From positions 124,001 through 188,000 of the IMG/VR virus record IMGVR_UViG_3300021964_000012: 64,000 nucleotides of DNA; one strand, 5' to 3'. Position numbers and translations under genes: made by a program. The notes below the pieces were generated by a model that saw only the letters and a list, made by a program, of their open reading frames with translations, was not told where the DNA came from and made no database searches. Each line of letters opens with the position of its first letter. Positions within the stretch are counted from its first letter, which is position 1. Positions 1 to 64,000 of this stretch are shown here, in pieces.

Positions 1-812
1 CTGTGTGATCCCATACCACCTGCTGGTAGTATGCTTACTTCATTGTCTTTTTGTATTATACGTGTTTCTTTTACTTTATGCTCTGAATCTTTCATTAGTT
101 CACCGTCAGGCATTACATGATAGCCTTTTGGAATTGGCTTACACTTTTGACTCTGTCTACAGTAGTATTCTCCCAGACCGCACTTTTTATCTTCTTCAAT
201 TGATCCCATTGGTATTGAAACTGGTTGTTTGTTGCCTAGCACAGTGTTGAATATTTCAATAGCCTTGTTGATCATTGGCTTTGAATTCATTGGGTATAGA
301 TTAACAATGAGATCTTCTTTTTCATCGTCGCTCATGGTTGGCCATTTGCCACGTATTTCAGTAGCACTGGTCATGCCTGGTCCAAACTGCACTGTAGGTA
401 AGTAGGTCATGAACCCATGTTGTTTCATGTTTTCTGGCTTGTTTCGTTTTAATGGTTGTAAGTAACTTGCACTACCGTCTTTTTTAAAGCCACCTGGTAA
501 GGGTGCCACACCACTGTCCTTGTCACTACGTATGAATATTAATTGCGTTGTTTCTGGATCATACAAATCTGTGATCTCTCGTGGCTGGAAAGGTGATTTA
601 ACTTGCACAAATCTATGTGCAGGAATACCTGCTATCCCAGCAAGTGTTTTCTTTAGTTTGAACGGAAATGGTCTTGAGCTTTTGTCATCTGTGGCGGCAA
701 TAAACACATCAGCCTTAGGAAACTGTGCAACAGCCGCATCATACAATGCCTTATGTCCTGCATGGAACGGATGAAATCCTCCTGGTATAATAACTAATTT
801 TTTTAATGCCAT
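1..812 (-). CDS. HxGH-type nucleotidyltransferase (cytidylyltransferase-like), runs off the left edge
   Basis: Not in ORF track. Manual translation from ATG at 812: MALKKLVIIPGGFHPFHAGHKALYD... (HxGH motif), with a later SATEIR motif; frame stays open to the window edge. Confidence 0.75.
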   Translation of the reverse strand, partial: MALKKLVIIPGGFHPFHAGHKALYDAAVAQFPKADVFIAATDDKSSRPFPFKLKKTLAGIAGIPAHRFVQVKSPFQPREITDLYDPETTQLIFIRSDKDSGVAPLPGGFKKDGSASYLQPLKRNKPENMKQHGFMTYLPTVQFGPGMTSATEIRGKWPTMSDDEKEDLIVNLYPMNSKPMINKAIEIFNTVLGNKQPVSIPMGSIEEDKKCGLGEYYCRQSQKCKPIPKGYHVMPDGELMKDSEHKVKETRIIQKDNEVSILPAGGMGSH

Positions 813-820
813 CTTTTTTC

Positions 821-1216
821 CTAGTAGCTCATTGTTATTGGGCCAATTTCGCCATCAGTAAAATCAGTTACAACTGCTCTAACCCATGTAAATTTTCCAT
901 ATAGAGTAATGCTTTGGTCAGTTGTAATTAAACTAGAACCATCTGCACTATCATTTGGAAAAGTATATGCATCAAACCAATCTGTGGCTTGTGCGTATGG
1001 AATCTCGCCTGTTGGATCAGATGTCTTTGGATCAGTATCAAGGCTGGCTTGAACTATAACTGTTCCAGGAAAGTCATTGCATTGAAATCTAATCTGTTGA
1101 CTGTTGCCTTGTCCGCCATAGTAGCCTACACCTTTTTGTCTAGTTCCTAAAATGGTTGCAGGTGTGCCTAGCTCATGTGTGGTTTGTGCTATAAGTTCAA
1201 GGCTGCTAGATTTCAT
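821..1216 (-). CDS. hypothetical protein, possibly virion-associated
   Basis: 131-aa beta-rich ORF downstream of a late-type promoter. Confidence 0.5.
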   Translation of the reverse strand: MKSSSLELIAQTTHELGTPATILGTRQKGVGYYGGQGNSQQIRFQCNDFPGTVIVQASLDTDPKTSDPTGEIPYAQATDWFDAYTFPNDSADGSSLITTDQSITLYGKFTWVRAVVTDFTDGEIGPITMSY

Positions 1217-1218
1217 TT

Positions 1219-1398
1219 TTACTCTGCTTTTAATACTTCTACTAGAACAGGCCCAGGAGCACCTTCACTGGCAAGTTGTGTAATTACTTGCTCTAGTTGT
1301 GAAATTACATCTTGACTTAGTAATTCTCTACTAGGAGAATCGTCTTTAACCAGTTCGCTTACTGTGATTGCTATTGATGTTGAATTTATCTTTGCCAT
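1219..1398 (-). CDS. small hypothetical protein (59 aa), likely leaderless
   Basis: Manual translation MAKINSTSIAITVSELVKDD...VEVLKAE*; ATG lies 5 nt after ATAAATA. Confidence 0.6.
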   Translation of the reverse strand: MAKINSTSIAITVSELVKDDSPSRELLSQDVISQLEQVITQLASEGAPGPVLVEVLKAE

Positions 1399-1416
1399 GC
1401 TGTTATTTATCCATTC

Positions 1417-3711
1417 CTATTCTTGTGTTTCATTGACAGTTACAATACCATTTGTGTCTATGTAAGCATCACTGGGTGAGCCTTTAGGTTTAACATCAAG
1501 TGTTATTCTTGGACGTTTGCCTTTGAACCATACATCAGCAGTTACATGAACATTTTCCAGTTTTTCAAAAAGTATCTTTTTACTTAACGGCACTTTGATA
1601 ATTTCGTCAATCTTTCTGCCCAATGGTCTTGCACCCATTTTAGGATCATATCCAACGTCAACAAGATATTCTACCATTGCTTCTGTTACAATAATATTAA
1701 TATTTTTTTGTTTTAGGTTTGCTCTGAGTTCGTTGATAAACTTTGCAACAATTTTTTTGATTGCAAATGGTTCTAGTGTTTTGAACTTGACTATCAGATC
1801 TAATCTGTTGCGTAGTTCTGGCTTGAAAAAATCTTTTACTGCTTTGTCTTCACTGCCAGTACGTACAAGTTCTTGACCAAATCCAATATTGTTGTTTTCG
1901 TTGTCTCTAGCACCAAGATTTGATGTTAGTATAATAATACAGTTTTTTACATCAACAGTTTTGCCATTTGATCCTGTGATCTTACCTTCGTCCATCATTT
2001 GTAGAAATATGTTTGCTACATCTGGATGGGCTTTTTCAATTTCATCAAACAGCAGGACACTGTAGGGATTTTTACTAACATCTGAAATTAGTTTACCACC
2101 GCTGAGTGTGCTATCATCATAGCCGACAAAACCTGGAGGTGCGCCAAGCAAGCTGCTAACTGTGTGTTTGTCTTGATATTCGCTCATGTCATAACGCAAC
2201 AGATGCATTTCTAAATTGTTGCTCAACAGTTTAGCAAATTCAGTTTTACCTGTACCAGTAGGACCAAGAAATAAAAATGCTCCCATTGGACGATTTGGCG
2301 TGCTTATACCTGCATAGTTTACATAGAGCCTTTCTAGCACTTCGTCTACTACATGATCTTGTCCAAAAAGTTTTTCTTTGATGTTGTTATCTAGATTTTG
2401 TACTTTTTCACTAGCATCGCTCGCCACTTTTGTTTCTGGAATGTTTGCAATTCTTGAAACCTGTTTGTCAATTAAATCTTCTGTAATTACCAAACCTTCT
2501 TGATCTTTAACACGTTCAGTTGCACATGCTCCATCTACTAGGTCTATGCTCTTGTCTGGATTTTTTTTGTCGTGCATGTATCTAGTTGCTAATTCAACTG
2601 CTTTTTCAATGGCGCCTTTGTCTATTGCGACATTGTGAAACTTTTCTAATCTAGGACGCAATCCTTCTAATATCTTTACGGTGGTTTCTTTGTCAGGTTC
2701 ATCTATGCTGACTTTGTAAAAGCGCCTCATCAATGCACGATCTTTTTCAAAACTCTCGTAAAATTCTTCCCAGGTTGTACTTGCAATAACTTTGAGATTG
2801 CCTTTGGTAATTGCAGGTTTGATCATGTTGGAAAAATCCAAACTGCTTCCACCTGTTGAACCAGCACCTTTCATGGTATGTGCTTCGTCTATAAAAAGTA
2901 TACAGTTCTTTTTTGATTCTAAAGCTGAAATAATATCTTTGAGTTTTTCTTCAAATTCGCCACGGTACTTAGAGCCAGCAAGTAGACTGCCTATTTCCAA
3001 ACCCCACACCTCAAAGTTTTTAAGGAACTTTGGTATTTTATTGTCTTTTATTCTAGTTGCCAAGCCTTCTGCAATAGCAGTTTTTCCAACACCTGGATCT
3101 CCTACCATTAATACATTACTTTTAAAACGTTTAGCTAATACTGTAACTATTTCTTCGAGTTCTGTTTCTCGACCAATAACTGGTTCAAGTTTATCGTCTT
3201 TGGCAAGTTTGCTCACATTTATGCAGTGCTCTTCGAGTATTTCATTTGCGGTTGAGATGTCAATTCCGTCTTTGGATTTACCATTATATGTTTGTTGCCA
3301 GTGCATTACAAATTCTTGTTTGACAAGTCCATGTTTCAGCATATAGTAGGCCGCATGACTGTTGGTTTCAGCCATGATTGCTAACCACAGATCAATGGTT
3401 TCCATACTTCGTCTACCACCAAACATAACCTGTGTTAATGCTCTGTTGAAAACTCTTTCAAGTGCATTTGTCTTTTTTGGGTCTCCTTTAACTGGATTGC
3501 TGACCAGCATGGTTTGTGAATCAATATATAATTGTAAATCTGACACAATAGCATCAGAACTGGAACCAAAAGACTCAATGCATCTTTTGAATTTTGGATA
3601 CTGCACCATTGCTAATGTAAGGTGTTCGATTGTCACATAATCGTGTTTCTTGTCTTTCGCAAGTTTATGAGCAGTTGCAAGTATTTGTTCTATTTCAGGA
3701 CTGTGTTGCAT
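1417..3711 (-). CDS. clpA: ClpA-type AAA+ unfoldase
   Basis: Clp N-domain, two Walker A motifs (GDPGVGKT, GPTGTGKT), GSKYRGEFEE pore loop, ClpP-docking IGF loop (NNIGFG), no ClpB M-domain. Confidence 0.92.
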   Translation of the reverse strand: MQHSPEIEQILATAHKLAKDKKHDYVTIEHLTLAMVQYPKFKRCIESFGSSSDAIVSDLQLYIDSQTMLVSNPVKGDPKKTNALERVFNRALTQVMFGGRRSMETIDLWLAIMAETNSHAAYYMLKHGLVKQEFVMHWQQTYNGKSKDGIDISTANEILEEHCINVSKLAKDDKLEPVIGRETELEEIVTVLAKRFKSNVLMVGDPGVGKTAIAEGLATRIKDNKIPKFLKNFEVWGLEIGSLLAGSKYRGEFEEKLKDIISALESKKNCILFIDEAHTMKGAGSTGGSSLDFSNMIKPAITKGNLKVIASTTWEEFYESFEKDRALMRRFYKVSIDEPDKETTVKILEGLRPRLEKFHNVAIDKGAIEKAVELATRYMHDKKNPDKSIDLVDGACATERVKDQEGLVITEDLIDKQVSRIANIPETKVASDASEKVQNLDNNIKEKLFGQDHVVDEVLERLYVNYAGISTPNRPMGAFLFLGPTGTGKTEFAKLLSNNLEMHLLRYDMSEYQDKHTVSSLLGAPPGFVGYDDSTLSGGKLISDVSKNPYSVLLFDEIEKAHPDVANIFLQMMDEGKITGSNGKTVDVKNCIIILTSNLGARDNENNNIGFGQELVRTGSEDKAVKDFFKPELRNRLDLIVKFKTLEPFAIKKIVAKFINELRANLKQKNINIIVTEAMVEYLVDVGYDPKMGARPLGRKIDEIIKVPLSKKILFEKLENVHVTADVWFKGKRPRITLDVKPKGSPSDAYIDTNGIVTVNETQE

Positions 3712-3732
3712 AATTCTCCTTTGTGTTTATAT

Positions 3733-4527
3733 TTATTGACTGTGTTTCTTGATAGCACGAATTATTTCATCAGGAATCGATACAGGAATCTTTGTGTTTA
3801 TTTTTACAAATATATCTCCAGGATTGTGACCAATTCTCTTTACACCACAGGATGCAAGACGCATGACACTACCTGGATTGGTTCTAGGTGGGATATTTAA
3901 GTTAAAACTGCGTCCTATAATATCTGTAATTTTGATATTGCCTCCAACTACAAGTGTCCACAGGTTTACGTCTTGTTCACTATGCATATCGTTGCCATGA
4001 CGTTGCCAACGTGGATGTGGCTTCAAACGATAGTGTATAACCAAATCTAAACCACCTGGTCCAAGTTTTGGATAACGTATGTTTTCGCCATCAACAACTC
4101 CTGGAGGAACATCTACTTCGATGGTATTTTGTCCAGTCTGCATTTGTAGTGCAAGAGTTCTTTTTCCACCTTTCACTGCATCTTCTAAATCAATTGCCAT
4201 TGTTATTCTTGCATCTCTTGGACGCGGTGGTCGATTAGGATGCATACGTTGTCCAAAAATATTGAATATAGTATCAAAGTCAAAGGGTTGACCTTGTGTT
4301 TGAGAAAATCCAAATCCTTGTTTTTGTGGATCAGAGCTACCAGTTTGATCATAGTATGCACGTTTATTAGGGTCTTTGAGTATATCATACGCATTGCTTA
4401 TTTCTGCAAATTTGCTGGCATCTCCTCCTCGGTCAGGATGATGCTCTTTGGCTTTTTCTTTATAAGCTCGCTTGATTGTATCAGCAGTTGCACCTTTTGC
4501 AACGCCCAATATGGTATAAGGATTCAT
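3733..4527 (-). CDS. dnaJ: DnaJ-family co-chaperone (type II, CbpA-like)
   Basis: J-domain with HPD, G/F region, C-terminal domain (GDL/GDI motifs), no zinc finger. Confidence 0.9.
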   Translation of the reverse strand: MNPYTILGVAKGATADTIKRAYKEKAKEHHPDRGGDASKFAEISNAYDILKDPNKRAYYDQTGSSDPQKQGFGFSQTQGQPFDFDTIFNIFGQRMHPNRPPRPRDARITMAIDLEDAVKGGKRTLALQMQTGQNTIEVDVPPGVVDGENIRYPKLGPGGLDLVIHYRLKPHPRWQRHGNDMHSEQDVNLWTLVVGGNIKITDIIGRSFNLNIPPRTNPGSVMRLASCGVKRIGHNPGDIFVKINTKIPVSIPDEIIRAIKKHSQ

Positions 4528-4541
4528 AGTATATTGTATTA

Positions 4542-4946
4542 CTATTCTTTGCTTTTGTCAAGCTCTTTGGTCATTGCTTTTTCGTAGTAAACAATAACCT
4601 CATTTTGTTGATTTATGAAACGTCTTAGTTCACTGATATTAAGTGCTAGATTTTCGTATGTATCAATGCTCATTGCAACAAATGCTAATTCACCATTTTG
4701 CTCTGTGAACTCAGCAATAAACGCTTCTAGATTGTTTTTGTTAACAACATATACTTGTGTGTCAGTAAGATTAATCGGCTTTGGTCTTGCCACTATCGGT
4801 ACTGTCACTTTTTGTACTTTTGTCACCACCTTGACTTCCGGTTCCGGCATTATTCGGCTGCAACCAGAAAGGAAGATCACTAGTACTGCCAGTGTTGTTG
4901 CCAGTTTCCGCCATGAGCTCACGCCATAGTTTAGCTGTTGCACCAT
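4542..4946 (-). CDS. outer-membrane spanin (Rz1-like lipoprotein)
   Basis: Hydrophobic signal with lipobox LSGC, Pro-rich mature part, overlaps the 3' end of the i-spanin, next to the lysozyme. Confidence 0.7.
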   Translation of the reverse strand: MVQQLNYGVSSWRKLATTLAVLVIFLSGCSRIMPEPEVKVVTKVQKVTVPIVARPKPINLTDTQVYVVNKNNLEAFIAEFTEQNGELAFVAMSIDTYENLALNISELRRFINQQNEVIVYYEKAMTKELDKSKE

Positions 4947-5271
4947 TCATACGTCCTTCTAAATTTTCTGCATTAGAGATAGCATCTGCTAGTAGATCAA
5001 GTTTTCTTAATCTATTTCTTAGATTGTCTCCATATGCTTCTGCTTTTTGTAATTTTTCCTGTAAATTTTTACTAAGCTCTGCATTCTTTGCAGCTTCATC
5101 CTTTAGTAAGTTTACACTTTTTTCGCTTTGTTCAATTGCTACTTCTAGTTTAGCATTGTTTTCTGATAGAGTTTGTATTTTTTGTTGTGTGCTTGTGTAG
5201 TAAGACTTGGCGGCATAACCTACACCACCCAGTAATGCTACTACAACAACAAGAGCATAGACTTTAACCAT
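4771..5271 (-). CDS. inner-membrane spanin (Rz-like)
   Basis: N-terminal TM helix followed by a long coiled coil, directly downstream of the endolysin. Confidence 0.7.
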   Translation of the reverse strand: MVKVYALVVVVALLGGVGYAAKSYYTSTQQKIQTLSENNAKLEVAIEQSEKSVNLLKDEAAKNAELSKNLQEKLQKAEAYGDNLRNRLRKLDLLADAISNAENLEGRMNGATAKLWRELMAETGNNTGSTSDLPFWLQPNNAGTGSQGGDKSTKSDSTDSGKTKAD

Positions 5272-5716
5272 CTATCTCAACTGCTCGCATTCTTGCGACT
5301 AACCTATCTGCACGTTTGGTTACTTGTCTATACCAATTTGAATCAACCATTTCGTCAGCGGCTGCATTCCAATCTCTAGCATCAACTCCACGTTTCATGC
5401 CTTTGAACTTTGAAAGTCTTGGACGACCCATGTTGAACATCATGTTTGCAATTATTCTTTGGACTTCTTCTGGGAGTTCATCAAAGTCAGGATATAAGAT
5501 GTTGCAGTCTGAGATGACTGTTTGGACGTCGTTGTCAAAGGCTTCATTGCATCTATCTTCTGAGACAGGTGTTCCAACCGGTTGTCCATGTTCTGGATCA
5601 CTATCAATAACCAAATGACCAATACCAAAAGTAGGCAGCCCGAGATGGTCGAGGTATATTTCATTAACTGAGCCTTCGTCATATGCTATCTCTTCTCTAA
5701 GTTTGTCTATGTCCAT
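5264..5716 (-). CDS. phage lysozyme/endolysin (GH24, T4 e-like)
   Basis: DEG...IYLDHLGLPTFGIGHL catalytic E/D/T pattern; FNMG; SNWYRQV..RA. Confidence 0.92.
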   Translation of the reverse strand: MDIDKLREEIAYDEGSVNEIYLDHLGLPTFGIGHLVIDSDPEHGQPVGTPVSEDRCNEAFDNDVQTVISDCNILYPDFDELPEEVQRIIANMMFNMGRPRLSKFKGMKRGVDARDWNAAADEMVDSNWYRQVTKRADRLVARMRAVEIDG

Positions 5717-6377
5717 AGTTTTTTCCTTCTATTACATGGGTATTTATGTACTTTGCGGCCTCTAGATGTGCTTTTTCAAGTGGATGTCCGCCTGGTCCAA
5801 TAGGAAATTTTTTATGTTTTGCCCATTCTAAAAATGTATATCCGTAAAAATTTACAATATAATGGTTCACTTGTTTCTGTAAAGGTGTAACAAATTTTTC
5901 TTTTGAATACAACATCGGGTCCATACAAGTCATTATAAAGTCAATATTGTTTTGTTCCAGTAGGCAAATTGTACTATGTATTTGTTGTAGATTACGATGT
6001 AGATTCCATTTATCACTGTCTATGTGTTTGTAAAAATAATGGTTAAGTTTATCTTCGTGGCGTGGATGAGTAACTGCCCACCAACTGGTTTCTATATCAA
6101 TATAATCAAAACGTTCAAACCAACTCCAATTTATAATAAACAATGCATCTCTATATTTCTCAAGATACTTACATACACACATGCTTATCCAATGATTGCC
6201 ACGTCCGCCTATTGTCATGGAGTCATATTCGATGCCAAGTGTTTTTGCAACCAAGGCAGGCCAGGTGCTTAGACTGTGAGTATGATGTGATGCTATAGTA
6301 CACGATGTTGAGCAATCAGCCAGTTCGTCACCACGAGTGAAGCTGTCACCAAAAGCCAGTACTTTTTCATAAGGCAT
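5697..6377 (-). CDS. SGNH/GDSL-like hydrolase-fold protein
   Basis: AFGDSFTRG block I and C-terminal GHPL...H. Confidence 0.55.
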   Translation of the reverse strand: MPYEKVLAFGDSFTRGDELADCSTSCTIASHHTHSLSTWPALVAKTLGIEYDSMTIGGRGNHWISMCVCKYLEKYRDALFIINWSWFERFDYIDIETSWWAVTHPRHEDKLNHYFYKHIDSDKWNLHRNLQQIHSTICLLEQNNIDFIMTCMDPMLYSKEKFVTPLQKQVNHYIVNFYGYTFLEWAKHKKFPIGPGGHPLEKAHLEAAKYINTHVIEGKNYGHRQT

Positions 6378-6925
6378 TATCTACCTGCGTTTGCTAATAA
6401 ATTTTCTATATCTTTGGCACGTTTGCCTTTGTTATATATAGTTTTAGGAGCAATACCGGCTGCAGTTCTCATCTCATTGAGTTCAAACTGCTCACGTTCT
6501 CGGTAGGTTTTTGGGGAAGTAGGAACTAGCATGTTGAACTGTTCCACAGTAAAAGGCATTTCTTTGCCTCTGTAGCCCATGGTCCATCCATCACCTTCAT
6601 ACTCTGTAAGTGTGTTGAAATCATCTAACAGTGCGGCTAAGTTGTCAGCAGTATAGTTTCTACGTTTAAGTTCAATATATACGAGAAATCTATTTGGCTT
6701 TACTTCACCTGGGCTCATGTCAGCATCCAATACAAAGTCGTAGCCTTTTTCAAACCAGTTGATCAAGTCTACTGCGGCTTGTCTATCACGTACATAAAAA
6801 CTAGCAACAACTATCTCATCGTCATCGCCCATTTTAGATGAAAAGTCATCAATGTAGATGGTGCTTTTCATCATACCTGCTAGGTCTTTATAACCTAAAC
6901 CCTCTGTTAAATTAAACTTGGACAT
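6377..6925 (-). CDS. hypothetical phage protein
   Basis: ORF 6377..6961; more likely start MSKFNL at 6925, overlapping the upstream gene end. Confidence 0.55.
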   Translation of the reverse strand: MSKFNLTEGLGYKDLAGMMKSTIYIDDFSSKMGDDDEIVVASFYVRDRQAAVDLINWFEKGYDFVLDADMSPGEVKPNRFLVYIELKRRNYTADNLAALLDDFNTLTEYEGDGWTMGYRGKEMPFTVEQFNMLVPTSPKTYREREQFELNEMRTAAGIAPKTIYNKGKRAKDIENLLANAGR

Positions 6926-7487
6926 CGATGTTTGTATCCATTTCTTGTTGTGCATCTGCATCCATAACCTGTTGTTGATCTAAGTCTGCATTGTATGCAT
7001 CATCAAGATCCTGCAGATCAACTGTTTCATCTTCTAGTTCTATGCTACCAGTTCTTATGTCTGCCATGAGACTTTTTGGCATAATGATTTCAACCAACCA
7101 AACTGGCTTTTCAATTAGACGTGCAACCTTAGTACCTGCTTTAAAATCACTTGGTGATTTGACCTTAATTGGCACTTTCATTTTGGTTTTTTTCCATTTG
7201 ACTTCACAGTCAAAAGGCAATAAACGTATTGCTCCTCTTGGGTCTGGCATAAGTTTTTCTGGCCATAAAAAAGTACAACTTGTCTTGTACGGGCCTTGTT
7301 CAGGACCCGCTACTAGTTCACCAAGTTCCCAGTTGCGAAATGCAAATATATCAAGTTCATTGAGCACACGTTCAAAGTCAACCAATACACGCATGCTACC
7401 ATCACTCATGTAGATGCCTTTGATATTGTCTGCAACCATCCAATAGTCGGAACCATCCTTAAAAAATTCTGAATCATCTAGAGACAT
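6912..7487 (-). CDS. hypothetical phage protein with acidic C-terminus
   Basis: 191-aa ORF with GAGG RBS, downstream of CTAAATA late-type motifs. Confidence 0.6.
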   Translation of the reverse strand: MSLDDSEFFKDGSDYWMVADNIKGIYMSDGSMRVLVDFERVLNELDIFAFRNWELGELVAGPEQGPYKTSCTFLWPEKLMPDPRGAIRLLPFDCEVKWKKTKMKVPIKVKSPSDFKAGTKVARLIEKPVWLVEIIMPKSLMADIRTGSIELEDETVDLQDLDDAYNADLDQQQVMDADAQQEMDTNIDVQV

Positions 7488-7652
7488 TTGAGGCCTTTTG
7501 TTCTTACGTTAACAGTATTTAGTCCAATACTGAATTGTGGCCGCTAATATATTTAGCGAATAGTATTGTGATTTCACATACAGTATTTCTTATTTTTTTA
7601 TACTGTAAATATTATTGTGGGTAGCGAATAACCTCAACCTTTAGGAGATACA

Positions 7653-8375
7653 ATGTCTCGAGCTAAACGAAAAGCAAAATATCAAAGACAACTTCAACAA
7701 GACAACACAATAAACTTCAACCAAGCACTAAAACGCAAGCACATAGAACTTCTTCCGAAGTCGCGTAATCAAGAACAACTTATCTTAAACCTATTAGATC
7801 CACACACGAGTATCACTGTGGCAACCGGACCTGCAGGCACGGGTAAGACTTATCTTGCAATGTTAGCGGCTATAAAAGCATTTAAAGATGGTGCGTGTGA
7901 ACGTATTGTATTGACTCGTCCAGCAGTAGGTGTTGATGATGAAAAGCATGGATTTTTGCCCGGTGACTTGAACAGTAAAATGGAGCCGTGGACAAGACCT
8001 TTGTTTGATGTACTTCGTGAATTCTATACCACAAAAGAAATAGCACGTATGCTAGAAGAACAAACTATTGAAATATCGCCATTGGCTTTTATGAGAGGAC
8101 GTACATTCAAGGATGCCTGGATTATAGCTGATGAAATGCAAAATGCAACGCCTAGTCAAATGAAAATGCTAATGACAAGAATAGGCAAAAATTCAAAAAT
8201 AGTAATCACAGGAGACGTTGAACAAACGGATAGAACCGTACACAATAACGGTTTAATTGATTTATGCAAAAGACTAGAAACTGCTCGCAGTGGACTAGCC
8301 GTTTGTTACATGAGCAATCAGGATATACAAAGACATCCTATTATTGACACAGTATTGGAGATCTACGCAACTTAA
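7653..8375 (+). CDS. phoH: PhoH-family ATPase
   Basis: GPAGTGKT, GFLPGDL..K, PLAFMRGRTF, DEMQN, GDVEQTD, RHP motifs; AGGAG RBS. Confidence 0.95.
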   Translation: MSRAKRKAKYQRQLQQDNTINFNQALKRKHIELLPKSRNQEQLILNLLDPHTSITVATGPAGTGKTYLAMLAAIKAFKDGACERIVLTRPAVGVDDEKHGFLPGDLNSKMEPWTRPLFDVLREFYTTKEIARMLEEQTIEISPLAFMRGRTFKDAWIIADEMQNATPSQMKMLMTRIGKNSKIVITGDVEQTDRTVHNNGLIDLCKRLETARSGLAVCYMSNQDIQRHPIIDTVLEIYAT

Positions 8376-8379
8376 AAAT

Positions 8380-8482
8380 TGGCTCTGGGAGAAGGATTCG
8401 AACCTCCAAGGTTAAATATATTGCAGTACATTCAACCATACGGTTAACAGCCGTACGTGTTTACCAATTTCACCATCCCAGA
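8380..8482 (-). tRNA. tRNA-Asn(GUU), atypical class-II body with 11-bp variable arm (103 nt, CCA encoded)
   Basis: TCTGGGA TG GTG AAATTGGTAAA CAC G TACGG CT-GTT-AA CCGTA T GGTTGAATGTA CTGCAA TATATTTAACC TT GGAGG TTCGAAT CCTTC TCCCAGA G CCA; all stems pair; U1-A72, G73. Confidence 0.9.
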
Positions 8483-8488
8483 GTATTC

Positions 8489-9319
8489 TTATACTTTGTT
8501 GATCTTTTCTAGTGCAGGAATCATACGTGTCACACCTATGCCTCCGCCTACTCTTTGAAAGAAGTCAAACTCTAAAAACTTTTCTAGTTCTGCTTCGACT
8601 CTTTCCTTGCCAAACAACTTGAATAGTAGTTTACTATAAGCACCATCTGTAATACTATGGAATGTATCACGCATCATATCAACATCACATGAACGTTCTG
8701 CTGATCCAATAGTTTCCATACCACCTAGTATAACGTCCATCTTCTTTGCAGTATTTCCGTCATCGTTTCTGGCCATGTTCCAAAAAGGTGATGTTAGTTC
8801 AGGGAAGTTTGTAATAAGTGTTTGGCCAAACTCTTCTTCCATCTTAAGTTCGTGTTCTGCTTCCATTTCTGTATCAGCACCTAGTCCAAAATGTTGTTGC
8901 CATTCAGCATAGGTCTTTTCTGTAATATTACCAAATCCTAAGTATTCACATAGTTCATACTCCATGGATTTTAAATCATCTACACTGCCTGGCATTTCAA
9001 ATTCAAACATTGGAAATATTATATCATGTCTGCCTGGTATTGCATTAGGCTCTTGTCTATAGGAAGTGGAGACACAAAAAAACCCCTTACTGTCGGGGCT
9101 ACTTAATAATTCATGTTCCAACCACATCTGGCCGGTTTGCGGTAGTGGCCATACTTGGCCTGCGTAATTGTATGTTGCTACGTTGAATGGATCTTCACAT
9201 GCGGCTAGTATGCTCAATCTGTTTTGTGTGTGTACTTCAAGAAAACCTTTTTCCAAAAAAAATGACCTTAAAAGGCCAACTGTGGAAGTGAATTTGCTTG
9301 GGTCTATTAGTTGCGTCAT
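8489..9319 (-). CDS. class IIb aminoacyl-tRNA synthetase catalytic-domain-only protein (AsnRS-like / archaeal-type asparagine synthetase-like)
   Basis: Motif 1 (RSFFLEKGFLEVHT), motif 2 (SYRQE...RH...FPMFEFE), motif 3 (GGGIGVTRM), ETIGSAER; no N-terminal OB-fold anticodon-binding domain. Confidence 0.85.
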   Translation of the reverse strand: MTQLIDPSKFTSTVGLLRSFFLEKGFLEVHTQNRLSILAACEDPFNVATYNYAGQVWPLPQTGQMWLEHELLSSPDSKGFFCVSTSYRQEPNAIPGRHDIIFPMFEFEMPGSVDDLKSMEYELCEYLGFGNITEKTYAEWQQHFGLGADTEMEAEHELKMEEEFGQTLITNFPELTSPFWNMARNDDGNTAKKMDVILGGMETIGSAERSCDVDMMRDTFHSITDGAYSKLLFKLFGKERVEAELEKFLEFDFFQRVGGGIGVTRMIPALEKINKV

Positions 9320-9395
9320 TGCTTTTCCTTTTTTTACCTAAAAAAAATTTGCCCAAAAAAAAATTGGACGTTACTTGTTCATCGAGTTATTTATA
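9320..9395 (-). promoter_or_regulatory. late promoter TATAAATA, leaderless Met-Asn-Lys minigene (9371-9382) and putative attenuator leader
   Basis: Minus strand: TATAAATA ACTCG ATG AAC AAG TAA C GTCCAA T9 GGGC AAA T8 AGGT A7 GGA AAAGCA ATG. Confidence 0.6.
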
Positions 9396-9487
9396 ATAGT
9401 TTGCCTTTTCCTGACAAATATTGTACAGTTGGTTGTGGCTTGAACCATCTTTGTAATATTTTTTCTAACCAATGCATATCTTACCTC

Positions 9488-9955
9488 CTAAAACTTACCT
9501 AAAAATCTTGCTATATGATGTACCCATGGCAACAACATTATAGCCATAAATGTGTTAGCACCAGTGTGTGCAAGTGCTATTCGAAGTGTATCGCCTTTGG
9601 GCATGCCATCGCTCACAAAAAAACCGGCTAACCAAATGGTGCCGGTAGTTCCAATGTTTGCGCCTAACACTGCCGCTATGGCTGCAGGCAGAGGCAGTGC
9701 CCCTGAGGCCACCAGTGCAATTATTGCCGTTGTACTTAAACTTGAACTTTGCCAAAGCAGTGTCATTACAATACCACCTAGAAACATATAGATTGGATTG
9801 CCTAAAAAGAAGTTTAAGTGTTCCAAGTTACCCATAGACTTCATACCACCTGAGAACATTTTCAGCCCTATATAAAATACTACCAGTCCAACAAGAGCCG
9901 TCATTATGGGATTGCCTAAGTCCATCCTACATACCTTTTTAATAAGTTTGTTCAT
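9488..9955 (-). CDS. Na+/phosphate cotransporter (NptA/SLC34-like), single repeat
   Basis: QSSS signature, GANIGTT motif, several TM helices. Confidence 0.8.
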   Translation of the reverse strand: MNKLIKKVCRMDLGNPIMTALVGLVVFYIGLKMFSGGMKSMGNLEHLNFFLGNPIYMFLGGIVMTLLWQSSSLSTTAIIALVASGALPLPAAIAAVLGANIGTTGTIWLAGFFVSDGMPKGDTLRIALAHTGANTFMAIMLLPWVHHIARFLGKF

Positions 9956-10006
9956 TTATAGTTCCTTTTACAAACTCTATTTAAGCCTATAAATGTTACA
10001 GTTTTA

Positions 10007-10609
10007 TTACATTTGGGTAATTTGCTTATAAACTTCCAACCAATTTTTAACAATTGGATAGTCAACATCTGCATTCATGTTGTGTCCATGCTCCATTAGT
10101 ATTGGACGTAGTCCAAATCTCAAACCAGCAGTTGCATTTTCTGGTTTGTCTTCTAACCAGTAACAGTTTGAACCTGCATACTTGCTGAGTGCTTCATCTT
10201 TGTCTGCACCTGTATCCAAACACACAAGTTTGCTAAATGCAGTTTTACCAAACATCTTTTGCAGATTCATTTCTCTTAGTTTGTATGCATTTTCATCTAA
10301 ACTCAAACTTGTTATACAAATAAAAGTATAACCATGTTGTTCATGTAGTCTTTTAACCCAGTACATAGCATCTCTGAGCACTGGAAGAAAGCCTATTGCG
10401 GCACTTTCATTAAACTGTTTTATTAGTTTTTTAACTTGTTCTTTTGTGATACCGTAACGTTCAGCCATATCATATTTGAACTGGTATCCTTCTGTGGTCT
10501 CAAATCCATGTTGTATCATCCAACAATTAAATGCCCACTCCCAATCTAGTAGTACACCATCACAGTCTGTAAGTATTGTTTTTTCGTATTTGTTATATCT
10601 CATTTTCAT
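10007..10609 (-). CDS. HAD-superfamily 5'-nucleotidase-like protein
   Basis: DCDGVL motif I, ITS motif II, EDKPEN motif IV; start adjusted from 10684. Confidence 0.75.
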   Translation of the reverse strand: MKMRYNKYEKTILTDCDGVLLDWEWAFNCWMIQHGFETTEGYQFKYDMAERYGITKEQVKKLIKQFNESAAIGFLPVLRDAMYWVKRLHEQHGYTFICITSLSLDENAYKLREMNLQKMFGKTAFSKLVCLDTGADKDEALSKYAGSNCYWLEDKPENATAGLRFGLRPILMEHGHNMNADVDYPIVKNWLEVYKQITQM

Positions 10610-10617
10610 CTTTCTAT

Positions 10618-10830
10618 CTATATTAACATCGGCAACTTTGGATACGGTGTTGCTATACCGTTTTGTTGGTCCAAATAAGCACATATGAACTCTAGCATTA
10701 CTGAATCATGCATGGTTAAGTAGTAGTCTAATGCTTCGATACCTACTGCATCTTCATATACAAAATCGTCTACGTTATTCTTGCTAACGTAGTGTTCAAT
10801 TGCTAATCTTTCAGTTTGTATTGTAAACAT
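10618..10830 (-). CDS. hypothetical early protein
   Basis: 70-aa ORF with AAGGA RBS behind a sigma70-type promoter. Confidence 0.55.
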   Translation of the reverse strand: MFTIQTERLAIEHYVSKNNVDDFVYEDAVGIEALDYYLTMHDSVMLEFICAYLDQQNGIATPYPKLPMLI

Positions 10831-10856
10831 ATTTTTCCTTTTTGTTATTATACTTT

Positions 10857-10885
10857 ACAATAACACAGGAAAAGAATTATGTCAA
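10857..10885 (-). promoter_or_regulatory. sigma70-type early promoter
   Basis: TTGACA-17-TATTGT with extended -10 TG. Confidence 0.6.
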
Positions 10886-11030
10886 CCTTTTTCTACAATT
10901 TGGCAAAATTTATAAGTTTGAGGACGTTTAGATTCCAAGTCTTTCATGTAAACTTTTGCTTGCTCTTGTGAATCAAATTCAGCAACTGTTATTGGATCTT
11001 GTACTCTTGGTTCATAGACAATGCAATATT

Positions 11031-11270
11031 TCATTCTTGGTTCATTTCCCACATGTTATAAACATCAGCAAAGCCGCCATACATAGGTGAATATTCACTG
11101 ACGTTTTCTTCTCTCCACGCCATGATCTCGTCCCATTGCTCTTGAGTCAATTCATCGATATCTTCTATATCAAAGTGTGTGCTGATAGCATGCTCAACAC
11201 AACTTTGTGCTTCTCTTTCGAGATGTTCTTCGTCCTTGTACATCCTTGCCCAGTCGAATTTATTAGTCAT
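11031..11270 (-). CDS. hypothetical acidic protein
   Basis: 79-aa ORF coupled to neighbours, GAGG RBS. Confidence 0.55.
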   Translation of the reverse strand: MTNKFDWARMYKDEEHLEREAQSCVEHAISTHFDIEDIDELTQEQWDEIMAWREENVSEYSPMYGGFADVYNMWEMNQE

Positions 11271-11451
11271 TGTTTGCCTCCTCTAAGATTTGTTTTCTTC
11301 CTTCGACACCGATCTGTGAATCCATCATGGTTTTTACATGTTGTAGCATTGCACACGCCATCATCAGTATATCTTCTCTGCTATCACACATCATAATCTG
11401 TTGTTCTATTGGCTTGCATAATTCTCGCATGCGAGCTTTTACATCAGTCAT
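11263..11451 (-). CDS. hypothetical protein
   Basis: 62-aa ORF with GAGGAG RBS. Confidence 0.55.
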   Translation of the reverse strand: MTDVKARMRELCKPIEQQIMMCDSREDILMMACAMLQHVKTMMDSQIGVEGRKQILEEANND

Positions 11452-11993
11452 TTTGTTATCTCCTCTTGTGTTATATGCAATTGACTTTTCATGTCATCTG
11501 TATTAAGGTACGCCAAGTTTATAATACTAGTAAAACCAATTACACGGGCTTCTGCTTGTTCGATCAAACGTTTGGTTGCCAACATACTGCCGCCAGTTGC
11601 AACCAAGTCATCTGCTATTAACACTCTATTAGCATGTCCTAACAGTCCTTCTTGTAGCACCAATGTATCTTCACCATACTCAAGTGCATAGGTTTCCTGC
11701 AACAAACTACCTGGATACTTGCTTCCTTTTTTACGCACCATAACAAAAGGCACTCCTATTGTAGCAGCCAACACTGCTCCTACTACAAATCCTCTGCTTT
11801 CAATACCCACTATGTGTGTGATATCACCGTTACGGTTGAATTGATCTTGAATTACAACTGCCATTTCGGCAGCAACTTGATTCCAAATTGGTTGTGCGAA
11901 CAAACTGTTTACATCATAAAAGTTTACACCTTCTACAGGATAATCCTGCACAGTTCGCATGTAATCTGTTGGTTTAGTTTTTACTGAAGACAT
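11448..11993 (-). CDS. apt: adenine phosphoribosyltransferase
   Basis: DYPVEGVNFYD, GIESRGF, VRKKG, YALEYG, PRPP loop LIADDLVATGGS; start moved to ATG at 11993 (GGAGG RBS). Confidence 0.9.
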   Translation of the reverse strand: MSSVKTKPTDYMRTVQDYPVEGVNFYDVNSLFAQPIWNQVAAEMAVVIQDQFNRNGDITHIVGIESRGFVVGAVLAATIGVPFVMVRKKGSKYPGSLLQETYALEYGEDTLVLQEGLLGHANRVLIADDLVATGGSMLATKRLIEQAEARVIGFTSIINLAYLNTDDMKSQLHITQEEITK

Positions 11994-13101
11994 AAACACC
12001 CTCCCATTTTTCTCTACCTTGTTTTCTATCATTGCCTACACCTGGACGTGTGTTAAGCATCATTTTAATTGTTTCTATGTGTTTGAATCCTAGTTTTTCT
12101 GCCGTCTCAATCCATCTTTGTGTAACTTCATAGGGTTCTTTTCTGTCGTAACTTTTATAGTCTGCAATGTTGGTAGCGAAAAGTCCTTCTCTATTGAGTC
12201 CTCTATGTATGTGTTCAATGGTTGGGACAACGTATCCGTCAAACCATTGATCTTCTGTTTTAAATTGTACCATACACTGGGTTTCTTCATCGCTATACTT
12301 TTCCAAGTTAAAATAAGGAGGACTACTAAATGCTAAATCTACATCCTCGGGTTGATATTCTTCGCTAACACTTTGTACTATGGTACTTCTTACGCCTGTT
12401 GCTTCATCAATGATATCATTTAGATAATTAAGATATTTTACAGTTTCAGTATTAGGTTCAACACCTATGTAATCATACTTAAAATTACTACTACCTATTC
12501 CTAAAAGTCTACCACCATAGCCGCAACTGTAATCATACACTCTGCCCCAAAGCACAGGACATAAATGTTCTGCTATTGCTTTAGCATTTTGTGCCTTAAA
12601 GTTAGTAACATTTTCGCCTGTAACTAGTTCAAGTGCAGTTCTTAATTGTGTGGGTCTTAGCAGTCGTTCACCAGTTCTAAATTCAAAACAGATACGTATA
12701 GCACGTTTAAGTTTACGTTCATCATAGAATCTATCTCGCAAACTATTTGAACCTCTACCTTTAGGTTCTGCAGTCATCATGTTAGGAAACAAAAATCGGT
12801 TAATGGTTTGTCCTCGATTGTTTCCAAGTCCAATCTTGCCTTGTTCTACATTGTTATACGATAGTTTGCTGAATTTACGAACTGCTTCTACCAGTCCCTT
12901 GTGTGTAAAATACACAATAGGAACAAGATCAATTGAACGATATATGTCATATACACTTTCGATAGTGCCTTCAGGATCTTGATCATATTGTGCTTTGTCA
13001 AACGCATCAAGTTGGTTATAAACACTTTCATAACCAGTGAACTCATCACTTTCAATTTGTGATGGATCAATATTCCATATTTGATATAAATCTTGAATCA
13101 T
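11974..13101 (-). CDS. amino (N6A/N4C) DNA methyltransferase
   Basis: SAM motif YDYSCGYGGRL and catalytic SPPYF. Confidence 0.8.
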   Translation of the reverse strand: MIQDLYQIWNIDPSQIESDEFTGYESVYNQLDAFDKAQYDQDPEGTIESVYDIYRSIDLVPIVYFTHKGLVEAVRKFSKLSYNNVEQGKIGLGNNRGQTINRFLFPNMMTAEPKGRGSNSLRDRFYDERKLKRAIRICFEFRTGERLLRPTQLRTALELVTGENVTNFKAQNAKAIAEHLCPVLWGRVYDYSCGYGGRLLGIGSSNFKYDYIGVEPNTETVKYLNYLNDIIDEATGVRSTIVQSVSEEYQPEDVDLAFSSPPYFNLEKYSDEETQCMVQFKTEDQWFDGYVVPTIEHIHRGLNREGLFATNIADYKSYDRKEPYEVTQRWIETAEKLGFKHIETIKMMLNTRPGVGNDRKQGREKWEGVYVFSKN

Positions 13102-13107
13102 AAGTGT

Positions 13108-13135
13108 ATTATAACACTTTTATGTAGTTTGTCAA
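13108..13135 (-). promoter_or_regulatory. sigma70-type promoter giving a leaderless methyltransferase mRNA
   Basis: TTGACA-16-(TGT)TATAAT-ACACTT-ATG, no SD. Confidence 0.7.
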
Positions 13136-13761
13136 GACAGATAGTCTATGATTTTATCTGCAATTATTTGATGTGTTTTTGGACCAGGATGTATATTGTC
13201 AACTGGGGCAAAATCTATTTGCATTTTACGCATGCTATCGTCAAGATTAATCCACAAACTTTGATCAGTGTGTAGATCTATATCCTGTATCCAATCTACC
13301 ATGCCATTGATATAAATCACTTTAGTTTCATATACTTTTGCTAGATTATTCAGTATCACACAGTATTCACTAAGATCTTTGAAATTTTGATAATCGCCAT
13401 TTAGTAATAGAAGTGTTTTTTTAAATTTTGTGTGAGTTTCAGCATCGATACTTATTGATTCAGACTGGTAAGGTGCATTACTCCTGTCGTTTGCAAACCA
13501 CCAAACGTTTTTTTCAGGACTGAGCCATAGTCTACTTACTTCACTCCACTGTACAAATACCATTGAATAATCTTCACAATCTATGCTGTTAGCGGCAGCA
13601 TGAAATATTCTTTTATTACTGTTGCCTTTTATTGCAAAGTTATCGTATTCCCAGTTAAAATGATTGCAAACCAATTGCGGATACAAATATATATTTCTTT
13701 CATGTTTGTGAAATCCATCACCTTGTGTAAAACTGCATCCGTGAAAAGCAACCTTTGTCAT
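13132..13761 (-). CDS. SGNH/GDSL-like hydrolase-fold protein
   Basis: FHGCSFTQG, GNSN, DNIHPG..H motifs. Confidence 0.55.
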   Translation of the reverse strand: MTKVAFHGCSFTQGDGFHKHERNIYLYPQLVCNHFNWEYDNFAIKGNSNKRIFHAAANSIDCEDYSMVFVQWSEVSRLWLSPEKNVWWFANDRSNAPYQSESISIDAETHTKFKKTLLLLNGDYQNFKDLSEYCVILNNLAKVYETKVIYINGMVDWIQDIDLHTDQSLWINLDDSMRKMQIDFAPVDNIHPGPKTHQIIADKIIDYLS

Positions 13762-13985
13762 TCTTGAAACTCTAGTACTTCGATCATATCACACAGTTTT
13801 TCCTGTGCTAAACGTTTGTTTGATGCTGGTACCCATGCCTGCCCAATGCCAGTATGTTCGTCTACTTTGTTTAGTTCTAGTGTGATACGTTCCTTACCAG
13901 TCTTACGCATCTTTAGTGGTCGCGGAGCAGTAAATTTAAGTATGAATACTTGTTCACGTGGTTTAAATTGTACAACTTCACCCAT
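13758..13985 (-). CDS. hypothetical protein
   Basis: 75-aa ORF with GGAG RBS. Confidence 0.5.
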   Translation of the reverse strand: MGEVVQFKPREQVFILKFTAPRPLKMRKTGKERITLELNKVDEHTGIGQAWVPASNKRLAQEKLCDMIEVLEFQE

Positions 13986-14084
13986 TATTTTTTCTCCATA
14001 AGATATAGTCTAGCACTACGTGGTGAATAGTTGTTGATACAAATATATTTTACTAAAAATTTCCTATATTCGAATAGTAAGACA

Positions 14085-15008
14085 TCATCCATTGATCTGC
14101 GAAAGCTCCACCATTGTTGCACTTAGATTAATTTCTGGATCTGCTACAAAACTGTGATTAACAAGTCCTGTACGTATTGCCATTATGGCACTGTCTTGTC
14201 CTTCTGGAGTTGTACTAAACAATTCCAAGTTATCATACATCCAGCGAAACACATCTTCCATCTCTTCTGGACGTACAGTTGCACACATTAATTTTCTTGC
14301 TTCTACTATTTTTCCTGCCTTAAACAAGTTAACTGCATCAACACGCCAGTCGCTGATGTTTCCTTCATCGCCTTTGACATTTGCAAGTCGACCATTTGTA
14401 CTGTTCATTTGACACAAGTTCAAACACTTACGCAGATCAGGATAGGTGCTACGTACATAAGTGTCTAGTATATCAATGTCTATTTCAACATGTTCTGCAA
14501 CCAATACAGTTGCAACTCTCGCTGTAAATTCTGTTCGGTCTACTTTCTCAATATGAAAACCTTGACACCTTGAATGTAATGCAGGAATAACTCTGTTTGG
14601 ATAGTTGCAAGTCAGTATAAATCTTGCACTTGCATGATAGGTTTCCATAACGCCACGTAGTGCCGCTTGTCCGTTTGGCGATATATAGTCAGCCTCATCT
14701 AATAACACAATCTTAAAGTCGCCAAACGGCATAGTTTGTACAAATCCTGTAATCTTGTCACGGATTGTGTCAATTGAATTCTCTCTTGATGCATTTATTT
14801 CTAGTACATCAAAGTCATCTATTTCAAGTTGTTTGATCAGTATCTTTGCCAGTGTTGTTTTACCTACACCAGGTGCACCACTGAATAACAAATGAGGAAT
14901 AGCACCTTCATCTATCCAAGTTTTAACCTGTGCTTTTTGTTCGTCATCACGGAACACATATCCGTCAATGTCATTTGGCCTATACTTTTCAGTCCACAGT
15001 TGCTTCAT
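14085..15008 (-). CDS. sliding-clamp loader subunit (RFC small / T4 gp44-like)
   Basis: WTEKYRP, GAPGVGKT, EINAS, DEAD, SRC motifs. Confidence 0.93.
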   Translation of the reverse strand: MKQLWTEKYRPNDIDGYVFRDDEQKAQVKTWIDEGAIPHLLFSGAPGVGKTTLAKILIKQLEIDDFDVLEINASRENSIDTIRDKITGFVQTMPFGDFKIVLLDEADYISPNGQAALRGVMETYHASARFILTCNYPNRVIPALHSRCQGFHIEKVDRTEFTARVATVLVAEHVEIDIDILDTYVRSTYPDLRKCLNLCQMNSTNGRLANVKGDEGNISDWRVDAVNLFKAGKIVEARKLMCATVRPEEMEDVFRWMYDNLELFSTTPEGQDSAIMAIRTGLVNHSFVADPEINLSATMVELSQING

Positions 15009-15030
15009 ACAATACTCCTAGTTAGACTTT

Positions 15031-15059
15031 ATTATATTATGATTAGCGAGGTAAGTCAA
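15031..15059 (-). promoter_or_regulatory. sigma70-type promoter for the clamp loader
   Basis: TTGACT-17-TATAAT, then AGGAG RBS. Confidence 0.7.
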
Positions 15060-16734
15060 CCAGTTCTGGAAAAACATCTAATAGTTTTACATTGTAGATT
15101 TTATCTCTTTGTTCAATCTCTTTCCAAAATAGTTTAGGATTAAACGTTTCGTTATTGTCCATGGCATGTATAATTGCCATATAACCAGTTGTACTTTTTC
15201 CATAAGGATCAAGTGGGCGTAACCATTCTACATGTTTTTGAAATTTTTCTCGGATTAGATCTTTGAGATACTCAGGAGCAGTTGTAACACGCAGATATTG
15301 CTTGTTGGTTAGTAGGTTCACAATCCATTGGTCAGCATCTATTAATCCTTGCTCTACCCAATTTCGATGAAAGTCTGGCATATGTAATGCGTTCAGAATT
15401 GTAATTGTTGATTGAACATTAAAGAATATATCTGGGCGTTTTTGTTTAATTTGTTTGGTAAAATCGACAATCTTGTCCCAGGTGTATGATCCAGGGCGTA
15501 AATATAACGCACGATCGTATTCAGCATCAAGACTTGCAAATACAATAATATTTTTAAAGTTTTGCCACAACTTAAAAATATCTCTTGAACCTAATCCAGA
15601 ATAAGTCATGTTTGTAATATACATTAGTTTTATATCGTGTCTTTTTTTCTCATCTAGTTTTTCAACAAAATCATATGTTTCTTTCATCATTAAAGGCTCA
15701 CCACCTTCGAATATGATCTGATTAAAATGATCTATATGTTTAAAATATTGTTCTAGTAAATCTGGATTACTTGCTACAAAGGCTTTATCAGGAACAGTCA
15801 TTCCTAGTAACTTTTCCACACTGTAAAGACTACTCGAAAACTTAGTCTGACACATTCTACATTGCAGATTACATAAATTGTTTGGTTTATAGTTCAGTAA
15901 CTTTATTTCAAATTTTTCAAGACTTCCATCATTATTTGTGCTTAAAACACTTGGAAATTCTTGTATGAAGTCTCTATTATAGGCCGTTCTTGCAGTATCA
16001 CCTTTATATTTTTGATCTTTTAAATAGCAAGTTTTACAAGCCTCTAGTTCTTTGCCTTCAAGCATATCAAGTCTAAGTTGGCGTGTATTTTTATTGTTCC
16101 ATATATCTTCAAGAGTTTCGTTGTTTGCATTTCCTAAAGCGGTGTCTGTAGATATGTAACAACAAGGGTTCACCTTATTATCTTGTGTGACATACTGACT
16201 TATCCACGGTAAAACACAAAATGTTTTACTTTCTAAAAATAGGTGCCTTGCTCTATCTGGCAAATTCTCTAAGAGAACACTGTTATTTCCTAGCCCACTA
16301 AAAGTTTGATAGATTGAAATATCTTTATATGTATTTGTATAATCACCTGAAGCTTTGTATAAATTGATTAGCACAGGGTCAACACTTGTGTTTTTATGAA
16401 CCCAAAGATATTCTTCTTCTAAATTAGGATTAGTTGAAATAATAATTGTAAAAAAATTACTAATATCAAGTTCGTTTAACATTGTCTGCACACTTTGTAG
16501 TACAGTGTTAGATTGTAATTCTTTATAAAAATCTTTTGTTATTGTCAATACAATGCGATGGTGTTCTTGATATGTAGTTTTGTAATTTTTTTTTAATTGA
16601 TTATAAAGCTCGAATAGATTATTTTCGTATAAGTCACAATCAATTACATCAAGAACTGTGTATGTTTCTTTTAGTTCATTTATCCATTGTTCTATTGTTG
16701 GGAGATTACTACCTTTGGTAAATGTCAATGGCAT
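15043..16734 (-). CDS. radical SAM protein with SPASM/twitch-like domain
   Basis: CNLQCRMC, GGEP, FCVLPW..PCC, CKTC. Confidence 0.85.
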   Translation of the reverse strand: MPLTFTKGSNLPTIEQWINELKETYTVLDVIDCDLYENNLFELYNQLKKNYKTTYQEHHRIVLTITKDFYKELQSNTVLQSVQTMLNELDISNFFTIIISTNPNLEEEYLWVHKNTSVDPVLINLYKASGDYTNTYKDISIYQTFSGLGNNSVLLENLPDRARHLFLESKTFCVLPWISQYVTQDNKVNPCCYISTDTALGNANNETLEDIWNNKNTRQLRLDMLEGKELEACKTCYLKDQKYKGDTARTAYNRDFIQEFPSVLSTNNDGSLEKFEIKLLNYKPNNLCNLQCRMCQTKFSSSLYSVEKLLGMTVPDKAFVASNPDLLEQYFKHIDHFNQIIFEGGEPLMMKETYDFVEKLDEKKRHDIKLMYITNMTYSGLGSRDIFKLWQNFKNIIVFASLDAEYDRALYLRPGSYTWDKIVDFTKQIKQKRPDIFFNVQSTITILNALHMPDFHRNWVEQGLIDADQWIVNLLTNKQYLRVTTAPEYLKDLIREKFQKHVEWLRPLDPYGKSTTGYMAIIHAMDNNETFNPKLFWKEIEQRDKIYNVKLLDVFPELVDLPR

Positions 16735-17092
16735 CTGCTAGAGTATCGTCATGTCCAGGGTCTTGATCGCTTAAAAGTAAAATGTCTTTGTTATCAACCT
16801 TACGTATGGTTGTTTCACCGTTTTCATCTTCAATCTTAACACCTCTACTCCAACGACCGTGTGCAATCATAATCCATTGTCCTGGAACTACGTCAGTCTG
16901 ATCAGGACCAATTGCATATACTTTGCCCCATCTTGGACGAATCCCATGACCTTTGCCGTCGTCGTCTAATAATATAATACCACTTTGTAATTTTCTTTCT
17001 TTGAAAGCCATTTCTTCTACAATTACGTCATCACGTAAAGCACGAAACCTATTTCTATTAACCTTGTATGCGTCATGATTAAGTGTAGCCAT
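16709..17092 (-). CDS. groES: GroES co-chaperonin (Cpn10)
   Basis: ALRDDVIV...SGIIL mobile loop, GKVYAIGP, ..DIL; no GroEL in window. Confidence 0.8.
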   Translation of the reverse strand: MATLNHDAYKVNRNRFRALRDDVIVEEMAFKERKLQSGIILLDDDGKGHGIRPRWGKVYAIGPDQTDVVPGQWIMIAHGRWSRGVKIEDENGETTIRKVDNKDILLLSDQDPGHDDTLADAIDIYQR

Positions 17093-17649
17093 TATATTTT
17101 TTTAACTCCTTCTGCTTGTTTTGCACGTTCTTTTGGTGGGACAATTGCTTCTTGTTTGATTCGTTTTGCACGGGCTATAGCATCAGCAAGTCCGCCCACT
17201 GGCGTAGATTTAGTTTCTTCTGCTTTTTCTAAATTTGATTCAATGTTGTTTAAATCGTTAATATCAACATCTGCAGATTTAACTTTTTCTTTTGTTGCAA
17301 CTTTTGGTTTTGTAACTTTGGTCTTAGATGCTTTTGGTTTTTTAGCAACAGTTTTCTTTGGTTTTTCAACAACCAAATGAACAGGATCAACTATAACTTC
17401 ATCTGCAACTGCGGCTGCAAGTTTGGTCTTGCTCTCTGATGGAACAACATCTTGCGGTCCAATTTGTTTGCTGTACTGACGTTTTTTTTGATTTATACGA
17501 CTGTCAATAGATTTATTTTTGTTGTTAATTATATCACCACGAGCATTTACACCCATATTACCAACTGCTCTAACATTTTCATTTTGTAACAACAGACTGC
17601 CGAGGTCTATTGATTTACCTTGCGAACTTCTGTACATTTTTCCAGCCAT
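17092..17649 (-). CDS. hypothetical protein with Lys-rich linker
   Basis: 185-aa ORF, AVGNMGVNARGD N-terminal motif, AGGAG RBS, late-type GATAAATA upstream. Confidence 0.6.
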   Translation of the reverse strand: MAGKMYRSSQGKSIDLGSLLLQNENVRAVGNMGVNARGDIINNKNKSIDSRINQKKRQYSKQIGPQDVVPSESKTKLAAAVADEVIVDPVHLVVEKPKKTVAKKPKASKTKVTKPKVATKEKVKSADVDINDLNNIESNLEKAEETKSTPVGGLADAIARAKRIKQEAIVPPKERAKQAEGVKKI

Positions 17650-17682
17650 TTACAACTCCTATTAACTGCGTAGTTAATATAT

Positions 17683-18156
17683 TTATCTGAGAAATTCACC
17701 AGGGTCTAAATCATAGTACATGCTATCAATCTTGTGTACACCAAGTAGATAAAGCACATAACTTGCAACACTAGATCCTCTGCCTACACCCCATATTATG
17801 TTATTATCTCTCATAGTATCCACAAGATACTTTAAATATTTTAATAAATTAAATAAATTTCTTTCTTGAAACATCAACAGTTCTTCGCCCGCACGTTGTA
17901 TTTCAGCATCTGTCTTACAACAATCAATTACGTGTTGGGCAATATCTAGCTGTTGGTATTCTTCGGGCATTAGCCAATTGCGTTGATTCATCATATCATA
18001 TTCATCAACGCTCAATGATATGTCAGTTTCAGGAACTGTATTTTCTAATTGTACTGTACTATCCACAGTAATACCCGCAGTTGATTTCTCTGTCATTATC
18101 AAATCAACTACGTCTTCTATGTTGTATACTATTTCACTGAATTTATTTTTTATCAT
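17683..18156 (-). CDS. DNA polymerase III alpha (DnaE) fragment, split gene
   Basis: WGVGRGSSVASYVLYLLGVHKID..YDL...FL palm segment; ends before the PDIDID motif. Confidence 0.8.
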   Translation of the reverse strand: MIKNKFSEIVYNIEDVVDLIMTEKSTAGITVDSTVQLENTVPETDISLSVDEYDMMNQRNWLMPEEYQQLDIAQHVIDCCKTDAEIQRAGEELLMFQERNLFNLLKYLKYLVDTMRDNNIIWGVGRGSSVASYVLYLLGVHKIDSMYYDLDPGEFLR

Positions 18157-18784
18157 TAGGTTTAAATTCTACTACATTTTCACCAATGTTGTCAACCTTT
18201 TCGACTTGTTTTTCAAGTTTTACTTCAATCACTGGTTCTTCTGCCTCGCCGTCATCCCAATCTAAATCTAAACTTTTCCATGTAGGATTATTTAATGTAA
18301 CAACTTTTTTACCTGCTTTTGGTATTGTAATACAACCCGGTCCAGTATCTGTCCACCATCCTGTGTTTTCAAATGGGCCTACAGTTTCTTCATCATGATG
18401 CAAATAACTAATACCGCCTCCCATTGTACTTCGTATGCTGATATCAAGTATGTCCATTACATCTTCGGTAACTGCTTGTAGTTTACAATATAATGCTAGG
18501 CCAACTATTTGATCAGCAGGTTCGTCTGGTAACACAATGGTTCGAAAATCTACTTCTTCATATTTTTTAGTAAGGCTTTTGTGTGCTTTACCAAAAATTA
18601 TAGCATCTGAAAACTGTTCATATAAAATATACTTGCATCTTTCCATTGCAATATTTTGATCAACTTGATTTGTTGATTTTGTTATTATTTGTAAATCAAC
18701 ACTATACGTATTCATTATAACTCCAGTGTCAAAGTACACGCCAGTGGTAAATGTTGGACTCCAACCTATTCTTACATAACTCAT
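18143..18784 (-). CDS. hypothetical phage protein
   Basis: 213-aa ORF in a coupled operon. Confidence 0.6.
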   Translation of the reverse strand: MSYVRIGWSPTFTTGVYFDTGVIMNTYSVDLQIITKSTNQVDQNIAMERCKYILYEQFSDAIIFGKAHKSLTKKYEEVDFRTIVLPDEPADQIVGLALYCKLQAVTEDVMDILDISIRSTMGGGISYLHHDEETVGPFENTGWWTDTGPGCITIPKAGKKVVTLNNPTWKSLDLDWDDGEAEEPVIEVKLEKQVEKVDNIGENVVEFKPNDKK

Positions 18785-19017
18785 GATATATCTATTTTAT
18801 CCTCAAAGTCGTTGTTGTCTCCAGAACGTGCTTTAACCTGCTTTTCTGTGAGTTTGTTGCGATAGGTATTGATTGCAAGGCTCACTTGATTGATAAGTGA
18901 ACTGTTGCCCATTCGCATTGCAATAGTTAGTTTTCCATTTAGTTCGGTAATTTTATCCAACAGTTCTGACTCACTGAGGTCGTCAATTTTACCAATCAAT
19001 GGATGTTCCATCGACAT
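18781..19017 (-). CDS. small coiled-coil hypothetical protein
   Basis: 78-aa ORF coupled to mazG. Confidence 0.55.
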   Translation of the reverse strand: MSMEHPLIGKIDDLSESELLDKITELNGKLTIAMRMGNSSLINQVSLAINTYRNKLTEKQVKARSGDNNDFEDKIDIS

Positions 19018-19424
19018 TAGATGTCACCGTCTTTTCTGTTTTCACTATAGTGTGCATCAAAGTCACCGCCTGGGTAACGTGCTTTAAGTTTATCAATATT
19101 CATTTGTATAACAATATTTGGATCTACATCAAGTGCCATACATCCTTGCATCCAATACCACATGATGTCACCGAGTTCTCTTTTCATATGATAGATGTTT
19201 TCATCATCAAGTGGCTTGCCTTGAAATATGATCTTTTTCACTATCTCAGTAAACTCACCTGCTTCTGCACCCATTCCGCAACTTGCAGTAAGCAGTCGTG
19301 GCATATCAGCCATGCGTTGATTGTTTAGAGATGCCCAGTTGTGTGTGAACGCATCATTACTTTTGCTTTCATCACTGGTTACTGCATCCACAAATTCTTT
19401 GTACTTGTTTAGATCTATTTTCAT
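19017..19424 (-). CDS. mazG: MazG-like NTP pyrophosphohydrolase
   Basis: EAGEFTEIVKK...ELGDIMWY...NIDKLKARYP. Confidence 0.9.
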   Translation of the reverse strand: MKIDLNKYKEFVDAVTSDESKSNDAFTHNWASLNNQRMADMPRLLTASCGMGAEAGEFTEIVKKIIFQGKPLDDENIYHMKRELGDIMWYWMQGCMALDVDPNIVIQMNIDKLKARYPGGDFDAHYSENRKDGDI

Positions 19425-19475
19425 AAAAAAACTCCTTTACTCAATAATTATACAGCAAAGGAGTTAGTATGTCAA
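19425..19475 (-). promoter_or_regulatory. perfect sigma70 promoter nested in a 12-bp terminator hairpin that also holds the mazG SD
   Basis: TTGACA(19470-75)-17-TATAAT(19447-52); AACTCCTTTGCT/AGTAAAGGAGTT stem followed by a U-tract. Confidence 0.75.
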
Positions 19476-19490
19476 TTATTATTTTGCTCG

Positions 19491-20399
19491 TTATGCAAAA
19501 GCGGCACCGTTGTTACCTATCACAAACCATTTGCTGTTTATGTACATTAGAGTGCATGCTTCGCCAATGTTAGCAAAAGTAATAGTTCCAGTTCCAGATG
19601 CTTTCCATCCTGCATTGGTAACTGTTGTAACCATGTCGCCACTGTCAGCATACATAGCAAGTACTTTAATTTGTCCTTCAACACCTGCAGCCAATGTGCT
19701 TGTTTCAGCAGCCGCTGTTGAAAAATAACTTGCGGTTTTGGTCAAATCAGCGGCGCCAGCATCTGCTAGATCTTCTGAGCCTGTTAATTTTATTGGATTA
19801 GTTAATGTGTCTCTTGGTCTTGTAAGTTCGCTTAGAAATATGCTTGTTCCGCCGTCGTCTGTGTGAAATTGGAATTCATATGTGCCTGTTTCTGCAAATG
19901 TAATAACGTTTGAACTAATGCCTTGTATGCCTACTATGCTTTTTGCACTTACACCGTTTCCTACTGCACTTGGCAGTGTCACAGTGTGAGCTACGTTAGC
20001 AACTGTAATTACAACTGTAATAAATGATTGGTTTCCTGCGGCTGGTATATTTGAAAATGCTAGTGTAATTGATCCTGAAGTTGTTACACTGTACCAGTTA
20101 CCTCCGCTATAATCAATTGCTGCAGAACCTGATATTGCTCCAAGAGCCACTCTAGTTGCTCTATAGCCTTGTATTTTGGTGTTTTTTATTACTGCACCAG
20201 ACATATCGTTATCAAGTGTTGTGCCTGTTAATGCACTTTTAAAAATGCCTTTTGCTTGTAGATCGTCAATTTCAGTCTCTGCATATTCAAAATTGGTTTT
20301 GATGTTTGTGAAGTTATCACGAAATCCTTGACTGTCATTGTCCTGTCCAGCAACTGGATAGGTTGTATCTATGTTGTTTGGATTGATACTACTTGCCAT
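19491..20399 (-). CDS. virion structural protein (tail fibre/baseplate-associated)
   Basis: N-terminal YPVAGQDNDSQGFRDNF; G/T/A/S-rich beta structure; in the structural cluster. Confidence 0.65.
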   Translation of the reverse strand: MASSINPNNIDTTYPVAGQDNDSQGFRDNFTNIKTNFEYAETEIDDLQAKGIFKSALTGTTLDNDMSGAVIKNTKIQGYRATRVALGAISGSAAIDYSGGNWYSVTTSGSITLAFSNIPAAGNQSFITVVITVANVAHTVTLPSAVGNGVSAKSIVGIQGISSNVITFAETGTYEFQFHTDDGGTSIFLSELTRPRDTLTNPIKLTGSEDLADAGAADLTKTASYFSTAAAETSTLAAGVEGQIKVLAMYADSGDMVTTVTNAGWKASGTGTITFANIGEACTLMYINSKWFVIGNNGAAFA

Positions 20400-20413
20400 G
20401 TTTTTATCTCTTT

Positions 20414-23400
20414 CTATGTTCCTAAAATATTCTTCTTGGGGAATACGAGGTATTTATCATATGAATCCGTCTTGCCGTAAACATCTACAGGGCTGGTAAA
20501 CCTTAGACTGTTGCCATCAAAGGTAGTTGGATTTCCACTTGGTGTTGGATTAGCAGTCTGGTCTGTATTAAATGTAGTGCTTAATGGTGGTGATGGATTC
20601 CAATTTCCGCCATCTGTTGAATCTTCATTTGGTACCCAATTTGCAGTAAGTTGATTGTCCAGTATGTATCTATCGCTGATAAAATCAACTCTATTGAGTA
20701 TTTCACCGAACTGTGTGCGAATGTTATAACTTATTCGATCTGATTCACCTGGTTTTGTATAACAAATCACCCATGCTTTAGTAAAGCCTAATACTCTACC
20801 GTTGGTTTGTTTTGATGTCATCCATAAAGGCAATATTGTATTTGTTTGTCCAATTGTATCAACAACCCTGTCTCGCATGTTTATCAAACTGTTTGGGTAA
20901 ACAGTTTGTGTAGTTACTGCAAGTTCGTCAAGTGGTGTTAAAAATTGATCATAAAATGTTAGCAACTGCTCGTAGTGTGCATTTATATCAAGATCACCAG
21001 ACGCTTGTGGTTTTGGAAATATACAAGCAATACCGTTGTTTTCTGGATTGAAAGGATCTGTTGGATTCTTTAATGCATATCCATAGCAACAACAGATTTG
21101 ATGATTTAATCCAGTATCTTTTTTGCCTTTGTCATTTAGATAAAGTGCGTCAAAGTTTATTTCAAGTCCAACATGCACAAATCCCATTGCAATATAAGGC
21201 ACTGTTGGTATGGTATCGTTTATGTTAGTAAGGCGTTTCCATCTATCAACCATTTTATTTCCGTTGATGTCGGTTAGATTGTCAAACCAAGTGCGAAACT
21301 TAAGGTTACCAACTCTTGGACTAGCCGATGGCAATCCTTCAATTTCAAATTTATTCAGACTGACTGCATAAGCACAAACTAGTGTAGCCATTGCACTTCC
21401 TAAACTATGACTGCATATACGTAATTTTGTTTTTGTTGTGTTTTCTAGAGCTTGTTGTAGTGTTATTCCGGGAACATCACTACCTCTTGTGTATCCCGGA
21501 GCAGATGCACTTGCTGGGACACCTAGTCCTTGGAATGCCTTCAGCCAGCCACTTCCAATTTGTCCTTGGCCTAGCGGATTATCAACTTTATTGGCCGCAT
21601 CAACATCTAGTTTAACATTGCCTTCTCCCAATGTACCACGAATTACAATATAAGCATGATCACCTTGTTCAACTAGAAAGGCAAAAGGTTCAATATACCT
21701 TTGTACATTGCCATTTTCTTCCTTACCGGTGTAGTATTCACTATAGATAATGTTATTTGCAAGTGCTGCGGCTTCCAGTTGTGTTTTAAAAAGGTCGTAT
21801 CTAACATTATCACTATAGGTATCACACTCGTTCCTAGGTGACCATGTAAAAGTTCCTGATGGGTCATCGCCTGCAGGATCTCCCGGGCTTCCGGCAGCGG
21901 CCCAATCTTTTGACATTTGGCTGGCAACAGTCGCTAGTAAGTTTGCATTAAGTGCTGGTTCTAGATAGTCAACGCCTTGATTAGCTAATCCTACTTTAGC
22001 AGTGATTGTTTCGTTACTCAGTCTGTCTGGGTGATCAACACCGTCTACTGTTAATTCTACTGGCCATTTTATACTCTGGGGCGGCGATTGCCCTAGTTTA
22101 TTAACGCCGGTATCAATAACATCACTATAAACAACTTCATATTCGACAGTACCATCTGCGTTCAATGCTTGTGCAGTTTTTATTTCCCCTAGTATCAGTT
22201 TCTTTTCAAAATGATTCTGTGTAAGTGCATTTACATATTCTTCTAGTGTTGCAGTATCTAAACTGTAGGCATGATTATACACTACATTTTTTGCCACACC
22301 AAAGTAGGGATCATCTGCTCGATAAACTCTTGATGGCGGTATTATGTCAGTGTTTTGAATTAGACTTCTTATAAAAGTTCTATCATTTTGATCAGGCATT
22401 GCTTTGATATAGATTCCGTTGTATGGAGAATTGTACTCTCTATCTACAGTGATACGGAACGTTCTACTAACACTAACCAAGCCGTCACTGCTGTATGCAA
22501 CCACAGTGAAGTCAAATGCTTTATCAAATGTTGTTTCTCCACTTATTAATCTTGTGCTAACTTCTTTATCAAAAGTGGTTGTTCCGCTATCAATTGCAAA
22601 GGTATTAAAACTAACACGCCCACTGATGTTTCCGCTTGATAGTAACTCTAATCCCTGAGGTAGAAGATTGTATTGTCCAGGAGTATCTGGATAACTGCCT
22701 GCTTTCAATTTGAATTGTAGTGTCCGTCCGCTTGGGTTTGAGGCTTTTACTGCTAGTCTTGATACTGCACCGTTATCGATTGTTCCTAGTGAATATACAG
22801 GTGCTAGTTCAGTACCAGGAACAAAAGTTCCTGTCAACCAAGTAACCGCATTCTCTATGTTTCCTATGACAGTAATATTGTAATCATAGGGTTCACTTTG
22901 AACTTCAGGACGATTTGCTTTGGCAATAATAATGCTAAAGTTAAATGTTTGTTCAGTTGCACCTTGATCTGGAAAATAACCACTTAACCATCCTGTTAGT
23001 GTATTAAATGTTATGCCCGGAGGAAGGTCGCTACTATCGCCAGTTACAATTGAAAATTCAATTGGATCATTATCGCAATCAAATCCTTTGATTTGATAGG
23101 CAAAGAAGTTATCATGTCTAAATGTTCCGATTGTTCCGGCAGATACTGCCGGAGGTCCAACAATAGCAGGTGGATAGTTTTCAATATATGGTGTGCTGAG
23201 TGGCGATAGATCAGCAGTTAGTATGTCAGTGTCAGCAGTGAAATCGAGTGTATCCGCAGTTAAACTATCTCTACTTACTACATACATTGTAAATGTTCTT
23301 AGATTTTGATCTTTACCATCACTGATTCTCAGTGTAAATTCATAGTTTTTGTTTATACTTCTGTTTGGAAAATCAAACGGATATAGATCAAATGCACTAG

Positions 23401-23950
23401 CATCAAAGCCGCTCGTAGCACTGTCTGGTAGATTGCTTATTGGTGATATGTGACCAGATATCAATCCGGTTGTTGCATTTAGTGTTAACCCAGGTGGCAA
23501 TTCACCGTTATCAACTTCGATAGTAACTGTATCATTTGGATCACTGTCTGTAAACCCAATTGTGATGTTTACATTATCACAGTCAAAAAATGTACCCAAA
23601 CTACCAGCCGGTGTTGTGAAAGTAGGTGCGTCCTGCCCAGTGACTGTTAGGCTAAATGTTCTATCATTGATACTCAATCCATCTGGCGAGGTTGCACGTA
23701 TTGCAAAAGTGCTTGTTACATTTTCACTGACTTCGGTCGGTGTTCCTCTCAGCGTCACAAAGGCTTGCGGGACACCTTCAATCAGTCCGTTTGATGTTAC
23801 TTGAACACCTTCTGGAAGTCTGCCAGCAATTAAAGTATATGTAAGTGTACCGCCGTCTGGATCAACGGCTTCTATTGGTCTTTGGAAAAATAAATTTTCT
23901 GCAATAGTTCCAAGATCTCCTGCTGGTGTTACCCATACTGGTTGTGCCAT
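20414..23950 (-). CDS. large Ig/cadherin-repeat virion protein (baseplate wedge-like) with an internal class-3 lipase domain
   Basis: Repeated LPxGLxL..G.ISG Ig-like units; internal IRGT, SHSLG, SPRVGN, DTIPTVP and NH motifs. Confidence 0.7.
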   Translation of the reverse strand: MAQPVWVTPAGDLGTIAENLFFQRPIEAVDPDGGTLTYTLIAGRLPEGVQVTSNGLIEGVPQAFVTLRGTPTEVSENVTSTFAIRATSPDGLSINDRTFSLTVTGQDAPTFTTPAGSLGTFFDCDNVNITIGFTDSDPNDTVTIEVDNGELPPGLTLNATTGLISGHISPISNLPDSATSGFDASAFDLYPFDFPNRSINKNYEFTLRISDGKDQNLRTFTMYVVSRDSLTADTLDFTADTDILTADLSPLSTPYIENYPPAIVGPPAVSAGTIGTFRHDNFFAYQIKGFDCDNDPIEFSIVTGDSSDLPPGITFNTLTGWLSGYFPDQGATEQTFNFSIIIAKANRPEVQSEPYDYNITVIGNIENAVTWLTGTFVPGTELAPVYSLGTIDNGAVSRLAVKASNPSGRTLQFKLKAGSYPDTPGQYNLLPQGLELLSSGNISGRVSFNTFAIDSGTTTFDKEVSTRLISGETTFDKAFDFTVVAYSSDGLVSVSRTFRITVDREYNSPYNGIYIKAMPDQNDRTFIRSLIQNTDIIPPSRVYRADDPYFGVAKNVVYNHAYSLDTATLEEYVNALTQNHFEKKLILGEIKTAQALNADGTVEYEVVYSDVIDTGVNKLGQSPPQSIKWPVELTVDGVDHPDRLSNETITAKVGLANQGVDYLEPALNANLLATVASQMSKDWAAAGSPGDPAGDDPSGTFTWSPRNECDTYSDNVRYDLFKTQLEAAALANNIIYSEYYTGKEENGNVQRYIEPFAFLVEQGDHAYIVIRGTLGEGNVKLDVDAANKVDNPLGQGQIGSGWLKAFQGLGVPASASAPGYTRGSDVPGITLQQALENTTKTKLRICSHSLGSAMATLVCAYAVSLNKFEIEGLPSASPRVGNLKFRTWFDNLTDINGNKMVDRWKRLTNINDTIPTVPYIAMGFVHVGLEINFDALYLNDKGKKDTGLNHQICCCYGYALKNPTDPFNPENNGIACIFPKPQASGDLDINAHYEQLLTFYDQFLTPLDELAVTTQTVYPNSLINMRDRVVDTIGQTNTILPLWMTSKQTNGRVLGFTKAWVICYTKPGESDRISYNIRTQFGEILNRVDFISDRYILDNQLTANWVPNEDSTDGGNWNPSPPLSTTFNTDQTANPTPSGNPTTFDGNSLRFTSPVDVYGKTDSYDKYLVFPKKNILGT

Positions 23951-23960
23951 CTGGACCTAC

Positions 23961-26201
23961 CTATAATTTCAACATACACTCGACGAGCTTTTCACCTTCG
24001 TCTGCGTTATCTTCAAGTGCAATACCTATCAAGTGTCCTTCTGAGTTCTTACTTGCTCTTCCCATGATGTCAGAATACACCAGTTGTCCTTTTTGCACTG
24101 ATCCAAAAATTCTTACTGGAACACGACCAACTAAAGCCACCGGTAAACCAGCTGTTAAATCACTGTTCATGAGATATGCTGGATCAGTTGAGATAACTCC
24201 AGCTGGATAATCTCCTAAACCACATATAGTGATTTCGAGAGGACCACCAATTGATATCACTGTACCTGGATCATAATCATGATCTGAAAGATAGTTTTCT
24301 GCTAAGTCAGCATATCTTGCTTGAGTTGCAGTTAGTGTGGCTATATTAGCACTAAAACTAGCATTGCTATCTCTAAAAATTATTGTACTAGGCGTACTAG
24401 CATCAGTAGCATTTGATGCTACAGTAAATGTACCACTTTCGCTGTTAACACTACCACTAATACCGTTTCCTGAAGTTGCTCCTTGTTGGACATAAGCCCC
24501 TGTTGTATCTGTGCCTAAAGCGACTGAATCGGCTGCAATTGTTGTAGCAAATGATACATTACCTAAATTGGTCATTGTACCTGAACCAGTAACATCACCC
24601 GTTAGAGTAATTGTTGGATCAGCAGTTAGTGTTGTCGCAATACTTGCAGTATCGCCTGCGTTGGTAAATGTGGCACTGCCTGTTACGTTTCCTGTTAGTT
24701 GCACGGTTACCGCACTTGATAAACCACCAGCAGTACCTGTTGTGTTTTGGTTAAGTGTTGCCACCCTAGCGGCAGCAACTGTACCTGTTGTTATATTTGA
24801 TCCATTTAAAGCACTCAATAATGCACCTGATCCAGCAAAGGATGCGGCAGTTATATTGCCTGTTGCATCTACGTCGCCAGCTGTAGTAATGTTGCCACCA
24901 CTTACATTGCCTGTGGCCGAAATAGTTGTACCTGCTGTTATTCCATTTGTAGCGTCAACATTGTCAGCCTGTACCTGTCCTGTAGTAGTAACGTTACCAC
25001 CACTTACGTTACCAGTTGCTGATATTGTTGTACCAGCAGTAATGCCATTGGTTGCGGCAAAGTTGTCACCTGCCACTTGACCAGTTGCACTGATTATACC
25101 AGTTACTGCTGAGCCAGTTGATCCAACATCCAAAACTGTTGTACCAGCAACACCTACTGTTGTATTTGCATTATTTGCAACAAATACATTTGATGTTCCA
25201 TTTACTATTGTATTTGCGTTAGGTAGGTTTGATAATTGACTTCCGTCGCCAAGTATATAGGTACCTGAAATATTACCTGTTGCAGTGATGTTTGCAGTTG
25301 TCATTGGAACTATAACGTCAATTGTGGTTCCGTCAGTTTGAAATACCAGTGTTCCACCTGATGTGATTTCTACATTACCACCTGAACTTGAAATACCAAC
25401 AATCGATGTTCCGTTGGCAATTTGTGTAACTGCTACGTTTGATGCTGCTGTAACGTTGGATAAAAATCCTCCGTCGCCAATAAAAAATCCGCCAGTGCTT
25501 TCTACATTTCCTGTTGCACTCATGTCACCTGTTGCAACAACACCTGAGCTGTTTACATTGCCTGCATCTACGTTTCCTGTAGCAGTAACTGAACCTCCAG
25601 TGATAATGTTACCACCAGTGACGTTGCCTGTTGCGTCAACAAATCCTGAAGTAATTAGATTACCAGCAGTAACATTTCCTGTGGTTACTTTGTTACCACC
25701 AATAACAACATCATTTAGTGCTATGATGTTTCCGCCTTGGACGTTTCCTCCACTTGTAATGTTGCCAGTGGCATCAATAATAACACTGTTAACTTCTTGG
25801 TATCTTAGTGTGCTGTTTCCAAGATATCTTGTTGCATTTGTATCAGGAAGTAAATTTGAACCAATTGTACCATTCACAATCAGTTGATCGCCAATGGTAA
25901 AATCTTGTGTAATAGTTAAACTGTTTCCAACATCAAGGTCAGTTGCAATGGTTACGTTTCCACTAATGCTTGTTTCTGTTCCAGAAAATGTAACCACATT
26001 AGAACTTCCAGCAATGCTAATAGTCACATTAGCACTGTCAGCAACAGACACATTTGAAGTACCGTTTATAATTTCTGTTGGAGTGATAGTAGTGTCAAAA
26101 AGTGATTTGAAGTTATCATTACATTTAATGTATGCAGTTCTTAGGCCGTCACCGGTACCATCGTTTGCGGTTGCACCAACATTGATTATTTCTCTTGCCA
26201 T
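23961..26201 (-). CDS. tail fibre protein with GNVTGGN-type repeats and C-terminal chaperone-like domain
   Basis: N-terminal INVGATANDGTGDGLR; low-complexity G/N/T/V repeats; C-terminal ARYADLAENY...GVIST.PAYLMN...GRVPV. Confidence 0.75.
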   Translation of the reverse strand: MAREIINVGATANDGTGDGLRTAYIKCNDNFKSLFDTTITPTEIINGTSNVSVADSANVTISIAGSSNVVTFSGTETSISGNVTIATDLDVGNSLTITQDFTIGDQLIVNGTIGSNLLPDTNATRYLGNSTLRYQEVNSVIIDATGNITSGGNVQGGNIIALNDVVIGGNKVTTGNVTAGNLITSGFVDATGNVTGGNIITGGSVTATGNVDAGNVNSSGVVATGDMSATGNVESTGGFFIGDGGFLSNVTAASNVAVTQIANGTSIVGISSSGGNVEITSGGTLVFQTDGTTIDVIVPMTTANITATGNISGTYILGDGSQLSNLPNANTIVNGTSNVFVANNANTTVGVAGTTVLDVGSTGSAVTGIISATGQVAGDNFAATNGITAGTTISATGNVSGGNVTTTGQVQADNVDATNGITAGTTISATGNVSGGNITTAGDVDATGNITAASFAGSGALLSALNGSNITTGTVAAARVATLNQNTTGTAGGLSSAVTVQLTGNVTGSATFTNAGDTASIATTLTADPTITLTGDVTGSGTMTNLGNVSFATTIAADSVALGTDTTGAYVQQGATSGNGISGSVNSESGTFTVASNATDASTPSTIIFRDSNASFSANIATLTATQARYADLAENYLSDHDYDPGTVISIGGPLEITICGLGDYPAGVISTDPAYLMNSDLTAGLPVALVGRVPVRIFGSVQKGQLVYSDIMGRASKNSEGHLIGIALEDNADEGEKLVECMLKL
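24882..25067 (-). repeat. tandem 34-codon intragenic duplication in the tail fibre
   Basis: ATNGITAGTTISATGNVSGGN(V/I)TT occurs twice with synonymous divergence. Confidence 0.7.
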
Positions 26202-26243
26202 TGGGATCCTCTAACTTACTGTTATGAGTATTTATGGCTTTTA

Positions 26244-26705
26244 TTAGTTAAGATCGACCCAAGAAGAACCAGTGTATCCTTGAAATTTTGTTCCGCTAGT
26301 CACAAAGATTATCATGCCAGCAACAGGAGAAGTGATAGCGGCATCTCTAGCAGTAGCATCGGCGTAGGTTGGAAGAGTAAATGGGCCACTGCTTATCACT
26401 CCAACAGTGCCGATATATGCACCCAATGGACGTACATTAGCATTACCAATGTATCTTGTATTGTTAGCATCAGGAATAACATCTTGTGCTATACGTATTG
26501 TGCCTGTACCGTCTGGTGCAAGAACTATATCACCATTGGTATTATAACTTGAAATAGTTTGCCCATTCATTGCAATGTTGGAACTTACACTATTGGCTCC
26601 GTAGAGTTCAGTGAAATTATCGTTGACTTTGTCCATTGCACTACGGAGATTGTCACCGGTACCGTCGTTTGCTGATGTTCCTAAATTGATTGTTTGCTGT
26701 GCCAT
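26244..26705 (-). CDS. short baseplate/tail-fibre-like protein
   Basis: INLGTSANDGTGDNLR..KVNDNFTELY (T4 gp9/gp10-like N-terminal motif); CATAAATA upstream. Confidence 0.7.
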   Translation of the reverse strand: MAQQTINLGTSANDGTGDNLRSAMDKVNDNFTELYGANSVSSNIAMNGQTISSYNTNGDIVLAPDGTGTIRIAQDVIPDANNTRYIGNANVRPLGAYIGTVGVISSGPFTLPTYADATARDAAITSPVAGMIIFVTSGTKFQGYTGSSWVDLN

Positions 26706-26738
26706 CTATACATCCTTTAATACTTGTGTATTTATGTC

Positions 26739-27047
26739 TTAGACTGCGAAGCTTTCTCCACAACCACAACTGGCAACTGCATTTGGATTGATAACTTTTA
26801 GATAGTTACCGCCTAATTCGTTTACCCAATCAACTGTGCAACCTAGCACAAACATTTCTGCTATTGGATCTACAACCAGTATATCATTGATAGGTTCGCT
26901 CCACTTAACATCTGGCCATTTTGATTTATGATCCCAAACATATGTAAAGCCACTACATCCGCCGCCCTTCACGCCAAGAGTAACATAGTCACCCTCAGGT
27001 GTTACCGACTTTAAATATTCGCTTGCTTTTTCAGTTAACTTTAACAT
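26739..27047 (-). CDS. iscA: A-type Fe-S carrier protein (IscA/HesB)
   Basis: GGGCSGFTY and NPNA..CGCGESF. Confidence 0.92.
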   Translation of the reverse strand: MLKLTEKASEYLKSVTPEGDYVTLGVKGGGCSGFTYVWDHKSKWPDVKWSEPINDILVVDPIAEMFVLGCTVDWVNELGGNYLKVINPNAVASCGCGESFAV

Positions 27048-27214
27048 TACTTCTCACGTTTGTAAATTGTCCATGCACCGTATGCAATAGCCGCATAGGC
27101 TGCTAGTTTAGCAAATGGGCCTGCTATAAGCACAATTATGCCTACACCAATTAAGATTGCACCATCTAATGATGTGCGTTCTTCTAGTCTGCTTGTGATA
27201 AATTTTTTAATCAT
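27047..27214 (-). CDS. small two-TM membrane protein (55 aa)
   Basis: Manual translation MIKKFITSRLEERTSLDGAILIGVGIIVLIAGPFAKLAAYAAIAYGAWTIYKREK; AAGGAG RBS; ATAAATA upstream. Confidence 0.65.
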   Translation of the reverse strand: MIKKFITSRLEERTSLDGAILIGVGIIVLIAGPFAKLAAYAAIAYGAWTIYKREK

Positions 27215-27240
27215 GTCGATCTCCTTGAACTATATTTATT

Positions 27241-27723
27241 TTATACATTTTCGTATTCAAAGTTCTGACATTCCTCACCTTTTTCTAGCAGTATTGCACC
27301 GTTACGTAGATGAAACCGTTCAGCCATCTGTGTAAGTGGGGATAATGTTACAAATCTTGTACAACCTTTGGTTTCTTTAATATGCTTTGCGGCTTCTAGT
27401 ATGATTTCTCTACCGGCTCCTTTTGAATAACTCCATACAGTATAAAATACAGCCGTATCTGGTGTGGTGTTAGTACTGCTCCATGATTCTGTACTCATCC
27501 AATCTAACTGTTGTTCTGTTAGAGGAACCTGGTTGGTATATCCAACACAGATTACTGCACGTTTGCCTTCTTCTAGTGGCAGTGCATACTGTGCATATTG
27601 GTCTTCATATAAGGCATAAACTTCTCTGCCACACATAATACGCCAATCTGCTGGAAGATGTGGACGCACTGGGTCCTCCGCAACAACCTCAGCTACATCT
27701 TGTAAATTCAATCTTGATAACAT
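27241..27723 (-). CDS. hypothetical protein, possibly GNAT-like
   Basis: FYTVWSYSKGAGR...FVTLSP..MAERFHLRNG. Confidence 0.55.
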   Translation of the reverse strand: MLSRLNLQDVAEVVAEDPVRPHLPADWRIMCGREVYALYEDQYAQYALPLEEGKRAVICVGYTNQVPLTEQQLDWMSTESWSSTNTTPDTAVFYTVWSYSKGAGREIILEAAKHIKETKGCTRFVTLSPLTQMAERFHLRNGAILLEKGEECQNFEYENV

Positions 27724-27743
27724 TTTTTACCTTTTACAGTTTA

Positions 27744-27962
27744 TTAGAGTCGACGTGTAATACGACCTTTACTTAGATCATATGGTGAAACCTCAAGTTC
27801 TACAGTATCACCTAACAAGACTTTTATCTTGTACATACGCATTTTACCATTTATTTGAGCAATAACTTCGTGTTTAGGTTCTTTTAACGCAACCCTAAAC
27901 ATGCCACCACGCATTAGCTCAGTAACTGTGCCTTCAAATTTTATTAATTCTTCTTTAGCCAA
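27744..27962 (-). CDS. infA: translation initiation factor IF-1
   Basis: [14 protein letters not shown]...[28 protein letters not shown]; TTG start after AAGGAG gives 72 aa. Confidence 0.93.
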
Positions 27963-28219
27963 TTGGTCTCCTTGGTTCCTTGTAAACGGTCCCAACGAAA
28001 ACTTCTCCAGCCACCTACTGTTGTATCCCATACCACTTGTGTATCAGGATTAACTTTTCGGTCTGCTTTCTCCTCAACTTTTGGCATGATATTTTCTTGT
28101 AAGGTTGCCTTCATTTTCCGAAGTGAACCATCTGCTTTCAGAAATTCAATTTCAACAACGCCGTTGATTAATGCATCAACAACTGTCTTTTGATTTTCTA
28201 CTTCTGTATATTTAACCAT
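27944..28219 (-). CDS. SH3/Sm-like beta-barrel protein (WYL_2-like)
   Basis: [16 protein letters not shown]...VWD....WRSFR. Confidence 0.7.
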
Positions 28220-28508
28220 TTAATGCCTCCAAATTTACCTTAATTAAATCATCGTAGGTCCAGTTCACAGGTGCGGCCCCACCAAAACTGCCTGTTTTAA
28301 TTCCTTTGCTGAAACTCACACCACGCCATTCACGTTGTTCACGACGTAGTTCTTTGTGTAAAAATTCAGGCTTTACACCATGACGTTTGGTCATGTCATA
28401 CATTGCCAAGTGTTTACCGTACTTCATTGCCAGCATGCTTGCTTCAGCTTCGGTCATACTAACACAATCGTTTTTACCACATATAGTTACACTATAAACA
28501 CGTTTCAT
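28212..28508 (-). CDS. hypothetical protein
   Basis: 98-aa ORF in a coupled operon. Confidence 0.5.
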   Translation of the reverse strand: MKRVYSVTICGKNDCVSMTEAEASMLAMKYGKHLAMYDMTKRHGVKPEFLHKELRREQREWRGVSFSKGIKTGSFGGAAPVNWTYDDLIKVNLEALNG

Positions 28509-28684
28509 AACTTACTCTCTATTTCTTTCTTTCGGTTGGTAATATACTTGAGAATTGTTTCTAATTCTTTCTCATCGATGTTCCAACGAGCTTTTGTATC
28601 TACAACTTTTAAAACTGCTTCTTCATATCGAAGACAGGCAAACAAGGCAAGTTCGATTCCGTCTGGTTTGTTTGTGCTTGCCAC
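28505..28684 (-). CDS. small hypothetical protein (59 aa)
   Basis: GTG start after GAGG; fills the gap between coupled genes. Confidence 0.5.
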   Translation of the reverse strand: MASTNKPDGIELALFACLRYEEAVLKVVDTKARWNIDEKELETILKYITNRKKEIESKL

Positions 28685-29076
28685 TAGCCTCTCCTCATAC
28701 GTGCAATTTCTTTTGCATCATTTGAATCTTTGCGTACAGGCACCATGTTGCTCTTGTGCAACATACCTATACCTGCTAATTCATTACCAGTATAGACATT
28801 TTCTGTTTTCTTTGCAGTACTGCCAACTATGTTGTTACTGCATCTATAACTGCCTTGATGCTCTCTGTAATTTGGAATACTGAAGATACCTTTGCGATTG
28901 CCTTTAGCATCAGTTGGAAGTTTTGCCTTAAGTTGATCGGGAGCAATACCTCTAGAACGTAACCATTTATCATGTGCCATATCTGTTGCAATTTGCTTGG
29001 CGCTTTTTTGCTTTTTGGATTTTTTACGTGAATATTTTGTAGTGGTCATGTACGGACCAACTAAATGCATTGACAT
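28684..29076 (-). CDS. basic hypothetical phage protein
   Basis: 130-aa ORF, YTG...GIGMLHKSNMVPV motif; GGAGG RBS behind an early promoter. Confidence 0.65.
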   Translation of the reverse strand: MSMHLVGPYMTTTKYSRKKSKKQKSAKQIATDMAHDKWLRSRGIAPDQLKAKLPTDAKGNRKGIFSIPNYREHQGSYRCSNNIVGSTAKKTENVYTGNELAGIGMLHKSNMVPVRKDSNDAKEIARMRRG

Positions 29077-29102
29077 ACTACCTCCTGCTGTATTAATTGT
29101 TT

Positions 29103-29130
29103 ATTGTAACACACTAAACAACAATGTCAA
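29103..29130 (-). promoter_or_regulatory. sigma70-type early promoter
   Basis: TTGACA-16-(TGT)TACAAT. Confidence 0.65.
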
Positions 29131-29136
29131 CCACTA

Positions 29137-29472
29137 TTAGCCACGATCTAGTAGATCAATTTTGTTTGGAACATCTTTCCATTCGGCGGCGTCTGCAGGA
29201 CGCCGGCTTTCGTCTACTTCGGTGATTTCTACAAATGATGGCAACTTTGCAAGTTCTGCATTTAGATGAAGCCATGGATCGTTTGGTTCAATATCAGTGT
29301 CGGCCACAATAGCATCTACAGGACATTCTGGAACACATACTGCACAGTCTATGCACTCATCTGGGTCTATAACCATAAAGTTTGGACCAATTTTAAAACA
29401 GTCAACTGGACAAACAGTCACACAGTCTTGATGCAAACATTTAATGCAATTTTCAGTCACTACATAAGTCAT
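29137..29472 (-). CDS. fdxA: dicluster ferredoxin (FdxA type)
   Basis: CIKC...[11 protein letters not shown] and [16 protein letters not shown], with C-terminal extension. Confidence 0.92.
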
Positions 29473-29909
29473 TAATCGTCCTTGTTAAGAGTATCCCACA
29501 TTTGTTTTTTTTCTAAGAGATTGCGTTCTAGCTCAATGTATTTTTGTCTAATATCTCTTAGCTCTTTGAATTCTGCTTCGAGTGCTATGTTTGGTTCAAG
29601 TATTGCCATGCGTTCTTGTAAACTGTGCAAAGTGTCTTTGAGACTGACGCCATTAATTTCTATATCAGCATCTTCGCCAGTTATTCTCATCTTCCCATCG
29701 ATGTCATGACTCATTGAAAATATATTGCTGGTTGCAATATCCTCTGATGCTGGTAATATATAAGGACTTGGGTGGTAGGTACATCCAACATCATAGTCAT
29801 ATTCTAGATCTTCAATTGCTTCATAATCAGATAAATCCCCTGATAACGTGTTGTTCTCAATATGTGTTACCAAACCATTAGCATCAATGGTAAGTTTTTC
29901 ACCGCTCAT
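29472..29909 (-). CDS. hypothetical protein with C-terminal coiled coil
   Basis: 145-aa ORF. Confidence 0.55.
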
Positions 29910-30085
29910 TATATAGCGGCTTTTTCTTCTATGATTTCTTTACGGCGTTCTTTAACTGCTTTGCCTATTTCTTGAAGAGCGGCTCTTGCTCTGGTTGCGG
30001 CAGCCTTTACTTTCTTTTCAGTAAACTTTTTATTTTCTGCAATGTAGTTTTCCATTTGCTCTACTAGTGTATCGTGTGCTGACAT
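29909..30085 (-). CDS. histone H1-like (Hc1-like) small basic protein (58 aa)
   Basis: Manual translation ...ENKKFTEKKVKAAATRARAALQEIGKAVKERRKEI...; AGGAG RBS. Confidence 0.65.
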   Translation of the reverse strand: MSAHDTLVEQMENYIAENKKFTEKKVKAAATRARAALQEIGKAVKERRKEIIEEKAAI

Positions 30086-30107
30086 TGAAATCTCCTAAAG
30101 TAGTCAG

Positions 30108-30389
30108 TTAGTGTAAAATCACGTTCTTTGGAATTGATAGATGACTATCGTCAATTTTTTCAAAACCCATTTGTTCAATTTGATCATAAAAGTTATCTGG
30201 TAATTCAAATACTTTATCATCTTGTTCAATTGCTTTTTCTTGTTCAACGCCAAGCAAACGCATTAGACCTCCGACGTGAACATGTCGAACTCCGTTATCA
30301 AACAAAGTAGCACAAATTGCAATAACAAGTCCAGCTATCGCATCATTGTCACCAAACATTGAGTCTATTTCTGCTTTGCTCTTAAACAT
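30108..30389 (-). CDS. hypothetical protein, likely leaderless
   Basis: ATG at 30389 lies 5 nt after ATAAGTA. Confidence 0.55.
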   Translation of the reverse strand: MFKSKAEIDSMFGDNDAIAGLVIAICATLFDNGVRHVHVGGLMRLLGVEQEKAIEQDDKVFELPDNFYDQIEQMGFEKIDDSHLSIPKNVILH

Positions 30390-30425
30390 GCTCTTACTTA
30401 TATGCAAATGCACGATATTGATAAT

Positions 30426-30809
30426 TTACCAGCTCAATCCAAAAGTTTCAAAACCACCAAAAGGCAAACTAGCTATCCAAGCAATTGAGAGTAAGATCAT
30501 TTTAATGGGCCACCAAAATATATAAAACATGCTACCCCACCAACTCATGGTATCACTTACACTCCAAATCAATGTACCAACAAACACCCAAACTCCTATT
30601 AGTGCTAGGATCCATACTGCATCACTTTCAGTTTCACCTCCTGATGAGTACGAAACTGATTGATTATTTTGTTGCTCCCGCATCATCTGCATCTGTTCTT
30701 GATGTATCTTTTCGTTGCTTTGTCTAAGTCTACAGGCGGAACACAATCCACTGCTGTCAGCTGAATGAGTATTACATCCGTAGCAATAACTGTTTCCGCC
30801 TAGTGCCAT
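30426..30809 (-). CDS. membrane protein with N-terminal CxxC..CxxC
   Basis: CYGC/CSAC plus two hydrophobic segments. Confidence 0.5.
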   Translation of the reverse strand: MALGGNSYCYGCNTHSADSSGLCSACRLRQSNEKIHQEQMQMMREQQNNQSVSYSSGGETESDAVWILALIGVWVFVGTLIWSVSDTMSWWGSMFYIFWWPIKMILLSIAWIASLPFGGFETFGLSW

Positions 30810-31201
30810 TAGTCAATCTCCAACTCTGTTGTGTTAACATCTACAAATCCTGCTTGTTCAAGTATAGCAGTTGGTGTAATAGAATTATCTACCTTACGTG
30901 AACGTATTTCAGCAATAGAAATAGGTTTCTTATACTCGCCACGTTTGGCTTCTTTATTCTTTTCATATAATTTTTCTGTGATAGCATAACCTGCATCAAA
31001 ATCTTTTTTACCCCAATTCAAACTTTCTAAATGCTTTAGTGCTTCTAGTTTTGTCATAGGTTCTGGAAGTTCGATAAGATTGATGTTTTCACAATTGTTC
31101 TTGATCAATATCTTTGTTCTACTCACAATGTCATTGGCAAACCTAACTTTTGTTATGCCATGTTGCGATGCAGTCCCTGCGACTGTGAATTTCTTTTCCA
31201 T
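30809..31201 (-). CDS. hypothetical phage protein
   Basis: FTVAGTAS..G.TKVRFAND motif, 130 aa. Confidence 0.55.
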   Translation of the reverse strand: MEKKFTVAGTASQHGITKVRFANDIVSRTKILIKNNCENINLIELPEPMTKLEALKHLESLNWGKKDFDAGYAITEKLYEKNKEAKRGEYKKPISIAEIRSRKVDNSITPTAILEQAGFVDVNTTELEID

Positions 31202-31203
31202 TT

Positions 31204-31875
31204 TTATAGTACCTTTACTCTGTTAATTGTTGTAGTATCATTCGTGTGCTTTGTAACAGTGCCACGAACTTTCACTGCATCCCCTATTTCAAGTTTATCT
31301 CTGTAGTAGAAACTGGTCTTGTAACCATCTTTTGTAATAGCATTATAACGGAATGTACCCCAATCTGTCAACCAAAATCTACTGACTGGTTTGAGTTCAA
31401 CATCAATTCTTTCTTTGATATTACCATATGTTCCATACACATAATCTTTGGTTAGTTGTTCTTCTTTTATTGCACGTTCATACTGGACAATCTGTGAATT
31501 CACAATACCAATAAGCATTCTATCCTGTGGCACAACAAACTCGTCGAGTTCAACTGCACGGCTTAAACTTTGCTGAAAATCTGATAATTTTCTTGTTATA
31601 GCAGTTACCATTAATCTACTGCTTATAAACTTTCTTACTTCTGCTCCTTTGCATCTATCTTCTACAGAGATCTTACCGCCAAGTGCAAGTGCATTTCTTG
31701 CCACAGTTCTGTTAGCTTCGCGAACACATTCACCATTGGCATTGAACTCGTCTTCTTTATAATAACCCTTGTTAATTCTTTGAGCATAAACTGCCGCGGC
31801 CCAAATGTCATAAGCAGTGTGTACTACCTTTTGTGCGTCTTTCATTTTTCCAACCTTGAAACTATACATCTTCAT
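31204..31875 (-). CDS. hypothetical protein with C-terminal OB-fold-like region
   Basis: GD.VKVRGTVTKH...TTINRVK ending. Confidence 0.55.
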   Translation of the reverse strand: MKMYSFKVGKMKDAQKVVHTAYDIWAAAVYAQRINKGYYKEDEFNANGECVREANRTVARNALALGGKISVEDRCKGAEVRKFISSRLMVTAITRKLSDFQQSLSRAVELDEFVVPQDRMLIGIVNSQIVQYERAIKEEQLTKDYVYGTYGNIKERIDVELKPVSRFWLTDWGTFRYNAITKDGYKTSFYYRDKLEIGDAVKVRGTVTKHTNDTTTINRVKVL

Positions 31876-32059
31876 CCCCTAAAAATCTTGCTTCAATACC
31901 CTTAATGTGCTTGCACATTCTATAGGCAGGACATGAACATTCCCAACCTCTATCCAGTAGAGTTACAGTATATTGATCACCTTTACTGCCCACAACTGGC
32001 CATTCAACACCAACGGCCCAATGCCCTTTTGTTACCATGTTTTCTGTTGGATGTGCCAT
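31862..32059 (-). CDS. SWIM zinc-finger protein
   Basis: GSKGDQYTV...WECSCP....CKHI. Confidence 0.75.
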   Translation of the reverse strand: MAHPTENMVTKGHWAVGVEWPVVGSKGDQYTVTLLDRGWECSCPAYRMCKHIKGIEARFLGDEDV

Positions 32060-32427
32060 TAGGCTGCCAACCAGTTTGTTGTTAACTTGTCCTCATCAAC
32101 TTCCAACCAACCAATGCTATCACAAAACCATGCACCGTCATTGGCAACAAGTATATCACCAACACTAACAGTTGTCATCTTAGGAGCAATTCTTTCAATA
32201 CGGTCCTTCTGGTAAGTTCCACTTACTTCAAATGCATGGTCAATATCATCAGCAACAATGTTACCAACATGTGTGTAACAACCATTTGCAAGACCAATTT
32301 TTGGCTTACCGTTACGGCTTTCGATATAACTCTTAGCCTTAACATGACAATCCCAACCTTCTTTGTTGATAAGATCGGATAAATCTTTGTCTATAACGAT
32401 TTGAAAAACTTTGATTAACTGTGCCAT
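32059..32427 (-). CDS. early protein, YodL-like
   Basis: VSVGDILV...WFCDSIGW; first gene behind the early cassette. Confidence 0.55.
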   Translation of the reverse strand: MAQLIKVFQIVIDKDLSDLINKEGWDCHVKAKSYIESRNGKPKIGLANGCYTHVGNIVADDIDHAFEVSGTYQKDRIERIAPKMTTVSVGDILVANDGAWFCDSIGWLEVDEDKLTTNWLAA

Positions 32428-32433
32428 TTAGCA

Positions 32434-32492
32434 TCTCCTTGTTTCTAACTGTATATACAGCTTAACACAAAATGCTCTAAAGTCAACCTTTT
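32434..32492 (-). promoter_or_regulatory. early promoter/leader cassette
   Basis: AAAAGGTTGACT-16-TAAGCT-GTATATACAGTTAGAAACAAGGAGA. Confidence 0.65.
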
Positions 32493-34372
32493 TCTAGAAA
32501 AAGAGTTGTTTTTTCTGTGGAATATTCTACACGAGCCTGCCATTTTTTGTTTTTACGTGTACTGTTCATCCACTGTGGCCAGGTCACAACCAAGCCTTTT
32601 GCTGGATATGCTCTGTGTATTCGATAGTCAGTAGGGCGAATATTGAGGTCTTCTTTACCAAGTGCATATTCAAACACGTTGGCTCCTAGTGTTATTTCTG
32701 TCACTGGCTCATGTGCAAATATAGTTTGCTGCCGTTCTTGTATGTACATTAAATCTAAGATTAGTTTATCATCTGGAGCAAAGTGTTGTGCTACTGTAAG
32801 TATATCTTGGAAAGTTTGTGAACGATTGGTTATTCCTAGATCTTCAATTACAGGTGCATAGGTTAAACCTGCTAAGAACATATTGAATTCTAAGCGATCA
32901 GCATAACCTTGCCATTTTGTCAGCCATTTGTGTGCCGCACAATCTTTGTTTTCTAATCCCCAGTCTAACATATACTCATAAAACTTTTCAAATGGTACGC
33001 CGTGACGTTTGTTTAGATATCGTGTAATAATCTGTGTAAAACCATTGGCATCCATCATTGAAGTGTACCAAGTCCATAACCATAGTTTCTTCATTTGTTC
33101 TGCAGGCAAATCTTTTGTGCCTGTGAGTGTTTCTTGATATTCATCTACTATATTAGAAAAATAACTTTTAAGGGTGGTTTGTGTAATACCGTGTTTTTTC
33201 TTGTATTCAGGTTCATTCATCTCTGAGTTTTCAAGAATAGTCACAGGATATGCTTCTACAATAATATCTCTGCTCAACAGATCACACAAGCCTGTAGTCC
33301 ATGACTTCCAGGTTTCTCCGGGCAAGCCAATTATTAATTCTGTGTTTATGCTTAACCCTTCTTTGTGAGCAGTGTCTGCTACTTTCTGCATGGCTTCTTC
33401 TTTGAGATTTACACGTTTAATATGCTTCAGAACTTCTGGATTGGTACTTTGCAACGCCATAGTAAAACGTCGCATCATATCGGCTTCCATCAGTTTAACT
33501 GCCATGTCGACCAACTGCACTGTGGCATTTTTACTCCAGTTGGTATCAAACAACACTGGAAATCCATACTTCTTTTTTGTGCGAATAAGCATATCTGTGA
33601 TTTCCATATCTCTATCTTTGAATATACCAAAATTAGCATCTGTGTTTGTTATTAGTTCTAGTTTGTTTCGGCCTATCCATTCTAGTTCAGCTTCAATGCG
33701 TTCTAGGTTAAACTTCTTTACTTTAGAAAAGGTTGTACCTCCCCAGTCACAGAAGGTACACATAAACGGACAACCTCTGTTGGTTTCCAATACTGCATTC
33801 CAAATTTTACCTGGATACATGTCAGGCAAATGATCAAACAGTCCCATCAGATAAGGCGATGGTACTGCTGACAAATCCATTATACGTTGACTTGGACCTG
33901 TTAACACTGTCTTGCCGTTACGGTTGATGCTGATACCAGGCACCATTTCTTCGTCTTGTTTGCCGACAAAACTTTGCAACAATCCAGTAAAACTTATTTC
34001 ACCTTCTTGGTGTATGAGATAATCAATATAGGGTTTGTCTGCAAAAAAGTTTTCTGACTTGTTTGGTGTTTCTGCGCCACCAATAATTATTTTACATTCT
34101 GGATAACGAGCCTTTACGGCTTTAGCCAAAGCCTGATTGTAACTTACGTTCCATACGTAACTGCTTAGTCCAACAACCGCAGGGTCAACCATCTTATCCA
34201 CCAGCATGTCGATTGGCTCTTTTACACTGTACAAACCTGCAAGACAATAGTTGTCAAGTATATGAGGTTGTGTAGTTGCATAGGCCCAAACAACACCAAC
34301 ACTATATGGAAAGTAATAATAGTTGCTACCTGGCAACTCCAGACTCATTTGTGCCATGTAAACATTCTTCAT
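32483..34372 (-). CDS. cobalamin-binding radical SAM enzyme
   Basis: N-terminal B12-binding domain (VGLSSYVWN, IIGG), ETNRGCPFMCTFC, ELIIGLPGET; ATG at 34372 lies 5 nt after ATAAGTA. Confidence 0.88.
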   Translation of the reverse strand: MKNVYMAQMSLELPGSNYYYFPYSVGVVWAYATTQPHILDNYCLAGLYSVKEPIDMLVDKMVDPAVVGLSSYVWNVSYNQALAKAVKARYPECKIIIGGAETPNKSENFFADKPYIDYLIHQEGEISFTGLLQSFVGKQDEEMVPGISINRNGKTVLTGPSQRIMDLSAVPSPYLMGLFDHLPDMYPGKIWNAVLETNRGCPFMCTFCDWGGTTFSKVKKFNLERIEAELEWIGRNKLELITNTDANFGIFKDRDMEITDMLIRTKKKYGFPVLFDTNWSKNATVQLVDMAVKLMEADMMRRFTMALQSTNPEVLKHIKRVNLKEEAMQKVADTAHKEGLSINTELIIGLPGETWKSWTTGLCDLLSRDIIVEAYPVTILENSEMNEPEYKKKHGITQTTLKSYFSNIVDEYQETLTGTKDLPAEQMKKLWLWTWYTSMMDANGFTQIITRYLNKRHGVPFEKFYEYMLDWGLENKDCAAHKWLTKWQGYADRLEFNMFLAGLTYAPVIEDLGITNRSQTFQDILTVAQHFAPDDKLILDLMYIQERQQTIFAHEPVTEITLGANVFEYALGKEDLNIRPTDYRIHRAYPAKGLVVTWPQWMNSTRKNKKWQARVEYSTEKTTLFLEKG

Positions 34373-34406
34373 ATTCATACTTATGTTAATTTATTTTATT
34401 CAAAAG

Positions 34407-34433
34407 AAAAGCCACCCTAGGGTGGCTTTTTTT
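34407..34433. terminator. bidirectional intrinsic terminator
   Basis: AAAAGCCACCC-TA-GGGTGGCTTTTTTT. Confidence 0.85.
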
Positions 34434-34450
34434 GTGCTCTAAAGATATAA

Positions 34451-34711
34451 TTAAGCAGTTCTTGATGCTAAAGCTCTGTAACCAGCGGCAATAACTTCTC
34501 TAGGTGCTTTTGTGCCCATTGTATAAACCTTGGACTTGTTGCCTTTTCTACCTACAGTGTTTAAGAACACTGGGTAACCAGCAAATTTAATTGCTTGAAT
34601 AGCAGCACCAGGATTTGATACGTTGAATTTTGACTTGATGTCAGCTGATGTTAATCTCTCACCTGACTGTAGGGCTTCAAGGATTGCACCTTGTTTACTG
34701 TTAGTTCTCAT
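34451..34711 (-). CDS. small winged-HTH-like protein
   Basis: ILEALQSGERLT..I..F.VSNP...; 86 aa behind a sigma70 promoter. Confidence 0.55.
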   Translation of the reverse strand: MRTNSKQGAILEALQSGERLTSADIKSKFNVSNPGAAIQAIKFAGYPVFLNTVGRKGNKSKVYTMGTKAPREVIAAGYRALASRTA

Positions 34712-34771
34712 TTAGATTTACTCCGTATATCTAGTTTAAATTGTTGTCGGCCTTTCCAACAACATGTACAC

Positions 34772-34799
34772 AGTATAGCACCTATCTAGAAGAAGTCAA
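34772..34799 (-). promoter_or_regulatory. sigma70-type early promoter
   Basis: TTGACT-16-(TGC)TATACT. Confidence 0.6.
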
Positions 34800-35300
34800 C
34801 TATTTGTTAGCCTTTTTGTAGTTTTTGGTACGATAAAACAAATGATCGTCGATTCGGGCTACATAGTTAAAGTCATGTCTCCACTTAGGACGTACATTTT
34901 GTGCATGATACCACATGCTACCTTCACTGATATCTGTACCTAGGTTCCACAGGGTATAGGCATCTTTTGCAACTACGAGAGCATTTCTCCATGTGGTTGG
35001 TTCTTTGGGCTCATCTGATAAACCATCACAGTACCATGAGAACTGACACTTGTTCTTAAGCATCACAGTTTTACCATGTTCTTTTTTCCACCATCTGGAA
35101 GTTAGTCCTTGTTCAACAACTCCACAAATTGTGTCAGGATATCTTTTACTTTTAACTCTGTTCAACACCACATGCGATACTGCAATCTGTCCTGCAGTGC
35201 TTTGGTTACGTGCTTCAAAGTAGATATTTTTAGCAAGACAACTCCATTCTGCTGGTGATGCAAATAAAAATTGTAATGTTAATAATGTTTCTTTAATCAT
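34800..35300 (-). CDS. cell-wall hydrolase (SleB/Hydrolase_2 family)
   Basis: CLAKNIYFEAR..GQIAVSHVVLNRV..YP.TICGVV, CQFSW, IDDHLFY. Confidence 0.9.
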   Translation of the reverse strand: MIKETLLTLQFLFASPAEWSCLAKNIYFEARNQSTAGQIAVSHVVLNRVKSKRYPDTICGVVEQGLTSRWWKKEHGKTVMLKNKCQFSWYCDGLSDEPKEPTTWRNALVVAKDAYTLWNLGTDISEGSMWYHAQNVRPKWRHDFNYVARIDDHLFYRTKNYKKANK

Positions 35301-35336
35301 AATGTTCTCCGCTTAGATAATATATATTTAAAGATA

Positions 35337-35642
35337 TTATGCCGCAACCTTTCCTGTAATCAATGACTTATCTAACTTAACCTGTGTGCTACCAATTGAA
35401 GCACCAGTGTTTTGAAATACCAACACGGTTCTTGGATTAACTTTGTAAACCTTACCAAACTTTTTAATACCACCGTATGTCCACTCGATGGTATCACCAA
35501 TTTTAACCGCAAACTTGTTAGCTTTCATTTTACCTAAGAAAGTAATGTGTCTGTTATACTCACTTGCCAATACGTGCATGTCAGAAGTATCTGTAATTTT
35601 TCTCATTGCTTCTAATGCTAATTCTAATTCTTTTGAGTACAT
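35337..35642 (-). CDS. hypothetical early protein (SH3-like C-terminus)
   Basis: KIGDTIEW...GKVYKVNPRTV; first gene behind the early cassette. Confidence 0.6.
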   Translation of the reverse strand: MYSKELELALEAMRKITDTSDMHVLASEYNRHITFLGKMKANKFAVKIGDTIEWTYGGIKKFGKVYKVNPRTVLVFQNTGASIGSTQVKLDKSLITGKVAA

Positions 35643-35649
35643 AAACTAT

Positions 35650-35708
35650 CTCCCTGTTTCTAAGTATACATATATAATAACACACTATACGTCGTTGTCA
35701 ACCTTTTT
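35650..35708 (-). promoter_or_regulatory. early promoter/leader cassette
   Basis: AAAAAGGTTGACA-16-TATTAT-ATATGTATACTTAGAAACAGGGAGA. Confidence 0.75.
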
Positions 35709-35761
35709 CTGTGTTTTGGTTTATTTGTATGGTATTAAATGTTTAGATAATTACTAATATC

Positions 35762-37315
35762 ATGCGAATATTAGTACTAGGAAATAACACAAAAGATACT
35801 GACGATCAAGTCAAAGAGCTTGCAGAGAAGGCTGGTACATATAATCACGGGCTCGTTGAAACAACAGATCAAGATTTCTCACAACACGGATATTACCACA
35901 CCACATTAATAGATTTATCACCTGGTGAAATAATGAAATTTGTACACCAGTTTGATGAAGTGATGGTGTTAGATCAACCAGCAAGGAGTTGGGATAGTCA
36001 AAAGCCAAGACTTAGCACCTATAAGTTGATCACTTCCCTAGAAAGACAGAGCAATAGACTAGGTCTTAAAGTTAGCGGTACTGATAATGACAGTTTTGTT
36101 GATATGAAGTATTGGACAGATTTGTTCAAATCAAATCGAAGTTTTTGTGCTTATCCATGGATAGTACATAGTCAAGACAAGGTTGATGCTAATAAATTAA
36201 ATCTTTGTGCTCGAAGTTCGCACGAAGTCACTTCATTAAAAGATCTTGGCAACTGGCAAACAAATCCTGCCTTTACAAAAATTAGAGAAAAAATGAAACG
36301 TGGCGAAAAACTTCCAGGCACATGTCGTGTATGTTACAAATACGAAGATCGTGGATTAACAGGATATAGAACACACGACAGCCTAGACTGGATTGCACGT
36401 TTAGGACTAAAAAATATTAAAGATTTTGACAAGATAGATAGTCCGTATTATTATGAGCTTAGACTTAGTAACCGATGCAACCTAATGTGTCGAATGTGTA
36501 CACCTCAACACAGTCATCTACTAAAGCAGGAGTTTGAAGAAAATCCTGGTTTGGTCAATAGTGGCCAGATGGACGATCCAACCCAAAGTTGGACAGATAC
36601 CGGTGTAGTTGACATAGAAAAATTAACATCTAAACATAAAGTTTACCTAACCGGCGGTGAGCCAATTATTATGCATGAAGTCTATGCATTCATGCGACAA
36701 TGCATAGACTTAAGAAAAACTGATTTTCTTTTTACCCTTGGAACAAATGCTCAACGATTAAATCCATTGTTCTTAAATCTTGCTAGTAAATTTAGCAATA
36801 TGCACTTCAGTGTAAGTATTGATGGTTATGGAAAAGTAAATGATTATATAAGATGGAAAAGTGATTTTGATACCATAATTAAAAATTGTCATATTCTAAT
36901 CAATCAAGGACACCAAATAACATGGAATCATGTTCCAACCATATGGGGAGTACATCGAACACACGAATTGTTTGAATACGTCAGCGAACATTTTCCTAAG
37001 GTTCCTCTCTATTTACAATACAATCGTGTTGAAATTACCAGTGCATTTAAAAGTCCGCTCATTGAGGAGACAATCGAAAGCATGGAACGATGTAAAAAAA
37101 CAATATTGTACACTAGTGACGGCAAAGACTGTACCAGTGGAATTGATGCTTTTTATGATCACTATAGTAGATATAAAGTTAACAAAGATGATTTAAAAAA
37201 GTTTTTTACATGGAATGATTTAATGGACAAAGCCAGAAATATATCAATGGCAGATTATATCCCAGAGCTAGACAGATGCAGAACAATGCTAGAGGTGAAC
37301 CAGAATGCAATTTGA
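35762..37315 (+). CDS. radical SAM protein with SPASM/twitch-like domain
   Basis: CNLMCRMC, GGEP, FCAYPW, CRVC, SIDG. Confidence 0.85.
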   Translation: MRILVLGNNTKDTDDQVKELAEKAGTYNHGLVETTDQDFSQHGYYHTTLIDLSPGEIMKFVHQFDEVMVLDQPARSWDSQKPRLSTYKLITSLERQSNRLGLKVSGTDNDSFVDMKYWTDLFKSNRSFCAYPWIVHSQDKVDANKLNLCARSSHEVTSLKDLGNWQTNPAFTKIREKMKRGEKLPGTCRVCYKYEDRGLTGYRTHDSLDWIARLGLKNIKDFDKIDSPYYYELRLSNRCNLMCRMCTPQHSHLLKQEFEENPGLVNSGQMDDPTQSWTDTGVVDIEKLTSKHKVYLTGGEPIIMHEVYAFMRQCIDLRKTDFLFTLGTNAQRLNPLFLNLASKFSNMHFSVSIDGYGKVNDYIRWKSDFDTIIKNCHILINQGHQITWNHVPTIWGVHRTHELFEYVSEHFPKVPLYLQYNRVEITSAFKSPLIEETIESMERCKKTILYTSDGKDCTSGIDAFYDHYSRYKVNKDDLKKFFTWNDLMDKARNISMADYIPELDRCRTMLEVNQNAI

Positions 37316-37841
37316 ATTTTTTACAGGCGTTCCTGGCAGTCGCTGGAGCGGAATAGCAGGTGAGATAAAACTAGCACCTGAATATGACACATCAGACCGT
37401 GCACCACACAGAGTGTATACACACCATGAATTCGCAGGACACAAAGAAGCATATTTTGGTACAGGTATGGAGTTTTCGTGCAACCTTGACAAAGAGAATC
37501 TTGCGGCTCCATTTGCAAAAAACACAACTACATTGACCAAATTGCTAATGTCTCACGAATGGCCATACTATTTTGATGAAATTGTAGAGCAGTACCCTGA
37601 CGCACCAATTACACTTGTATATCGTAACAACGAAGCCTCAATGGACTGGTGGCTTGAAGCAGGTGGATTCAACATTACCTATCCCAACTACGAATTCTAC
37701 TGTGATACCACTGGCATGTGGGAACAAATAGAAAAACAGAACAAACTAATACTTGACTTTGGACAGAAACACATGCTACAATGGAAACAACATCACACTC
37801 ACAGTGATATTTTTATTGCAACTTATCGAGGTAAACCATGA
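37305..37841 (+). CDS. hypothetical protein, possibly sulfotransferase/P-loop-like
   Basis: N-terminal TGVPGSRWSG; GAGG RBS. Confidence 0.55.
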   Translation: MQFEFFTGVPGSRWSGIAGEIKLAPEYDTSDRAPHRVYTHHEFAGHKEAYFGTGMEFSCNLDKENLAAPFAKNTTTLTKLLMSHEWPYYFDEIVEQYPDAPITLVYRNNEASMDWWLEAGGFNITYPNYEFYCDTTGMWEQIEKQNKLILDFGQKHMLQWKQHHTHSDIFIATYRGKP

Positions 37842-38518
37842 ATCATAAAATACTCAACAAACTAGAACAGATGATCCATATATCACCTCAACTTTTACGC
37901 AATGCAAATACCATGCGTCAAGCAATACAGGCTACATTCAACGTTACCGTAGAGGATGTTGAATATGCAAACATTGGACAACTAGTGGATAGGATCGATG
38001 ACAAAGTCCTTGAACATTATTTTGCCAACGTTTGGCAAGGTGAAATGTCAAAATACAAGTACAGTGGTCCTGCATTAATAGATGAAATAAACAAACTAAA
38101 ACCTAGACGTGTGCTAGATATTGGATGTGGGTATCATGAGTTTCGAGGCAAGATAGACAATATCATAGGTATTGATCCTTATAATACAAAAGCAGACATG
38201 ATGATAAAACTACTGGATTATCATCCTCAAGAACGTTTTGATGCAGTACTAGCACTAGGCTCAATTAACTTTGGATCAACAGATAAAATATTTGCTGAAC
38301 TAGAACATGCAGTCAGTTTGTGCAATCCAGGTGCAGTACTATTTTTTAGAGCAAATCCAGGACTGCCACACGATAAAACAGAATCAAGTTGGATCAGTTT
38401 CTATCCCTGGGACGCAAACTTTGTGGTAAACTGTGCTAATCAACTGGGTGTAGACATATTGGATCTACGTACAGACAGTCATAAAAATCGACTGTACTTT
38501 GTTTGGCGTACTAAGTAA
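37838..38518 (+). CDS. class I SAM-dependent methyltransferase
   Basis: VLDIGCG, GIDP, FDAVLALGSINF. Confidence 0.8.
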   Translation: MNHKILNKLEQMIHISPQLLRNANTMRQAIQATFNVTVEDVEYANIGQLVDRIDDKVLEHYFANVWQGEMSKYKYSGPALIDEINKLKPRRVLDIGCGYHEFRGKIDNIIGIDPYNTKADMMIKLLDYHPQERFDAVLALGSINFGSTDKIFAELEHAVSLCNPGAVLFFRANPGLPHDKTESSWISFYPWDANFVVNCANQLGVDILDLRTDSHKNRLYFVWRTK

Positions 38519-38613
38519 AAAGACACTTAGAAGCAACGCCTGAATGTAAAAGAGTTCGCTTCTAATATCCCCTAATTTTTTAAAGGCACTGCCGTTATGG
38601 CCGTGGATTCGTT

Positions 38614-40053
38614 GTGGCGGAAATTTATGCCCTTGTGGCAGGTACATTGTATGGACTACTAATAGGTATTATACCCGGAGCAGGTGCTACCACTGGCTTG
38701 ATATTCTTGTTTCCTTTTATGATGATGTTTCCAGATCCTTATCTAGCAGTAATATTTGTAATGGCAGTGGTAGCAGCCTCAACAACAGGTGATACTTACA
38801 CTGGTGTGTTGCTAGGAATACCCGGTGCTAACAGTGCAGCCGCTACCATGGTAGATGGATTTCCACTTGCACTTCAAGGTCGTGCAACCTATGCTATCAG
38901 TGCCGCAGTAACAACATCAACTGTTAACGGATTACTATGGGGTAGTTTGGTTTTCTTTTTATTGCCTTGGTATACAGGACTTATAATGATATTTGGTGTT
39001 CCTGAGCTGTGGGCTTTTACCTTGCTTGCACTGGTAACAGTGACCTTTGTAAGTAACCGATGGTGGATACGTGGATTAATTGCATTATGCACAGGAATAT
39101 TTGTTGGAATGATAGGCGTGGATCCAAATACAAATGCTGATCGTTTTACATTTGGTTGGGAATACTTAGGCGATGGCGTGCAAATATTGCCAATGATTGC
39201 AGGCTTGTTTGCCATACCAGAGTTATTGGATGGACTTAAAAACAGACACACAACTGCTTCAGCAACAACTACAAATGGAACACAGACTCGTGAAGGAATC
39301 TTAGCAGTATGGAGCAATCGTTGGTTAGCACTACGTGGAGGATTCATTGGTGCATTTATTGGTATACTTCCAGGACTAGGTGGAGCAATGGCAGACTGGA
39401 TGGCATATGGTCAGGCAGTTGCTACAACAAAGAATCCTTCAGTGCCTTTTGGCAAAGGCAACATCAGAGGAGTAATTGGGCCAGAAGGTGCTAACAATGC
39501 ACAAAAAGCAACATCAATGATTCCTACAGTTTTATTTGGAATACCTGGAGCTCCTTTTGCGGCTATTATTATTGGTTTGTTTATGTACTTGGACTTTGAG
39601 CTTGGTACTATTGATCTAGCACAAGACGATCAATTCTTTGATAGTATGCTTTATGGATTCATGTTGGCAACACTGTTGGTTGGTGCTCTATGCTTATGGT
39701 TAACAAAATATATTGCCATGATTGCGACTGTGCCTTACAAATACTATTTTCCTCTACTGTTAACGTTTATAATAGCGGCATGTGTACAATACACAGGTGG
39801 ATGGGAAGATTATGCTATATTGATCGTCTGCTCCATAGTAGGAATCAGTGCAAAGAAATTCAAGTTCTCAAGACCTGCAATGCTATTTGGTTTTATACTT
39901 GCAGAAAGAGTTGAGGCTTTAACTATACAGATGCACGGTCTGTATACATTCGACAGACTGTTAACTCGTCCTATATTTTGGACATTGTTAGCAGTTGTAA
40001 TAGCTGTGTTAATTTGGGGTTTAACCAAACGCAGTAAACTAGATTATGCATAA
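38614..40053 (+). CDS. tctA: tripartite tricarboxylate transporter large subunit TctA
   Basis: GIIPGAG, GIPG..AAATMVDGFPLA.QG, GILPGLG, PEGANNA, GIPG; polytopic; GTG start. Confidence 0.88.
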   Translation: MAEIYALVAGTLYGLLIGIIPGAGATTGLIFLFPFMMMFPDPYLAVIFVMAVVAASTTGDTYTGVLLGIPGANSAAATMVDGFPLALQGRATYAISAAVTTSTVNGLLWGSLVFFLLPWYTGLIMIFGVPELWAFTLLALVTVTFVSNRWWIRGLIALCTGIFVGMIGVDPNTNADRFTFGWEYLGDGVQILPMIAGLFAIPELLDGLKNRHTTASATTTNGTQTREGILAVWSNRWLALRGGFIGAFIGILPGLGGAMADWMAYGQAVATTKNPSVPFGKGNIRGVIGPEGANNAQKATSMIPTVLFGIPGAPFAAIIIGLFMYLDFELGTIDLAQDDQFFDSMLYGFMLATLLVGALCLWLTKYIAMIATVPYKYYFPLLLTFIIAACVQYTGGWEDYAILIVCSIVGISAKKFKFSRPAMLFGFILAERVEALTIQMHGLYTFDRLLTRPIFWTLLAVVIAVLIWGLTKRSKLDYA

Positions 40054-40068
40054 CATAGGAGAAATAGA

Positions 40069-41112
40069 ATGCGTAAATTACTACTAACACTAGCATTATT
40101 GCTAGGCTACACTAGTTCAGCAGTTGCTGATTATACGTTTGTTGTACCTCAAAGAGCAGGACAAGGAACAACTGTTTGGGCAGAAATTATTGCCAAAGAA
40201 CTAGAGCCTTTTTTAGGTGAAAAGATTAAAATTAAAATGTTACCGGGTGCAAGAGATATTCCTGGATTTAACAAATGGCACAATGATCTAAGATTAGATG
40301 ACAAAACTGTGATGGTATCTCATGGCGGTAATGGTGTTTCATTTTTACAAGAGAAAGTAGACTATGACTATAGACAGTACGATAGTGTTGGCATGATGAA
40401 TTTAAATATCATTGCCGGTAAACGCAAGGGTGCTGACATGGACAAGCCAGTATTTCCAGCAGGTTCTGGAATGGTGCCTGAGGCTTTTGCAATGGCGTTG
40501 CTTATATGTGGTCCAGACAAAACAGTTGATGAATACATAGCATGTTTCAAAAAAAATGTTACTTGGGTTAAAGGAATGAAAACATCAGAAAGACGTTTAG
40601 CATTCAAACGTGGTGAATTAACAGGCACACGAGAGAATCCAGCAACTTACAAAAAACACGTTGCACCAGACGAGAATGCAGAACTTTGGTTTCATCATGG
40701 ACTACTACAAGCAGATGGTTCTCATGCAGACGATCCAAACTTTCCAGGATTACAAATGGAAATCCTTTATGAAGTATATTGGAAACAGGCTCCTAAAGGT
40801 GAATTCTACGATGCTTACAAGCTGGTAAAATCATTCCGTGATGGATTACAAAAAGCATTATGGGTAAACAAAGGAAACCCAAACAGAGATAAACTTGCGG
40901 CGGCACTTACTGCAATGAGCAAGGACCCAACTGCAATTGCTAACCTGATCAAAAAGAACGGTAAGTATGATTGGTACATTGGAAAAGCAGGTGATGCACA
41001 ACGTGATAAACTGTTGACCTTTGTTACAGAAAAATCACTTAAAAACCTAGTAAAGTTCAATAAAGAAGCACTAGGACTTAAGAGTATATACAAGGAAGGC
41101 TTAGTAAAATAA
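40069..41112 (+). CDS. tctC: periplasmic solute-binding protein (TctC/Bug-like)
   Basis: Signal peptide, FVVPQRAGQGT (cf. VPxxxGGxxD), PGA; directly after tctA. Confidence 0.65.
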   Translation: MRKLLLTLALLLGYTSSAVADYTFVVPQRAGQGTTVWAEIIAKELEPFLGEKIKIKMLPGARDIPGFNKWHNDLRLDDKTVMVSHGGNGVSFLQEKVDYDYRQYDSVGMMNLNIIAGKRKGADMDKPVFPAGSGMVPEAFAMALLICGPDKTVDEYIACFKKNVTWVKGMKTSERRLAFKRGELTGTRENPATYKKHVAPDENAELWFHHGLLQADGSHADDPNFPGLQMEILYEVYWKQAPKGEFYDAYKLVKSFRDGLQKALWVNKGNPNRDKLAAALTAMSKDPTAIANLIKKNGKYDWYIGKAGDAQRDKLLTFVTEKSLKNLVKFNKEALGLKSIYKEGLVK

Positions 41113-41777
41113 TGGAAAGCAACTGGGACAAACTAAAGCCTAGAACTGACTACCATTTTGATCCTTTTAAAACAGACCCGGCATACGACAGTATGCGATA
41201 TGTCGGGCGTTTTATTGGTGATTGGAGTCAAGAACTAGATGCAACAATTGAATCAAGTAAAGAAATTACTTGGCGTAATAGAAATCCAAAAGACGGAACA
41301 AGCAAAGATATTGTAGCCGAAGAATATGATTTGATTCGTTCTGGTGCCGATGCTGACCTGGTGCTCACCAACCTTGAATATGAATTACTGCCTGTGTTTC
41401 GACGAATGACAGATACATTACATTTATCAGGTGGTGATAAAAAAGAAATACAAAGTCGAGTGCATGTTCAATATCCTGGACAAGTATGGAACTTGCACAT
41501 TGATAAACTTGAAAAATGGTTACCTGAAGATCCACATAGTGTATATCGATTTATGGTTATGCTAAATGATTGGGAACCTGGACACTTCATACAGTATGGC
41601 AACTTTGTACACACAGGCTATCGTGCTGGTGAAATATACAGTTTTGATTGGTATAATACTCCACACTGCACGGCTAATGCTGGTTTAGGCCCACGTTGTA
41701 CACTGTTAGTTACAGGTGTAGCAACAGATAGCACACTGCGTATGTTTAGCAAATACAATAATAAAATAGAAATATAA
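41112..41777 (+). CDS. 2OG-Fe(II) oxygenase/cupin-like protein
   Basis: HID...PHCTANAG..R..L.VTG (HxD...H). Confidence 0.7.
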   Translation: MESNWDKLKPRTDYHFDPFKTDPAYDSMRYVGRFIGDWSQELDATIESSKEITWRNRNPKDGTSKDIVAEEYDLIRSGADADLVLTNLEYELLPVFRRMTDTLHLSGGDKKEIQSRVHVQYPGQVWNLHIDKLEKWLPEDPHSVYRFMVMLNDWEPGHFIQYGNFVHTGYRAGEIYSFDWYNTPHCTANAGLGPRCTLLVTGVATDSTLRMFSKYNNKIEI

Positions 41778-41779
41778 CA

Positions 41780-42019
41780 ATGTCAAAAGAAAACAACCGA
41801 GTGATAGTCTGCATTAAATATGCAAGTGCAGTCGTTATACTTGTTGCAATGGTACTGCATGTTGCAGGCATAACTCCATGGAACAGCATACTACAAATGA
41901 TAGGTGCTAGTGGTTGGATTTATGTAGGATATAAATGGAATGAGAAAGCAATCATACTAAACTTTTTACCACAGTTTGCTATTATCGTTCCTATGTTAAT
42001 TTGGATGTATCTATTATGA
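41780..42019 (+). CDS. small three-TM membrane protein
   Basis: Hydrophobic; PWN...GW.YVG..W.EKAII motif. Confidence 0.6.
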   Translation: MSKENNRVIVCIKYASAVVILVAMVLHVAGITPWNSILQMIGASGWIYVGYKWNEKAIILNFLPQFAIIVPMLIWMYLL

Positions 42020-42034
42020 GAACTAAGTAAAAAC

Positions 42035-42709
42035 ATGGACAACATATTCATTATATTCTCGCCCGGAAGTGGTGGGAACCATCTTGCTAATATATTAAGC
42101 ACTGCTGATAATTTTGTCAGCAGGTGTACTGTTGAAGATTATGATCACCATCCAACGCCGGAGCAACAAAGCCGTGCTTATGCAAATGCACATTATTCTA
42201 AAATTGATAATCTTGATCCTGATATTGTAAAAAATTTACCACCAACGACCAATGTCTTATGCGGTCATTTTTACAGCTATAATCGTCTAGAATTGTTAGA
42301 ATTAACTAATAAATTTGTGAACAAAGTTATTGTTGTATTAGAACCACCTATTTCAGGACTTGCCTACAAAAGATATATGTATCACAATGATAAAATTCGA
42401 CCACAACTTTACAATGAGCAGCGTTTGATTTATTCAACACATTTTATTAAAAAATATTTTAATCAAAAAACTGTGTCTATTTCATGTGAAGCAATTTTTG
42501 AACACAAATTAGACAGGCTATATTCCATTATCGAAGATAAATTAGATCTTGAGGTTGACAAAAATATGTGTAATCAAATACACAAAAAATGGCACTGGCC
42601 GGTTAATCTTGAACAGAGCAACCGTCCCAAAATTCCCCAACATCCTTTATATCATGATATAAAGGATGACATCCTTACTTTAAAGCCACTTGTCAGAGGT
42701 AAAATCTAA
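42035..42709 (+). CDS. sulfotransferase-like hypothetical protein, likely leaderless
   Basis: FSPGSGGNHLAN P-loop-like start; ATG 5 nt after CTAAGTA. Confidence 0.5.
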   Translation: MDNIFIIFSPGSGGNHLANILSTADNFVSRCTVEDYDHHPTPEQQSRAYANAHYSKIDNLDPDIVKNLPPTTNVLCGHFYSYNRLELLELTNKFVNKVIVVLEPPISGLAYKRYMYHNDKIRPQLYNEQRLIYSTHFIKKYFNQKTVSISCEAIFEHKLDRLYSIIEDKLDLEVDKNMCNQIHKKWHWPVNLEQSNRPKIPQHPLYHDIKDDILTLKPLVRGKI

Positions 42710-43431
42710 TGTATTCAATCAACCAACCATGGGATTCACTGGACATATGTGTTGTTGGGCGTACCTATCCGCCACATGCTTTTGATTCATTAGAAGATGT
42801 AGAATACAAAACTCAATTGCAAAAAATAGCCACTGAAACTGAAGAAGATTTTTGTAATTTAATTAATACTTTACATAAATTTAATGTACACACCATACGT
42901 CCATATGTTTCAGTGCTGCCAGACATTAATGACATCGCAAGTCCAGAAAGTATGAAACCACGTCGTGGATTGCGTATGATTGGCAATGACTTTTATTTTT
43001 ATCCTAATAATTATGTAATAGAAACTTCAAATTGGAACAAGTCAGTGTATGAAAACCTAAAAGGTTCTAGTTGGCCAAAAGAATTTACTGCTTACGAACA
43101 ATTGCCTGATTGGATAAAACAAGAATGCACAGATATTTTAAACTTTACATATGATCCAGATGCAGATATAATCCTTGATGAAACAAATTGGTGGCAACCA
43201 ATTGTTAATGTAGTCGAAGGTGCAGGTAATGCAATTGTAAACGAAAAACCTGAAGAAATTACCAAACCAAATGATATACTTGTCATAGACTCAAAAAATA
43301 TTATTGTAAGCAAAAATTCTGAACATCTCAATTATCACGACTGCACAGTTCATGTTTGTGAGTTTCGACACAAGAACTTTTGGAATTGTGACATATATGA
43401 TTTAACATTAGATATTAATAGAACGGCGTAA
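42709..43431 (+). CDS. degenerate amidinotransferase-like protein
   Basis: N-terminus (WDSL..CVVG, ETEED..L, RP, PR) parallels 60248..61180 but lacks the C-terminal GGxHC catalytic motif. Confidence 0.55.
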   Translation: MYSINQPWDSLDICVVGRTYPPHAFDSLEDVEYKTQLQKIATETEEDFCNLINTLHKFNVHTIRPYVSVLPDINDIASPESMKPRRGLRMIGNDFYFYPNNYVIETSNWNKSVYENLKGSSWPKEFTAYEQLPDWIKQECTDILNFTYDPDADIILDETNWWQPIVNVVEGAGNAIVNEKPEEITKPNDILVIDSKNIIVSKNSEHLNYHDCTVHVCEFRHKNFWNCDIYDLTLDINRTA

Positions 43432-43435
43432 AAAA

Positions 43436-43882
43436 ATTAAAATACTAATATTTGGACTACCAGGCAGTGGTAAAAGCACACTTGCAAAACCTTTTGCTGA
43501 ACTAATTGGAGCAGTATGGATAAATGCTGATCAAGTTAGAGAAAGATACAATGACTGGGATTTCTCACCTAAAGGTAGAATACGGCAAGCACAACGTATG
43601 CGTCACCTAGCAGATGGTGTGGTAATGGCTGGTAAGATCGCGATTACAGATTTTGTGTGCCCAACAGATCAAGCACGTGAAGAGTTTGATGCTGACTATA
43701 CAGTATGGATGGACACAATTGAACAAGGCAGATTTGAAGATACCAACCGTATGTTTCAAAAACCTAAACACTACGACTATCATGTGGCAAAATGGTTTGA
43801 CGATACACCATTACAACTGATGGAAGTTGTGCAAAACTATCAACTGAAAAAAACAGGCGAACCACTTGGAGTAAAAAAATAA
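43436..43882 (+). CDS. cysC: adenylylsulfate (APS) kinase-like protein, apparent ATT start
   Basis: (I)KILIFGLPGSGKSTLA...NADQVR..DWDFS..GR; in-frame TAG at 43409 and no ATG/GTG/TTG before the P-loop. Confidence 0.75.
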   Translation: MKILIFGLPGSGKSTLAKPFAELIGAVWINADQVRERYNDWDFSPKGRIRQAQRMRHLADGVVMAGKIAITDFVCPTDQAREEFDADYTVWMDTIEQGRFEDTNRMFQKPKHYDYHVAKWFDDTPLQLMEVVQNYQLKKTGEPLGVKK

Positions 43883-44295
43883 TGTTTGATTCACAAAAAC
43901 CTACAACACAGATGTTAGGTAGATGGCAACCTTGGCATGATGGTCACACTGAACTGTTCAAACGAGCATTAGCCGAAACTGGACAGGTATGTATTATGGT
44001 CCGTGATGTGGGTGGAATAGTTGGCAGAGATGCAGGTGCTGGTCGTACAAACATACAGGAAGACAATCCGTTTAGTCAAAAAGAAGCAGAAGCACAAATT
44101 GAAATTGGCCTGCGTGAAGCAGGCTTCACACTAGGTGTTGAATATGTTATACTGCCTGTTCCAAACATAGTAGACATAAGTTATGGTAGAGGTGTTGGCT
44201 ACACATTTACAGAACACGACTTAGGCAAGAGTGTTGAATCTATTAGTGCTACAAAAATACGTGCAGAAATGAGAGCTAGTGGAACTCTTAAATAA
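43882..44295 (+). CDS. HxGH nucleotidyltransferase (cytidylyltransferase-like)
   Basis: GRWQPWHDGH, DNPF, ISATKIR. Confidence 0.8.
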   Translation: MFDSQKPTTQMLGRWQPWHDGHTELFKRALAETGQVCIMVRDVGGIVGRDAGAGRTNIQEDNPFSQKEAEAQIEIGLREAGFTLGVEYVILPVPNIVDISYGRGVGYTFTEHDLGKSVESISATKIRAEMRASGTLK

Positions 44296-44830
44296 AAGTA
44301 AATAGTTTATAATGATCATCTAGATTCATATTGGTATCAACTGGATGTCCATCATGTGTTTTAAACACACTTTCAAAACAATAACTGTAACGTAACCAAA
44401 AATTATAAACATCTGGTGTGTTGTTAGCCCATCCTTTTTCACGTAACAGATTATCTGATTCTTTGCTCAATCTACAAGTTGGCACGTTTAATGCTTGTTC
44501 AACAGAGATCTTTCCTGCTAGTACACAATCACGAACGGTACTAGCAGGAATCATATGTTCAAATATGCCATTGCCTTTTAAGCCAACTTCAACATAGTGG
44601 GCTCCGATGTTTTCTTTTATAGCATAGTTGTGATAACGTCTCAGATAATAGTCTATTTCATTTCGTATTTCACGCAGTGCCTGTGCATCGTGTTCTATAG
44701 TTCTATACTCTTGTGCAAGTTCTGTTATCTTCAGAGTACAACGTTTTCTAAGGCTATCGTATGTATCAAAACTTCTTCTGGTTTTGGAATACACAGGTTG
44801 TATAAAACTTTCTAAATTTTCTTTTAACAT
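44288..44830 (-). CDS. hypothetical protein with His-Me/HNH-like EHxIP motif
   Basis: IFEHMIPAS. Confidence 0.5.
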   Translation of the reverse strand: MLKENLESFIQPVYSKTRRSFDTYDSLRKRCTLKITELAQEYRTIEHDAQALREIRNEIDYYLRRYHNYAIKENIGAHYVEVGLKGNGIFEHMIPASTVRDCVLAGKISVEQALNVPTCRLSKESDNLLREKGWANNTPDVYNFWLRYSYCFESVFKTHDGHPVDTNMNLDDHYKLFTFI

Positions 44831-45886
44831 CTACGCCGCCGTAAACAGTAAAGGTGATTGATTGGTGTCTAACTGCATTACACTTCCGCTTGCACTTGGA
44901 AGATTTAGTGTTCCGCCATTGTACATATACAGTTCACGTAAAAAGTCTCCCATTATACTTGATTGCCATACATGTCCAGGCATTGTATGTTTCTTCTGTG
45001 TATCAGCTTTTGATTTATATAAACTGGTATTCATCACAGTTAAACTGGTTGGATATGATATTGCACACTTTTCAAGCACATCAATCATCCAACCTTCAGG
45101 AAGTTCGCCTGTATAGTCCATACAATGTATTGTATATAAACCAATAAACAAATCCTGTGATATTTCTTCATCGTCTGGGTAGACAGTGGAGATAGCATTT
45201 AATATTTTGTGCATGAGTTTGCCGCTTTTATCTGCATTCATTATTTTTTCAGCAAAGTTAAAGTGTGAAAAGAAATGCTTTCCACTGCCTTTGTTTTTGC
45301 TTTTACGTGTTGCTTTATCTTCAAGGTCAACATCATTATTATTAAAGGCCTGTTCGCATACGTATGCTTGAACAACTTCAGCACTTCTATCGCCAAGAGC
45401 ATGCCGTGTAAGCCTATTACGATAGAAGTCTTTTGGTTCTAATGCTTTTACATTGGTGTTGCATTCTTCAAATGCATAACTTGCAAAACTTGGACGATCA
45501 TCTTCGACTATTGTGATTGGCACTTCTTCATAACCTAAGATAGCACTGGCAACGATTCTATGTTGTCCATCATATACACCTACTGTAGATTCCATGTTGT
45601 TAATATCATCTGTAACTGCACTTGCAGGAGCACACAATTGCGGATTATACCTGGTAATTATTTTGATAATATGCTTGTAATCAATATCACGTTGAACTGT
45701 GTAATCCAGTGCTAGGTTAGCAATTGGATACATAAAAGATCCATGTGCAAACTTTTTGCCTGTGTTTTCTATACGTGCTTTTTCTGCATCAATTTTGTTT
45801 TGTGCAAAATTATATTCTGTTGCTAGGGTAGTTTTTACTTCTTTAACAACATCGCTTAAAAATCGTATTTCTCTGATTGCTCTCAT
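44831..45886 (-). CDS. ParB/Srx-like DGQHR-domain protein
   Basis: LDYTVQRDID...YDGQHRIVA. Confidence 0.7.
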   Translation of the reverse strand: MRAIREIRFLSDVVKEVKTTLATEYNFAQNKIDAEKARIENTGKKFAHGSFMYPIANLALDYTVQRDIDYKHIIKIITRYNPQLCAPASAVTDDINNMESTVGVYDGQHRIVASAILGYEEVPITIVEDDRPSFASYAFEECNTNVKALEPKDFYRNRLTRHALGDRSAEVVQAYVCEQAFNNNDVDLEDKATRKSKNKGSGKHFFSHFNFAEKIMNADKSGKLMHKILNAISTVYPDDEEISQDLFIGLYTIHCMDYTGELPEGWMIDVLEKCAISYPTSLTVMNTSLYKSKADTQKKHTMPGHVWQSSIMGDFLRELYMYNGGTLNLPSASGSVMQLDTNQSPLLFTAA

Positions 45887-46458
45887 TATGCTGCCTCCTC
45901 AAAAAGATTATTAATAATTTTAATATGTGCAGGTACAGGTGCTACATTTAAACACATTTGCTCAAACGTATCTACTTCATATGCCCACCATTTATTTGAG
46001 CGTCTTGGATTACCATCTAAGGTAAAAGGAATTTCTATATTAGATGATTTAGGAATGTTGCAATATGAATGGTACGGGATTCTAAAATAGTAAAATTTAT
46101 TTTGTTTTCTTTCATAAACTTGTACTAGTAGGTCACCTGTTTTGTTGCGAATTCCTTGTACAGGTGCTGAGTATTGTGTACCATATGTACAAGTACGTAC
46201 AGTAGATAATTTTGCATCACTTCCGCAACTTAGATCTGCATGGTTCTGACTTATAACTTTTGTTCCAGATAAGTTAGCTATCGCATGTTCGAATGCTGTA
46301 CTTACTTCGATTAAACCTGTTTTTAAAAGTGTATCGACTGTGGTAATATCCATTCTATTAATTTTTGGAATATAATTTTTGAATGCACTGAAATGTGCAA
46401 TTTGTAAATTTAGATTATCTGCGATTGTAGCCATTTTGTCACTCCGTATGTTTAACAA
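45886..46458 (-). CDS. hypothetical protein, possibly PD-(D/E)XK nuclease
   Basis: AFE...ADLSCGSDAK pattern; first gene behind an early promoter. Confidence 0.45.
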   Translation of the reverse strand: MLNIRSDKMATIADNLNLQIAHFSAFKNYIPKINRMDITTVDTLLKTGLIEVSTAFEHAIANLSGTKVISQNHADLSCGSDAKLSTVRTCTYGTQYSAPVQGIRNKTGDLLVQVYERKQNKFYYFRIPYHSYCNIPKSSNIEIPFTLDGNPRRSNKWWAYEVDTFEQMCLNVAPVPAHIKIINNLFEEAA

Positions 46459-46500
46459 TTAAACTAGTCCAGGTGCAATACCTTTTCTAGAAGTTAACTT

Positions 46501-46530
46501 ATAATAACACAATTGAAGGCTGTGTCAACC
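46501..46530 (-). promoter_or_regulatory. sigma70-type early promoter
   Basis: GGTTGACA-16-(TGT)TATTAT. Confidence 0.7.
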
Positions 46531-46762
46531 TATTTTTTACTACCTGCAATTCTTTCCCACAGTTTCCGTACACCATAGTTTTGTCTAGGCACGAACATCA
46601 ACTGTGGTTTTTGACATTCCAGATACAGTGGACTTTTCTTTGACAGGTTGTCCGTTATGCTCTTTTGATTTGTTGGTAGTGGCACTTAACCATCCTTTGC
46701 TAGGTTCAAAAGCAAAGCCATTATATCGTGTACTCACTGGCACCCAAAGTCTTGGATCTGCT

Positions 46763-46981
46763 TTAAGCATATTTACTCCAATACTCGTTCCATGCATCAT
46801 CGCAGATATCTCTTACAATGTCATCAAACATTCCAAAGATTACATTGCTTTCATTAGACATACTTTCTTCTAATTTAGTATATAACTCTGATACATGTTC
46901 ACATTCTGCAACCATGTCTTCTGTGAGATGCTCGTATACTTTATCTTCTACTTCCATAATAAAACTTTTTAACTTTGACAT
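46763..46981 (-). CDS. small acidic early protein
   Basis: 72-aa ORF behind the early cassette, AGGAG RBS. Confidence 0.6.
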   Translation of the reverse strand: MSKLKSFIMEVEDKVYEHLTEDMVAECEHVSELYTKLEESMSNESNVIFGMFDDIVRDICDDAWNEYWSKYA

Positions 46982-46986
46982 ATCGT

Positions 46987-47042
46987 CTCCTATTTTCTAA
47001 CTGTTATATACAGTATAGCCGAAAAAGACAAAAAGGTCAACC
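46987..47042 (-). promoter_or_regulatory. early promoter/leader cassette
   Basis: GGTTGACC-17-TATACT-GTATATAACAGTTAGAAAATAGGAGA. Confidence 0.65.
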
Positions 47043-47276
47043 ATATTTTAGTATAAAAGCAAAAAAATCTGCATCATTACTGAAAAAGAATGCATAAGCA
47101 CCTGGTGTGTTAGTTGAACTTGATGTGAGAATTTGCCACTTCCATCCTGGAGATAGCTCTTGTTTACACCAATCTACTACAGCATCAATCTTGCCGGTGG
47201 GAAGATGCAGTGTTTTTGCATGTGGATAACCTTCTTCAATTTTGATTACCCTGGTGTATTCTTCAATCAATTCCAT
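47037..47276 (-). CDS. hypothetical protein
   Basis: 79-aa ORF, WC...W.W...Y.F.F....F.LKY pattern. Confidence 0.55.
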   Translation of the reverse strand: MELIEEYTRVIKIEEGYPHAKTLHLPTGKIDAVVDWCKQELSPGWKWQILTSSSTNTPGAYAFFFSNDADFFAFILKYG

Positions 47277-47694
47277 GATACAATGCTTCGTCTAAATAGT
47301 CTACAGGCAAATTCCAATCACTATAACCTTGTTGCAAAAGGTCAATATAACCAGCACTTGGTGCACTGTACACCAATGGTGGATTCATATCATATGCCAT
47401 AAAGGTATCCCCATCTTGTTCTAACCACATCTTGGTATAGTAGTAAGGGAATCCTTCAAAATGATCTAGTGTCTCTTCGCAAGCAGGCGTGATGTTCCAC
47501 AGGCATCCTGGTACACGATGGCCAGGTGCAGGTTCTATTGTGGCATGATGACAGAACACCAATCGCCAGTCTCTAACTGTATAGGCTCCAAGAGGTATGG
47601 CATCTGGACAACGGTACTTCATTGCCTCTAGTGCCATGTTAGCACCATAAGCAAAGTACAGTCTAGTTGGTTTTTGTAATAGATTTAATTTCAA
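47263..47694 (-). CDS. gamma-glutamylcyclotransferase (AIG2-like)
   Basis: LYFAYGANM...RCP, LDHFEG.P.YY. Confidence 0.85.
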   Translation of the reverse strand: MKLNLLQKPTRLYFAYGANMALEAMKYRCPDAIPLGAYTVRDWRLVFCHHATIEPAPGHRVPGCLWNITPACEETLDHFEGFPYYYTKMWLEQDGDTFMAYDMNPPLVYSAPSAGYIDLLQQGYSDWNLPVDYLDEALYHGID

Positions 47695-47829
47695 TATTGT
47701 TTCCTGTTAGTTGTGCAATAGCTTCTTGTTCCGATTCGGCCAACACAGTCTTTTCATTTATCTGTCTGTAACTACTTGGTGGACAACAATGATCTTTCTG
47801 TTCACTGTATATTACGAGATACACGTTCA

Positions 47830-48417
47830 TCAGATTGGCTCATATTCAAAATAATCTAATTCTTCAGCAAAGTGTCTTTTGATACATTTTACAAATTCTG
47901 TGCTCAATTCACTTACGTGCAAGTTTGAAGTGCGACTATGTACTGTGTGATCTAGTGGAACCGTACTGTTAAACAATTCCTGTATCTTGTAAAAATCTTC
48001 TGCAAGTGATTCATATGGTACTAATAGATCTACATCTTTTATATACTTCAGTTGATCATGATGTGATCTTACTTCTGGATTTTCAAAGATATAATCACAG
48101 AACGGTACAATACCAAGACGCCAGTACTTTTGATGTCGTTTTGCCATTTTATAGTTTTCACTTGTTTCTAAATTTTTTTTTAAAGTTTTTGTGTATTTGT
48201 AATCTGCCCAGTTATACAAACTCAAAATTCTTCTGTAGGTGTTTCTTGGTATGGCGAAAGTTTTATCATAATGAAGTTTATTGTATTCAGCTAAACTGTT
48301 GTGTCCAATTTCCACAAAAACATTAGCATGATTTTCTCGTGCCCAATGTGTTATACTTGCTCCTGCTGATTTAGGAATATGAACAAACCCTACTTTCATT
48401 GTTGTTTTTGTCTCCAA
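47830..48417 (-). CDS. sulfotransferase family protein
   Basis: FVHIPKSAGASI (5'-PSB loop), RN...R.LS (3'-PB), YESL.EDF. Confidence 0.75.
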   Translation of the reverse strand: METKTTMKVGFVHIPKSAGASITHWARENHANVFVEIGHNSLAEYNKLHYDKTFAIPRNTYRRILSLYNWADYKYTKTLKKNLETSENYKMAKRHQKYWRLGIVPFCDYIFENPEVRSHHDQLKYIKDVDLLVPYESLAEDFYKIQELFNSTVPLDHTVHSRTSNLHVSELSTEFVKCIKRHFAEELDYFEYEPI

Positions 48418-48596
48418 CGTGCATACATATCAAATATGGTTATGGATATCCATATGCCTAGCAATGCATTGAGAATAAAAGCAGGTCCACTGGCTATTAG
48501 TTGTTTTACATGTATAAACAAAAACATTGTGGTAATGAATACCATTACTTGATCAGTGATTGTTAACTTCGGTATTTCGTTCTGCACGTAGGGCAT
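48396..48596 (-). CDS. small membrane protein
   Basis: Two hydrophobic segments. Confidence 0.45.
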   Translation of the reverse strand: MPYVQNEIPKLTITDQVMVFITTMFLFIHVKQLIASGPAFILNALLGIWISITIFDMYARWRQKQQ

Positions 48597-48753
48597 CCTC
48601 TAGTTCAGTTATTCTTTTTTCCAATGCTACAATTCTTTTGGAAGCTTCAATTGGATTCATTATTACATCTTTTAGTTTACAATCTTCTTGACGCATTTTC
48701 CACAATATCCAGTCGTAGAATCTTTCTGGTTCTCTATCATCTTGTAAAGTCAT
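48553..48753 (-). CDS. hypothetical protein
   Basis: 66-aa ORF with coiled-coil C-terminus. Confidence 0.45.
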   Translation of the reverse strand: MTLQDDREPERFYDWILWKMRQEDCKLKDVIMNPIEASKRIVALEKRITELEDALRAERNTEVNNH

Positions 48754-48896
48754 CTTTTATCTTCCTATTCATTATTTCATGTTCATCTGGATTGTTACGT
48801 CTCCATTCTCTTTCTTTATACCAGTCATGTACAAAATGACATGCTATTAATCCAACAACCAGTACTACTGTTGAGATAGAGATATAAATTATGTAT

Positions 48897-49118
48897 TCAA
48901 CCAATTAGATCTCTGACGAAAACACATGCTCCATACCCGTATAATAACACAACTGGTGTAATGATTACATAGTTTGGATCATGAAACTTCTTTAGTATTT
49001 TTAACATTACTTCCCTCTTTGTTTTTGTTTTTTCTAAATAAACTGGCCAGTTAAGCATGACGTAGAAAACTGCTACTATTGATCCTAAGCCTAGACCTAA
49101 AATATAACCTGTGCTCAT
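48897..49118 (-). CDS. small membrane protein
   Basis: Two hydrophobic segments. Confidence 0.45.
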   Translation of the reverse strand: MSTGYILGLGLGSIVAVFYVMLNWPVYLEKTKTKREVMLKILKKFHDPNYVIITPVVLLYGYGACVFVRDLIG

Positions 49119-49227
49119 TTAATCGTGGTATCCGTCATCTTCGTCGAGTACTTTAATGTCTTTGACTTCAGACTGTGATTCTGGAAACAGTTCTAATTGT
49201 TCTGGTTCTCTTGGATCATCCATCTCG

Positions 49228-49479
49228 CTACTCCTTGTTGTTGTCTTTAAATGGAAAAATTTTAGTATGTTCTTCTTGTGGATCTCTTTCCCAACTGATC
49301 TTTGCCCATGCTCTTTCGTGAAAATAGTACAATGCCATTTTGGTTATTACTTCTATGCTTGCTATTGCTCCTGCCAATTGCCATGTGCCAGTAATAATCC
49401 AACTTATTAAAAATGTGTCAGAGGTAGCAACAATACGCCAACTGAAAGTTTTAGCAAGACTCCGTTTGTAAGTTGCTAT
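49228..49479 (-). CDS. DUF2061-like membrane protein, apparent ATA start
   Basis: Not in ORF track: (I)ATYKRSLAKTFSWRIVATSDTFLISWIITG...KMALYYFHERAWAKISW; ATA 7 nt after AAGGAG. Confidence 0.7.
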   Translation of the reverse strand: MATYKRSLAKTFSWRIVATSDTFLISWIITGTWQLAGAIASIEVITKMALYYFHERAWAKISWERDPQEEHTKIFPFKDNNKE

Positions 49480-49597
49480 TGGCTTTCTCCTTGTTTCTGT
49501 TGTAAGAACCTTTGCCTTTGCGATTTACAACCACTGAGGATCGCAATGTTCTAACTGCTTTGGCTATTGGATTCTTCACTGTTGTTTTCTTTTTCAT
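49451..49597 (-). CDS. arfA: ArfA-like alternative ribosome-rescue peptide (48 aa)
   Basis: Not in ORF track: MKKKTTVKNPIAKAVRTLRSSVVVNRKGKGSYNRNKEKANSNLQTESC; KGKGSYxR is the ArfA signature. Confidence 0.6.
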   Translation of the reverse strand: MKKKTTVKNPIAKAVRTLRSSVVVNRKGKGSYNRNKEKANSNLQTESC

Positions 49598-49829
49598 TTT
49601 CTGACTTTTTCTTCAATGCTCTTGAGAGTGCTGGTGCAGGAATATCTTCAGTTACTGAGATGTGCATTCTTGGATTTTCTTCTTGTAAAAGTTGTGCCAT
49701 TTTTTCTGCACGTTCTCGTCTTGTAAAAACATGTACTACACTATCTTCCATATCTCTCATCAAATAGTAGTTTTTTTCGTTCAGAATAGAATTTTTTGGT
49801 TTGGTAAGATAAACTTTTATTGCATACAA
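49551..49829 (-). CDS. hypothetical protein
   Basis: 92-aa ORF, TTG start. Confidence 0.5.
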   Translation of the reverse strand: MYAIKVYLTKPKNSILNEKNYYLMRDMEDSVVHVFTRRERAEKMAQLLQEENPRMHISVTEDIPAPALSRALKKKSENEKENNSEESNSQSS

Positions 49830-50171
49830 TTAATTGGCCACACTTTTATCAACGGCTGTATCTAATACATACCAATCGTTTAGAACTGCCAACAGGTCTC
49901 TGTTACTCTGATCATTAACATATATTCTTCCGTCCCTGGGCAAGTTTTGTTCGACCTCTCGCGGAGTATGACCTTGTGCTAGAAATTGATCAGTTACACA
50001 TTCATACACGTAAAACTCGCCATCGCGTACTTCTATTCTACATGGCACTAGTTTTGCAACAAATTCTTTTAGAAGTTTTTCATACATTCTATTTTTCATC
50101 TGAGTATCTCTGTACCACATTATACCAGTGGATAGTATAAACAGTACTATTCCTATTATTACATATTCCAT
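49830..50171 (-). CDS. hypothetical membrane-anchored protein
   Basis: N-terminal TM, FLAQG motif. Confidence 0.55.
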   Translation of the reverse strand: MEYVIIGIVLFILSTGIMWYRDTQMKNRMYEKLLKEFVAKLVPCRIEVRDGEFYVYECVTDQFLAQGHTPREVEQNLPRDGRIYVNDQSNRDLLAVLNDWYVLDTAVDKSVAN

Positions 50172-50226
50172 CGTACACCTATTTATTTTATTGTATTATA
50201 CGACCGTGTTGATAATTTGCAACTGT

Positions 50227-50502
50227 TTAGGACAAATAATAGTAGGCCATTCCGGCTACGGCTACCAAGGTCATCACACTGTTGGTGATAATAAGACTCC
50301 ATTCACGCCACATGCAACTCACTATCAACCATACCACACCACCAGCTATTAGTACTACCGGTCCAATAGGATACAATTCAGGAAAAGCACTGTTGATAAA
50401 ACTTCCAACCACAAGTGTAGCCGTGGCTATCCATTTCAAATAAAAATCAATCTTCATGTGCAGTCCTTTCAAATGCTTCAATCTCAGCTTGTTTACGTTC
50501 AA
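50227..50502 (-). CDS. small three-TM membrane protein, paralogue of 41780..42019
   Basis: KW.AT...YP.G....G..W..V..W.EWSLII. Confidence 0.55.
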   Translation of the reverse strand: MNVNKLRLKHLKGLHMKIDFYLKWIATATLVVGSFINSAFPELYPIGPVVLIAGGVVWLIVSCMWREWSLIITNSVMTLVAVAGMAYYYLS

Positions 50503-50765
50503 TCATGAGATCAATTGTTCGCACTGCAATAACTGTCTCAGGCTTGTTTACTCGCTTGATACTTTCGACAACACCTTCAAGTTCTGCAATATCATGCAGT
50601 AATTCATTTATCATTGAGACACCTCTTGATAAGCATTGTATGCTTCAATTGTTCGATTACTAAAAGCATACGGGTTACGTTGAATAAAGATTAACAATTC
50701 TTTCATTGTTAAACCTAAAAAATCACACTCTCTTTTGAGAACTGTTGTTGCACCACGAATAGTCA

Positions 50766-51134
50766 TTACGCTGCCTCCTTAGACTTTGTGCAAACATAAG
50801 GCTTGTTCCATTTACCAACATTGATATCTGTGTAATGACTAACATGGAAATAGTCGCTTTGGATATCTGACTTATCAAACCAGTCTGGACCTTTCATGGC
50901 GGCTAACAATTCGTTTAGGAAATCTTTAGCAACACCTGTGTAATGTCTATCAATATGGTAAACATTTACACTGGTAAAATCGTTGTGATCAAAATCAATT
51001 GGGCCACTTTGTAGGTTAACTACTAAACTAAAGTGATGCTTTACTGCAATAGTACCCTTCATATTGTACTTTTTAAGAACTGCTTTGATTGCTGGGCTTA
51101 ACTTTGCTTTTGTTTCTTGACTAACATATGCCAT
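50766..51134 (-). CDS. hypothetical early protein
   Basis: 122 aa, WFDKSDIQSDYFH...GKWNKPY; first gene behind the early cassette. Confidence 0.65.
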   Translation of the reverse strand: MAYVSQETKAKLSPAIKAVLKKYNMKGTIAVKHHFSLVVNLQSGPIDFDHNDFTSVNVYHIDRHYTGVAKDFLNELLAAMKGPDWFDKSDIQSDYFHVSHYTDINVGKWNKPYVCTKSKEAA

Positions 51135-51139
51135 CTAAC

Positions 51140-51198
51140 TCTCCTATTTTCTAACTATACATATATAATAACACACTATATGATATTGTCAACCTTTT
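51140..51198 (-). promoter_or_regulatory. early promoter/leader cassette
   Basis: AAAAAGGTTGACA-16-TATTAT-ATATGTATAGTTAGAAAATAGGAGA. Confidence 0.75.
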
Positions 51199-51346
51199 TA
51201 TATAAAAAGAATAATAAAATTAGATTATTGCTCGATAGTAAACAATAATATTGTTTCAAATTCGATTGTTGCTATTTAAGCAAGACTGTTTTTACAAAAA
51301 ACGGCTCTAAAATAGCCAAAAAACCTGGTTTTTCAATTTTTCCTTG

Positions 51347-51456
51347 TATAAATAAAAATGTAGCAAGAAATTGTTACAAGGCACCTGGGAAAGACCAAGT
51401 GACGGCGGAAATAGACCGCGGTATTGCTCCCCTCAAGCATATAACATTAATAGGAG
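51347..51456 (+). promoter_or_regulatory. late promoter TATAAATA followed by a four-hairpin structured leader
   Basis: TGTAGCAA-GAAA-TTGTTACA; CACCTGG-GAAAGA-CCAAGTG; GCGG-AAATAGA-CCGC; TGCT-CCCCTCA-AGCA; then AGGAG. Confidence 0.55.
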
Positions 51457-51462
51457 AAAAAA

Positions 51463-51621
51463 ATGGCAAAAAAGCTATCTAAGACTCTTGTGGCTATGTT
51501 TCAAAACATGTTTGATTCAAGAAGTGCCCAAGAAAAATATCTAGCACAGAGTGCAGACTTGTGCGAGTTAGAAATGAGAATGAAAAAACTACATACTACA
51601 TTTGGAAGGTTCGGTATATAA
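51463..51621 (+). CDS. small protein, DUF3563-like (52 aa)
   Basis: Manual translation ...EKYLAQSADLCELEMRMKKL...; AGGAG RBS. Confidence 0.55.
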   Translation: MAKKLSKTLVAMFQNMFDSRSAQEKYLAQSADLCELEMRMKKLHTTFGRFGI

Positions 51622-51622
51622 A

Positions 51623-51835
51623 ATGACTGCTTTAGTATTAAACACAAAAACTTTTTTACAAGATTTACTAGTAGGCTGGAGTCTTGCTACTGGTAAAATC
51701 AAAGATTCATATAAGAAGGTATCTCATATTGCTGAGAGAATTGGTACTGCACGAGCAGCATCACATTTAGCCAGCATGGGACATTATGAAATTGCAAAAT
51801 CATTGATGGAATATAATGAAAAAGAAGGAAAGTAA
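51623..51835 (+). CDS. small hypothetical protein
   Basis: ATG coupled to the upstream stop; G.ARAA..LA.MG.YE.AK motif. Confidence 0.55.
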   Translation: MTALVLNTKTFLQDLLVGWSLATGKIKDSYKKVSHIAERIGTARAASHLASMGHYEIAKSLMEYNEKEGK

Positions 51836-51981
51836 GATGAAAAATTTTTTACAAGCAACCACAGGCGTATTTGCACTTTTAGTAATTCTTGGTGCAGTAG
51901 GCATGGTAAGCACTGTATCAGTTGTAGCATAATGTGGCCATATACCGACGAGGAAAATGAGTTTCTCAGTTAAGTACATGT

Positions 51982-52212
51982 ATGAAAAGTATTTTAATAG
52001 TAGTAGTAATGTTGTTAAATGTGCAACAGGATCTATACATCATTCAAAAACCTAGCTTCGGGAGTGTACCCGAATGTTCTTATTTTGTACAACTGTATTC
52101 ACAACTGATTATCAGTAAGGCAAGGATAGAGTATCCAGAGCATGAGTTAGACAATATCTATTGTGTTCCAAAAGAAAGTCTTGATCAGTTATACCAACAA
52201 GCTCATATTTAA
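51982..52212 (+). CDS. small secreted hypothetical protein, likely leaderless
   Basis: Signal-like N-terminus, two Cys; ATG 5 nt after TTAAGTA. Confidence 0.55.
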   Translation: MKSILIVVVMLLNVQQDLYIIQKPSFGSVPECSYFVQLYSQLIISKARIEYPEHELDNIYCVPKESLDQLYQQAHI

Positions 52213-52254
52213 AAAAGGTAGAGGTTTTGCCAAAAGGCCTTGCTCTACCTTTTT
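52212..52254. terminator. bidirectional terminator between convergent genes
   Basis: AAAAAGGTAGAG...CTCTACCTTTTT inverted repeat. Confidence 0.75.
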
Positions 52255-52280
52255 CAGTGAGTAGCTATATTATATGTGAT

Positions 52281-52514
52281 TTATTTTGATTTGTATATAT
52301 GATATAGTACCCATATAGCAACTAAGCCAACTAGGCCTTGTGCTGAGAAACCTGCTATAATGTTTTGCACATTAGCAATTACATTAATGTCAGGCCAGAA
52401 TGGAACATTGTTTCCGCCAACTAATACCTCAAGCACAATGCCTAGAGCTAGTAAACTGACAGCAACTTCTGTTAATGAGTTTGCCCATCCTTTTATGTTT
52501 TTTAAGATATCCAT
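52281..52514 (-). CDS. small two-TM membrane protein (holin candidate)
   Basis: Two TM helices, AAGGAG RBS, CTAAATA late-type motif upstream. Confidence 0.55.
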   Translation of the reverse strand: MDILKNIKGWANSLTEVAVSLLALGIVLEVLVGGNNVPFWPDINVIANVQNIIAGFSAQGLVGLVAIWVLYHIYKSK

Positions 52515-52636
52515 AGAAATATCTCCTTCTGTTGTTAACTGGTTTAAAACCAGCATAGTATTTAGGTCCAGGTTCTATTATGTAATAACATATGTTATTA
52601 TCGCTAAATACTATCATAAGAAACTAGAGTGATATT

Positions 52637-53692
52637 ATGCTTATCAAACAAATTATTATGGAAAACGAACAAAGTAAACGTATTGACTTTATCGTTGATC
52701 AATTAAAACAGAATCCTGAAGTTATGAAAAAAGTGTATCGTTTGGTTAAAAGCGAACAGGATTTAGTAGCAAATAAATCACCTGAAGACATGCTTAAACC
52801 AGAACTTACAAAACCAGAAACAGATTATACCAACAGAGGTGTACTAGGTGAATTTATCAAAGCACTTAACAACACTCCTGGTGACTACGATGACCTTGCT
52901 AGTTTTTTATCCACCTATGGTAAAGTTAGTTATGTAGATGAAAAAGCACTTATGTCTCCTGGATATAGTGGTTGGAGTTCATGGCTACGTGGAAACGGCA
53001 ATGTAAGCGAAGATTTTATCAATGCATTATACAAGAACTTATTCAGTGTTCAATTAAACATACAAGGTTCAAATAGAGGTCCCGGCGAAGTTGGACTTGC
53101 TCTCTTGTCACCTAACATAAAATTTGCATCATTAGGCGACTTATCTATAAACGGTGTAGAAGTCGAAGTAAAAGGTGAAATGAGCACCGGCGGAGGCAGA
53201 CTGAAAAACAATATCAACGACTTTGGCAAACCAAACCTACAAGCAGTATACAATAAATTTAAGATTCCAAAAGAATCTATTCCGCCACGTTTACCAAGTG
53301 GTAATGCGGGTGCTAGAGACCGACACTTCCAAGATATTGCACTACAATTAGATCAAATTGCTGTAGGTGCAGGTCAAGCCTATATGGATGAATTGTTCAA
53401 CAGTACATTTATCAATGGCGATCAAAGCATGATAAACAAAATAGTATCTGACTACGATAGGATGGACAAAGCAAGCATAAGTCTTCTTGCAATGAAAATT
53501 GCATACAGCAGTTATGCCAACATTCTCAAAGGCAAAGGATTTTCAATGTTCTTATTTTTAAAACTCAAAGGCGAAAAGAGTTTGGCTTTTGATGTTGATG
53601 ATTATGAAGGCTTTTTAGAATACTTTAGACTAGGAAGTCTAGACTTTGCCGACACACAAAACGGCCCAGCTGTTCAAGCAAGTATGGTATAA
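52637..53692 (+). CDS. hypothetical late protein with PD-(D/E)XK-like motif
   Basis: GPGEVGLALLS...GDLSING.EVEVKG; CTAAATA upstream. Confidence 0.55.
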   Translation: MLIKQIIMENEQSKRIDFIVDQLKQNPEVMKKVYRLVKSEQDLVANKSPEDMLKPELTKPETDYTNRGVLGEFIKALNNTPGDYDDLASFLSTYGKVSYVDEKALMSPGYSGWSSWLRGNGNVSEDFINALYKNLFSVQLNIQGSNRGPGEVGLALLSPNIKFASLGDLSINGVEVEVKGEMSTGGGRLKNNINDFGKPNLQAVYNKFKIPKESIPPRLPSGNAGARDRHFQDIALQLDQIAVGAGQAYMDELFNSTFINGDQSMINKIVSDYDRMDKASISLLAMKIAYSSYANILKGKGFSMFLFLKLKGEKSLAFDVDDYEGFLEYFRLGSLDFADTQNGPAVQASMV

Positions 53693-53697
53693 AGATA

Positions 53698-53734
53698 GCC
53701 GGCCCTTCTATCATTTAAGTATGTAAGGGCCGGC
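53698..53734. terminator. GC-rich hairpin between convergent genes
   Basis: GCCGGCCCTT...AAGGGCCGGC. Confidence 0.65.
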
Positions 53735-53744
53735 CTAGGGGATT

Positions 53745-54533
53745 CTATCTACATTGTCTTTGATTGACTACACTGATTCTAGCCTGTCCAATTCTATCTG
53801 CATCTTCTGGTGATACTACTAAACTTATTCTGCTGCGTAGTTCTAACCAACCATTGATTTTTACACCATTGCCCATTGGATGAACCATTTTCTTTTGTGC
53901 TTGCCTATTGCTCTGTGTTCTGCCACTCAGCTCTGGTATATCCCAACAACCCAAGTTTCTACCGTTTAACGTGACTTGTAGTTGTGGTCCAGGACGTACC
54001 AAACCAAATAGCACTTTTTCACCACGTATTCTATCAAATTGAAAACTACTGTGTCCAGCACCCCAATGTTCTTCTGTGTACAGTGTTGCCCAATGTGTTG
54101 CCGCACGCGAATCACTGGCATTCCTGAGTATACTATCCAACTGTCTTAGATAGTTTTGGTTCCATCTTACAACAAAACCAATGTCTGCTACAACCTGCCT
54201 ATTTCTCACACTTAGTCTAACTGGATTAGTAAGCACATCAAATGCTCTATGAGGAAACTGGCTTAGTACTGTATCAACTTGACCATCATGGTATTGGTTG
54301 TTTTGTTGCTCTTGTCTGTATATTTGTCCAATAGTCTTACCATGATTATAGTTTATGGTTTCAGTAGGTTTGGGCTTTGACAATTGTAATATGCCAGTTA
54401 ATACTCCAGCAGGTGAAGGTTTTAATAATTCGTTGAACCAATCAGCTGTTGCTCTGTTGCTAGTACCACAACCAATTAATGTTGCAATAATACCTATTAA
54501 GAATAACTTATACATATGTAAAACTCCAATCAC
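53745..54533 (-). CDS. putative lipoprotein/secreted protein
   Basis: Hydrophobic signal with LIGC lipobox-like site. Confidence 0.55.
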   Translation of the reverse strand: MIGVLHMYKLFLIGIIATLIGCGTSNRATADWFNELLKPSPAGVLTGILQLSKPKPTETINYNHGKTIGQIYRQEQQNNQYHDGQVDTVLSQFPHRAFDVLTNPVRLSVRNRQVVADIGFVVRWNQNYLRQLDSILRNASDSRAATHWATLYTEEHWGAGHSSFQFDRIRGEKVLFGLVRPGPQLQVTLNGRNLGCWDIPELSGRTQSNRQAQKKMVHPMGNGVKINGWLELRSRISLVVSPEDADRIGQARISVVNQRQCR

Positions 54534-54680
54534 TCATTATCACACTAATTAGTATCAGCACAAAAACAATACCAATTGCAATTACACTCAACTTAAACAC
54601 TGCGTCAAGTATTGTGGGAAAAAACTTTATCAGCACATAGGCTATAGCAACAAATCCTGCAATCTGCAATAAGGTTTCCA

Positions 54681-54956
54681 TTATGCTACCTCTGCGGCTT
54701 TTTTATCATCAAGCTCGTAACCATCTTGCCATAGTATCCATGCACCATCATGGTTGTCAAAACCATATTCATCTGCAAAATCCATTGAACTGCTGTGCAT
54801 TACTCTATCTGCTAAACCTCTAGTTTTGATTATATAATTTACCATTTCAGCAGTTTTTGCAAAACCAACACAATTAAGTTCCATAGCAACATCATCTCTA
54901 CCACCGTAAAACTTAATACCACCGTTTTCAGCACTTATAAAATCTATCTTTGACAT
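54681..54956 (-). CDS. hypothetical early protein
   Basis: SSSMDFADEYGF motif; first gene behind the early cassette. Confidence 0.65.
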   Translation of the reverse strand: MSKIDFISAENGGIKFYGGRDDVAMELNCVGFAKTAEMVNYIIKTRGLADRVMHSSSMDFADEYGFDNHDGAWILWQDGYELDDKKAAEVA

Positions 54957-54961
54957 CTAGC

Positions 54962-55020
54962 TCTCCTTGTTTCTAACTATACATATATAATAACACATTA
55001 TAAGCACCTGTCAACCTTTT
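54962..55020 (-). promoter_or_regulatory. early promoter/leader cassette
   Basis: AAAAGGTTGACA-16-TATTAT-ATATGTATAGTTAGAAACAAGGAGA. Confidence 0.75.
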
Positions 55021-55062
55021 TGTTTGTTTTGGTACAATAAATAAGTTATAAGGAGCTAATAC

Positions 55063-55548
55063 ATGGGACAATTCAACAATAAAATTATGGCTGAGTTTAA
55101 TCCACCTAGAAAGTGGACACTCGGCAGAGATCTATCTTATACGACTAATGAACTAACAGTAGATGAAATCAAAGCACTCAAAGGTGTAGGTGTAAAAGTT
55201 AAAAGAGAAACCAACAAGACAGAAACTATCACAGTACCAAAAGGATTTGTGACAGATCTAGCCAGTGTGCCTCGTGCCATGTGGTGGTTAATAGCACCAT
55301 TTGATGTTGCACGAGCCGCTATAATACACGACCTCTTATACAAAGTAATAAGACAGTATCGTTGGAAAAAGAAAGATGCAGAAGATAAAGATCTAGTTAA
55401 AGCCGCAAAAATTGCCGCAGACAAAGTTTTTTTGCTTGGTATGCAAGATGCTGATCCTAAAATACCTGGCTATAAGATCTATCTAAGTTGGAAAGCAGTT
55501 GATCTGTTTGGCAATGGAAGTATAAAGCCAACAAAAGATAACATTTAG
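55063..55548 (+). CDS. DUF1353-family protein
   Basis: VPKGFVTDLASVPR...AAIIHDLLY...ADKVFL..M; ATAAATA upstream. Confidence 0.85.
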   Translation: MGQFNNKIMAEFNPPRKWTLGRDLSYTTNELTVDEIKALKGVGVKVKRETNKTETITVPKGFVTDLASVPRAMWWLIAPFDVARAAIIHDLLYKVIRQYRWKKKDAEDKDLVKAAKIAADKVFLLGMQDADPKIPGYKIYLSWKAVDLFGNGSIKPTKDNI

Positions 55549-55739
55549 TTTTTCACTAGTCCTGCTTTAAGAGCTTTCTTAGCCATTCTATAACTGAGTC
55601 TTGCAGTGTTACGTCTTGCACTTCTATACTCTTCACTTGGCCTTCCGCCTGGCTTTACTCCTTCAGGTTGATATCTGTGCATGAAATCACTTACGCAGTT
55701 GAATCTTCCTTGCCATATGTGTCCGTTACCTTGATACAT
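55545..55739 (-). CDS. small basic hypothetical protein
   Basis: 64 aa, AGGAG RBS. Confidence 0.5.
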   Translation of the reverse strand: MYQGNGHIWQGRFNCVSDFMHRYQPEGVKPGGRPSEEYRSARRNTARLSYRMAKKALKAGLVKN

Positions 55740-55859
55740 GTCGTCTCCTATTTAAAATAATATACTAATGGTAGTACTATTGCAAAAAATGCAAACAAGT
55801 GCCATAACTTTACAGTTGGATACACTACTTTATCTTTTGGTGCTTCGTTAAAAAAATCT

Positions 55860-56762
55860 TTATCCATTGTTGCAATTCCTTCTGGTGTTTATACAATGAA
55901 ACATAAAACGTCTGCGATACGTAGATGTTTCTATTTGTTTTTTATTAAAAGTGCAATTTTTTTGCCAACTCCAATGTTGTATATACCATCCATAATAATC
56001 TAATACCTGTACCCAAAAAGGTAGGTTAGTCTCTACACGTAAACACGGTAAATTTTCTTGCCAACCAGTTCCGCCATAATGATAGCCATCATCAAAATAA
56101 TGCACAAGCATTGGTTCTTTGTGATTATAACTCTTATCGTTGATGCACTCGAACATCGGTAAGCCTCTTATTTGGTCAGTGATTAATATATCTTTTACAC
56201 CTGCACGATTGACATTCTTGAAAAATTCAACATGACAATTGGTCCAACTTAGACATTGAAAGGCACACACAGTATCAAATTGTTGTAGATAATCTACAGT
56301 CAAATTGTTTACATCTTTTACTTCAAATTTAACTTTGCTTTTAAAATGCGTTTTAATTTTATTGCAAATATCAATGTTTTCTGCATGCACATCTGCTGCG
56401 GTTACAGTTTTTGCACCTAGTTTTTCCATAACAAAAGCAAGGTCACCATTACCGCAACCTATGTCTAGTACATGTTTTCCTTTGAAACATTCTGCATAAG
56501 GAAGTAATTGTGTACCTGCTTCTATATAAGCTCTGTATTCTTTGGGATAGTTGCCAAACATTTCATCTTGCCCTGCTTCTAAACTACCAAGTCTTTTGAT
56601 GTCATATGGTGCTATTCGCAAGGACTTACGATTGTATAAACTTTCTGTAAAGTCAAAATAACCAGTTGGCCACAGATCGTTTGCAGTGTCCTGATCTATA
56701 TCAAGCACTGTTTCTGGTTCTCTTATTAGGTCATACACAAATATGTCTTCGAGGGACTTCAT
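55860..56762 (-). CDS. class I SAM-dependent transferase (CmoB-like)
   Basis: FKGKHVLDIGCGNG, FDTV; coupled to the cmoA-like gene. Confidence 0.7.
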   Translation of the reverse strand: MKSLEDIFVYDLIREPETVLDIDQDTANDLWPTGYFDFTESLYNRKSLRIAPYDIKRLGSLEAGQDEMFGNYPKEYRAYIEAGTQLLPYAECFKGKHVLDIGCGNGDLAFVMEKLGAKTVTAADVHAENIDICNKIKTHFKSKVKFEVKDVNNLTVDYLQQFDTVCAFQCLSWTNCHVEFFKNVNRAGVKDILITDQIRGLPMFECINDKSYNHKEPMLVHYFDDGYHYGGTGWQENLPCLRVETNLPFWVQVLDYYGWYIQHWSWQKNCTFNKKQIETSTYRRRFMFHCINTRRNCNNG

Positions 56763-57427
56763 TTAATTGCAATTGCTCCAATAAACATATGGTTTTGCCA
56801 TATACGTTCATAAGCAGTAAATCCTGCATCAGTTAGAGATACTTGTATCTCTTTCCATGTATTTGGTTTAAGCATATGTCTCAGTTGTTTTTCTTTCAGC
56901 ATTATTTCTTCACTGCTAAAGTTTTTACTTTTGTAATCATAGTAGTTAAAAGTAAGCATGTCTTGTATTGCGGTATTCCTGCACATTATTTTTTCTGCAA
57001 AAATAAATGCACCGCCTGTGTTTAGTCCGTTGTATATATTTTTTAGAACTTCTAATCTATCTTTTTTTGGCATAAACTGTAGTGTAAAAAGACTGGTAAT
57101 CAAACTACAATTAACAAATTTATAATCGCGTACATCAGCATGTATAAATTCATATTGTGAATGCTTTTGTAAATCTTTTTGAAATCCTTCAGCAATTTCT
57201 ATACCAATATAGTTACCTTGCTTACAATGGTCCTTGTTAGAAATGTATAAGAGGTCAGTAAGTTTGCCAGTACTACAACCTATATCAACTATGTTAGTAT
57301 CATCTTCAACAAAATACCTACTGAAGTCTACTACGTCTTGTAATAATTGATCATAGTTCCTGATGCTTAGTTTTATATGTTCGTCAAACCCTCCTTGTAC
57401 ATGTGCGAAAGTAAAATCTTCAGCCAT
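56759..57427 (-). CDS. cmoA: CmoA-like (carboxy-SAM synthase family) protein
   Basis: FTF...FD.HI..SI..Y, DIGCSTG, FTLQF, GGAFIFAEK, AGF. Confidence 0.75.
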   Translation of the reverse strand: MAEDFTFAHVQGGFDEHIKLSIRNYDQLLQDVVDFSRYFVEDDTNIVDIGCSTGKLTDLLYISNKDHCKQGNYIGIEIAEGFQKDLQKHSQYEFIHADVRDYKFVNCSLITSLFTLQFMPKKDRLEVLKNIYNGLNTGGAFIFAEKIMCRNTAIQDMLTFNYYDYKSKNFSSEEIMLKEKQLRHMLKPNTWKEIQVSLTDAGFTAYERIWQNHMFIGAIAIK

Positions 57428-57429
57428 TG

Positions 57430-58446
57430 CTATTCAACATAGTTATTATAAAATTCATGACTGGCAAGATTCTTACACTTGCTTTCGCACTGTATATCCC
57501 AGTTATCTGCAAAGGTGGCTGCCCATTCGTTAACTGCGTGATTCCAATAGAAGTCACTATGGGCACGTAGTTTTTGTTTCTTGTAGCCTTGCTCAAGTAA
57601 TGTGGTCATATCAGGGCGAGTATTAGGATCATGGTCAACTAATATGTCTTCTCTAGATACACTGTAGTGCAATGCTGGACGTACTCCACGCCATGAATCA
57701 ATTATGCGAGAACATCTATCGTCGGTGGTGTTAATATACTCGCCTGAAGCGACCCAGTGATGGTGTATGTCAAGCACAAGTGCAACGTCTTTGGCAAGTT
57801 CAAGCGAGGCTTCAAGCCCCCATTTGTTTTCGTCGTTTTCAATTGTGATAGTATTTCTCGCCTCCGGAGATAGTCTTGGGAGGATTGCTTTAATACCGGC
57901 TGGACCTTGTCTACCGGATATATGGACGTTGCATTTAAAGTCTTGAAATTTGCGGCCGTAGCCCATCCATCGGATAATGTCAACATGATATTCAAACTCC
58001 TCTATACTGCGTTCTACTATGTCTGGATTGTCACTGGCAAGCACTGTAAACTGTCCAGGATGAAAACTAAGACGTACTCCTAGTTCTCTTGCTAACTCAC
58101 CTACACGAGCATATCCTACTGCTAGTTCATCACGTATATCTGGTTGTTGCCAAAAGTAACGCCAGTCTGGTTGTGTATACATAGGCAACTGATTACTGCC
58201 AATACGACACATACGTAAGCCAGGCTTGAGATTACCTACATATTCGACAAGATTGTATGCACTTTGCATATTGTGCGTCATGATATCATACAGTCTTTGT
58301 TCTGCTTCATTAACAGTCTGTCTATTAAGCCATGCAACTGTTGTACACTTTTCTGTAAGTGGACGTTGAATTTCTTCTAGTAGTTTAGGTTTCTGTGTTT
58401 GATCTGGATGTAGATATTTGCAACAAAAGCCGACACGTGCAGTCAT
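57430..58446 (-). CDS. uvsE: UV-damage endonuclease
   Basis: RLSFHPGQFTVLAS, NVHISG, IENDE, LDIHHH, HYS, AHSD, ESK.K. Confidence 0.9.
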   Translation of the reverse strand: MTARVGFCCKYLHPDQTQKPKLLEEIQRPLTEKCTTVAWLNRQTVNEAEQRLYDIMTHNMQSAYNLVEYVGNLKPGLRMCRIGSNQLPMYTQPDWRYFWQQPDIRDELAVGYARVGELARELGVRLSFHPGQFTVLASDNPDIVERSIEEFEYHVDIIRWMGYGRKFQDFKCNVHISGRQGPAGIKAILPRLSPEARNTITIENDENKWGLEASLELAKDVALVLDIHHHWVASGEYINTTDDRCSRIIDSWRGVRPALHYSVSREDILVDHDPNTRPDMTTLLEQGYKKQKLRAHSDFYWNHAVNEWAATFADNWDIQCESKCKNLASHEFYNNYVE

Positions 58447-58459
58447 GTATATCTCCTAA

Positions 58460-59005
58460 TTACATAAGTAATTGTAACACGTTTTCGTAAGTATCGCAAG
58501 ATATATTTTCAATATTTTCAAAACTTTTGTCTAAACCATCAGGATGATCAATAAACACAAATTGGGTATTAGGATTGTTTTTAATAACTGCACGAACTGC
58601 CGCTTCATAACTTTTTGCTAGAAACTTTGCTTTACGATCGGTTACAGTTATTTCCTGTAGATCAAATCCAAGACACAGTACAATCTCGCTGTGGCTACAA
58701 AGATGCAGTGCAATCACATCTTCTTGTTTAGGAAAATCATCTGGAAAGTCACCATCAAAAATCTTTACACCTTTTGGACGATTTAATTCAATATAAGACT
58801 TTTGTGGAATATAAAAATTACAGATTCCATGAAAAGCACGGCGAATTAAATCTTTTGATTTTGTATTATCTGCACACAAAACATTATTTGTATTATAACT
58901 TCGCCAGGTTTTCCAAGATCCCCATGTGGATCCTATTTCTTCTAGTTTTTTAGAATCAATTGTAGGATTAGCATAATCCTCACTTATTACCCAACATGCT
59001 TCCAT
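58460..59005 (-). CDS. hypothetical protein
   Basis: 181-aa ORF, LGFD motif. Confidence 0.55.
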   Translation of the reverse strand: MEACWVISEDYANPTIDSKKLEEIGSTWGSWKTWRSYNTNNVLCADNTKSKDLIRRAFHGICNFYIPQKSYIELNRPKGVKIFDGDFPDDFPKQEDVIALHLCSHSEIVLCLGFDLQEITVTDRKAKFLAKSYEAAVRAVIKNNPNTQFVFIDHPDGLDKSFENIENISCDTYENVLQLLM

Positions 59006-60255
59006 TATTGCGACTTTAACTCATGCCATCTAAAAGCGCCAAGACACAACCATGCAAATGTTCCACCAGGAACAAAAGCAGTATTGAAAACCAAATCTCC
59101 TTTTGCACCACTATATCCGGGAGTTTCTGTTCCGTGTGATATTCTGTTTCTACCGAGCACCAATTTGTTTACCCATGTGGTTCCATCTTTGTCTACTTTT
59201 ACTTGTTCTTTATTATTGGTTATTAAAACTAAATCTTGTGCTTTTGTTGTTCCAATTTGTGCCGTATTAAGACTGCGTTTTCCTATATCTACAGTGATTT
59301 CATTATCCCAAATACTAAGAGCCGCAGTAGGAGCTTGTGTGTTGATTCCAACTCTGGTATTGTCAGCATTCAGTGTTGTGCCAACTTTAAGACTTCTAAG
59401 TGTCCCAACTGATTCAAGGCTACTGTTTTTTATTCCAGAACCTAGTTGATTGCCTTGTACCAATGGTAAGTTGTTAATTTGTACATTTTCAATTGAAATA
59501 CCTTTTACAATATCTTGCTTGATTGTATCTGCGACACTACCAACAAAATCACCTTTGAGTTCAGCAATAGCTTGATCCTTTATAACAGAACCTAATTCTT
59601 TAAATGCAAGATTATCTGTTGCTATTCTTCCTTTTATTACCAGGTCACGATCTATAACTAACGAGCCGTGTATTGTACTGTCACCGCCGATATCTGCTCC
59701 ACCAGTGGATCCAATAGTATAACTATTCAAATGTCCTTTTACCGCAACCACTCCGTCAGCAAATTCGACTTCTCTATTTAAATCGTTGGTTAGTAGTTCA
59801 CGATTTTCTATTAGAACGTCTTTAATTTTATCTTTGACATTTACATCTTTTAATGCACGTGATAAACGTTCGGTAGTTTCCCTGCTTATCTGATTTTGTA
59901 TTTTTTCAACCCATGCCTGATTTGACAGAAGACTTTCTACACTTCCTGATACTAAATTTTCAACTGCATGATCTACTGCCTGGGTAAGCAAAGTGGTATC
60001 AACCATGTTTTCAATGTTAGGAACAAATCCTTTATCAAATAAATCTTGAACACTTGTTTTGACAGTATCAACCAAATCAGGAACAGTTTGAATATTACTG
60101 AAACGTGCAGTTATACGTTTCTGTACAAAATCTATAATTTTGTTTTCTAATTCAATAACCCATTCAGGACTGTTAATAGCCTGACTTACCTGTAGTTCAA
60201 CTTGACGTTTCACTTCAGATTTTACTAATTTTTCAATTGCATCTTCTTTAAGCAT
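59005..60255 (-). CDS. putative virion fibre/structural protein
   Basis: Coiled-coil N-terminus; SSLESVGTL..L.V, RVGINT..P, KGD.VFN...W.C motifs typical of fibre proteins. Confidence 0.55.
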   Translation of the reverse strand: MLKEDAIEKLVKSEVKRQVELQVSQAINSPEWVIELENKIIDFVQKRITARFSNIQTVPDLVDTVKTSVQDLFDKGFVPNIENMVDTTLLTQAVDHAVENLVSGSVESLLSNQAWVEKIQNQISRETTERLSRALKDVNVKDKIKDVLIENRELLTNDLNREVEFADGVVAVKGHLNSYTIGSTGGADIGGDSTIHGSLVIDRDLVIKGRIATDNLAFKELGSVIKDQAIAELKGDFVGSVADTIKQDIVKGISIENVQINNLPLVQGNQLGSGIKNSSLESVGTLRSLKVGTTLNADNTRVGINTQAPTAALSIWDNEITVDIGKRSLNTAQIGTTKAQDLVLITNNKEQVKVDKDGTTWVNKLVLGRNRISHGTETPGYSGAKGDLVFNTAFVPGGTFAWLCLGAFRWHELKSQ

Positions 60256-61180
60256 ATGGCCTCGATTCTCTCCAGGTATCAAGTGTTACACAATGATGTC
60301 CTCCACCAAGTGTGCGTGAATGCCGTAGGGTATGAGGAATAACTGTGAAACCTTTTTTCTCTAGTACTTTACTTAGCTCTAATTGTGCCGTATCCATTAT
60401 AACTGTGGTGGGATTCACTACCAACATGTTAAGTCCAATCCATTTACTTGCATAAGGATATTGATAGAATACACTTGCCACAACATCCTCAACCCAGATA
60501 ATTTCCCAATCTTTCATACACTTTGGCAAATAACGTTTGCTTTTCACTCTTGGTTTATTGCATATTGCAAGTCCTTGACGTAGTGGAACTATGGTACTAT
60601 CAATATGTACTCCAGCATAAAAGTTTACTTTTTCAATGTTTATATGTGGATATTGTTCACACAACCATTCGTAAGCAGCTTGGTTACCACTTTCGCTTTC
60701 TAAGTATACCCAATCATTTCCTAATCTACAGATATTAGCCGCATCTAAAACCATTCCAGAATTCAGTGGCATTTGCTTTATAGTATTATCTTTAAGCATA
60801 GCGCCGTAGCATAACTGCTCCATTTGTCGGCAAGGATACATCATTGCTGGATTAAGGATTTCTCTGCCTGCAATTAAAAATCTATCTCGTGGACAATAAT
60901 TGTACATTCCACCAAGCCCTTGAAAGTTTAAGGTATTGTTTGGACGATTAACTTTTACATCTTGTTTAATTAATATTTCTGCTAGTGAGTCTAAATCTTC
61001 ATTTGCTTCTTCAATAATCCAGTCTGGTACTGGCCCGCTTGGCACCGGTGTTTCTTTCCAAAGAGTTTTTTCACTTTCATTTGCAAACACTGGGTCCTCA
61101 TTGGGCCAGTTTGCCCAATCTGCAACACCAACATAACATTCTTTAAGTTGGTCCCATTCGTTAAAACTTCTTATTTTCAA
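60248..61180 (-). CDS. glycine/inosamine amidinotransferase family protein
   Basis: NEWDQLKE..VG, CPRD, DAAN, HIDST, GGGHHCVTLD (catalytic D/H/C). Confidence 0.88.
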   Translation of the reverse strand: MKIRSFNEWDQLKECYVGVADWANWPNEDPVFANESEKTLWKETPVPSGPVPDWIIEEANEDLDSLAEILIKQDVKVNRPNNTLNFQGLGGMYNYCPRDRFLIAGREILNPAMMYPCRQMEQLCYGAMLKDNTIKQMPLNSGMVLDAANICRLGNDWVYLESESGNQAAYEWLCEQYPHINIEKVNFYAGVHIDSTIVPLRQGLAICNKPRVKSKRYLPKCMKDWEIIWVEDVVASVFYQYPYASKWIGLNMLVVNPTTVIMDTAQLELSKVLEKKGFTVIPHTLRHSRTLGGGHHCVTLDTWRESRPYA

Positions 61181-61692
61181 TCAATTACTCCAGTAATTTG
61201 TAGTGTATATCTAGATGTTTTTCCAACATTGGCTGCAAGATGCGGAGTGTCATTTTTCCATACTATGTAATCGCCAGCACGCCAGTCTGTGATTACTGTG
61301 TCTTCAATTTCACTTACATGGCCACTTTGCCAATCTTCTAAATAAATTATGGCTCTGTGAATATCACCTTGCCAGTTGTGTAGTTCGCGAAATCTTGCGT
61401 AGGTATCTCCATGCATTGGTAAACAACAACCTGGATTCATTCTATACACACTCCAACTAAAATAGCGCCAGTCAAATACATTACGTATTAGATGCATCCA
61501 TTCAGGTTCTTCTTGTCGCATGTCATACATGTCACCTGTGAATTTGGTCTGTGTGTAACCGAGGTTACGCCATTCCTTTAAACTTACAGGATCATTGAAT
61601 GGTTCGTTGATGTACATTAGGTCTTTGAATGCATCCATCCATACAGGATAGGTGTGACCACTATACCAGTTTTTTTGTTCTTGTATTTCCAT
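61177..61692 (-). CDS. 2OG-Fe(II) oxygenase/cupin-like protein
   Basis: LPMHGD...PHLAANVG..RYTLQITG. Confidence 0.75.
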   Translation of the reverse strand: MEIQEQKNWYSGHTYPVWMDAFKDLMYINEPFNDPVSLKEWRNLGYTQTKFTGDMYDMRQEEPEWMHLIRNVFDWRYFSWSVYRMNPGCCLPMHGDTYARFRELHNWQGDIHRAIIYLEDWQSGHVSEIEDTVITDWRAGDYIVWKNDTPHLAANVGKTSRYTLQITGVID

Positions 61693-62905
61693 AGTGTATT
61701 ACTTTGTACTTGTTGGTTTTTGTAGGCAGTGTACGCCATGGGTCTACAATTGTAGATCCATTGGGTATGTCGCAGTAGAAATTACTCATTACTGCAATAT
61801 GGCCAGTGTAACCATATGTAATGTTTCTGTTATGTGCATAGAGTATTATTGATGGTTCGTTAATTTTGTCAACACAATTCGTATTATCGTCGGCTAGTGG
61901 ATCAACATAGGTAATTTTTTGTCCTTGTTGTTCAATGTAGTATCCAACCAGTGTGCTATAACTTCCAATACAGAATGGTACGTCTGGCTTGTATGCTTTG
62001 CCGTGTATAACAATTGGTTTTCCATCTGCATGCTCTATTAAAAAATCTGCTAGGTTCTTTGCTTGTACTTCTCTGGCACCCATTATAGTATCAAACATGT
62101 CGTAACCAATGTTGTATTCCTGTGCTAGCCAACGCAGAGCAATATTATCTCTTGGATGGCATGCTCCTGCATCTCCCATGCCGGCAGTCATATACTTTGG
62201 CCCCATAATACGCATTGTACTTTGTGCTAGAGCATCAGTAACAACATCAACGTTGATATTACCTATCTTAAGTGCAAAGTCCTGTATCATATTTACAAGC
62301 CCTACTTTAGCACTAATAAATGTGTTGTAGAATATTTTAATTGCTTCACATTCGTCCCAAGTTCCTGTAACATATCTTGGATCATTTTTCATCAATGGTT
62401 TATATAGATTGATAAGATCTTCCATCTCACTTGGATTGCCTGTTTCTGTTCCTATCATTACCATTTCAGGATTTGCAAAATCCCATTTTACACTACCCAT
62501 TGCAATTAAATATGGATTGTACAAAAATTGATGCTTGTTATCCAACAGGGTATAGAAGTGTCTACGTGTTGTACCAGGTAAGACTGTTGATATCAATACT
62601 ATACGTTTTGGTTTGGTTGCATTTTCATTCACCATTTGAATTGCATCTTTAACTGCATCATGACCAAAGTCTCGTGGTTCCATATGTGAACTTGGCACAC
62701 TGCCATCATAGCCTTCTGCATGGGGCGTTTGTACTGCAATAAATATCCAGTCACTGTTGTCTATCATTTCTTTTGGTGTGTTGCAAACTTTTACACTGTC
62801 GCTGGTACGTGGGTAAATATCATAACCATGCACACTATATTTTTCAGCCATAACTTCAGCACAATCAAGACCAAGTTTTCCCAAGCCTATAAATCCAATT
62901 TTCAT
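61661..62905 (-). CDS. ugd: UDP-glucose/GDP-mannose 6-dehydrogenase
   Basis: GLGKLG Rossmann fold, AVQTP, STVLPGT, K..YN, G.GDAGACHPRD, AYKP. Confidence 0.88.
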   Translation of the reverse strand: MKIGFIGLGKLGLDCAEVMAEKYSVHGYDIYPRTSDSVKVCNTPKEMIDNSDWIFIAVQTPHAEGYDGSVPSSHMEPRDFGHDAVKDAIQMVNENATKPKRIVLISTVLPGTTRRHFYTLLDNKHQFLYNPYLIAMGSVKWDFANPEMVMIGTETGNPSEMEDLINLYKPLMKNDPRYVTGTWDECEAIKIFYNTFISAKVGLVNMIQDFALKIGNINVDVVTDALAQSTMRIMGPKYMTAGMGDAGACHPRDNIALRWLAQEYNIGYDMFDTIMGAREVQAKNLADFLIEHADGKPIVIHGKAYKPDVPFCIGSYSTLVGYYIEQQGQKITYVDPLADDNTNCVDKINEPSIILYAHNRNITYGYTGHIAVMSNFYCDIPNGSTIVDPWRTLPTKTNKYKVIHYGNTRTKKLV

Positions 62906-62926
62906 TTTTTAATGGAACCTTTCTAA

Positions 62927-64000
62927 ATGTCTATTCCTACTAATAATTTATACAATTTTGTAGCCCAGGCCTTAGAAAACAGGTATCTGATAAAATACTT
63001 TTATCCCTGGGGACAAAAAGGATTTGCAAATATTACCTGTAATGATGAGGACAAACATCCTAATTACTTCAGTGACCTCTTATTGGATAAGCCTACTGTG
63101 ATGTGTCACGACCAGGAACCATTGGATTTTGACTTATACAACGATAATGCCCTTAGTGAACAAATACACAACATGAATCCACATATTTTACGAGAATACG
63201 AAGGTCACAAAACTGATAAAAGCAGACGTAACTCTTGGCACGATTTAAATCTTAGATGGCATCTACCTAACGATAGCAGTAACTTTTGGGTTCTATTACA
63301 TAGTGAACTGAATTCTCCTGAAATTGCAAAGTATGAAAACACAGGTTTGTTTAAATGTGCGTATTGGTGGGCACATGCACCTATTGCAATTGATTGGTTT
63401 AGATTTGCTCGTTATGATAACAGACTAAAACGACAAAGTCAAGACATAAAGGCAAACTTTTTACTCTATGCTCGAGAAACTACAGGAAAACGTGCATATA
63501 GGAAAAATTTTTTAACACAATTAAAAAATACAGATAGTGTGCAACTAGGTAGTTTTAACAAATATCCTATATCTAGCAATAGCAGTGCAATATACGACCC
63601 AGACGACTTTGCATACACAAACTGTAGTATTGTATTAGAAACTGTAAATGATAGAATACATCTTACAGAGAAAACACTTCGTCCACTTGCATGTGGACAT
63701 CCTTTCTTGTTGGTAAACGGTCACGGCGCCTTAGAAAAAATAAGGTCGTATGGATTCAAGACATTCCATCCATTCCTTGATGAAAATTACGATCTAGAAC
63801 CAGATCGAGACAAACGTATGGCAATGGTAATAGCAGAAATCGACAGAATAGACACCTCAAGTGAAAAGTATCAACAGTGGATATGGAACGGTTGCCAAGA
63901 AATTGCGGACTATAACAAACGTTTATTCTTTGATGATAAATTTATATGGCGTGTTAAGACTGAACTTCAGCGTACTGTTAGAGAACACGGTATGCCAACT
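62927..64000 (+). CDS. hypothetical glycosyltransferase-like protein, runs off the right edge
   Basis: Not in ORF track. ATG at 62927; IVLET..LTEKTLRPLACGHPF...GFKTF..DENYD. Confidence 0.55.
   Translation, partial: MSIPTNNLYNFVAQALENRYLIKYFYPWGQKGFANITCNDEDKHPNYFSDLLLDKPTVMCHDQEPLDFDLYNDNALSEQIHNMNPHILREYEGHKTDKSRRNSWHDLNLRWHLPNDSSNFWVLLHSELNSPEIAKYENTGLFKCAYWWAHAPIAIDWFRFARYDNRLKRQSQDIKANFLLYARETTGKRAYRKNFLTQLKNTDSVQLGSFNKYPISSNSSAIYDPDDFAYTNCSIVLETVNDRIHLTEKTLRPLACGHPFLLVNGHGALEKIRSYGFKTFHPFLDENYDLEPDRDKRMAMVIAEIDRIDTSSEKYQQWIWNGCQEIADYNKRLFFDDKFIWRVKTELQRTVREHGMPT

What the first reader, a model, noticed from the sequence alone, without database searches (positions are those of the whole stretch)
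20920..22060. Class-3 lipase domain inside a large Ig-repeat virion protein
Seen: within the 1178-aa protein, a segment has the ordered lipase-3 motifs IRGT, SHSLG (Ser about 849), SPRVGN, DTIPTVP (Asp about 912), FVHVG and NH (His about 950), followed by CCC. It is flanked by structural-type sequence in the baseplate/fibre cluster. Known: virion-associated enzymes are usually peptidoglycan hydrolases or depolymerases. Inference: a baseplate-displayed (phospho)lipase or esterase acting on the outer membrane during entry, gained as an in-frame insertion.
Basis: partly seen in the sequence, partly recalled or inferred. Interest (0 to 1): 0.72.

Follow-up and report, generated by a model that had tools for sequence, protein, structure and literature searches.

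The report
Lipase cassette nested in phage fibre protein
A marine jumbo phage carries an apparently active class-3 lipase/esterase domain spliced into a loop of a long Ig-repeat protein that is probably part of the virion, and close relatives have it, lack it or carry a swapped version, so it looks like an exchangeable tool for attacking the host envelope.

Summary
The 1178-aa ORF (window 20414-23950, minus strand) has a Pfam Lipase_3 match (E 6.5e-14). All the listed motifs are present: Ser849, Asp912, His950. An AlphaFold model of the segment matches plant phospholipase A1, fungal lipases and feruloyl esterase at Z about 23.

The segment is a true in-frame insert. A homologue 91% identical in the shared parts has 14 codons where the window has 1164 nt (20907-22070). 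Among 134 homologues this site holds either 2-15 residues or a 370-450-residue lipase. Ser/Asp/His are invariant in all complete copies. dN/dS is about 0.1.

Core and insert trees disagree: core 95% with insert 46%, and core 59% with a near-identical insert. So the cassette is shuffled by recombination and repeatedly lost.

Virion location is indirect. The Atu_ph07 homologue of the scaffold (gp329, with an S8 protease instead) was detected in virions. Neighbouring genes carry T4 gp9/gp10-type N-termini. XacN1 packages a related stand-alone class-3 lipase.

The substrate, the host and a role at entry are inferred only. Verdict: a new variant of a known but little-studied kind, the virion-associated lipase/esterase.

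The parts
20414..23950 (-). Whole gene, 1178 aa (P0001): an Ig-repeat scaffold with a nested lipase
   Evidence: ORF list and translation. Pfam gives He_PIG and Lipase_3. The same gene sits in the same synteny in relatives.
22436..23950 (-). Residues 1-505: about five tandem He_PIG / cadherin-like beta-sandwich domains forming the stalk
   Evidence: Pfam He_PIG x3. The full-length model is all-beta here. Foldseek PDB hits are cadherin ectodomains.
22071..22420 (-). Residues about 511-627: N-terminal half of the conserved alpha/beta domain that hosts the insert
   Evidence: Model secondary structure. Conserved in all homologues, including Phosso gp119.
20907..22070 (-). The in-frame insert (1164 nt, residues about 628-1015): linker, N-terminal helices and the class-3 lipase fold
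   Evidence: Replaced by 42 nt in the lipase-less relative L002. P0015 joins residue 641 directly to 642. The site is bimodal across 134 homologues. GC and GC3 equal the flanks.
21191..21652 (-). Pfam Lipase_3 match, residues 767-920
   Evidence: E 6.5e-14, 52.5 bits. Whole-genome scan gives 57.4 bits.
21404..21406 (-). Ser849 codon: predicted nucleophile in SHSLG (GHSLG in the other insert types)
   Evidence: Invariant in all 52 insert-bearing sequences. Aligns with Ser133 of feruloyl esterase A inside GHSLG.
21215..21217 (-). Asp912 codon: predicted triad acid in NDTIP
   Evidence: Invariant. Aligns with the ND-G-IP Asp of feruloyl esterase A and with the GDIVP Asp of Yarrowia Lip2.
21101..21103 (-). 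His950 codon: predicted triad base in NHQIC, at the start of a helix
   Evidence: Invariant. It lies inside the structurally aligned range, model residues 27-362.
20600..20906 (-). Residues 1016-1117: C-terminal half of the host alpha/beta domain (VYPNSLINMRD ... LPLWMTSKQ ... DRYILD)
   Evidence: 97% identical to P0015 residues 642-756. Conserved motifs recur in Phosso gp119. Model.
20530..20561 (-). Second variable site, empty in this phage. Relatives carry inserts of about 100, 165, 210 or 300 aa here.
   Evidence: L002 has 929 nt here against 32 nt in the window. Length classes. No Pfam family found in these inserts.
20417..20527 (-). Residues 1142-1178: conserved C-terminal tail, predicted disordered in the monomer
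   Evidence: 100% identical to the P0015 C-terminus. Conserved family-wide. pLDDT below 50.
23961..26201 (-). Upstream neighbour, 746 aa: fibre-like protein with a gp9/gp10-type N-terminus
   Evidence: phrog_677, phrog_356 and phrog_19602. The C-terminus matches a PA5oct virion structural protein / 'tail pin'. Weak PF07880 match.
26244..26705 (-). Upstream neighbour, 153 aa, with a T4 gp9/gp10 N-terminal domain
   Evidence: PF07880 at 26.9 bits and phrog_677 at E 2.3e-16.
19491..20399 (-). Downstream neighbour, 302 aa. Its N-terminal 52 aa resemble Atu_ph07 gp328, a virion protein.
   Evidence: 46% identity, E 1e-10. gp328 was detected in the Atu_ph07 virion MS. The gene is also present next to lipase-less homologues.

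Best explanation
The gene encodes a long, probably virion-borne fibre-like protein of an uncultured marine/estuarine jumbo myovirus (328 kb, distantly Atu_ph07/PA5oct-like).

Architecture: about five cadherin-like Ig domains form a stalk. A conserved C-terminal alpha/beta domain follows. In the model, a complete class-3 lipase domain of about 370 aa is spliced between two strands of that domain (627-635 before it, 1012-1017 after).

Activity: the lipase is most likely catalytically active, with Ser849-Asp912-His950 and the RG(T) oxyanion motif. Most likely it hydrolyses an ester bond in the host cell envelope when the particle adsorbs. Candidate substrates are outer-membrane glycerolipid or lipid A acyl esters, or an acylated surface polymer. 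This would locally loosen or remodel the surface ahead of baseplate docking and penetration.

Evolution: the domain appears to have been captured once from a pool of stand-alone phage lipase genes. It has since diversified into at least four types. It behaves as a cassette that homologous recombination swaps between related phages and deletes precisely.

Shown: fold, motifs, insertion, selection and shuffling. Inferred: virion location, from homologues and neighbours. Inferred without direct evidence: the substrate and the timing of action.
For: Domain identity:
- Lipase_3 at E 6.5e-14.
- Model pLDDT 84, pTM 0.85.
- Foldseek E 1e-10 to plant PLA1.
- VIA Z 23.4 (7x0c), 23.1 (4tgl) and 22.8 (feruloyl esterase A), with 220-277 aligned residues.

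Likely activity:
- Ser, Asp and His are invariant in every copy complete across them (51 of 52; the 52nd is cut after Ser), and R-G, H-S-L-G, D and H are invariant in the 37-sequence alignment, whose members are only 33-47% identical to the query outside its own insert type.
- dN/dS is 0.09-0.11 in the insert at dS about 0.46.

Insertion:
- P0015 (91% identical) and P0084 lack exactly this block.
- At DNA level 1164 nt stand against 42 nt.
- The site is bimodal in 134 homologues.
- In the full model the insert lies between strands 627-635 and 1012-1017 of the host domain.

Shuffling and loss:
- The lipase label needs at least 8 changes on the core tree, 6 of them forced by supported branches.
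- Core and insert identities disagree: 95/46 (P0004), 82/96 (P0003) and 59 with a near-identical insert (P0042).
- Nested inserts form one clade (99), next to stand-alone lipases and XacN1 ORF279.

Virion link:
- Phosso gp119 and Atu_ph07 gp329 share the core (hhalign 99.5%, E 2e-22).
- gp329, gp328 and gp327 are in the Atu_ph07 virion MS table (PMC6102473).
- Flanking genes carry gp9/gp10-type N-termini.
- XacN1 ORF279 is a stand-alone Lipase_3 reported in virions.

The gene is real and probably expressed:
- It occurs in at least 16 DNA runs.
- Independent contigs bridge both junctions.
- Metatranscriptome contigs lie inside the insert.
Against: - No proteomic or structural evidence exists for this phage.
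- The Atu_ph07 homologue was seen with only 3 peptides (2% coverage), and it carries a protease rather than a lipase.
- The core has no PHROG, Pfam (beyond He_PIG) or PDB sequence relative, so its place in the particle is unknown.
- The canonical baseplate gene (gp25-like) is about 143 kb away.
- The host is unidentified, so 'outer membrane' is an assumption.
- The class-3 fold includes feruloyl esterase, a carbohydrate esterase, and catalytically dead members such as EDS1/PAD4, so fold alone does not fix the substrate.
- The query's insert type has SHSLG rather than GHSLG.
- Triad geometry could not be measured, because model coordinates are not exposed.
- RNA-library contigs may derive from DNA.
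Confidence: 0.6

Rival explanations
1. The domain is virion-borne and active, but it is a carbohydrate/surface-polymer esterase rather than a membrane lipase. It would be a receptor-modifying deacylase acting on O-acylated capsule, EPS or O-antigen, like the acetyl-esterase tailspikes.
For: Feruloyl esterase A, a carbohydrate esterase, is among the best sequence and structure matches. Known virion esterases mostly deacetylate polysaccharide (review PMC5380687). The scaffold has further variable sites typical of receptor-binding proteins, and one relative's site-2 insert gives a weak CBM_5_12 hint.
Against: The top structural match, with the longest alignment, is phospholipase A1 (277 residues). 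No carbohydrate-binding module is present in this protein. The enzymes known for this role belong to other families (SGNH/GDSL).
Confidence: 0.22
2. The protein is not a virion component. The lipase acts from within the cell, late in infection: envelope disruption at lysis (LysB-like), or remodelling of host lipids.
For: Phage lipolytic enzymes with proven roles are mostly lysis factors, for example mycobacteriophage LysB and the lysis-cassette GDSL lipase in PMC12173070. Genes downstream are metabolic or replication genes. There is no direct virion evidence.
Against: A 630-aa stalk of Ig repeats with a conserved tail is not what a lysis enzyme looks like. There is no signal peptide or transmembrane segment at the N-terminus (sequence), and no holin or endolysin was found nearby. 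The homologous scaffold was found in Atu_ph07 virions. Both neighbours have fibre-type N-termini.
Confidence: 0.1
3. The domain is a catalytically inert lipase-like module used only for binding or as a structural spacer, as in the plant EDS1/PAD4 lipase-like domains.
For: EDS1-family lipase-like domains appear among the structural matches at Z about 18. The query's type has a non-canonical SHSLG elbow.
Against: Ser, Asp, His and the R-G and H-S-L-G residues are invariant across insert types, in an alignment whose members are as little as 33% identical to the query. dN/dS is about 0.1. Small residues such as Ser or Ala at the -2 elbow position are tolerated in alpha/beta hydrolases (general knowledge).
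Confidence: 0.05

Closest known systems
Xanthomonas jumbo phage XacN1 ORF279 'lipase' (phrog_21992)
   Same: It is a class-3 lipase (PF01764, 45 bits) in a jumbo myovirus and was reported packed in virions by proteomics. phrog_21992 is the only PHROG that the insert hits. It falls in the same broad clade as the nested inserts (support 93, but on a long branch).
   Different: ORF279 is a stand-alone 237-aa protein near the capsid gene, not nested in a larger protein. It lacks the N-terminal helical extension of about 100 aa. tblastn finds no similarity. Its activity and role are untested.
Agrobacterium phage Atu_ph07 gp329 and Sinorhizobium phage Phosso gp119 ('S8 family peptidase')
   Same: They share the scaffold: He_PIG repeats plus the C-terminal alpha/beta domain with the DPYFG, YPNS..R and LPLWM motifs (hhalign 99.5%). 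The neighbourhood is similar, with a fibre-type gene downstream and, in Atu_ph07, MazG and a pol III alpha fragment in the same part of the gene list. gp329 was detected in virions. They also carry a hydrolase.
   Different: The hydrolase is a subtilisin-like S8 protease fused at the N-terminus, not a lipase nested in the C-terminal domain. Site 1 is empty in Phosso gp119. Identity to the query is about 23-27%.
Class-3 (Lipase_3) lipases: plant phospholipase A1 (AtDSEL 7x0c, 2yij), Rhizomucor/Thermomyces lipases, Aspergillus feruloyl esterase A
   Same: They share the fold (Z 22-23), the order RG(T/S) ... GHSLG ... D ... H, and a His at the start of a helix.
   Different: Identity is 14-20%. 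These are eukaryotic secreted or cytosolic stand-alone enzymes. The phage domain is an internal insert. It has its own conserved Cys residues (C709, C953) and a PGDPA/W..P.N.C region. The lid and the substrate are unknown.
Other virion-associated esterases/lipases: Staphylococcus phi11 Gp44 (Tal, endopeptidase plus lipase/esterase), Vibrio phage Peru-2 P2_42 (GDSL), predicted lipases of Cellulophaga phages, acetyl-esterase tailspikes
   Same: These are ester hydrolases carried on or in the particle and presumed to act on the envelope at infection.
   Different: Those whose family the cited papers give (Peru-2 P2_42) are GDSL. They are terminal domains or separate proteins, not nested. None is reported as a presence/absence cassette. 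Most are uncharacterised.
Mycobacteriophage LysB and lysis-cassette lipases
   Same: They are phage-encoded lipolytic serine hydrolases that target the outer lipid layer of the envelope.
   Different: They are soluble lysis proteins expressed late, not structural. They belong to the cutinase or GDSL families and sit in a lysis cassette.

Membership tests
Pfam PF01764 Lipase_3 (class-3 lipase, alpha/beta hydrolase) | HMM score above the curated gathering threshold | tested here: met
   52.5 bits against a cut-off of 22, E 6.5e-14, profile positions 1-138 of 140. The genome scan gives 57.4 bits.
Pfam PF01764 Lipase_3 (class-3 lipase, alpha/beta hydrolase) | Alpha/beta-hydrolase fold of the class-3 type | tested here: met
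   Model pLDDT 84. Foldseek probability 1.00 to PLA1, feruloyl esterase A and fungal lipases. VIA Z 19-23 with 220-277 aligned residues at rmsd 2.4-3.7.
Pfam PF01764 Lipase_3 (class-3 lipase, alpha/beta hydrolase) | Nucleophile elbow G-H-S-L-G carrying the catalytic Ser | tested here: met
   SHSLG at 847-851. H-S-L-G is invariant in 37 diverse inserts. The first residue is G in most types and S in the query's type. It aligns with GHSLG of feruloyl esterase A and Lip2.
Pfam PF01764 Lipase_3 (class-3 lipase, alpha/beta hydrolase) | Catalytic Asp and His in the order Ser-Asp-His, plus the RG(T/S) oxyanion motif | tested here: met
   Asp912, His950, Arg771 and Gly772 are invariant. The Asp aligns with the catalytic Asp region of feruloyl esterase A and Lip2.
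Pfam PF01764 Lipase_3 (class-3 lipase, alpha/beta hydrolase) | Triad residues in hydrogen-bonding geometry | not testable with these tools
   The model's coordinates are not exposed to scripts. Only the fold-level superposition is available.
Pfam PF01764 Lipase_3 (class-3 lipase, alpha/beta hydrolase) | Carboxylic-ester hydrolase activity | not testable with these tools
   This needs a biochemical assay. Purifying selection (dN/dS about 0.1) is only indirect support.
Virion-associated envelope-degrading enzymes of tailed phages | Protein present in purified virions | not testable with these tools
   The phage is uncultured. Indirect support: the scaffold homologue Atu_ph07 gp329 was detected with 3 peptides, and the XacN1 lipase ORF279 was reported in virions.
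Virion-associated envelope-degrading enzymes of tailed phages | Encoded within a tail / fibre / baseplate gene module | tested here: inconclusive
   Both flanks are fibre-like genes with gp9/gp10-type N-termini. However, the islet lies among replication and metabolic genes, and the gp25-like gene is about 143 kb away.
T4 gp9/gp10 baseplate-periphery proteins (PF07880) | gp9/gp10 N-terminal attachment domain | tested here: not met
   There is no PF07880 or phrog_677 match in P0001. The genome scan finds it only in the two upstream neighbours.
Atu_ph07 gp329 / Phosso gp119 scaffold family (unnamed) | He_PIG repeats followed by the conserved C-terminal alpha/beta domain (DPYFG ... YPNS..R ... LPLWM ... 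DRY) | tested here: met
   hhalign probability 99.5%, E 2e-22 over 443 columns. The motifs are visible in the P0140 sequence. BFVD rank 4 is the Atu_ph07 protein.
phrog_21992 phage esterase/lipase (XacN1 ORF279 family) | Significant HMM match over most of the profile | tested here: inconclusive
   E 5.3e-4, 20.8 bits, covering profile positions 97-184 of 213 only. The tree groups the two with support 93, but ORF279 sits on a long branch.

The most novel reading that the evidence does not exclude
The scaffold is a modular 'enzyme and ligand display' fibre of marine jumbo phages with several hot spots: an N-terminal fusion, site 1, site 2 and a C-terminal extension. The lipase cassette at site 1 would be a host-range or adsorption determinant under an arms race. 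Phages more than 90% identical in the core coexist as lipase-plus, lipase-minus and different-lipase forms because the enzyme helps on some envelopes. It might also free particles from lipid decoys such as membrane vesicles, while being costly or detectable on other hosts.
Probability: 0.3. Interest if true: 0.72.

Novelty: new variant of a known kind. Interest (0 to 1): 0.55.

Why it matters
Virion enzymes that breach the envelope are well studied for peptidoglycan and polysaccharide. For lipids they are almost unstudied: virion lipases have been predicted, or seen in proteomes, without any functional test.

This case offers a clean natural experiment. The same structural protein occurs in near-identical marine phages with the lipase, without it, or with a divergent lipase. 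The catalytic residues are strictly conserved. That makes a long-standing question directly testable: do tailed phages of Gram-negative bacteria use lipolysis at the outer membrane during adsorption or entry?

It also shows domain nesting and cassette exchange as a route of tail-protein evolution in jumbo phages. Finally, it provides a compact, self-folding lipase module that is already adapted to display on a particle.

Tried and rejected
Searches that found nothing useful:
- megablast and tblastn of the gene and of the insert against 50,697 cultured-phage records gave no close relative. The whole protein gave only a weak Phosso hit, and the insert gave none.
- A profile of the whole family against PDB sequences gave no match for the core.
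- PHROGs gave nothing for the core.
- An ESM-Atlas feature search of the lipase-less C-terminal domain gave no usable hit.
- Foldseek of the full-length model returned only cadherin/Ig repeats (PDB) and uncharacterised phage proteins (BFVD).
- Pfam on site-2 inserts and C-terminal extensions of relatives gave nothing, apart from a sub-threshold CBM_5_12 hint.
- A word-based search for stand-alone relatives of the insert found only a fragment. The exhaustive profile search was needed.
- A host search with the phage's nucleotide-sugar dehydrogenase against 185,579 genomes gave no relative, so the host remains unknown.

Checks that argued against alternative readings:
- Foreign-origin signal: GC and GC3 of the insert equal the flanks, so there is no sign of recent acquisition from a distant source.
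- Exact lipase-less allele in the same samples: the joints reported by read laying do not match the expected junction. Only the higher depth on the core than on the insert hints at co-occurring variants.
- Assembly chimera: rejected.
- Alternative genetic code: not needed, because the ORF is open under table 11.

Not done:
- No complex prediction was run, because no specific binding claim is made.
Full report
**What is there.** The window is part of a 328,292-bp virus record with direct terminal repeats, GC about 37%. The finding lies in one ORF, window 20414-23950 on the minus strand, 1178 aa.

- IRGT at 770
- SHSLG at 847 (Ser849)
- SPRVGN at 877
- DTIPTVP at 912 (Asp912)
- FVHVG at 924
- NH at 949-950 (His950)
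- CCC at 953-955

Pfam gives Lipase_3 for residues 767-920 (E 6.5e-14, 52.5 bits against a cut-off of 22). It also gives three He_PIG Ig-like domains (E 3.7e-18). Sequence search of the PDB finds feruloyl esterase A and fungal or plant class-3 lipases. The alignments place Ser849 on the GHSLG serine and Asp912 on the catalytic Asp region.

**Fold.** I aligned 37 insert-bearing homologues (A1). AlphaFold2 on residues 625-1029 gave pLDDT 84 and pTM 0.85. Only the two ends that belong to the host protein were disordered.
- Foldseek against the PDB returns only class-3 lipase-fold proteins at the top: plant phospholipase A1 AtDSEL at E 1.4e-10, then feruloyl esterase A and fungal lipases.
- VIA-align gives Z 23.4 (7x0c, 277 residues aligned), 23.1 (Rhizomucor lipase 4tgl) and 22.8 (feruloyl esterase A).

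**It is an insertion.**
- P0015 is 91% identical over residues 1-640. It then runs straight into the sequence that follows residue 1015 of the query (97% identity) and ends with the identical 37-residue tail.
- The 888-aa orthologue on a 331-kb phage contig does the same.
- At DNA level, window 20907-22070 (1164 nt) is replaced by 42 nt in the P0015 locus. Both flanks align at 86%.
- In a MAFFT alignment of 134 homologues the site is cleanly bimodal: 2-15 residues, or 370-450 residues that are always a lipase. Three truncated fragments fall in between.
- Both halves of the short linker (ITLPYPVT | SQ.ITTVYPNSL) are kept on either side of the insert in most types.
- The full-length model (pLDDT 75) shows about five beta-sandwich domains (1-505), then a mixed alpha/beta domain. 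Its strands 627-635 and 1012-1017 flank the lipase. The C-terminal tail is disordered.
- GC and GC3 of the insert equal the flanks.

**Is it functional?**
- Ser, Asp and His are present in every copy that is complete across them.
- R-G of the oxyanion motif, H-S-L-G, Asp and His are invariant across the alignment, whose members are only 33-47% identical to the query outside its own type.
- Against the P0002 locus, dN/dS is 0.11 for the insert and 0.089 for the lipase fold proper, at dS about 0.46. The core gives 0.04-0.05.
- The query's type has Ser instead of Gly at the first elbow position. Small residues there are tolerated in alpha/beta hydrolases (general knowledge).

**Evolution.**
- On a tree of the core (123 rows, insert columns removed), the lipase label needs at least 8 changes, 6 of them forced by well-supported branches. 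One clade of 46 rows has 40 lipase-bearing members and 6 nested lipase-less ones. A deep clade and one isolated row (P0042) also carry the lipase.
- Core and insert histories disagree strongly:

| Homologue | Core identity to query | Insert identity to query |
|---|---|---|
| P0004 | 95% | 46% |
| P0003 | 82% | 96% |
| P0042 | 59% | 45%, but nearly identical to the insert of P0019/P0005 |

- An exhaustive profile search of 1.84 billion representatives finds stand-alone relatives of 280-440 aa (E 1e-54 to 1e-69). At least one of them lies on phage-like contigs.
- In a joint tree, 16 of 17 nested inserts form one clade (support 99). That clade sits beside these stand-alone proteins and XacN1 ORF279 (support 93; ORF279 is on a long branch).
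- The simplest history is one capture of a stand-alone phage lipase gene, then diversification into at least four types, exchange by homologous recombination through the conserved flanks, and repeated precise loss.
- The scaffold has further variable places: a second internal site holding nothing or about 100, 165, 210 or 300 aa, and an optional C-terminal extension of 166-203 aa. No Pfam family was found in either.

**Is it a virion protein?** There is no direct evidence for this uncultured phage. The indirect evidence is as follows.
1. Sinorhizobium phage Phosso gp119 and Agrobacterium phage Atu_ph07 gp329 share the scaffold (hhalign 99.5%, E 2e-22; the DPYFG, YPNS..R and LPLWM motifs). They carry an N-terminal S8 protease instead of a lipase. 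In the Atu_ph07 virion ESI-MS/MS table, gp329 is listed with 3 peptides at 2.08% coverage, next to gp328, gp327 (tail fibre) and gp326. The gene list shows the same neighbourhood with MazG and a pol III alpha fragment (PMC6102473).
2. The two upstream genes carry the T4 gp9/gp10 N-terminal domain and fibre-like PHROGs. One C-terminus matches a PA5oct virion protein. The N-terminus of the downstream 302-aa gene matches that of Atu_ph07 gp328.
3. XacN1 ORF279 is a stand-alone Lipase_3 protein (45 bits; phrog_21992 at E 9e-82). It was reported packed in XacN1 virions, and phrog_21992 is the only PHROG the insert hits.

Against this, the core has no named relative. P0001 itself lacks the gp9/gp10 domain. 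The only gp25-like gene is about 143 kb away. 'Baseplate-displayed' is therefore too specific. 'Fibre-like virion protein at the tail periphery' is the defensible wording.

**Reality and ecology.** The gene is present at 0.84-0.99 of sampled words in 16 DNA runs from marine, estuary and seawater metagenomes, from at least 14 studies dated 2018-2025. It is partly present in marine and salt-marsh metatranscriptomes. Independent contigs bridge both junctions, and metatranscriptome contigs lie inside the insert. DNA carry-over in those RNA libraries cannot be excluded. In one run the depth on the core is two to three times that on the insert, which hints at co-occurring variants. The host could not be identified.

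**Mechanism and rivals.**
- Best reading (0.6): an active class-3 lipase/esterase displayed on a fibre-like virion protein, which hydrolyses an ester in the host envelope at adsorption. Phospholipase A1 is the longest structural match, but the substrate is not fixed by fold.
- Rival (a), 0.22: a surface-polymer esterase.
- Rival (b), 0.1: a non-virion, lysis-type or metabolic role.
- Rival (c), 0.05: an inert binding module.

**Comparison and novelty.** Virion-associated lipases and esterases are known as predictions or proteome hits: Cellulophaga phages, phi11 Gp44, Peru-2 P2_42 and XacN1 ORF279. They lack functional work. Full-text searches found no report of a class-3 lipase in a phage virion protein under those terms.

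What is new here:
- the nesting of a complete class-3 lipase inside a conserved structural protein;
- its behaviour as a swappable, losable cassette among near-identical marine jumbo phages;
- the kinship of the scaffold with the protease-bearing proteins of Atu_ph07 and Phosso.

I rate it a new variant of a known kind, with interest 0.55.

Noticed in passing
window 20530-20561 (site 2) and the C-terminus at 20414-20416; relatives P0015, P0084, P0112, P0090, P0078, P0006, P0124: The scaffold family has two further variable places. One is a second internal site holding nothing or about 100, 165, 210 or 300 aa. The other is an optional C-terminal extension of 166-203 aa after the conserved tail. 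None of these pieces matches a Pfam family, except a sub-threshold CBM_5_12 hint in P0078.
   Followed up: partly
L005:3661-7524 (Phosso gp119, P0140); L006:5276-9031 (Atu_ph07 gp329): Cultured relatives carry the same scaffold with a subtilisin-like S8 protease fused at the N-terminus. The records call them 'S8 family peptidase' and 'extracellular serine proteinase precursor', and the Atu_ph07 paper's gene table files gp329 under post-translational modification. They are more likely virion fibre proteins that display a protease.
   Followed up: partly
L012:5215-6219, L013, L014: A stand-alone 334-aa relative of the insert (P0145) lies immediately after, and co-oriented with, a 621-aa GP88-family protein. 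The contigs are phage-like and also carry UvdE, QueE-like radical SAM, NifU and SET genes. This may be the kind of gene from which the cassette was captured.
   Followed up: partly
window 17683-18156 (and perhaps 18143-18784): A 157-aa ORF matches only a small piece of DNA polymerase III alpha (PF07733 positions 22-93). The same short gene is conserved in relatives (173 aa in L003) and in Atu_ph07 (534 nt). It looks like a split or fragmentary pol III alpha gene kept as a separate ORF.
   Followed up: no
window 15043-16734 and 35762-37315: There are two large radical SAM proteins. The first has a SPASM domain placed N-terminal to the radical SAM core (residues 173-237 against 284-443), which is an unusual order.
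   Followed up: no
window 55860-58446 and 61661-62905: This cluster holds a CmoA-like carboxy-SAM synthase, an adjacent CmoB/UbiG-like methyltransferase (possibly tRNA cmo5U modification), a UvdE UV-damage endonuclease and a nucleotide-sugar dehydrogenase. All score below the equivalog cut-offs.
   Followed up: no
window 1417-3711: A 764-aa ClpA-like double-AAA+ ATPase is about 40% identical to those of Phosso, Atu_ph07 and PA5oct. This places the phage near that jumbo-phage supergroup.
   Followed up: partly
window 20000-24400 in run X4: Summed contig depth is about 300-480 on the conserved parts of the gene but a flat 140 across the insert. This suggests co-occurring variants that share the core but not this insert. 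No contig with the exact lipase-less junction was seen.
   Followed up: partly
P0001 residues 709, 953-955 and about 983 (window about 21002-21826): Cys709 and Cys953 are conserved in at least 90% of inserts, whereas the second and third Cys of 'CCC' vary (CCC, CCA, CGA, CCT). A Cys before FP (about residue 983) is common. These may form disulfides or bind a metal next to the catalytic His. Not examined.
   Followed up: no

Follow-up and report, generated by a model that had tools for sequence, protein, structure and literature searches.

The locus examined here raises the question of whether an open reading frame (ORF) of 48 codons, encoded on a jumbo phage genome, is a phage-borne form of ArfA, the alternative ribosome-rescue factor, and whether it is free of the control under which bacterial ArfA is kept. 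ArfA is a back-up system of beta- and gammaproteobacteria that is held off via translation of a non-stop mRNA; Alphaproteobacteria rely on tmRNA and ArfB. The window analyzed is a stretch of 64,000 nucleotides (about 37% G+C), bases 124001 to 188000 of an IMG/VR record of 328,292 bp with direct terminal repeats. The large terminase encoded by this record shows 53% identity to the Pseudomonas PA5oct group and about 50% to Sinorhizobium phage Phosso and Agrobacterium phage Atu_ph07, and the phage is a jumbo myovirus with a presumably proteobacterial host. Megablast of the region against cultured phages returned no match, and a search of window positions 44 to 56 kb against Rfam returned nothing.

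The 48-codon ORF and its overlapping neighbors

The ORF (P0001) lies on the minus strand at positions 49451 to 49597 and runs from an ATG start to a TAA stop. Its translation matches exactly the 48-residue peptide with NPIAKAVR and RKGKGSYNR that the initial annotation had reported at this position. Since the frame is closed five codons 5' of the ATG, this codon is the sole start available. The Shine-Dalgarno sequence 5' of the ATG is weak, and the start sits within an upstream gene of 69 codons (49551 to 49760, minus strand), of which the last 47 nucleotides overlap the beginning of the ArfA-like ORF in a different frame. At the other end, the last 29 nucleotides of the ORF are overlapped by a downstream gene encoding a DUF2061 membrane protein (49228 to 49479, minus strand; PF09834, 87 bits over the full profile).

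Two close relatives of the 48-residue peptide were recovered from other metagenomes, with 84% and 81% identity and lengths of 45 and 43 amino acids. Both are found in the same gene order, in which the 69-aa gene is followed by the ArfA-like peptide and then the DUF2061 gene, and the 47-nucleotide overlap is conserved in both (L013 and L014). Within codons 17 to 39, which overlap neither neighbor, each pair of orthologs displays three to four codon differences that are synonymous in the ArfA frame, compared with zero to one in the other two frames, and purifying selection on the ORF in its own frame is thereby shown at the codon level. Past codon 41, the constraint moves to the DUF2061 frame, while the tail of the ArfA-like peptide is variable and its stop shifts (43, 45, and 48 aa). 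This switch of constraint, together with the variable tail, points to a functional peptide of approximately 41 residues followed by a free tail. In an alignment of the three orthologs, the conserved core comprises codons 1 to 41 (M1 to S41; 49475 to 49597, minus strand), and it corresponds approximately to E. coli ArfA residues 6 to 48.

The orthologs were called by gene callers on two related contigs. In an exact-sequence look-up, both upstream neighbors are recorded from the 328,292-bp contig and the 48-residue peptide is absent, so that the ORF evidently went uncalled there; the earlier description of the peptide as unannotated thereby gains indirect support. Taken from these sequence comparisons, the ORF is a real gene and no chance ORF.

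The downstream DUF2061 gene has no in-frame ATG, GTG, or TTG. It contains an ATA codon at 49477 to 49479, located 7 nucleotides after a strong Shine-Dalgarno sequence, AAGGAG (49487 to 49492), that lies inside the ArfA-like ORF. The ATA, the AAGGAG, and their spacing are invariant in the three phages, and changes that are exclusively synonymous start right after the ATA, at which the DUF2061 gene apparently initiates. Less probably, ribosomes may enter it from the ArfA frame through a +1 shift. A programmed frameshift fusing the 69-aa gene, the ArfA-like ORF, and the DUF2061 gene was also considered and rejected as unnecessary, because the ArfA frame is closed five codons 5' of its ATG, the homologs are free-standing, and no classic slippery site is present. 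The sole match of the 69-aa gene product is to the ribosomal silencing factor RsfS, at a nonsignificant E value of 0.09.

Homology to ArfA across a family of short phage peptides

A search with an ArfA HMM had been proposed as a check on the ArfA-like assignment, and for the peptide alone its outcome is divided: the Pfam ArfA family (PF03889) is matched with an E value of 7.2e-5, but the score of 22.6 bits is below the 25.5-bit gathering threshold. The match covers only positions 24 to 42 of the 44-position profile, in the C-terminal half of the peptide. No other Pfam family was matched, and searches of NCBIfam and PHROGs yielded nothing significant. Profile A1, which combines the peptide with seven relatives from viral contigs and metagenomes (8 sequences), finds E. 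coli ArfA as its sole match among 177,635 PDB sequences (E 3e-5), and all eight sequences match PF03889. Profile A3 comprises 125 relatives, including the peptide itself, drawn from full-library clusters. Its only PDB match is again E. coli ArfA, with an E value of 5.9e-12 and an ungapped alignment over ArfA residues 4 to 55; PF03889 is matched by 122 of the 125 relatives (best E 2.8e-12), and the sole other family among them is DUF7230, seen in seven. The A3 match in PDB and the PF03889 matches of the relatives establish homology to ArfA and uphold the ArfA-like assignment made earlier. By profile comparison, the peptide is a true but divergent ArfA homolog, belonging to the ArfA superfamily by descent, and the alignments show homology across all the residues that are ordered in ribosome-bound ArfA.

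For residue-level comparison we used PF03889 and E. coli ArfA (YhdL; PDB 5MGP, 5MDV, 5H5U, and 5U4I), whose chains carry the motif KKGKGSY.R as the initial annotation had stated. In E. coli, ArfA residues 15 to 24 form a helix at the decoding center, F25 and the strand Q27-E30 dock RF2 (PMC8012679), and the basic tail occupies the vacant mRNA entry channel (PMC6299226, PMC8012679). The N-P-I-A-K-A motif of the phage peptide (residues 9 to 14; 49556 to 49573, minus strand) aligns with the ArfA helix N14-L19, and the two proteins have in common the N-x-I in this N-terminal helix (N9 and I11 correspond to ArfA N14 and I16). They also share a hydrophobic residue followed by Arg ahead of the hydrophobic strand (L18-R19, equivalent to ArfA F25-R26), hydrophobic residues at the strand position (V22-V24), and the basic tail K-G-K-G-S-Y-x-R. 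In the phage peptide, the K-G-K-G-S-Y motif (residues 27 to 32; 49502 to 49519, minus strand) is followed by N-R, and the tail as a whole reads R26-K-G-K-G-S-Y-N-R34 plus K36 and K38. Among the 125 relatives, the N, P, and A of the N-terminal motif are at least 90% conserved, as are K27, G28, G30, Y32, and R34.

The phage-encoded peptide has the length of mature, truncated bacterial ArfA. Cryo-electron microscopy finds 46 to 48 ordered ArfA residues, and a truncation to 40 residues is inactive (PMC8012679). The conserved core of the peptide maps to these ordered residues, extending to the equivalent of ArfA residue 48 and well beyond the inactive truncation, and thus exceeds the 40 ArfA-equivalent residues beyond which the tail is held to fill the mRNA entry channel. 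Several differences are also observed. The linker is two residues shorter than in ArfA, T-L-R replaces the P-x-[FY]-[RK] common to ArfA and most relatives, and the position of the ArfA KH motif (K44-H45) is taken by E37-K38, whereas K-H is present in many relatives. A Lys stands at the position of ArfA A18, a residue whose substitution in A18T abolishes RF2 activation by E. coli ArfA (PMC8012679). Finally, the core is followed by seven polar residues and the TAA, in contrast to the hydrophobic, dispensable C-terminal extension of ArfA. Structure prediction for a complex of the peptide with RF2_ECOLI gave a score of 0.01 and a peptide pLDDT below 50, which counts neither for nor against binding; off the ribosome, the peptide alone is expected to be disordered.

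The peptide belongs to a large set of 35- to 60-aa peptides that are diverse in linker length and tail. Searching a library of 1.8 billion proteins with the A1 HMM returned at least 338 clusters (50% identity representatives) at E ≤1e-3, and the best 150 of these 338 have a median length of 48 aa and a median of 13 residues after the Tyr. Ten clusters that were looked up are tiny, unnamed, and exclusively metagenomic. The contigs of two families that were inspected, of about 25 and 32 kb, look phage-like, with small unidirectional ORFs and the markers Phage_T7_kinase and Mtd_N. One ArfA-like relative, P0020, is encoded on a phage-like contig where a further gene (L022:11758-12120) shows a weak precomputed match to ribosome modulation factor (RMF).

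When 50,697 records of cultured phages were searched by tblastn with the Cr30 copy, matches appeared only in phages of Alphaproteobacteria, nine in number: Caulobacter phage Cr30, Erythrobacter phage XM05, Brevundimonas phages Bajun and Kikimora, Ochrobactrum phages ORM_20 and vB_OspM_OC, Citromicrobium phage RXM, Roseobacter phage CRP-212, and Pelagibacter phage HTVC027P. ArfA-like copies were confirmed by translation in six of the nine; the matches in Bajun, ORM_20, and vB_OspM_OC (E about 0.6) fall outside these six. With peptides this short and of such low complexity, tblastn misses most relatives, and the list is therefore nonexhaustive and its alphaproteobacterial bias an observation rather than a rule. 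A six-frame profile search of a Roseobacteraceae metagenome-assembled genome (MAG) and 300 other genomes of its class (Alphaproteobacteria) gave no match in the 300, the sole match being the MAG's own 3.8-kb contig. Likewise, arfA has been found in none of 2,376 Alphaproteobacteria (PMC11633108). A very strict pattern scan of genome contigs returned two loci, of which the one in Bacillus matches the tail only.

Such genes of 35 to 60 codons often escape annotation, as seen here and in three cultured phages. The Cr30 ORF (L010:1495-1647) is unannotated and is flanked by a hypothetical gene on one side and, on the other, by the genes that lead up to an RNA ligase, and that of Roseobacter phage CRP-212 (L011:1492-1617), also unannotated, lies inside the annotated gp38 in a different frame. 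Acinetobacter phage 133 harbors a degenerate unannotated copy (L029, about 601-714) with an AGGAG-TTG start, in which K-G-K-G-S-Y is missing and the tail reads R-T-K-Y-T-R-K-E-K. In addition, the 86-aa gp18 of Pelagibacter phage HTVC115P (L030:601-861) starts with the N-terminal module R-N-P-I-A-K-E-L-R-T-P-K-Y-K ... V-V, which continues into an acidic domain where the family otherwise has its basic channel-binding tail; judging from this protein, the N-terminal module may be a separable unit.

Phage ArfA as a kind is already known. Citromicrobium phage vB_CbaS-RXM gp10, which is mentioned in PMC8953757, and Brevundimonas phage Kikimora 04590 are annotated as ArfA in GenBank, and Pelagibacter phage HTVC027P gp30 has been named ArfA and is transcribed during infection (PMC12753301). 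These annotations and the published discussion of HTVC027P gp30 reduce the novelty that the initial annotation had implied. In the literature we found no biochemical or genetic study of phage ArfA. The three proteins share with the 48-residue peptide the family pattern N-P-x-A ... K-G-[KR]-G-S-[YF]-x-R and are about 40 to 50% identical to it over the core, but genome context and phage type differ, the present phage being a jumbo myovirus with a T4-like terminase. What is new is the stop-terminated, hairpin-free form in this jumbo phage, the size of the short-peptide family, whose members are mostly hairpin-free among the 16 genes tested, and an apparent association with hosts lacking ArfA.

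Stop codon, hairpins, and regulation

Bacterial arfA contains a stem-loop at which transcription ends or RNase III cleaves. ArfA is therefore translated from an mRNA without a stop codon, and it escapes tagging by tmRNA only when trans-translation fails (PMC8012679, PMC6299226). We compared the most stable 50-nucleotide hairpin within each gene and the 80 nucleotides downstream of it with those of shuffled sequences. E. coli arfA, the positive control, gives a z score of -5.3 at nucleotides 151 to 200 of the ORF, compared with +0.3, and thus no significant hairpin, for the 48-codon phage gene. The close relatives score -1.8 (L013, directly 3' of the stop) and -1.0 (L014, across the stop), and ten other phage or metagenome members remain above -2.4 at various positions. 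The region around the phage ORF is consistent with this result, as a consensus scan found no terminator-like site and a 241-nucleotide region folds no better than its shuffles (z = +0.44). Taken together, the terminator, fold, and hairpin scans show the gene to be free of an internal hairpin, an RNase III site, and a terminator ahead of or around its stop.

The family as a whole is mixed. Of the 16 genes scanned from phages or metagenomes, 13 have a z score above -2.4, and three carry strong hairpins. In Erythrobacter phage XM05 (L020:2016-2144; z = -5.9) the hairpin encloses the stop codon, in metagenomic contig L022 (6001-6120; z = -5.3) it occupies nucleotides 67 to 116 of a 120-nucleotide ORF, in its last third, and in Citromicrobium phage RXM gp10 (L017:1998-2180; z = -5.4) it is found early in the ORF, at nucleotides 25 to 74. 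RXM gp10 also has a hydrophobic C-terminal extension, as in bacterial ArfA, and differs in both respects from the 48-codon gene. Some phage copies may keep the non-stop regulation.

For the 48-codon gene itself, the own stop codon claimed earlier is present as the in-frame TAA at 49451 to 49453. A stop at the length of mature ArfA, together with the lack of a hairpin or terminator, makes "pre-truncated and not gated by tmRNA" a fair reading that fits the sequence, and the corresponding proposal of the initial annotation is in this respect supported (TAA; z of +0.3 against -5.3 for the control). A comparable arrangement is known from ArfT of Francisella tularensis, a short (40 aa) rescue factor with a KGKGS-like stretch that recruits RF1 or RF2. 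Its mRNA has a normal stop, contains no terminator or RNase III site, and is not gated by trans-translation (PMC6299226). In regulation, the phage gene works like ArfT, with its own stop and no attenuator. This is a likeness and not membership, as ArfT is not detectably related to the peptide, which matches PF03889 only, and belongs to a separate, broadly distributed family of KGG repeats (PMC6514570). BrfA of Bacillus subtilis is likewise small, recruits RF2, and places a basic tail in the mRNA channel (PMC8012679); it has no sequence similarity to the phage peptide, which lacks the KH motif that BrfA carries, and is made from non-stop mRNA, like ArfA.

Proposed role in infection and competing explanations

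The best explanation of the ORF, and one that we regard as reasonably probable, is a phage version of the rescue factor ArfA. The peptide would be made from an ordinary mRNA and would therefore, in cells with active trans-translation, escape the loss that tmRNA tagging imposes on bacterial ArfA. Its K-G-K-G-S-Y-x-R tail would probe the mRNA entry channel left empty in host ribosomes that have stalled at truncated mRNA 3' ends, and the N-terminal helix and hydrophobic strand (L18-R19, V22-V24) would dock host RF2. RF2 would then hydrolyze the peptidyl-tRNA, by which ribosomes would be recycled during infection. Such rescue would be constitutive, and its likely benefit would be to keep ribosomes available while mRNAs are cut, be it by phage-induced host mRNA decay or by RNA-cleaving toxins and defenses of the host; this benefit would be greatest in hosts without an ArfA of their own. 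The phage encodes three tRNAs but neither a tmRNA nor an RF-1/ArfB-type domain or Pth, and would thus depend on host RF2. We infer RF2 recruitment and rescue activity from the residues that the peptide shares with ArfA. Thermus RF2 is not activated by E. coli ArfA, and compatibility between the peptide and the RF2 of its host can therefore not be assumed.

The ArfA module is seen here in a jumbo phage and without its bacterial control. Extending this to the family, we tentatively propose that phages widely deliver a constitutive, stop-terminated ArfA to hosts that lack ArfA, which would recycle ribosomes during mRNA cleavage, counter RNA-cleaving toxins and nucleases or the phages' own shut-off, and bypass tmRNA tagging. 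This broader proposal is a possibility that we hold with low confidence. If the peptide is active, phages would directly manipulate ribosome rescue, which bears on mRNA-cleaving defenses as well as on the shut-off that phages impose on their hosts. In addition, the family would be a ready-made natural set of minimal RF-recruiting peptides in which RF2 or RF1 activation without a stop codon can be studied.

The main rival to a phage ArfA, which we judge to be unlikely, is an ArfA-derived decoy that would occupy the channel or A site of stalled ribosomes without activating RF2 and would block tmRNA-SmpB or ArfB, for example to keep phage proteins from being tagged and degraded or to disable the rescue pathways of the host. 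The binding sites of ArfA and SmpB overlap (PMC8012679), and the channel-binding tail is the best-conserved part that the peptide has in common with ArfA, while the Lys at the A18 equivalent and the missing KH motif would also suit a peptide that leaves RF2 inactive. The copies of Acinetobacter phage 133 and HTVC115P gp18, with a changed or lost tail and a retained N-terminal module, suggest functional diversification. However, the N-P-x-A motif and the hydrophobic strand, which correspond to the RF2 and decoding-center contacts of ArfA, are at least 90% or chemically conserved among the 125 relatives, and such strong N-terminal conservation argues for selection beyond the plugging of a channel; the trapping of ribosomes would also hurt the translation of the phage itself.

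It is quite improbable that the product is a small basic ribosome- or RNA-binding peptide that has only its ancestry in common with ArfA and acts in initiation, hibernation, or RNA chaperoning. A strongly basic composition, predicted disorder (pLDDT below 50), the diversity of linker length and tail across the family, and the weak RMF match on the contig of a relative would all be in line with such a role, but both functional halves of ArfA are matched, with their order and spacing preserved, and PF03889 is the only family that the peptide itself matches. Very unlikely, in turn, is a translated leader or overlap artefact, in which case the ORF would exist solely because the ribosome-binding site for DUF2061 and the end of the 69-aa gene lie within it. 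Neighboring genes do overlap both ends of the ORF, and the stretch encoding N-R-N-K-E-K-A-N-S, which contains the AAGGAG of the DUF2061 gene, is invariant. This reading is opposed by homologs in unrelated contexts without DUF2061, by synonymous changes that are confined to the ArfA frame in the central, non-overlapped codons, and by the significance of the match to ArfA.

The surroundings of the gene offer hints that are suggestive only. Two genes upstream of the ArfA-like ORF lies a gene of 113 codons (49830 to 50171, minus strand) whose product has an N-terminal hydrophobic helix and no significant Pfam match; for proteins in its 90% cluster, IMG gives the name "predicted RNase H-like HicB family nuclease". 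A HicB-like antitoxin encoded two genes 5' of a rescue factor would be in keeping with a role against RNases, and this neighbor and the RNA ligase context of the Cr30 copy may both hint at a theme of RNA damage. Elsewhere in the window lie genes for a ClpB-like double AAA+ protein, three radical-SAM proteins (one with a SPASM and one with a B12-binding domain), a TctA subunit of a tricarboxylate transporter, and a GGACT/AIG2-like cyclotransferase, with these genes located at 1417-3711, 15043-16734, 32483-34378, 35762-37315, 38614-40053, and 47263-47694.
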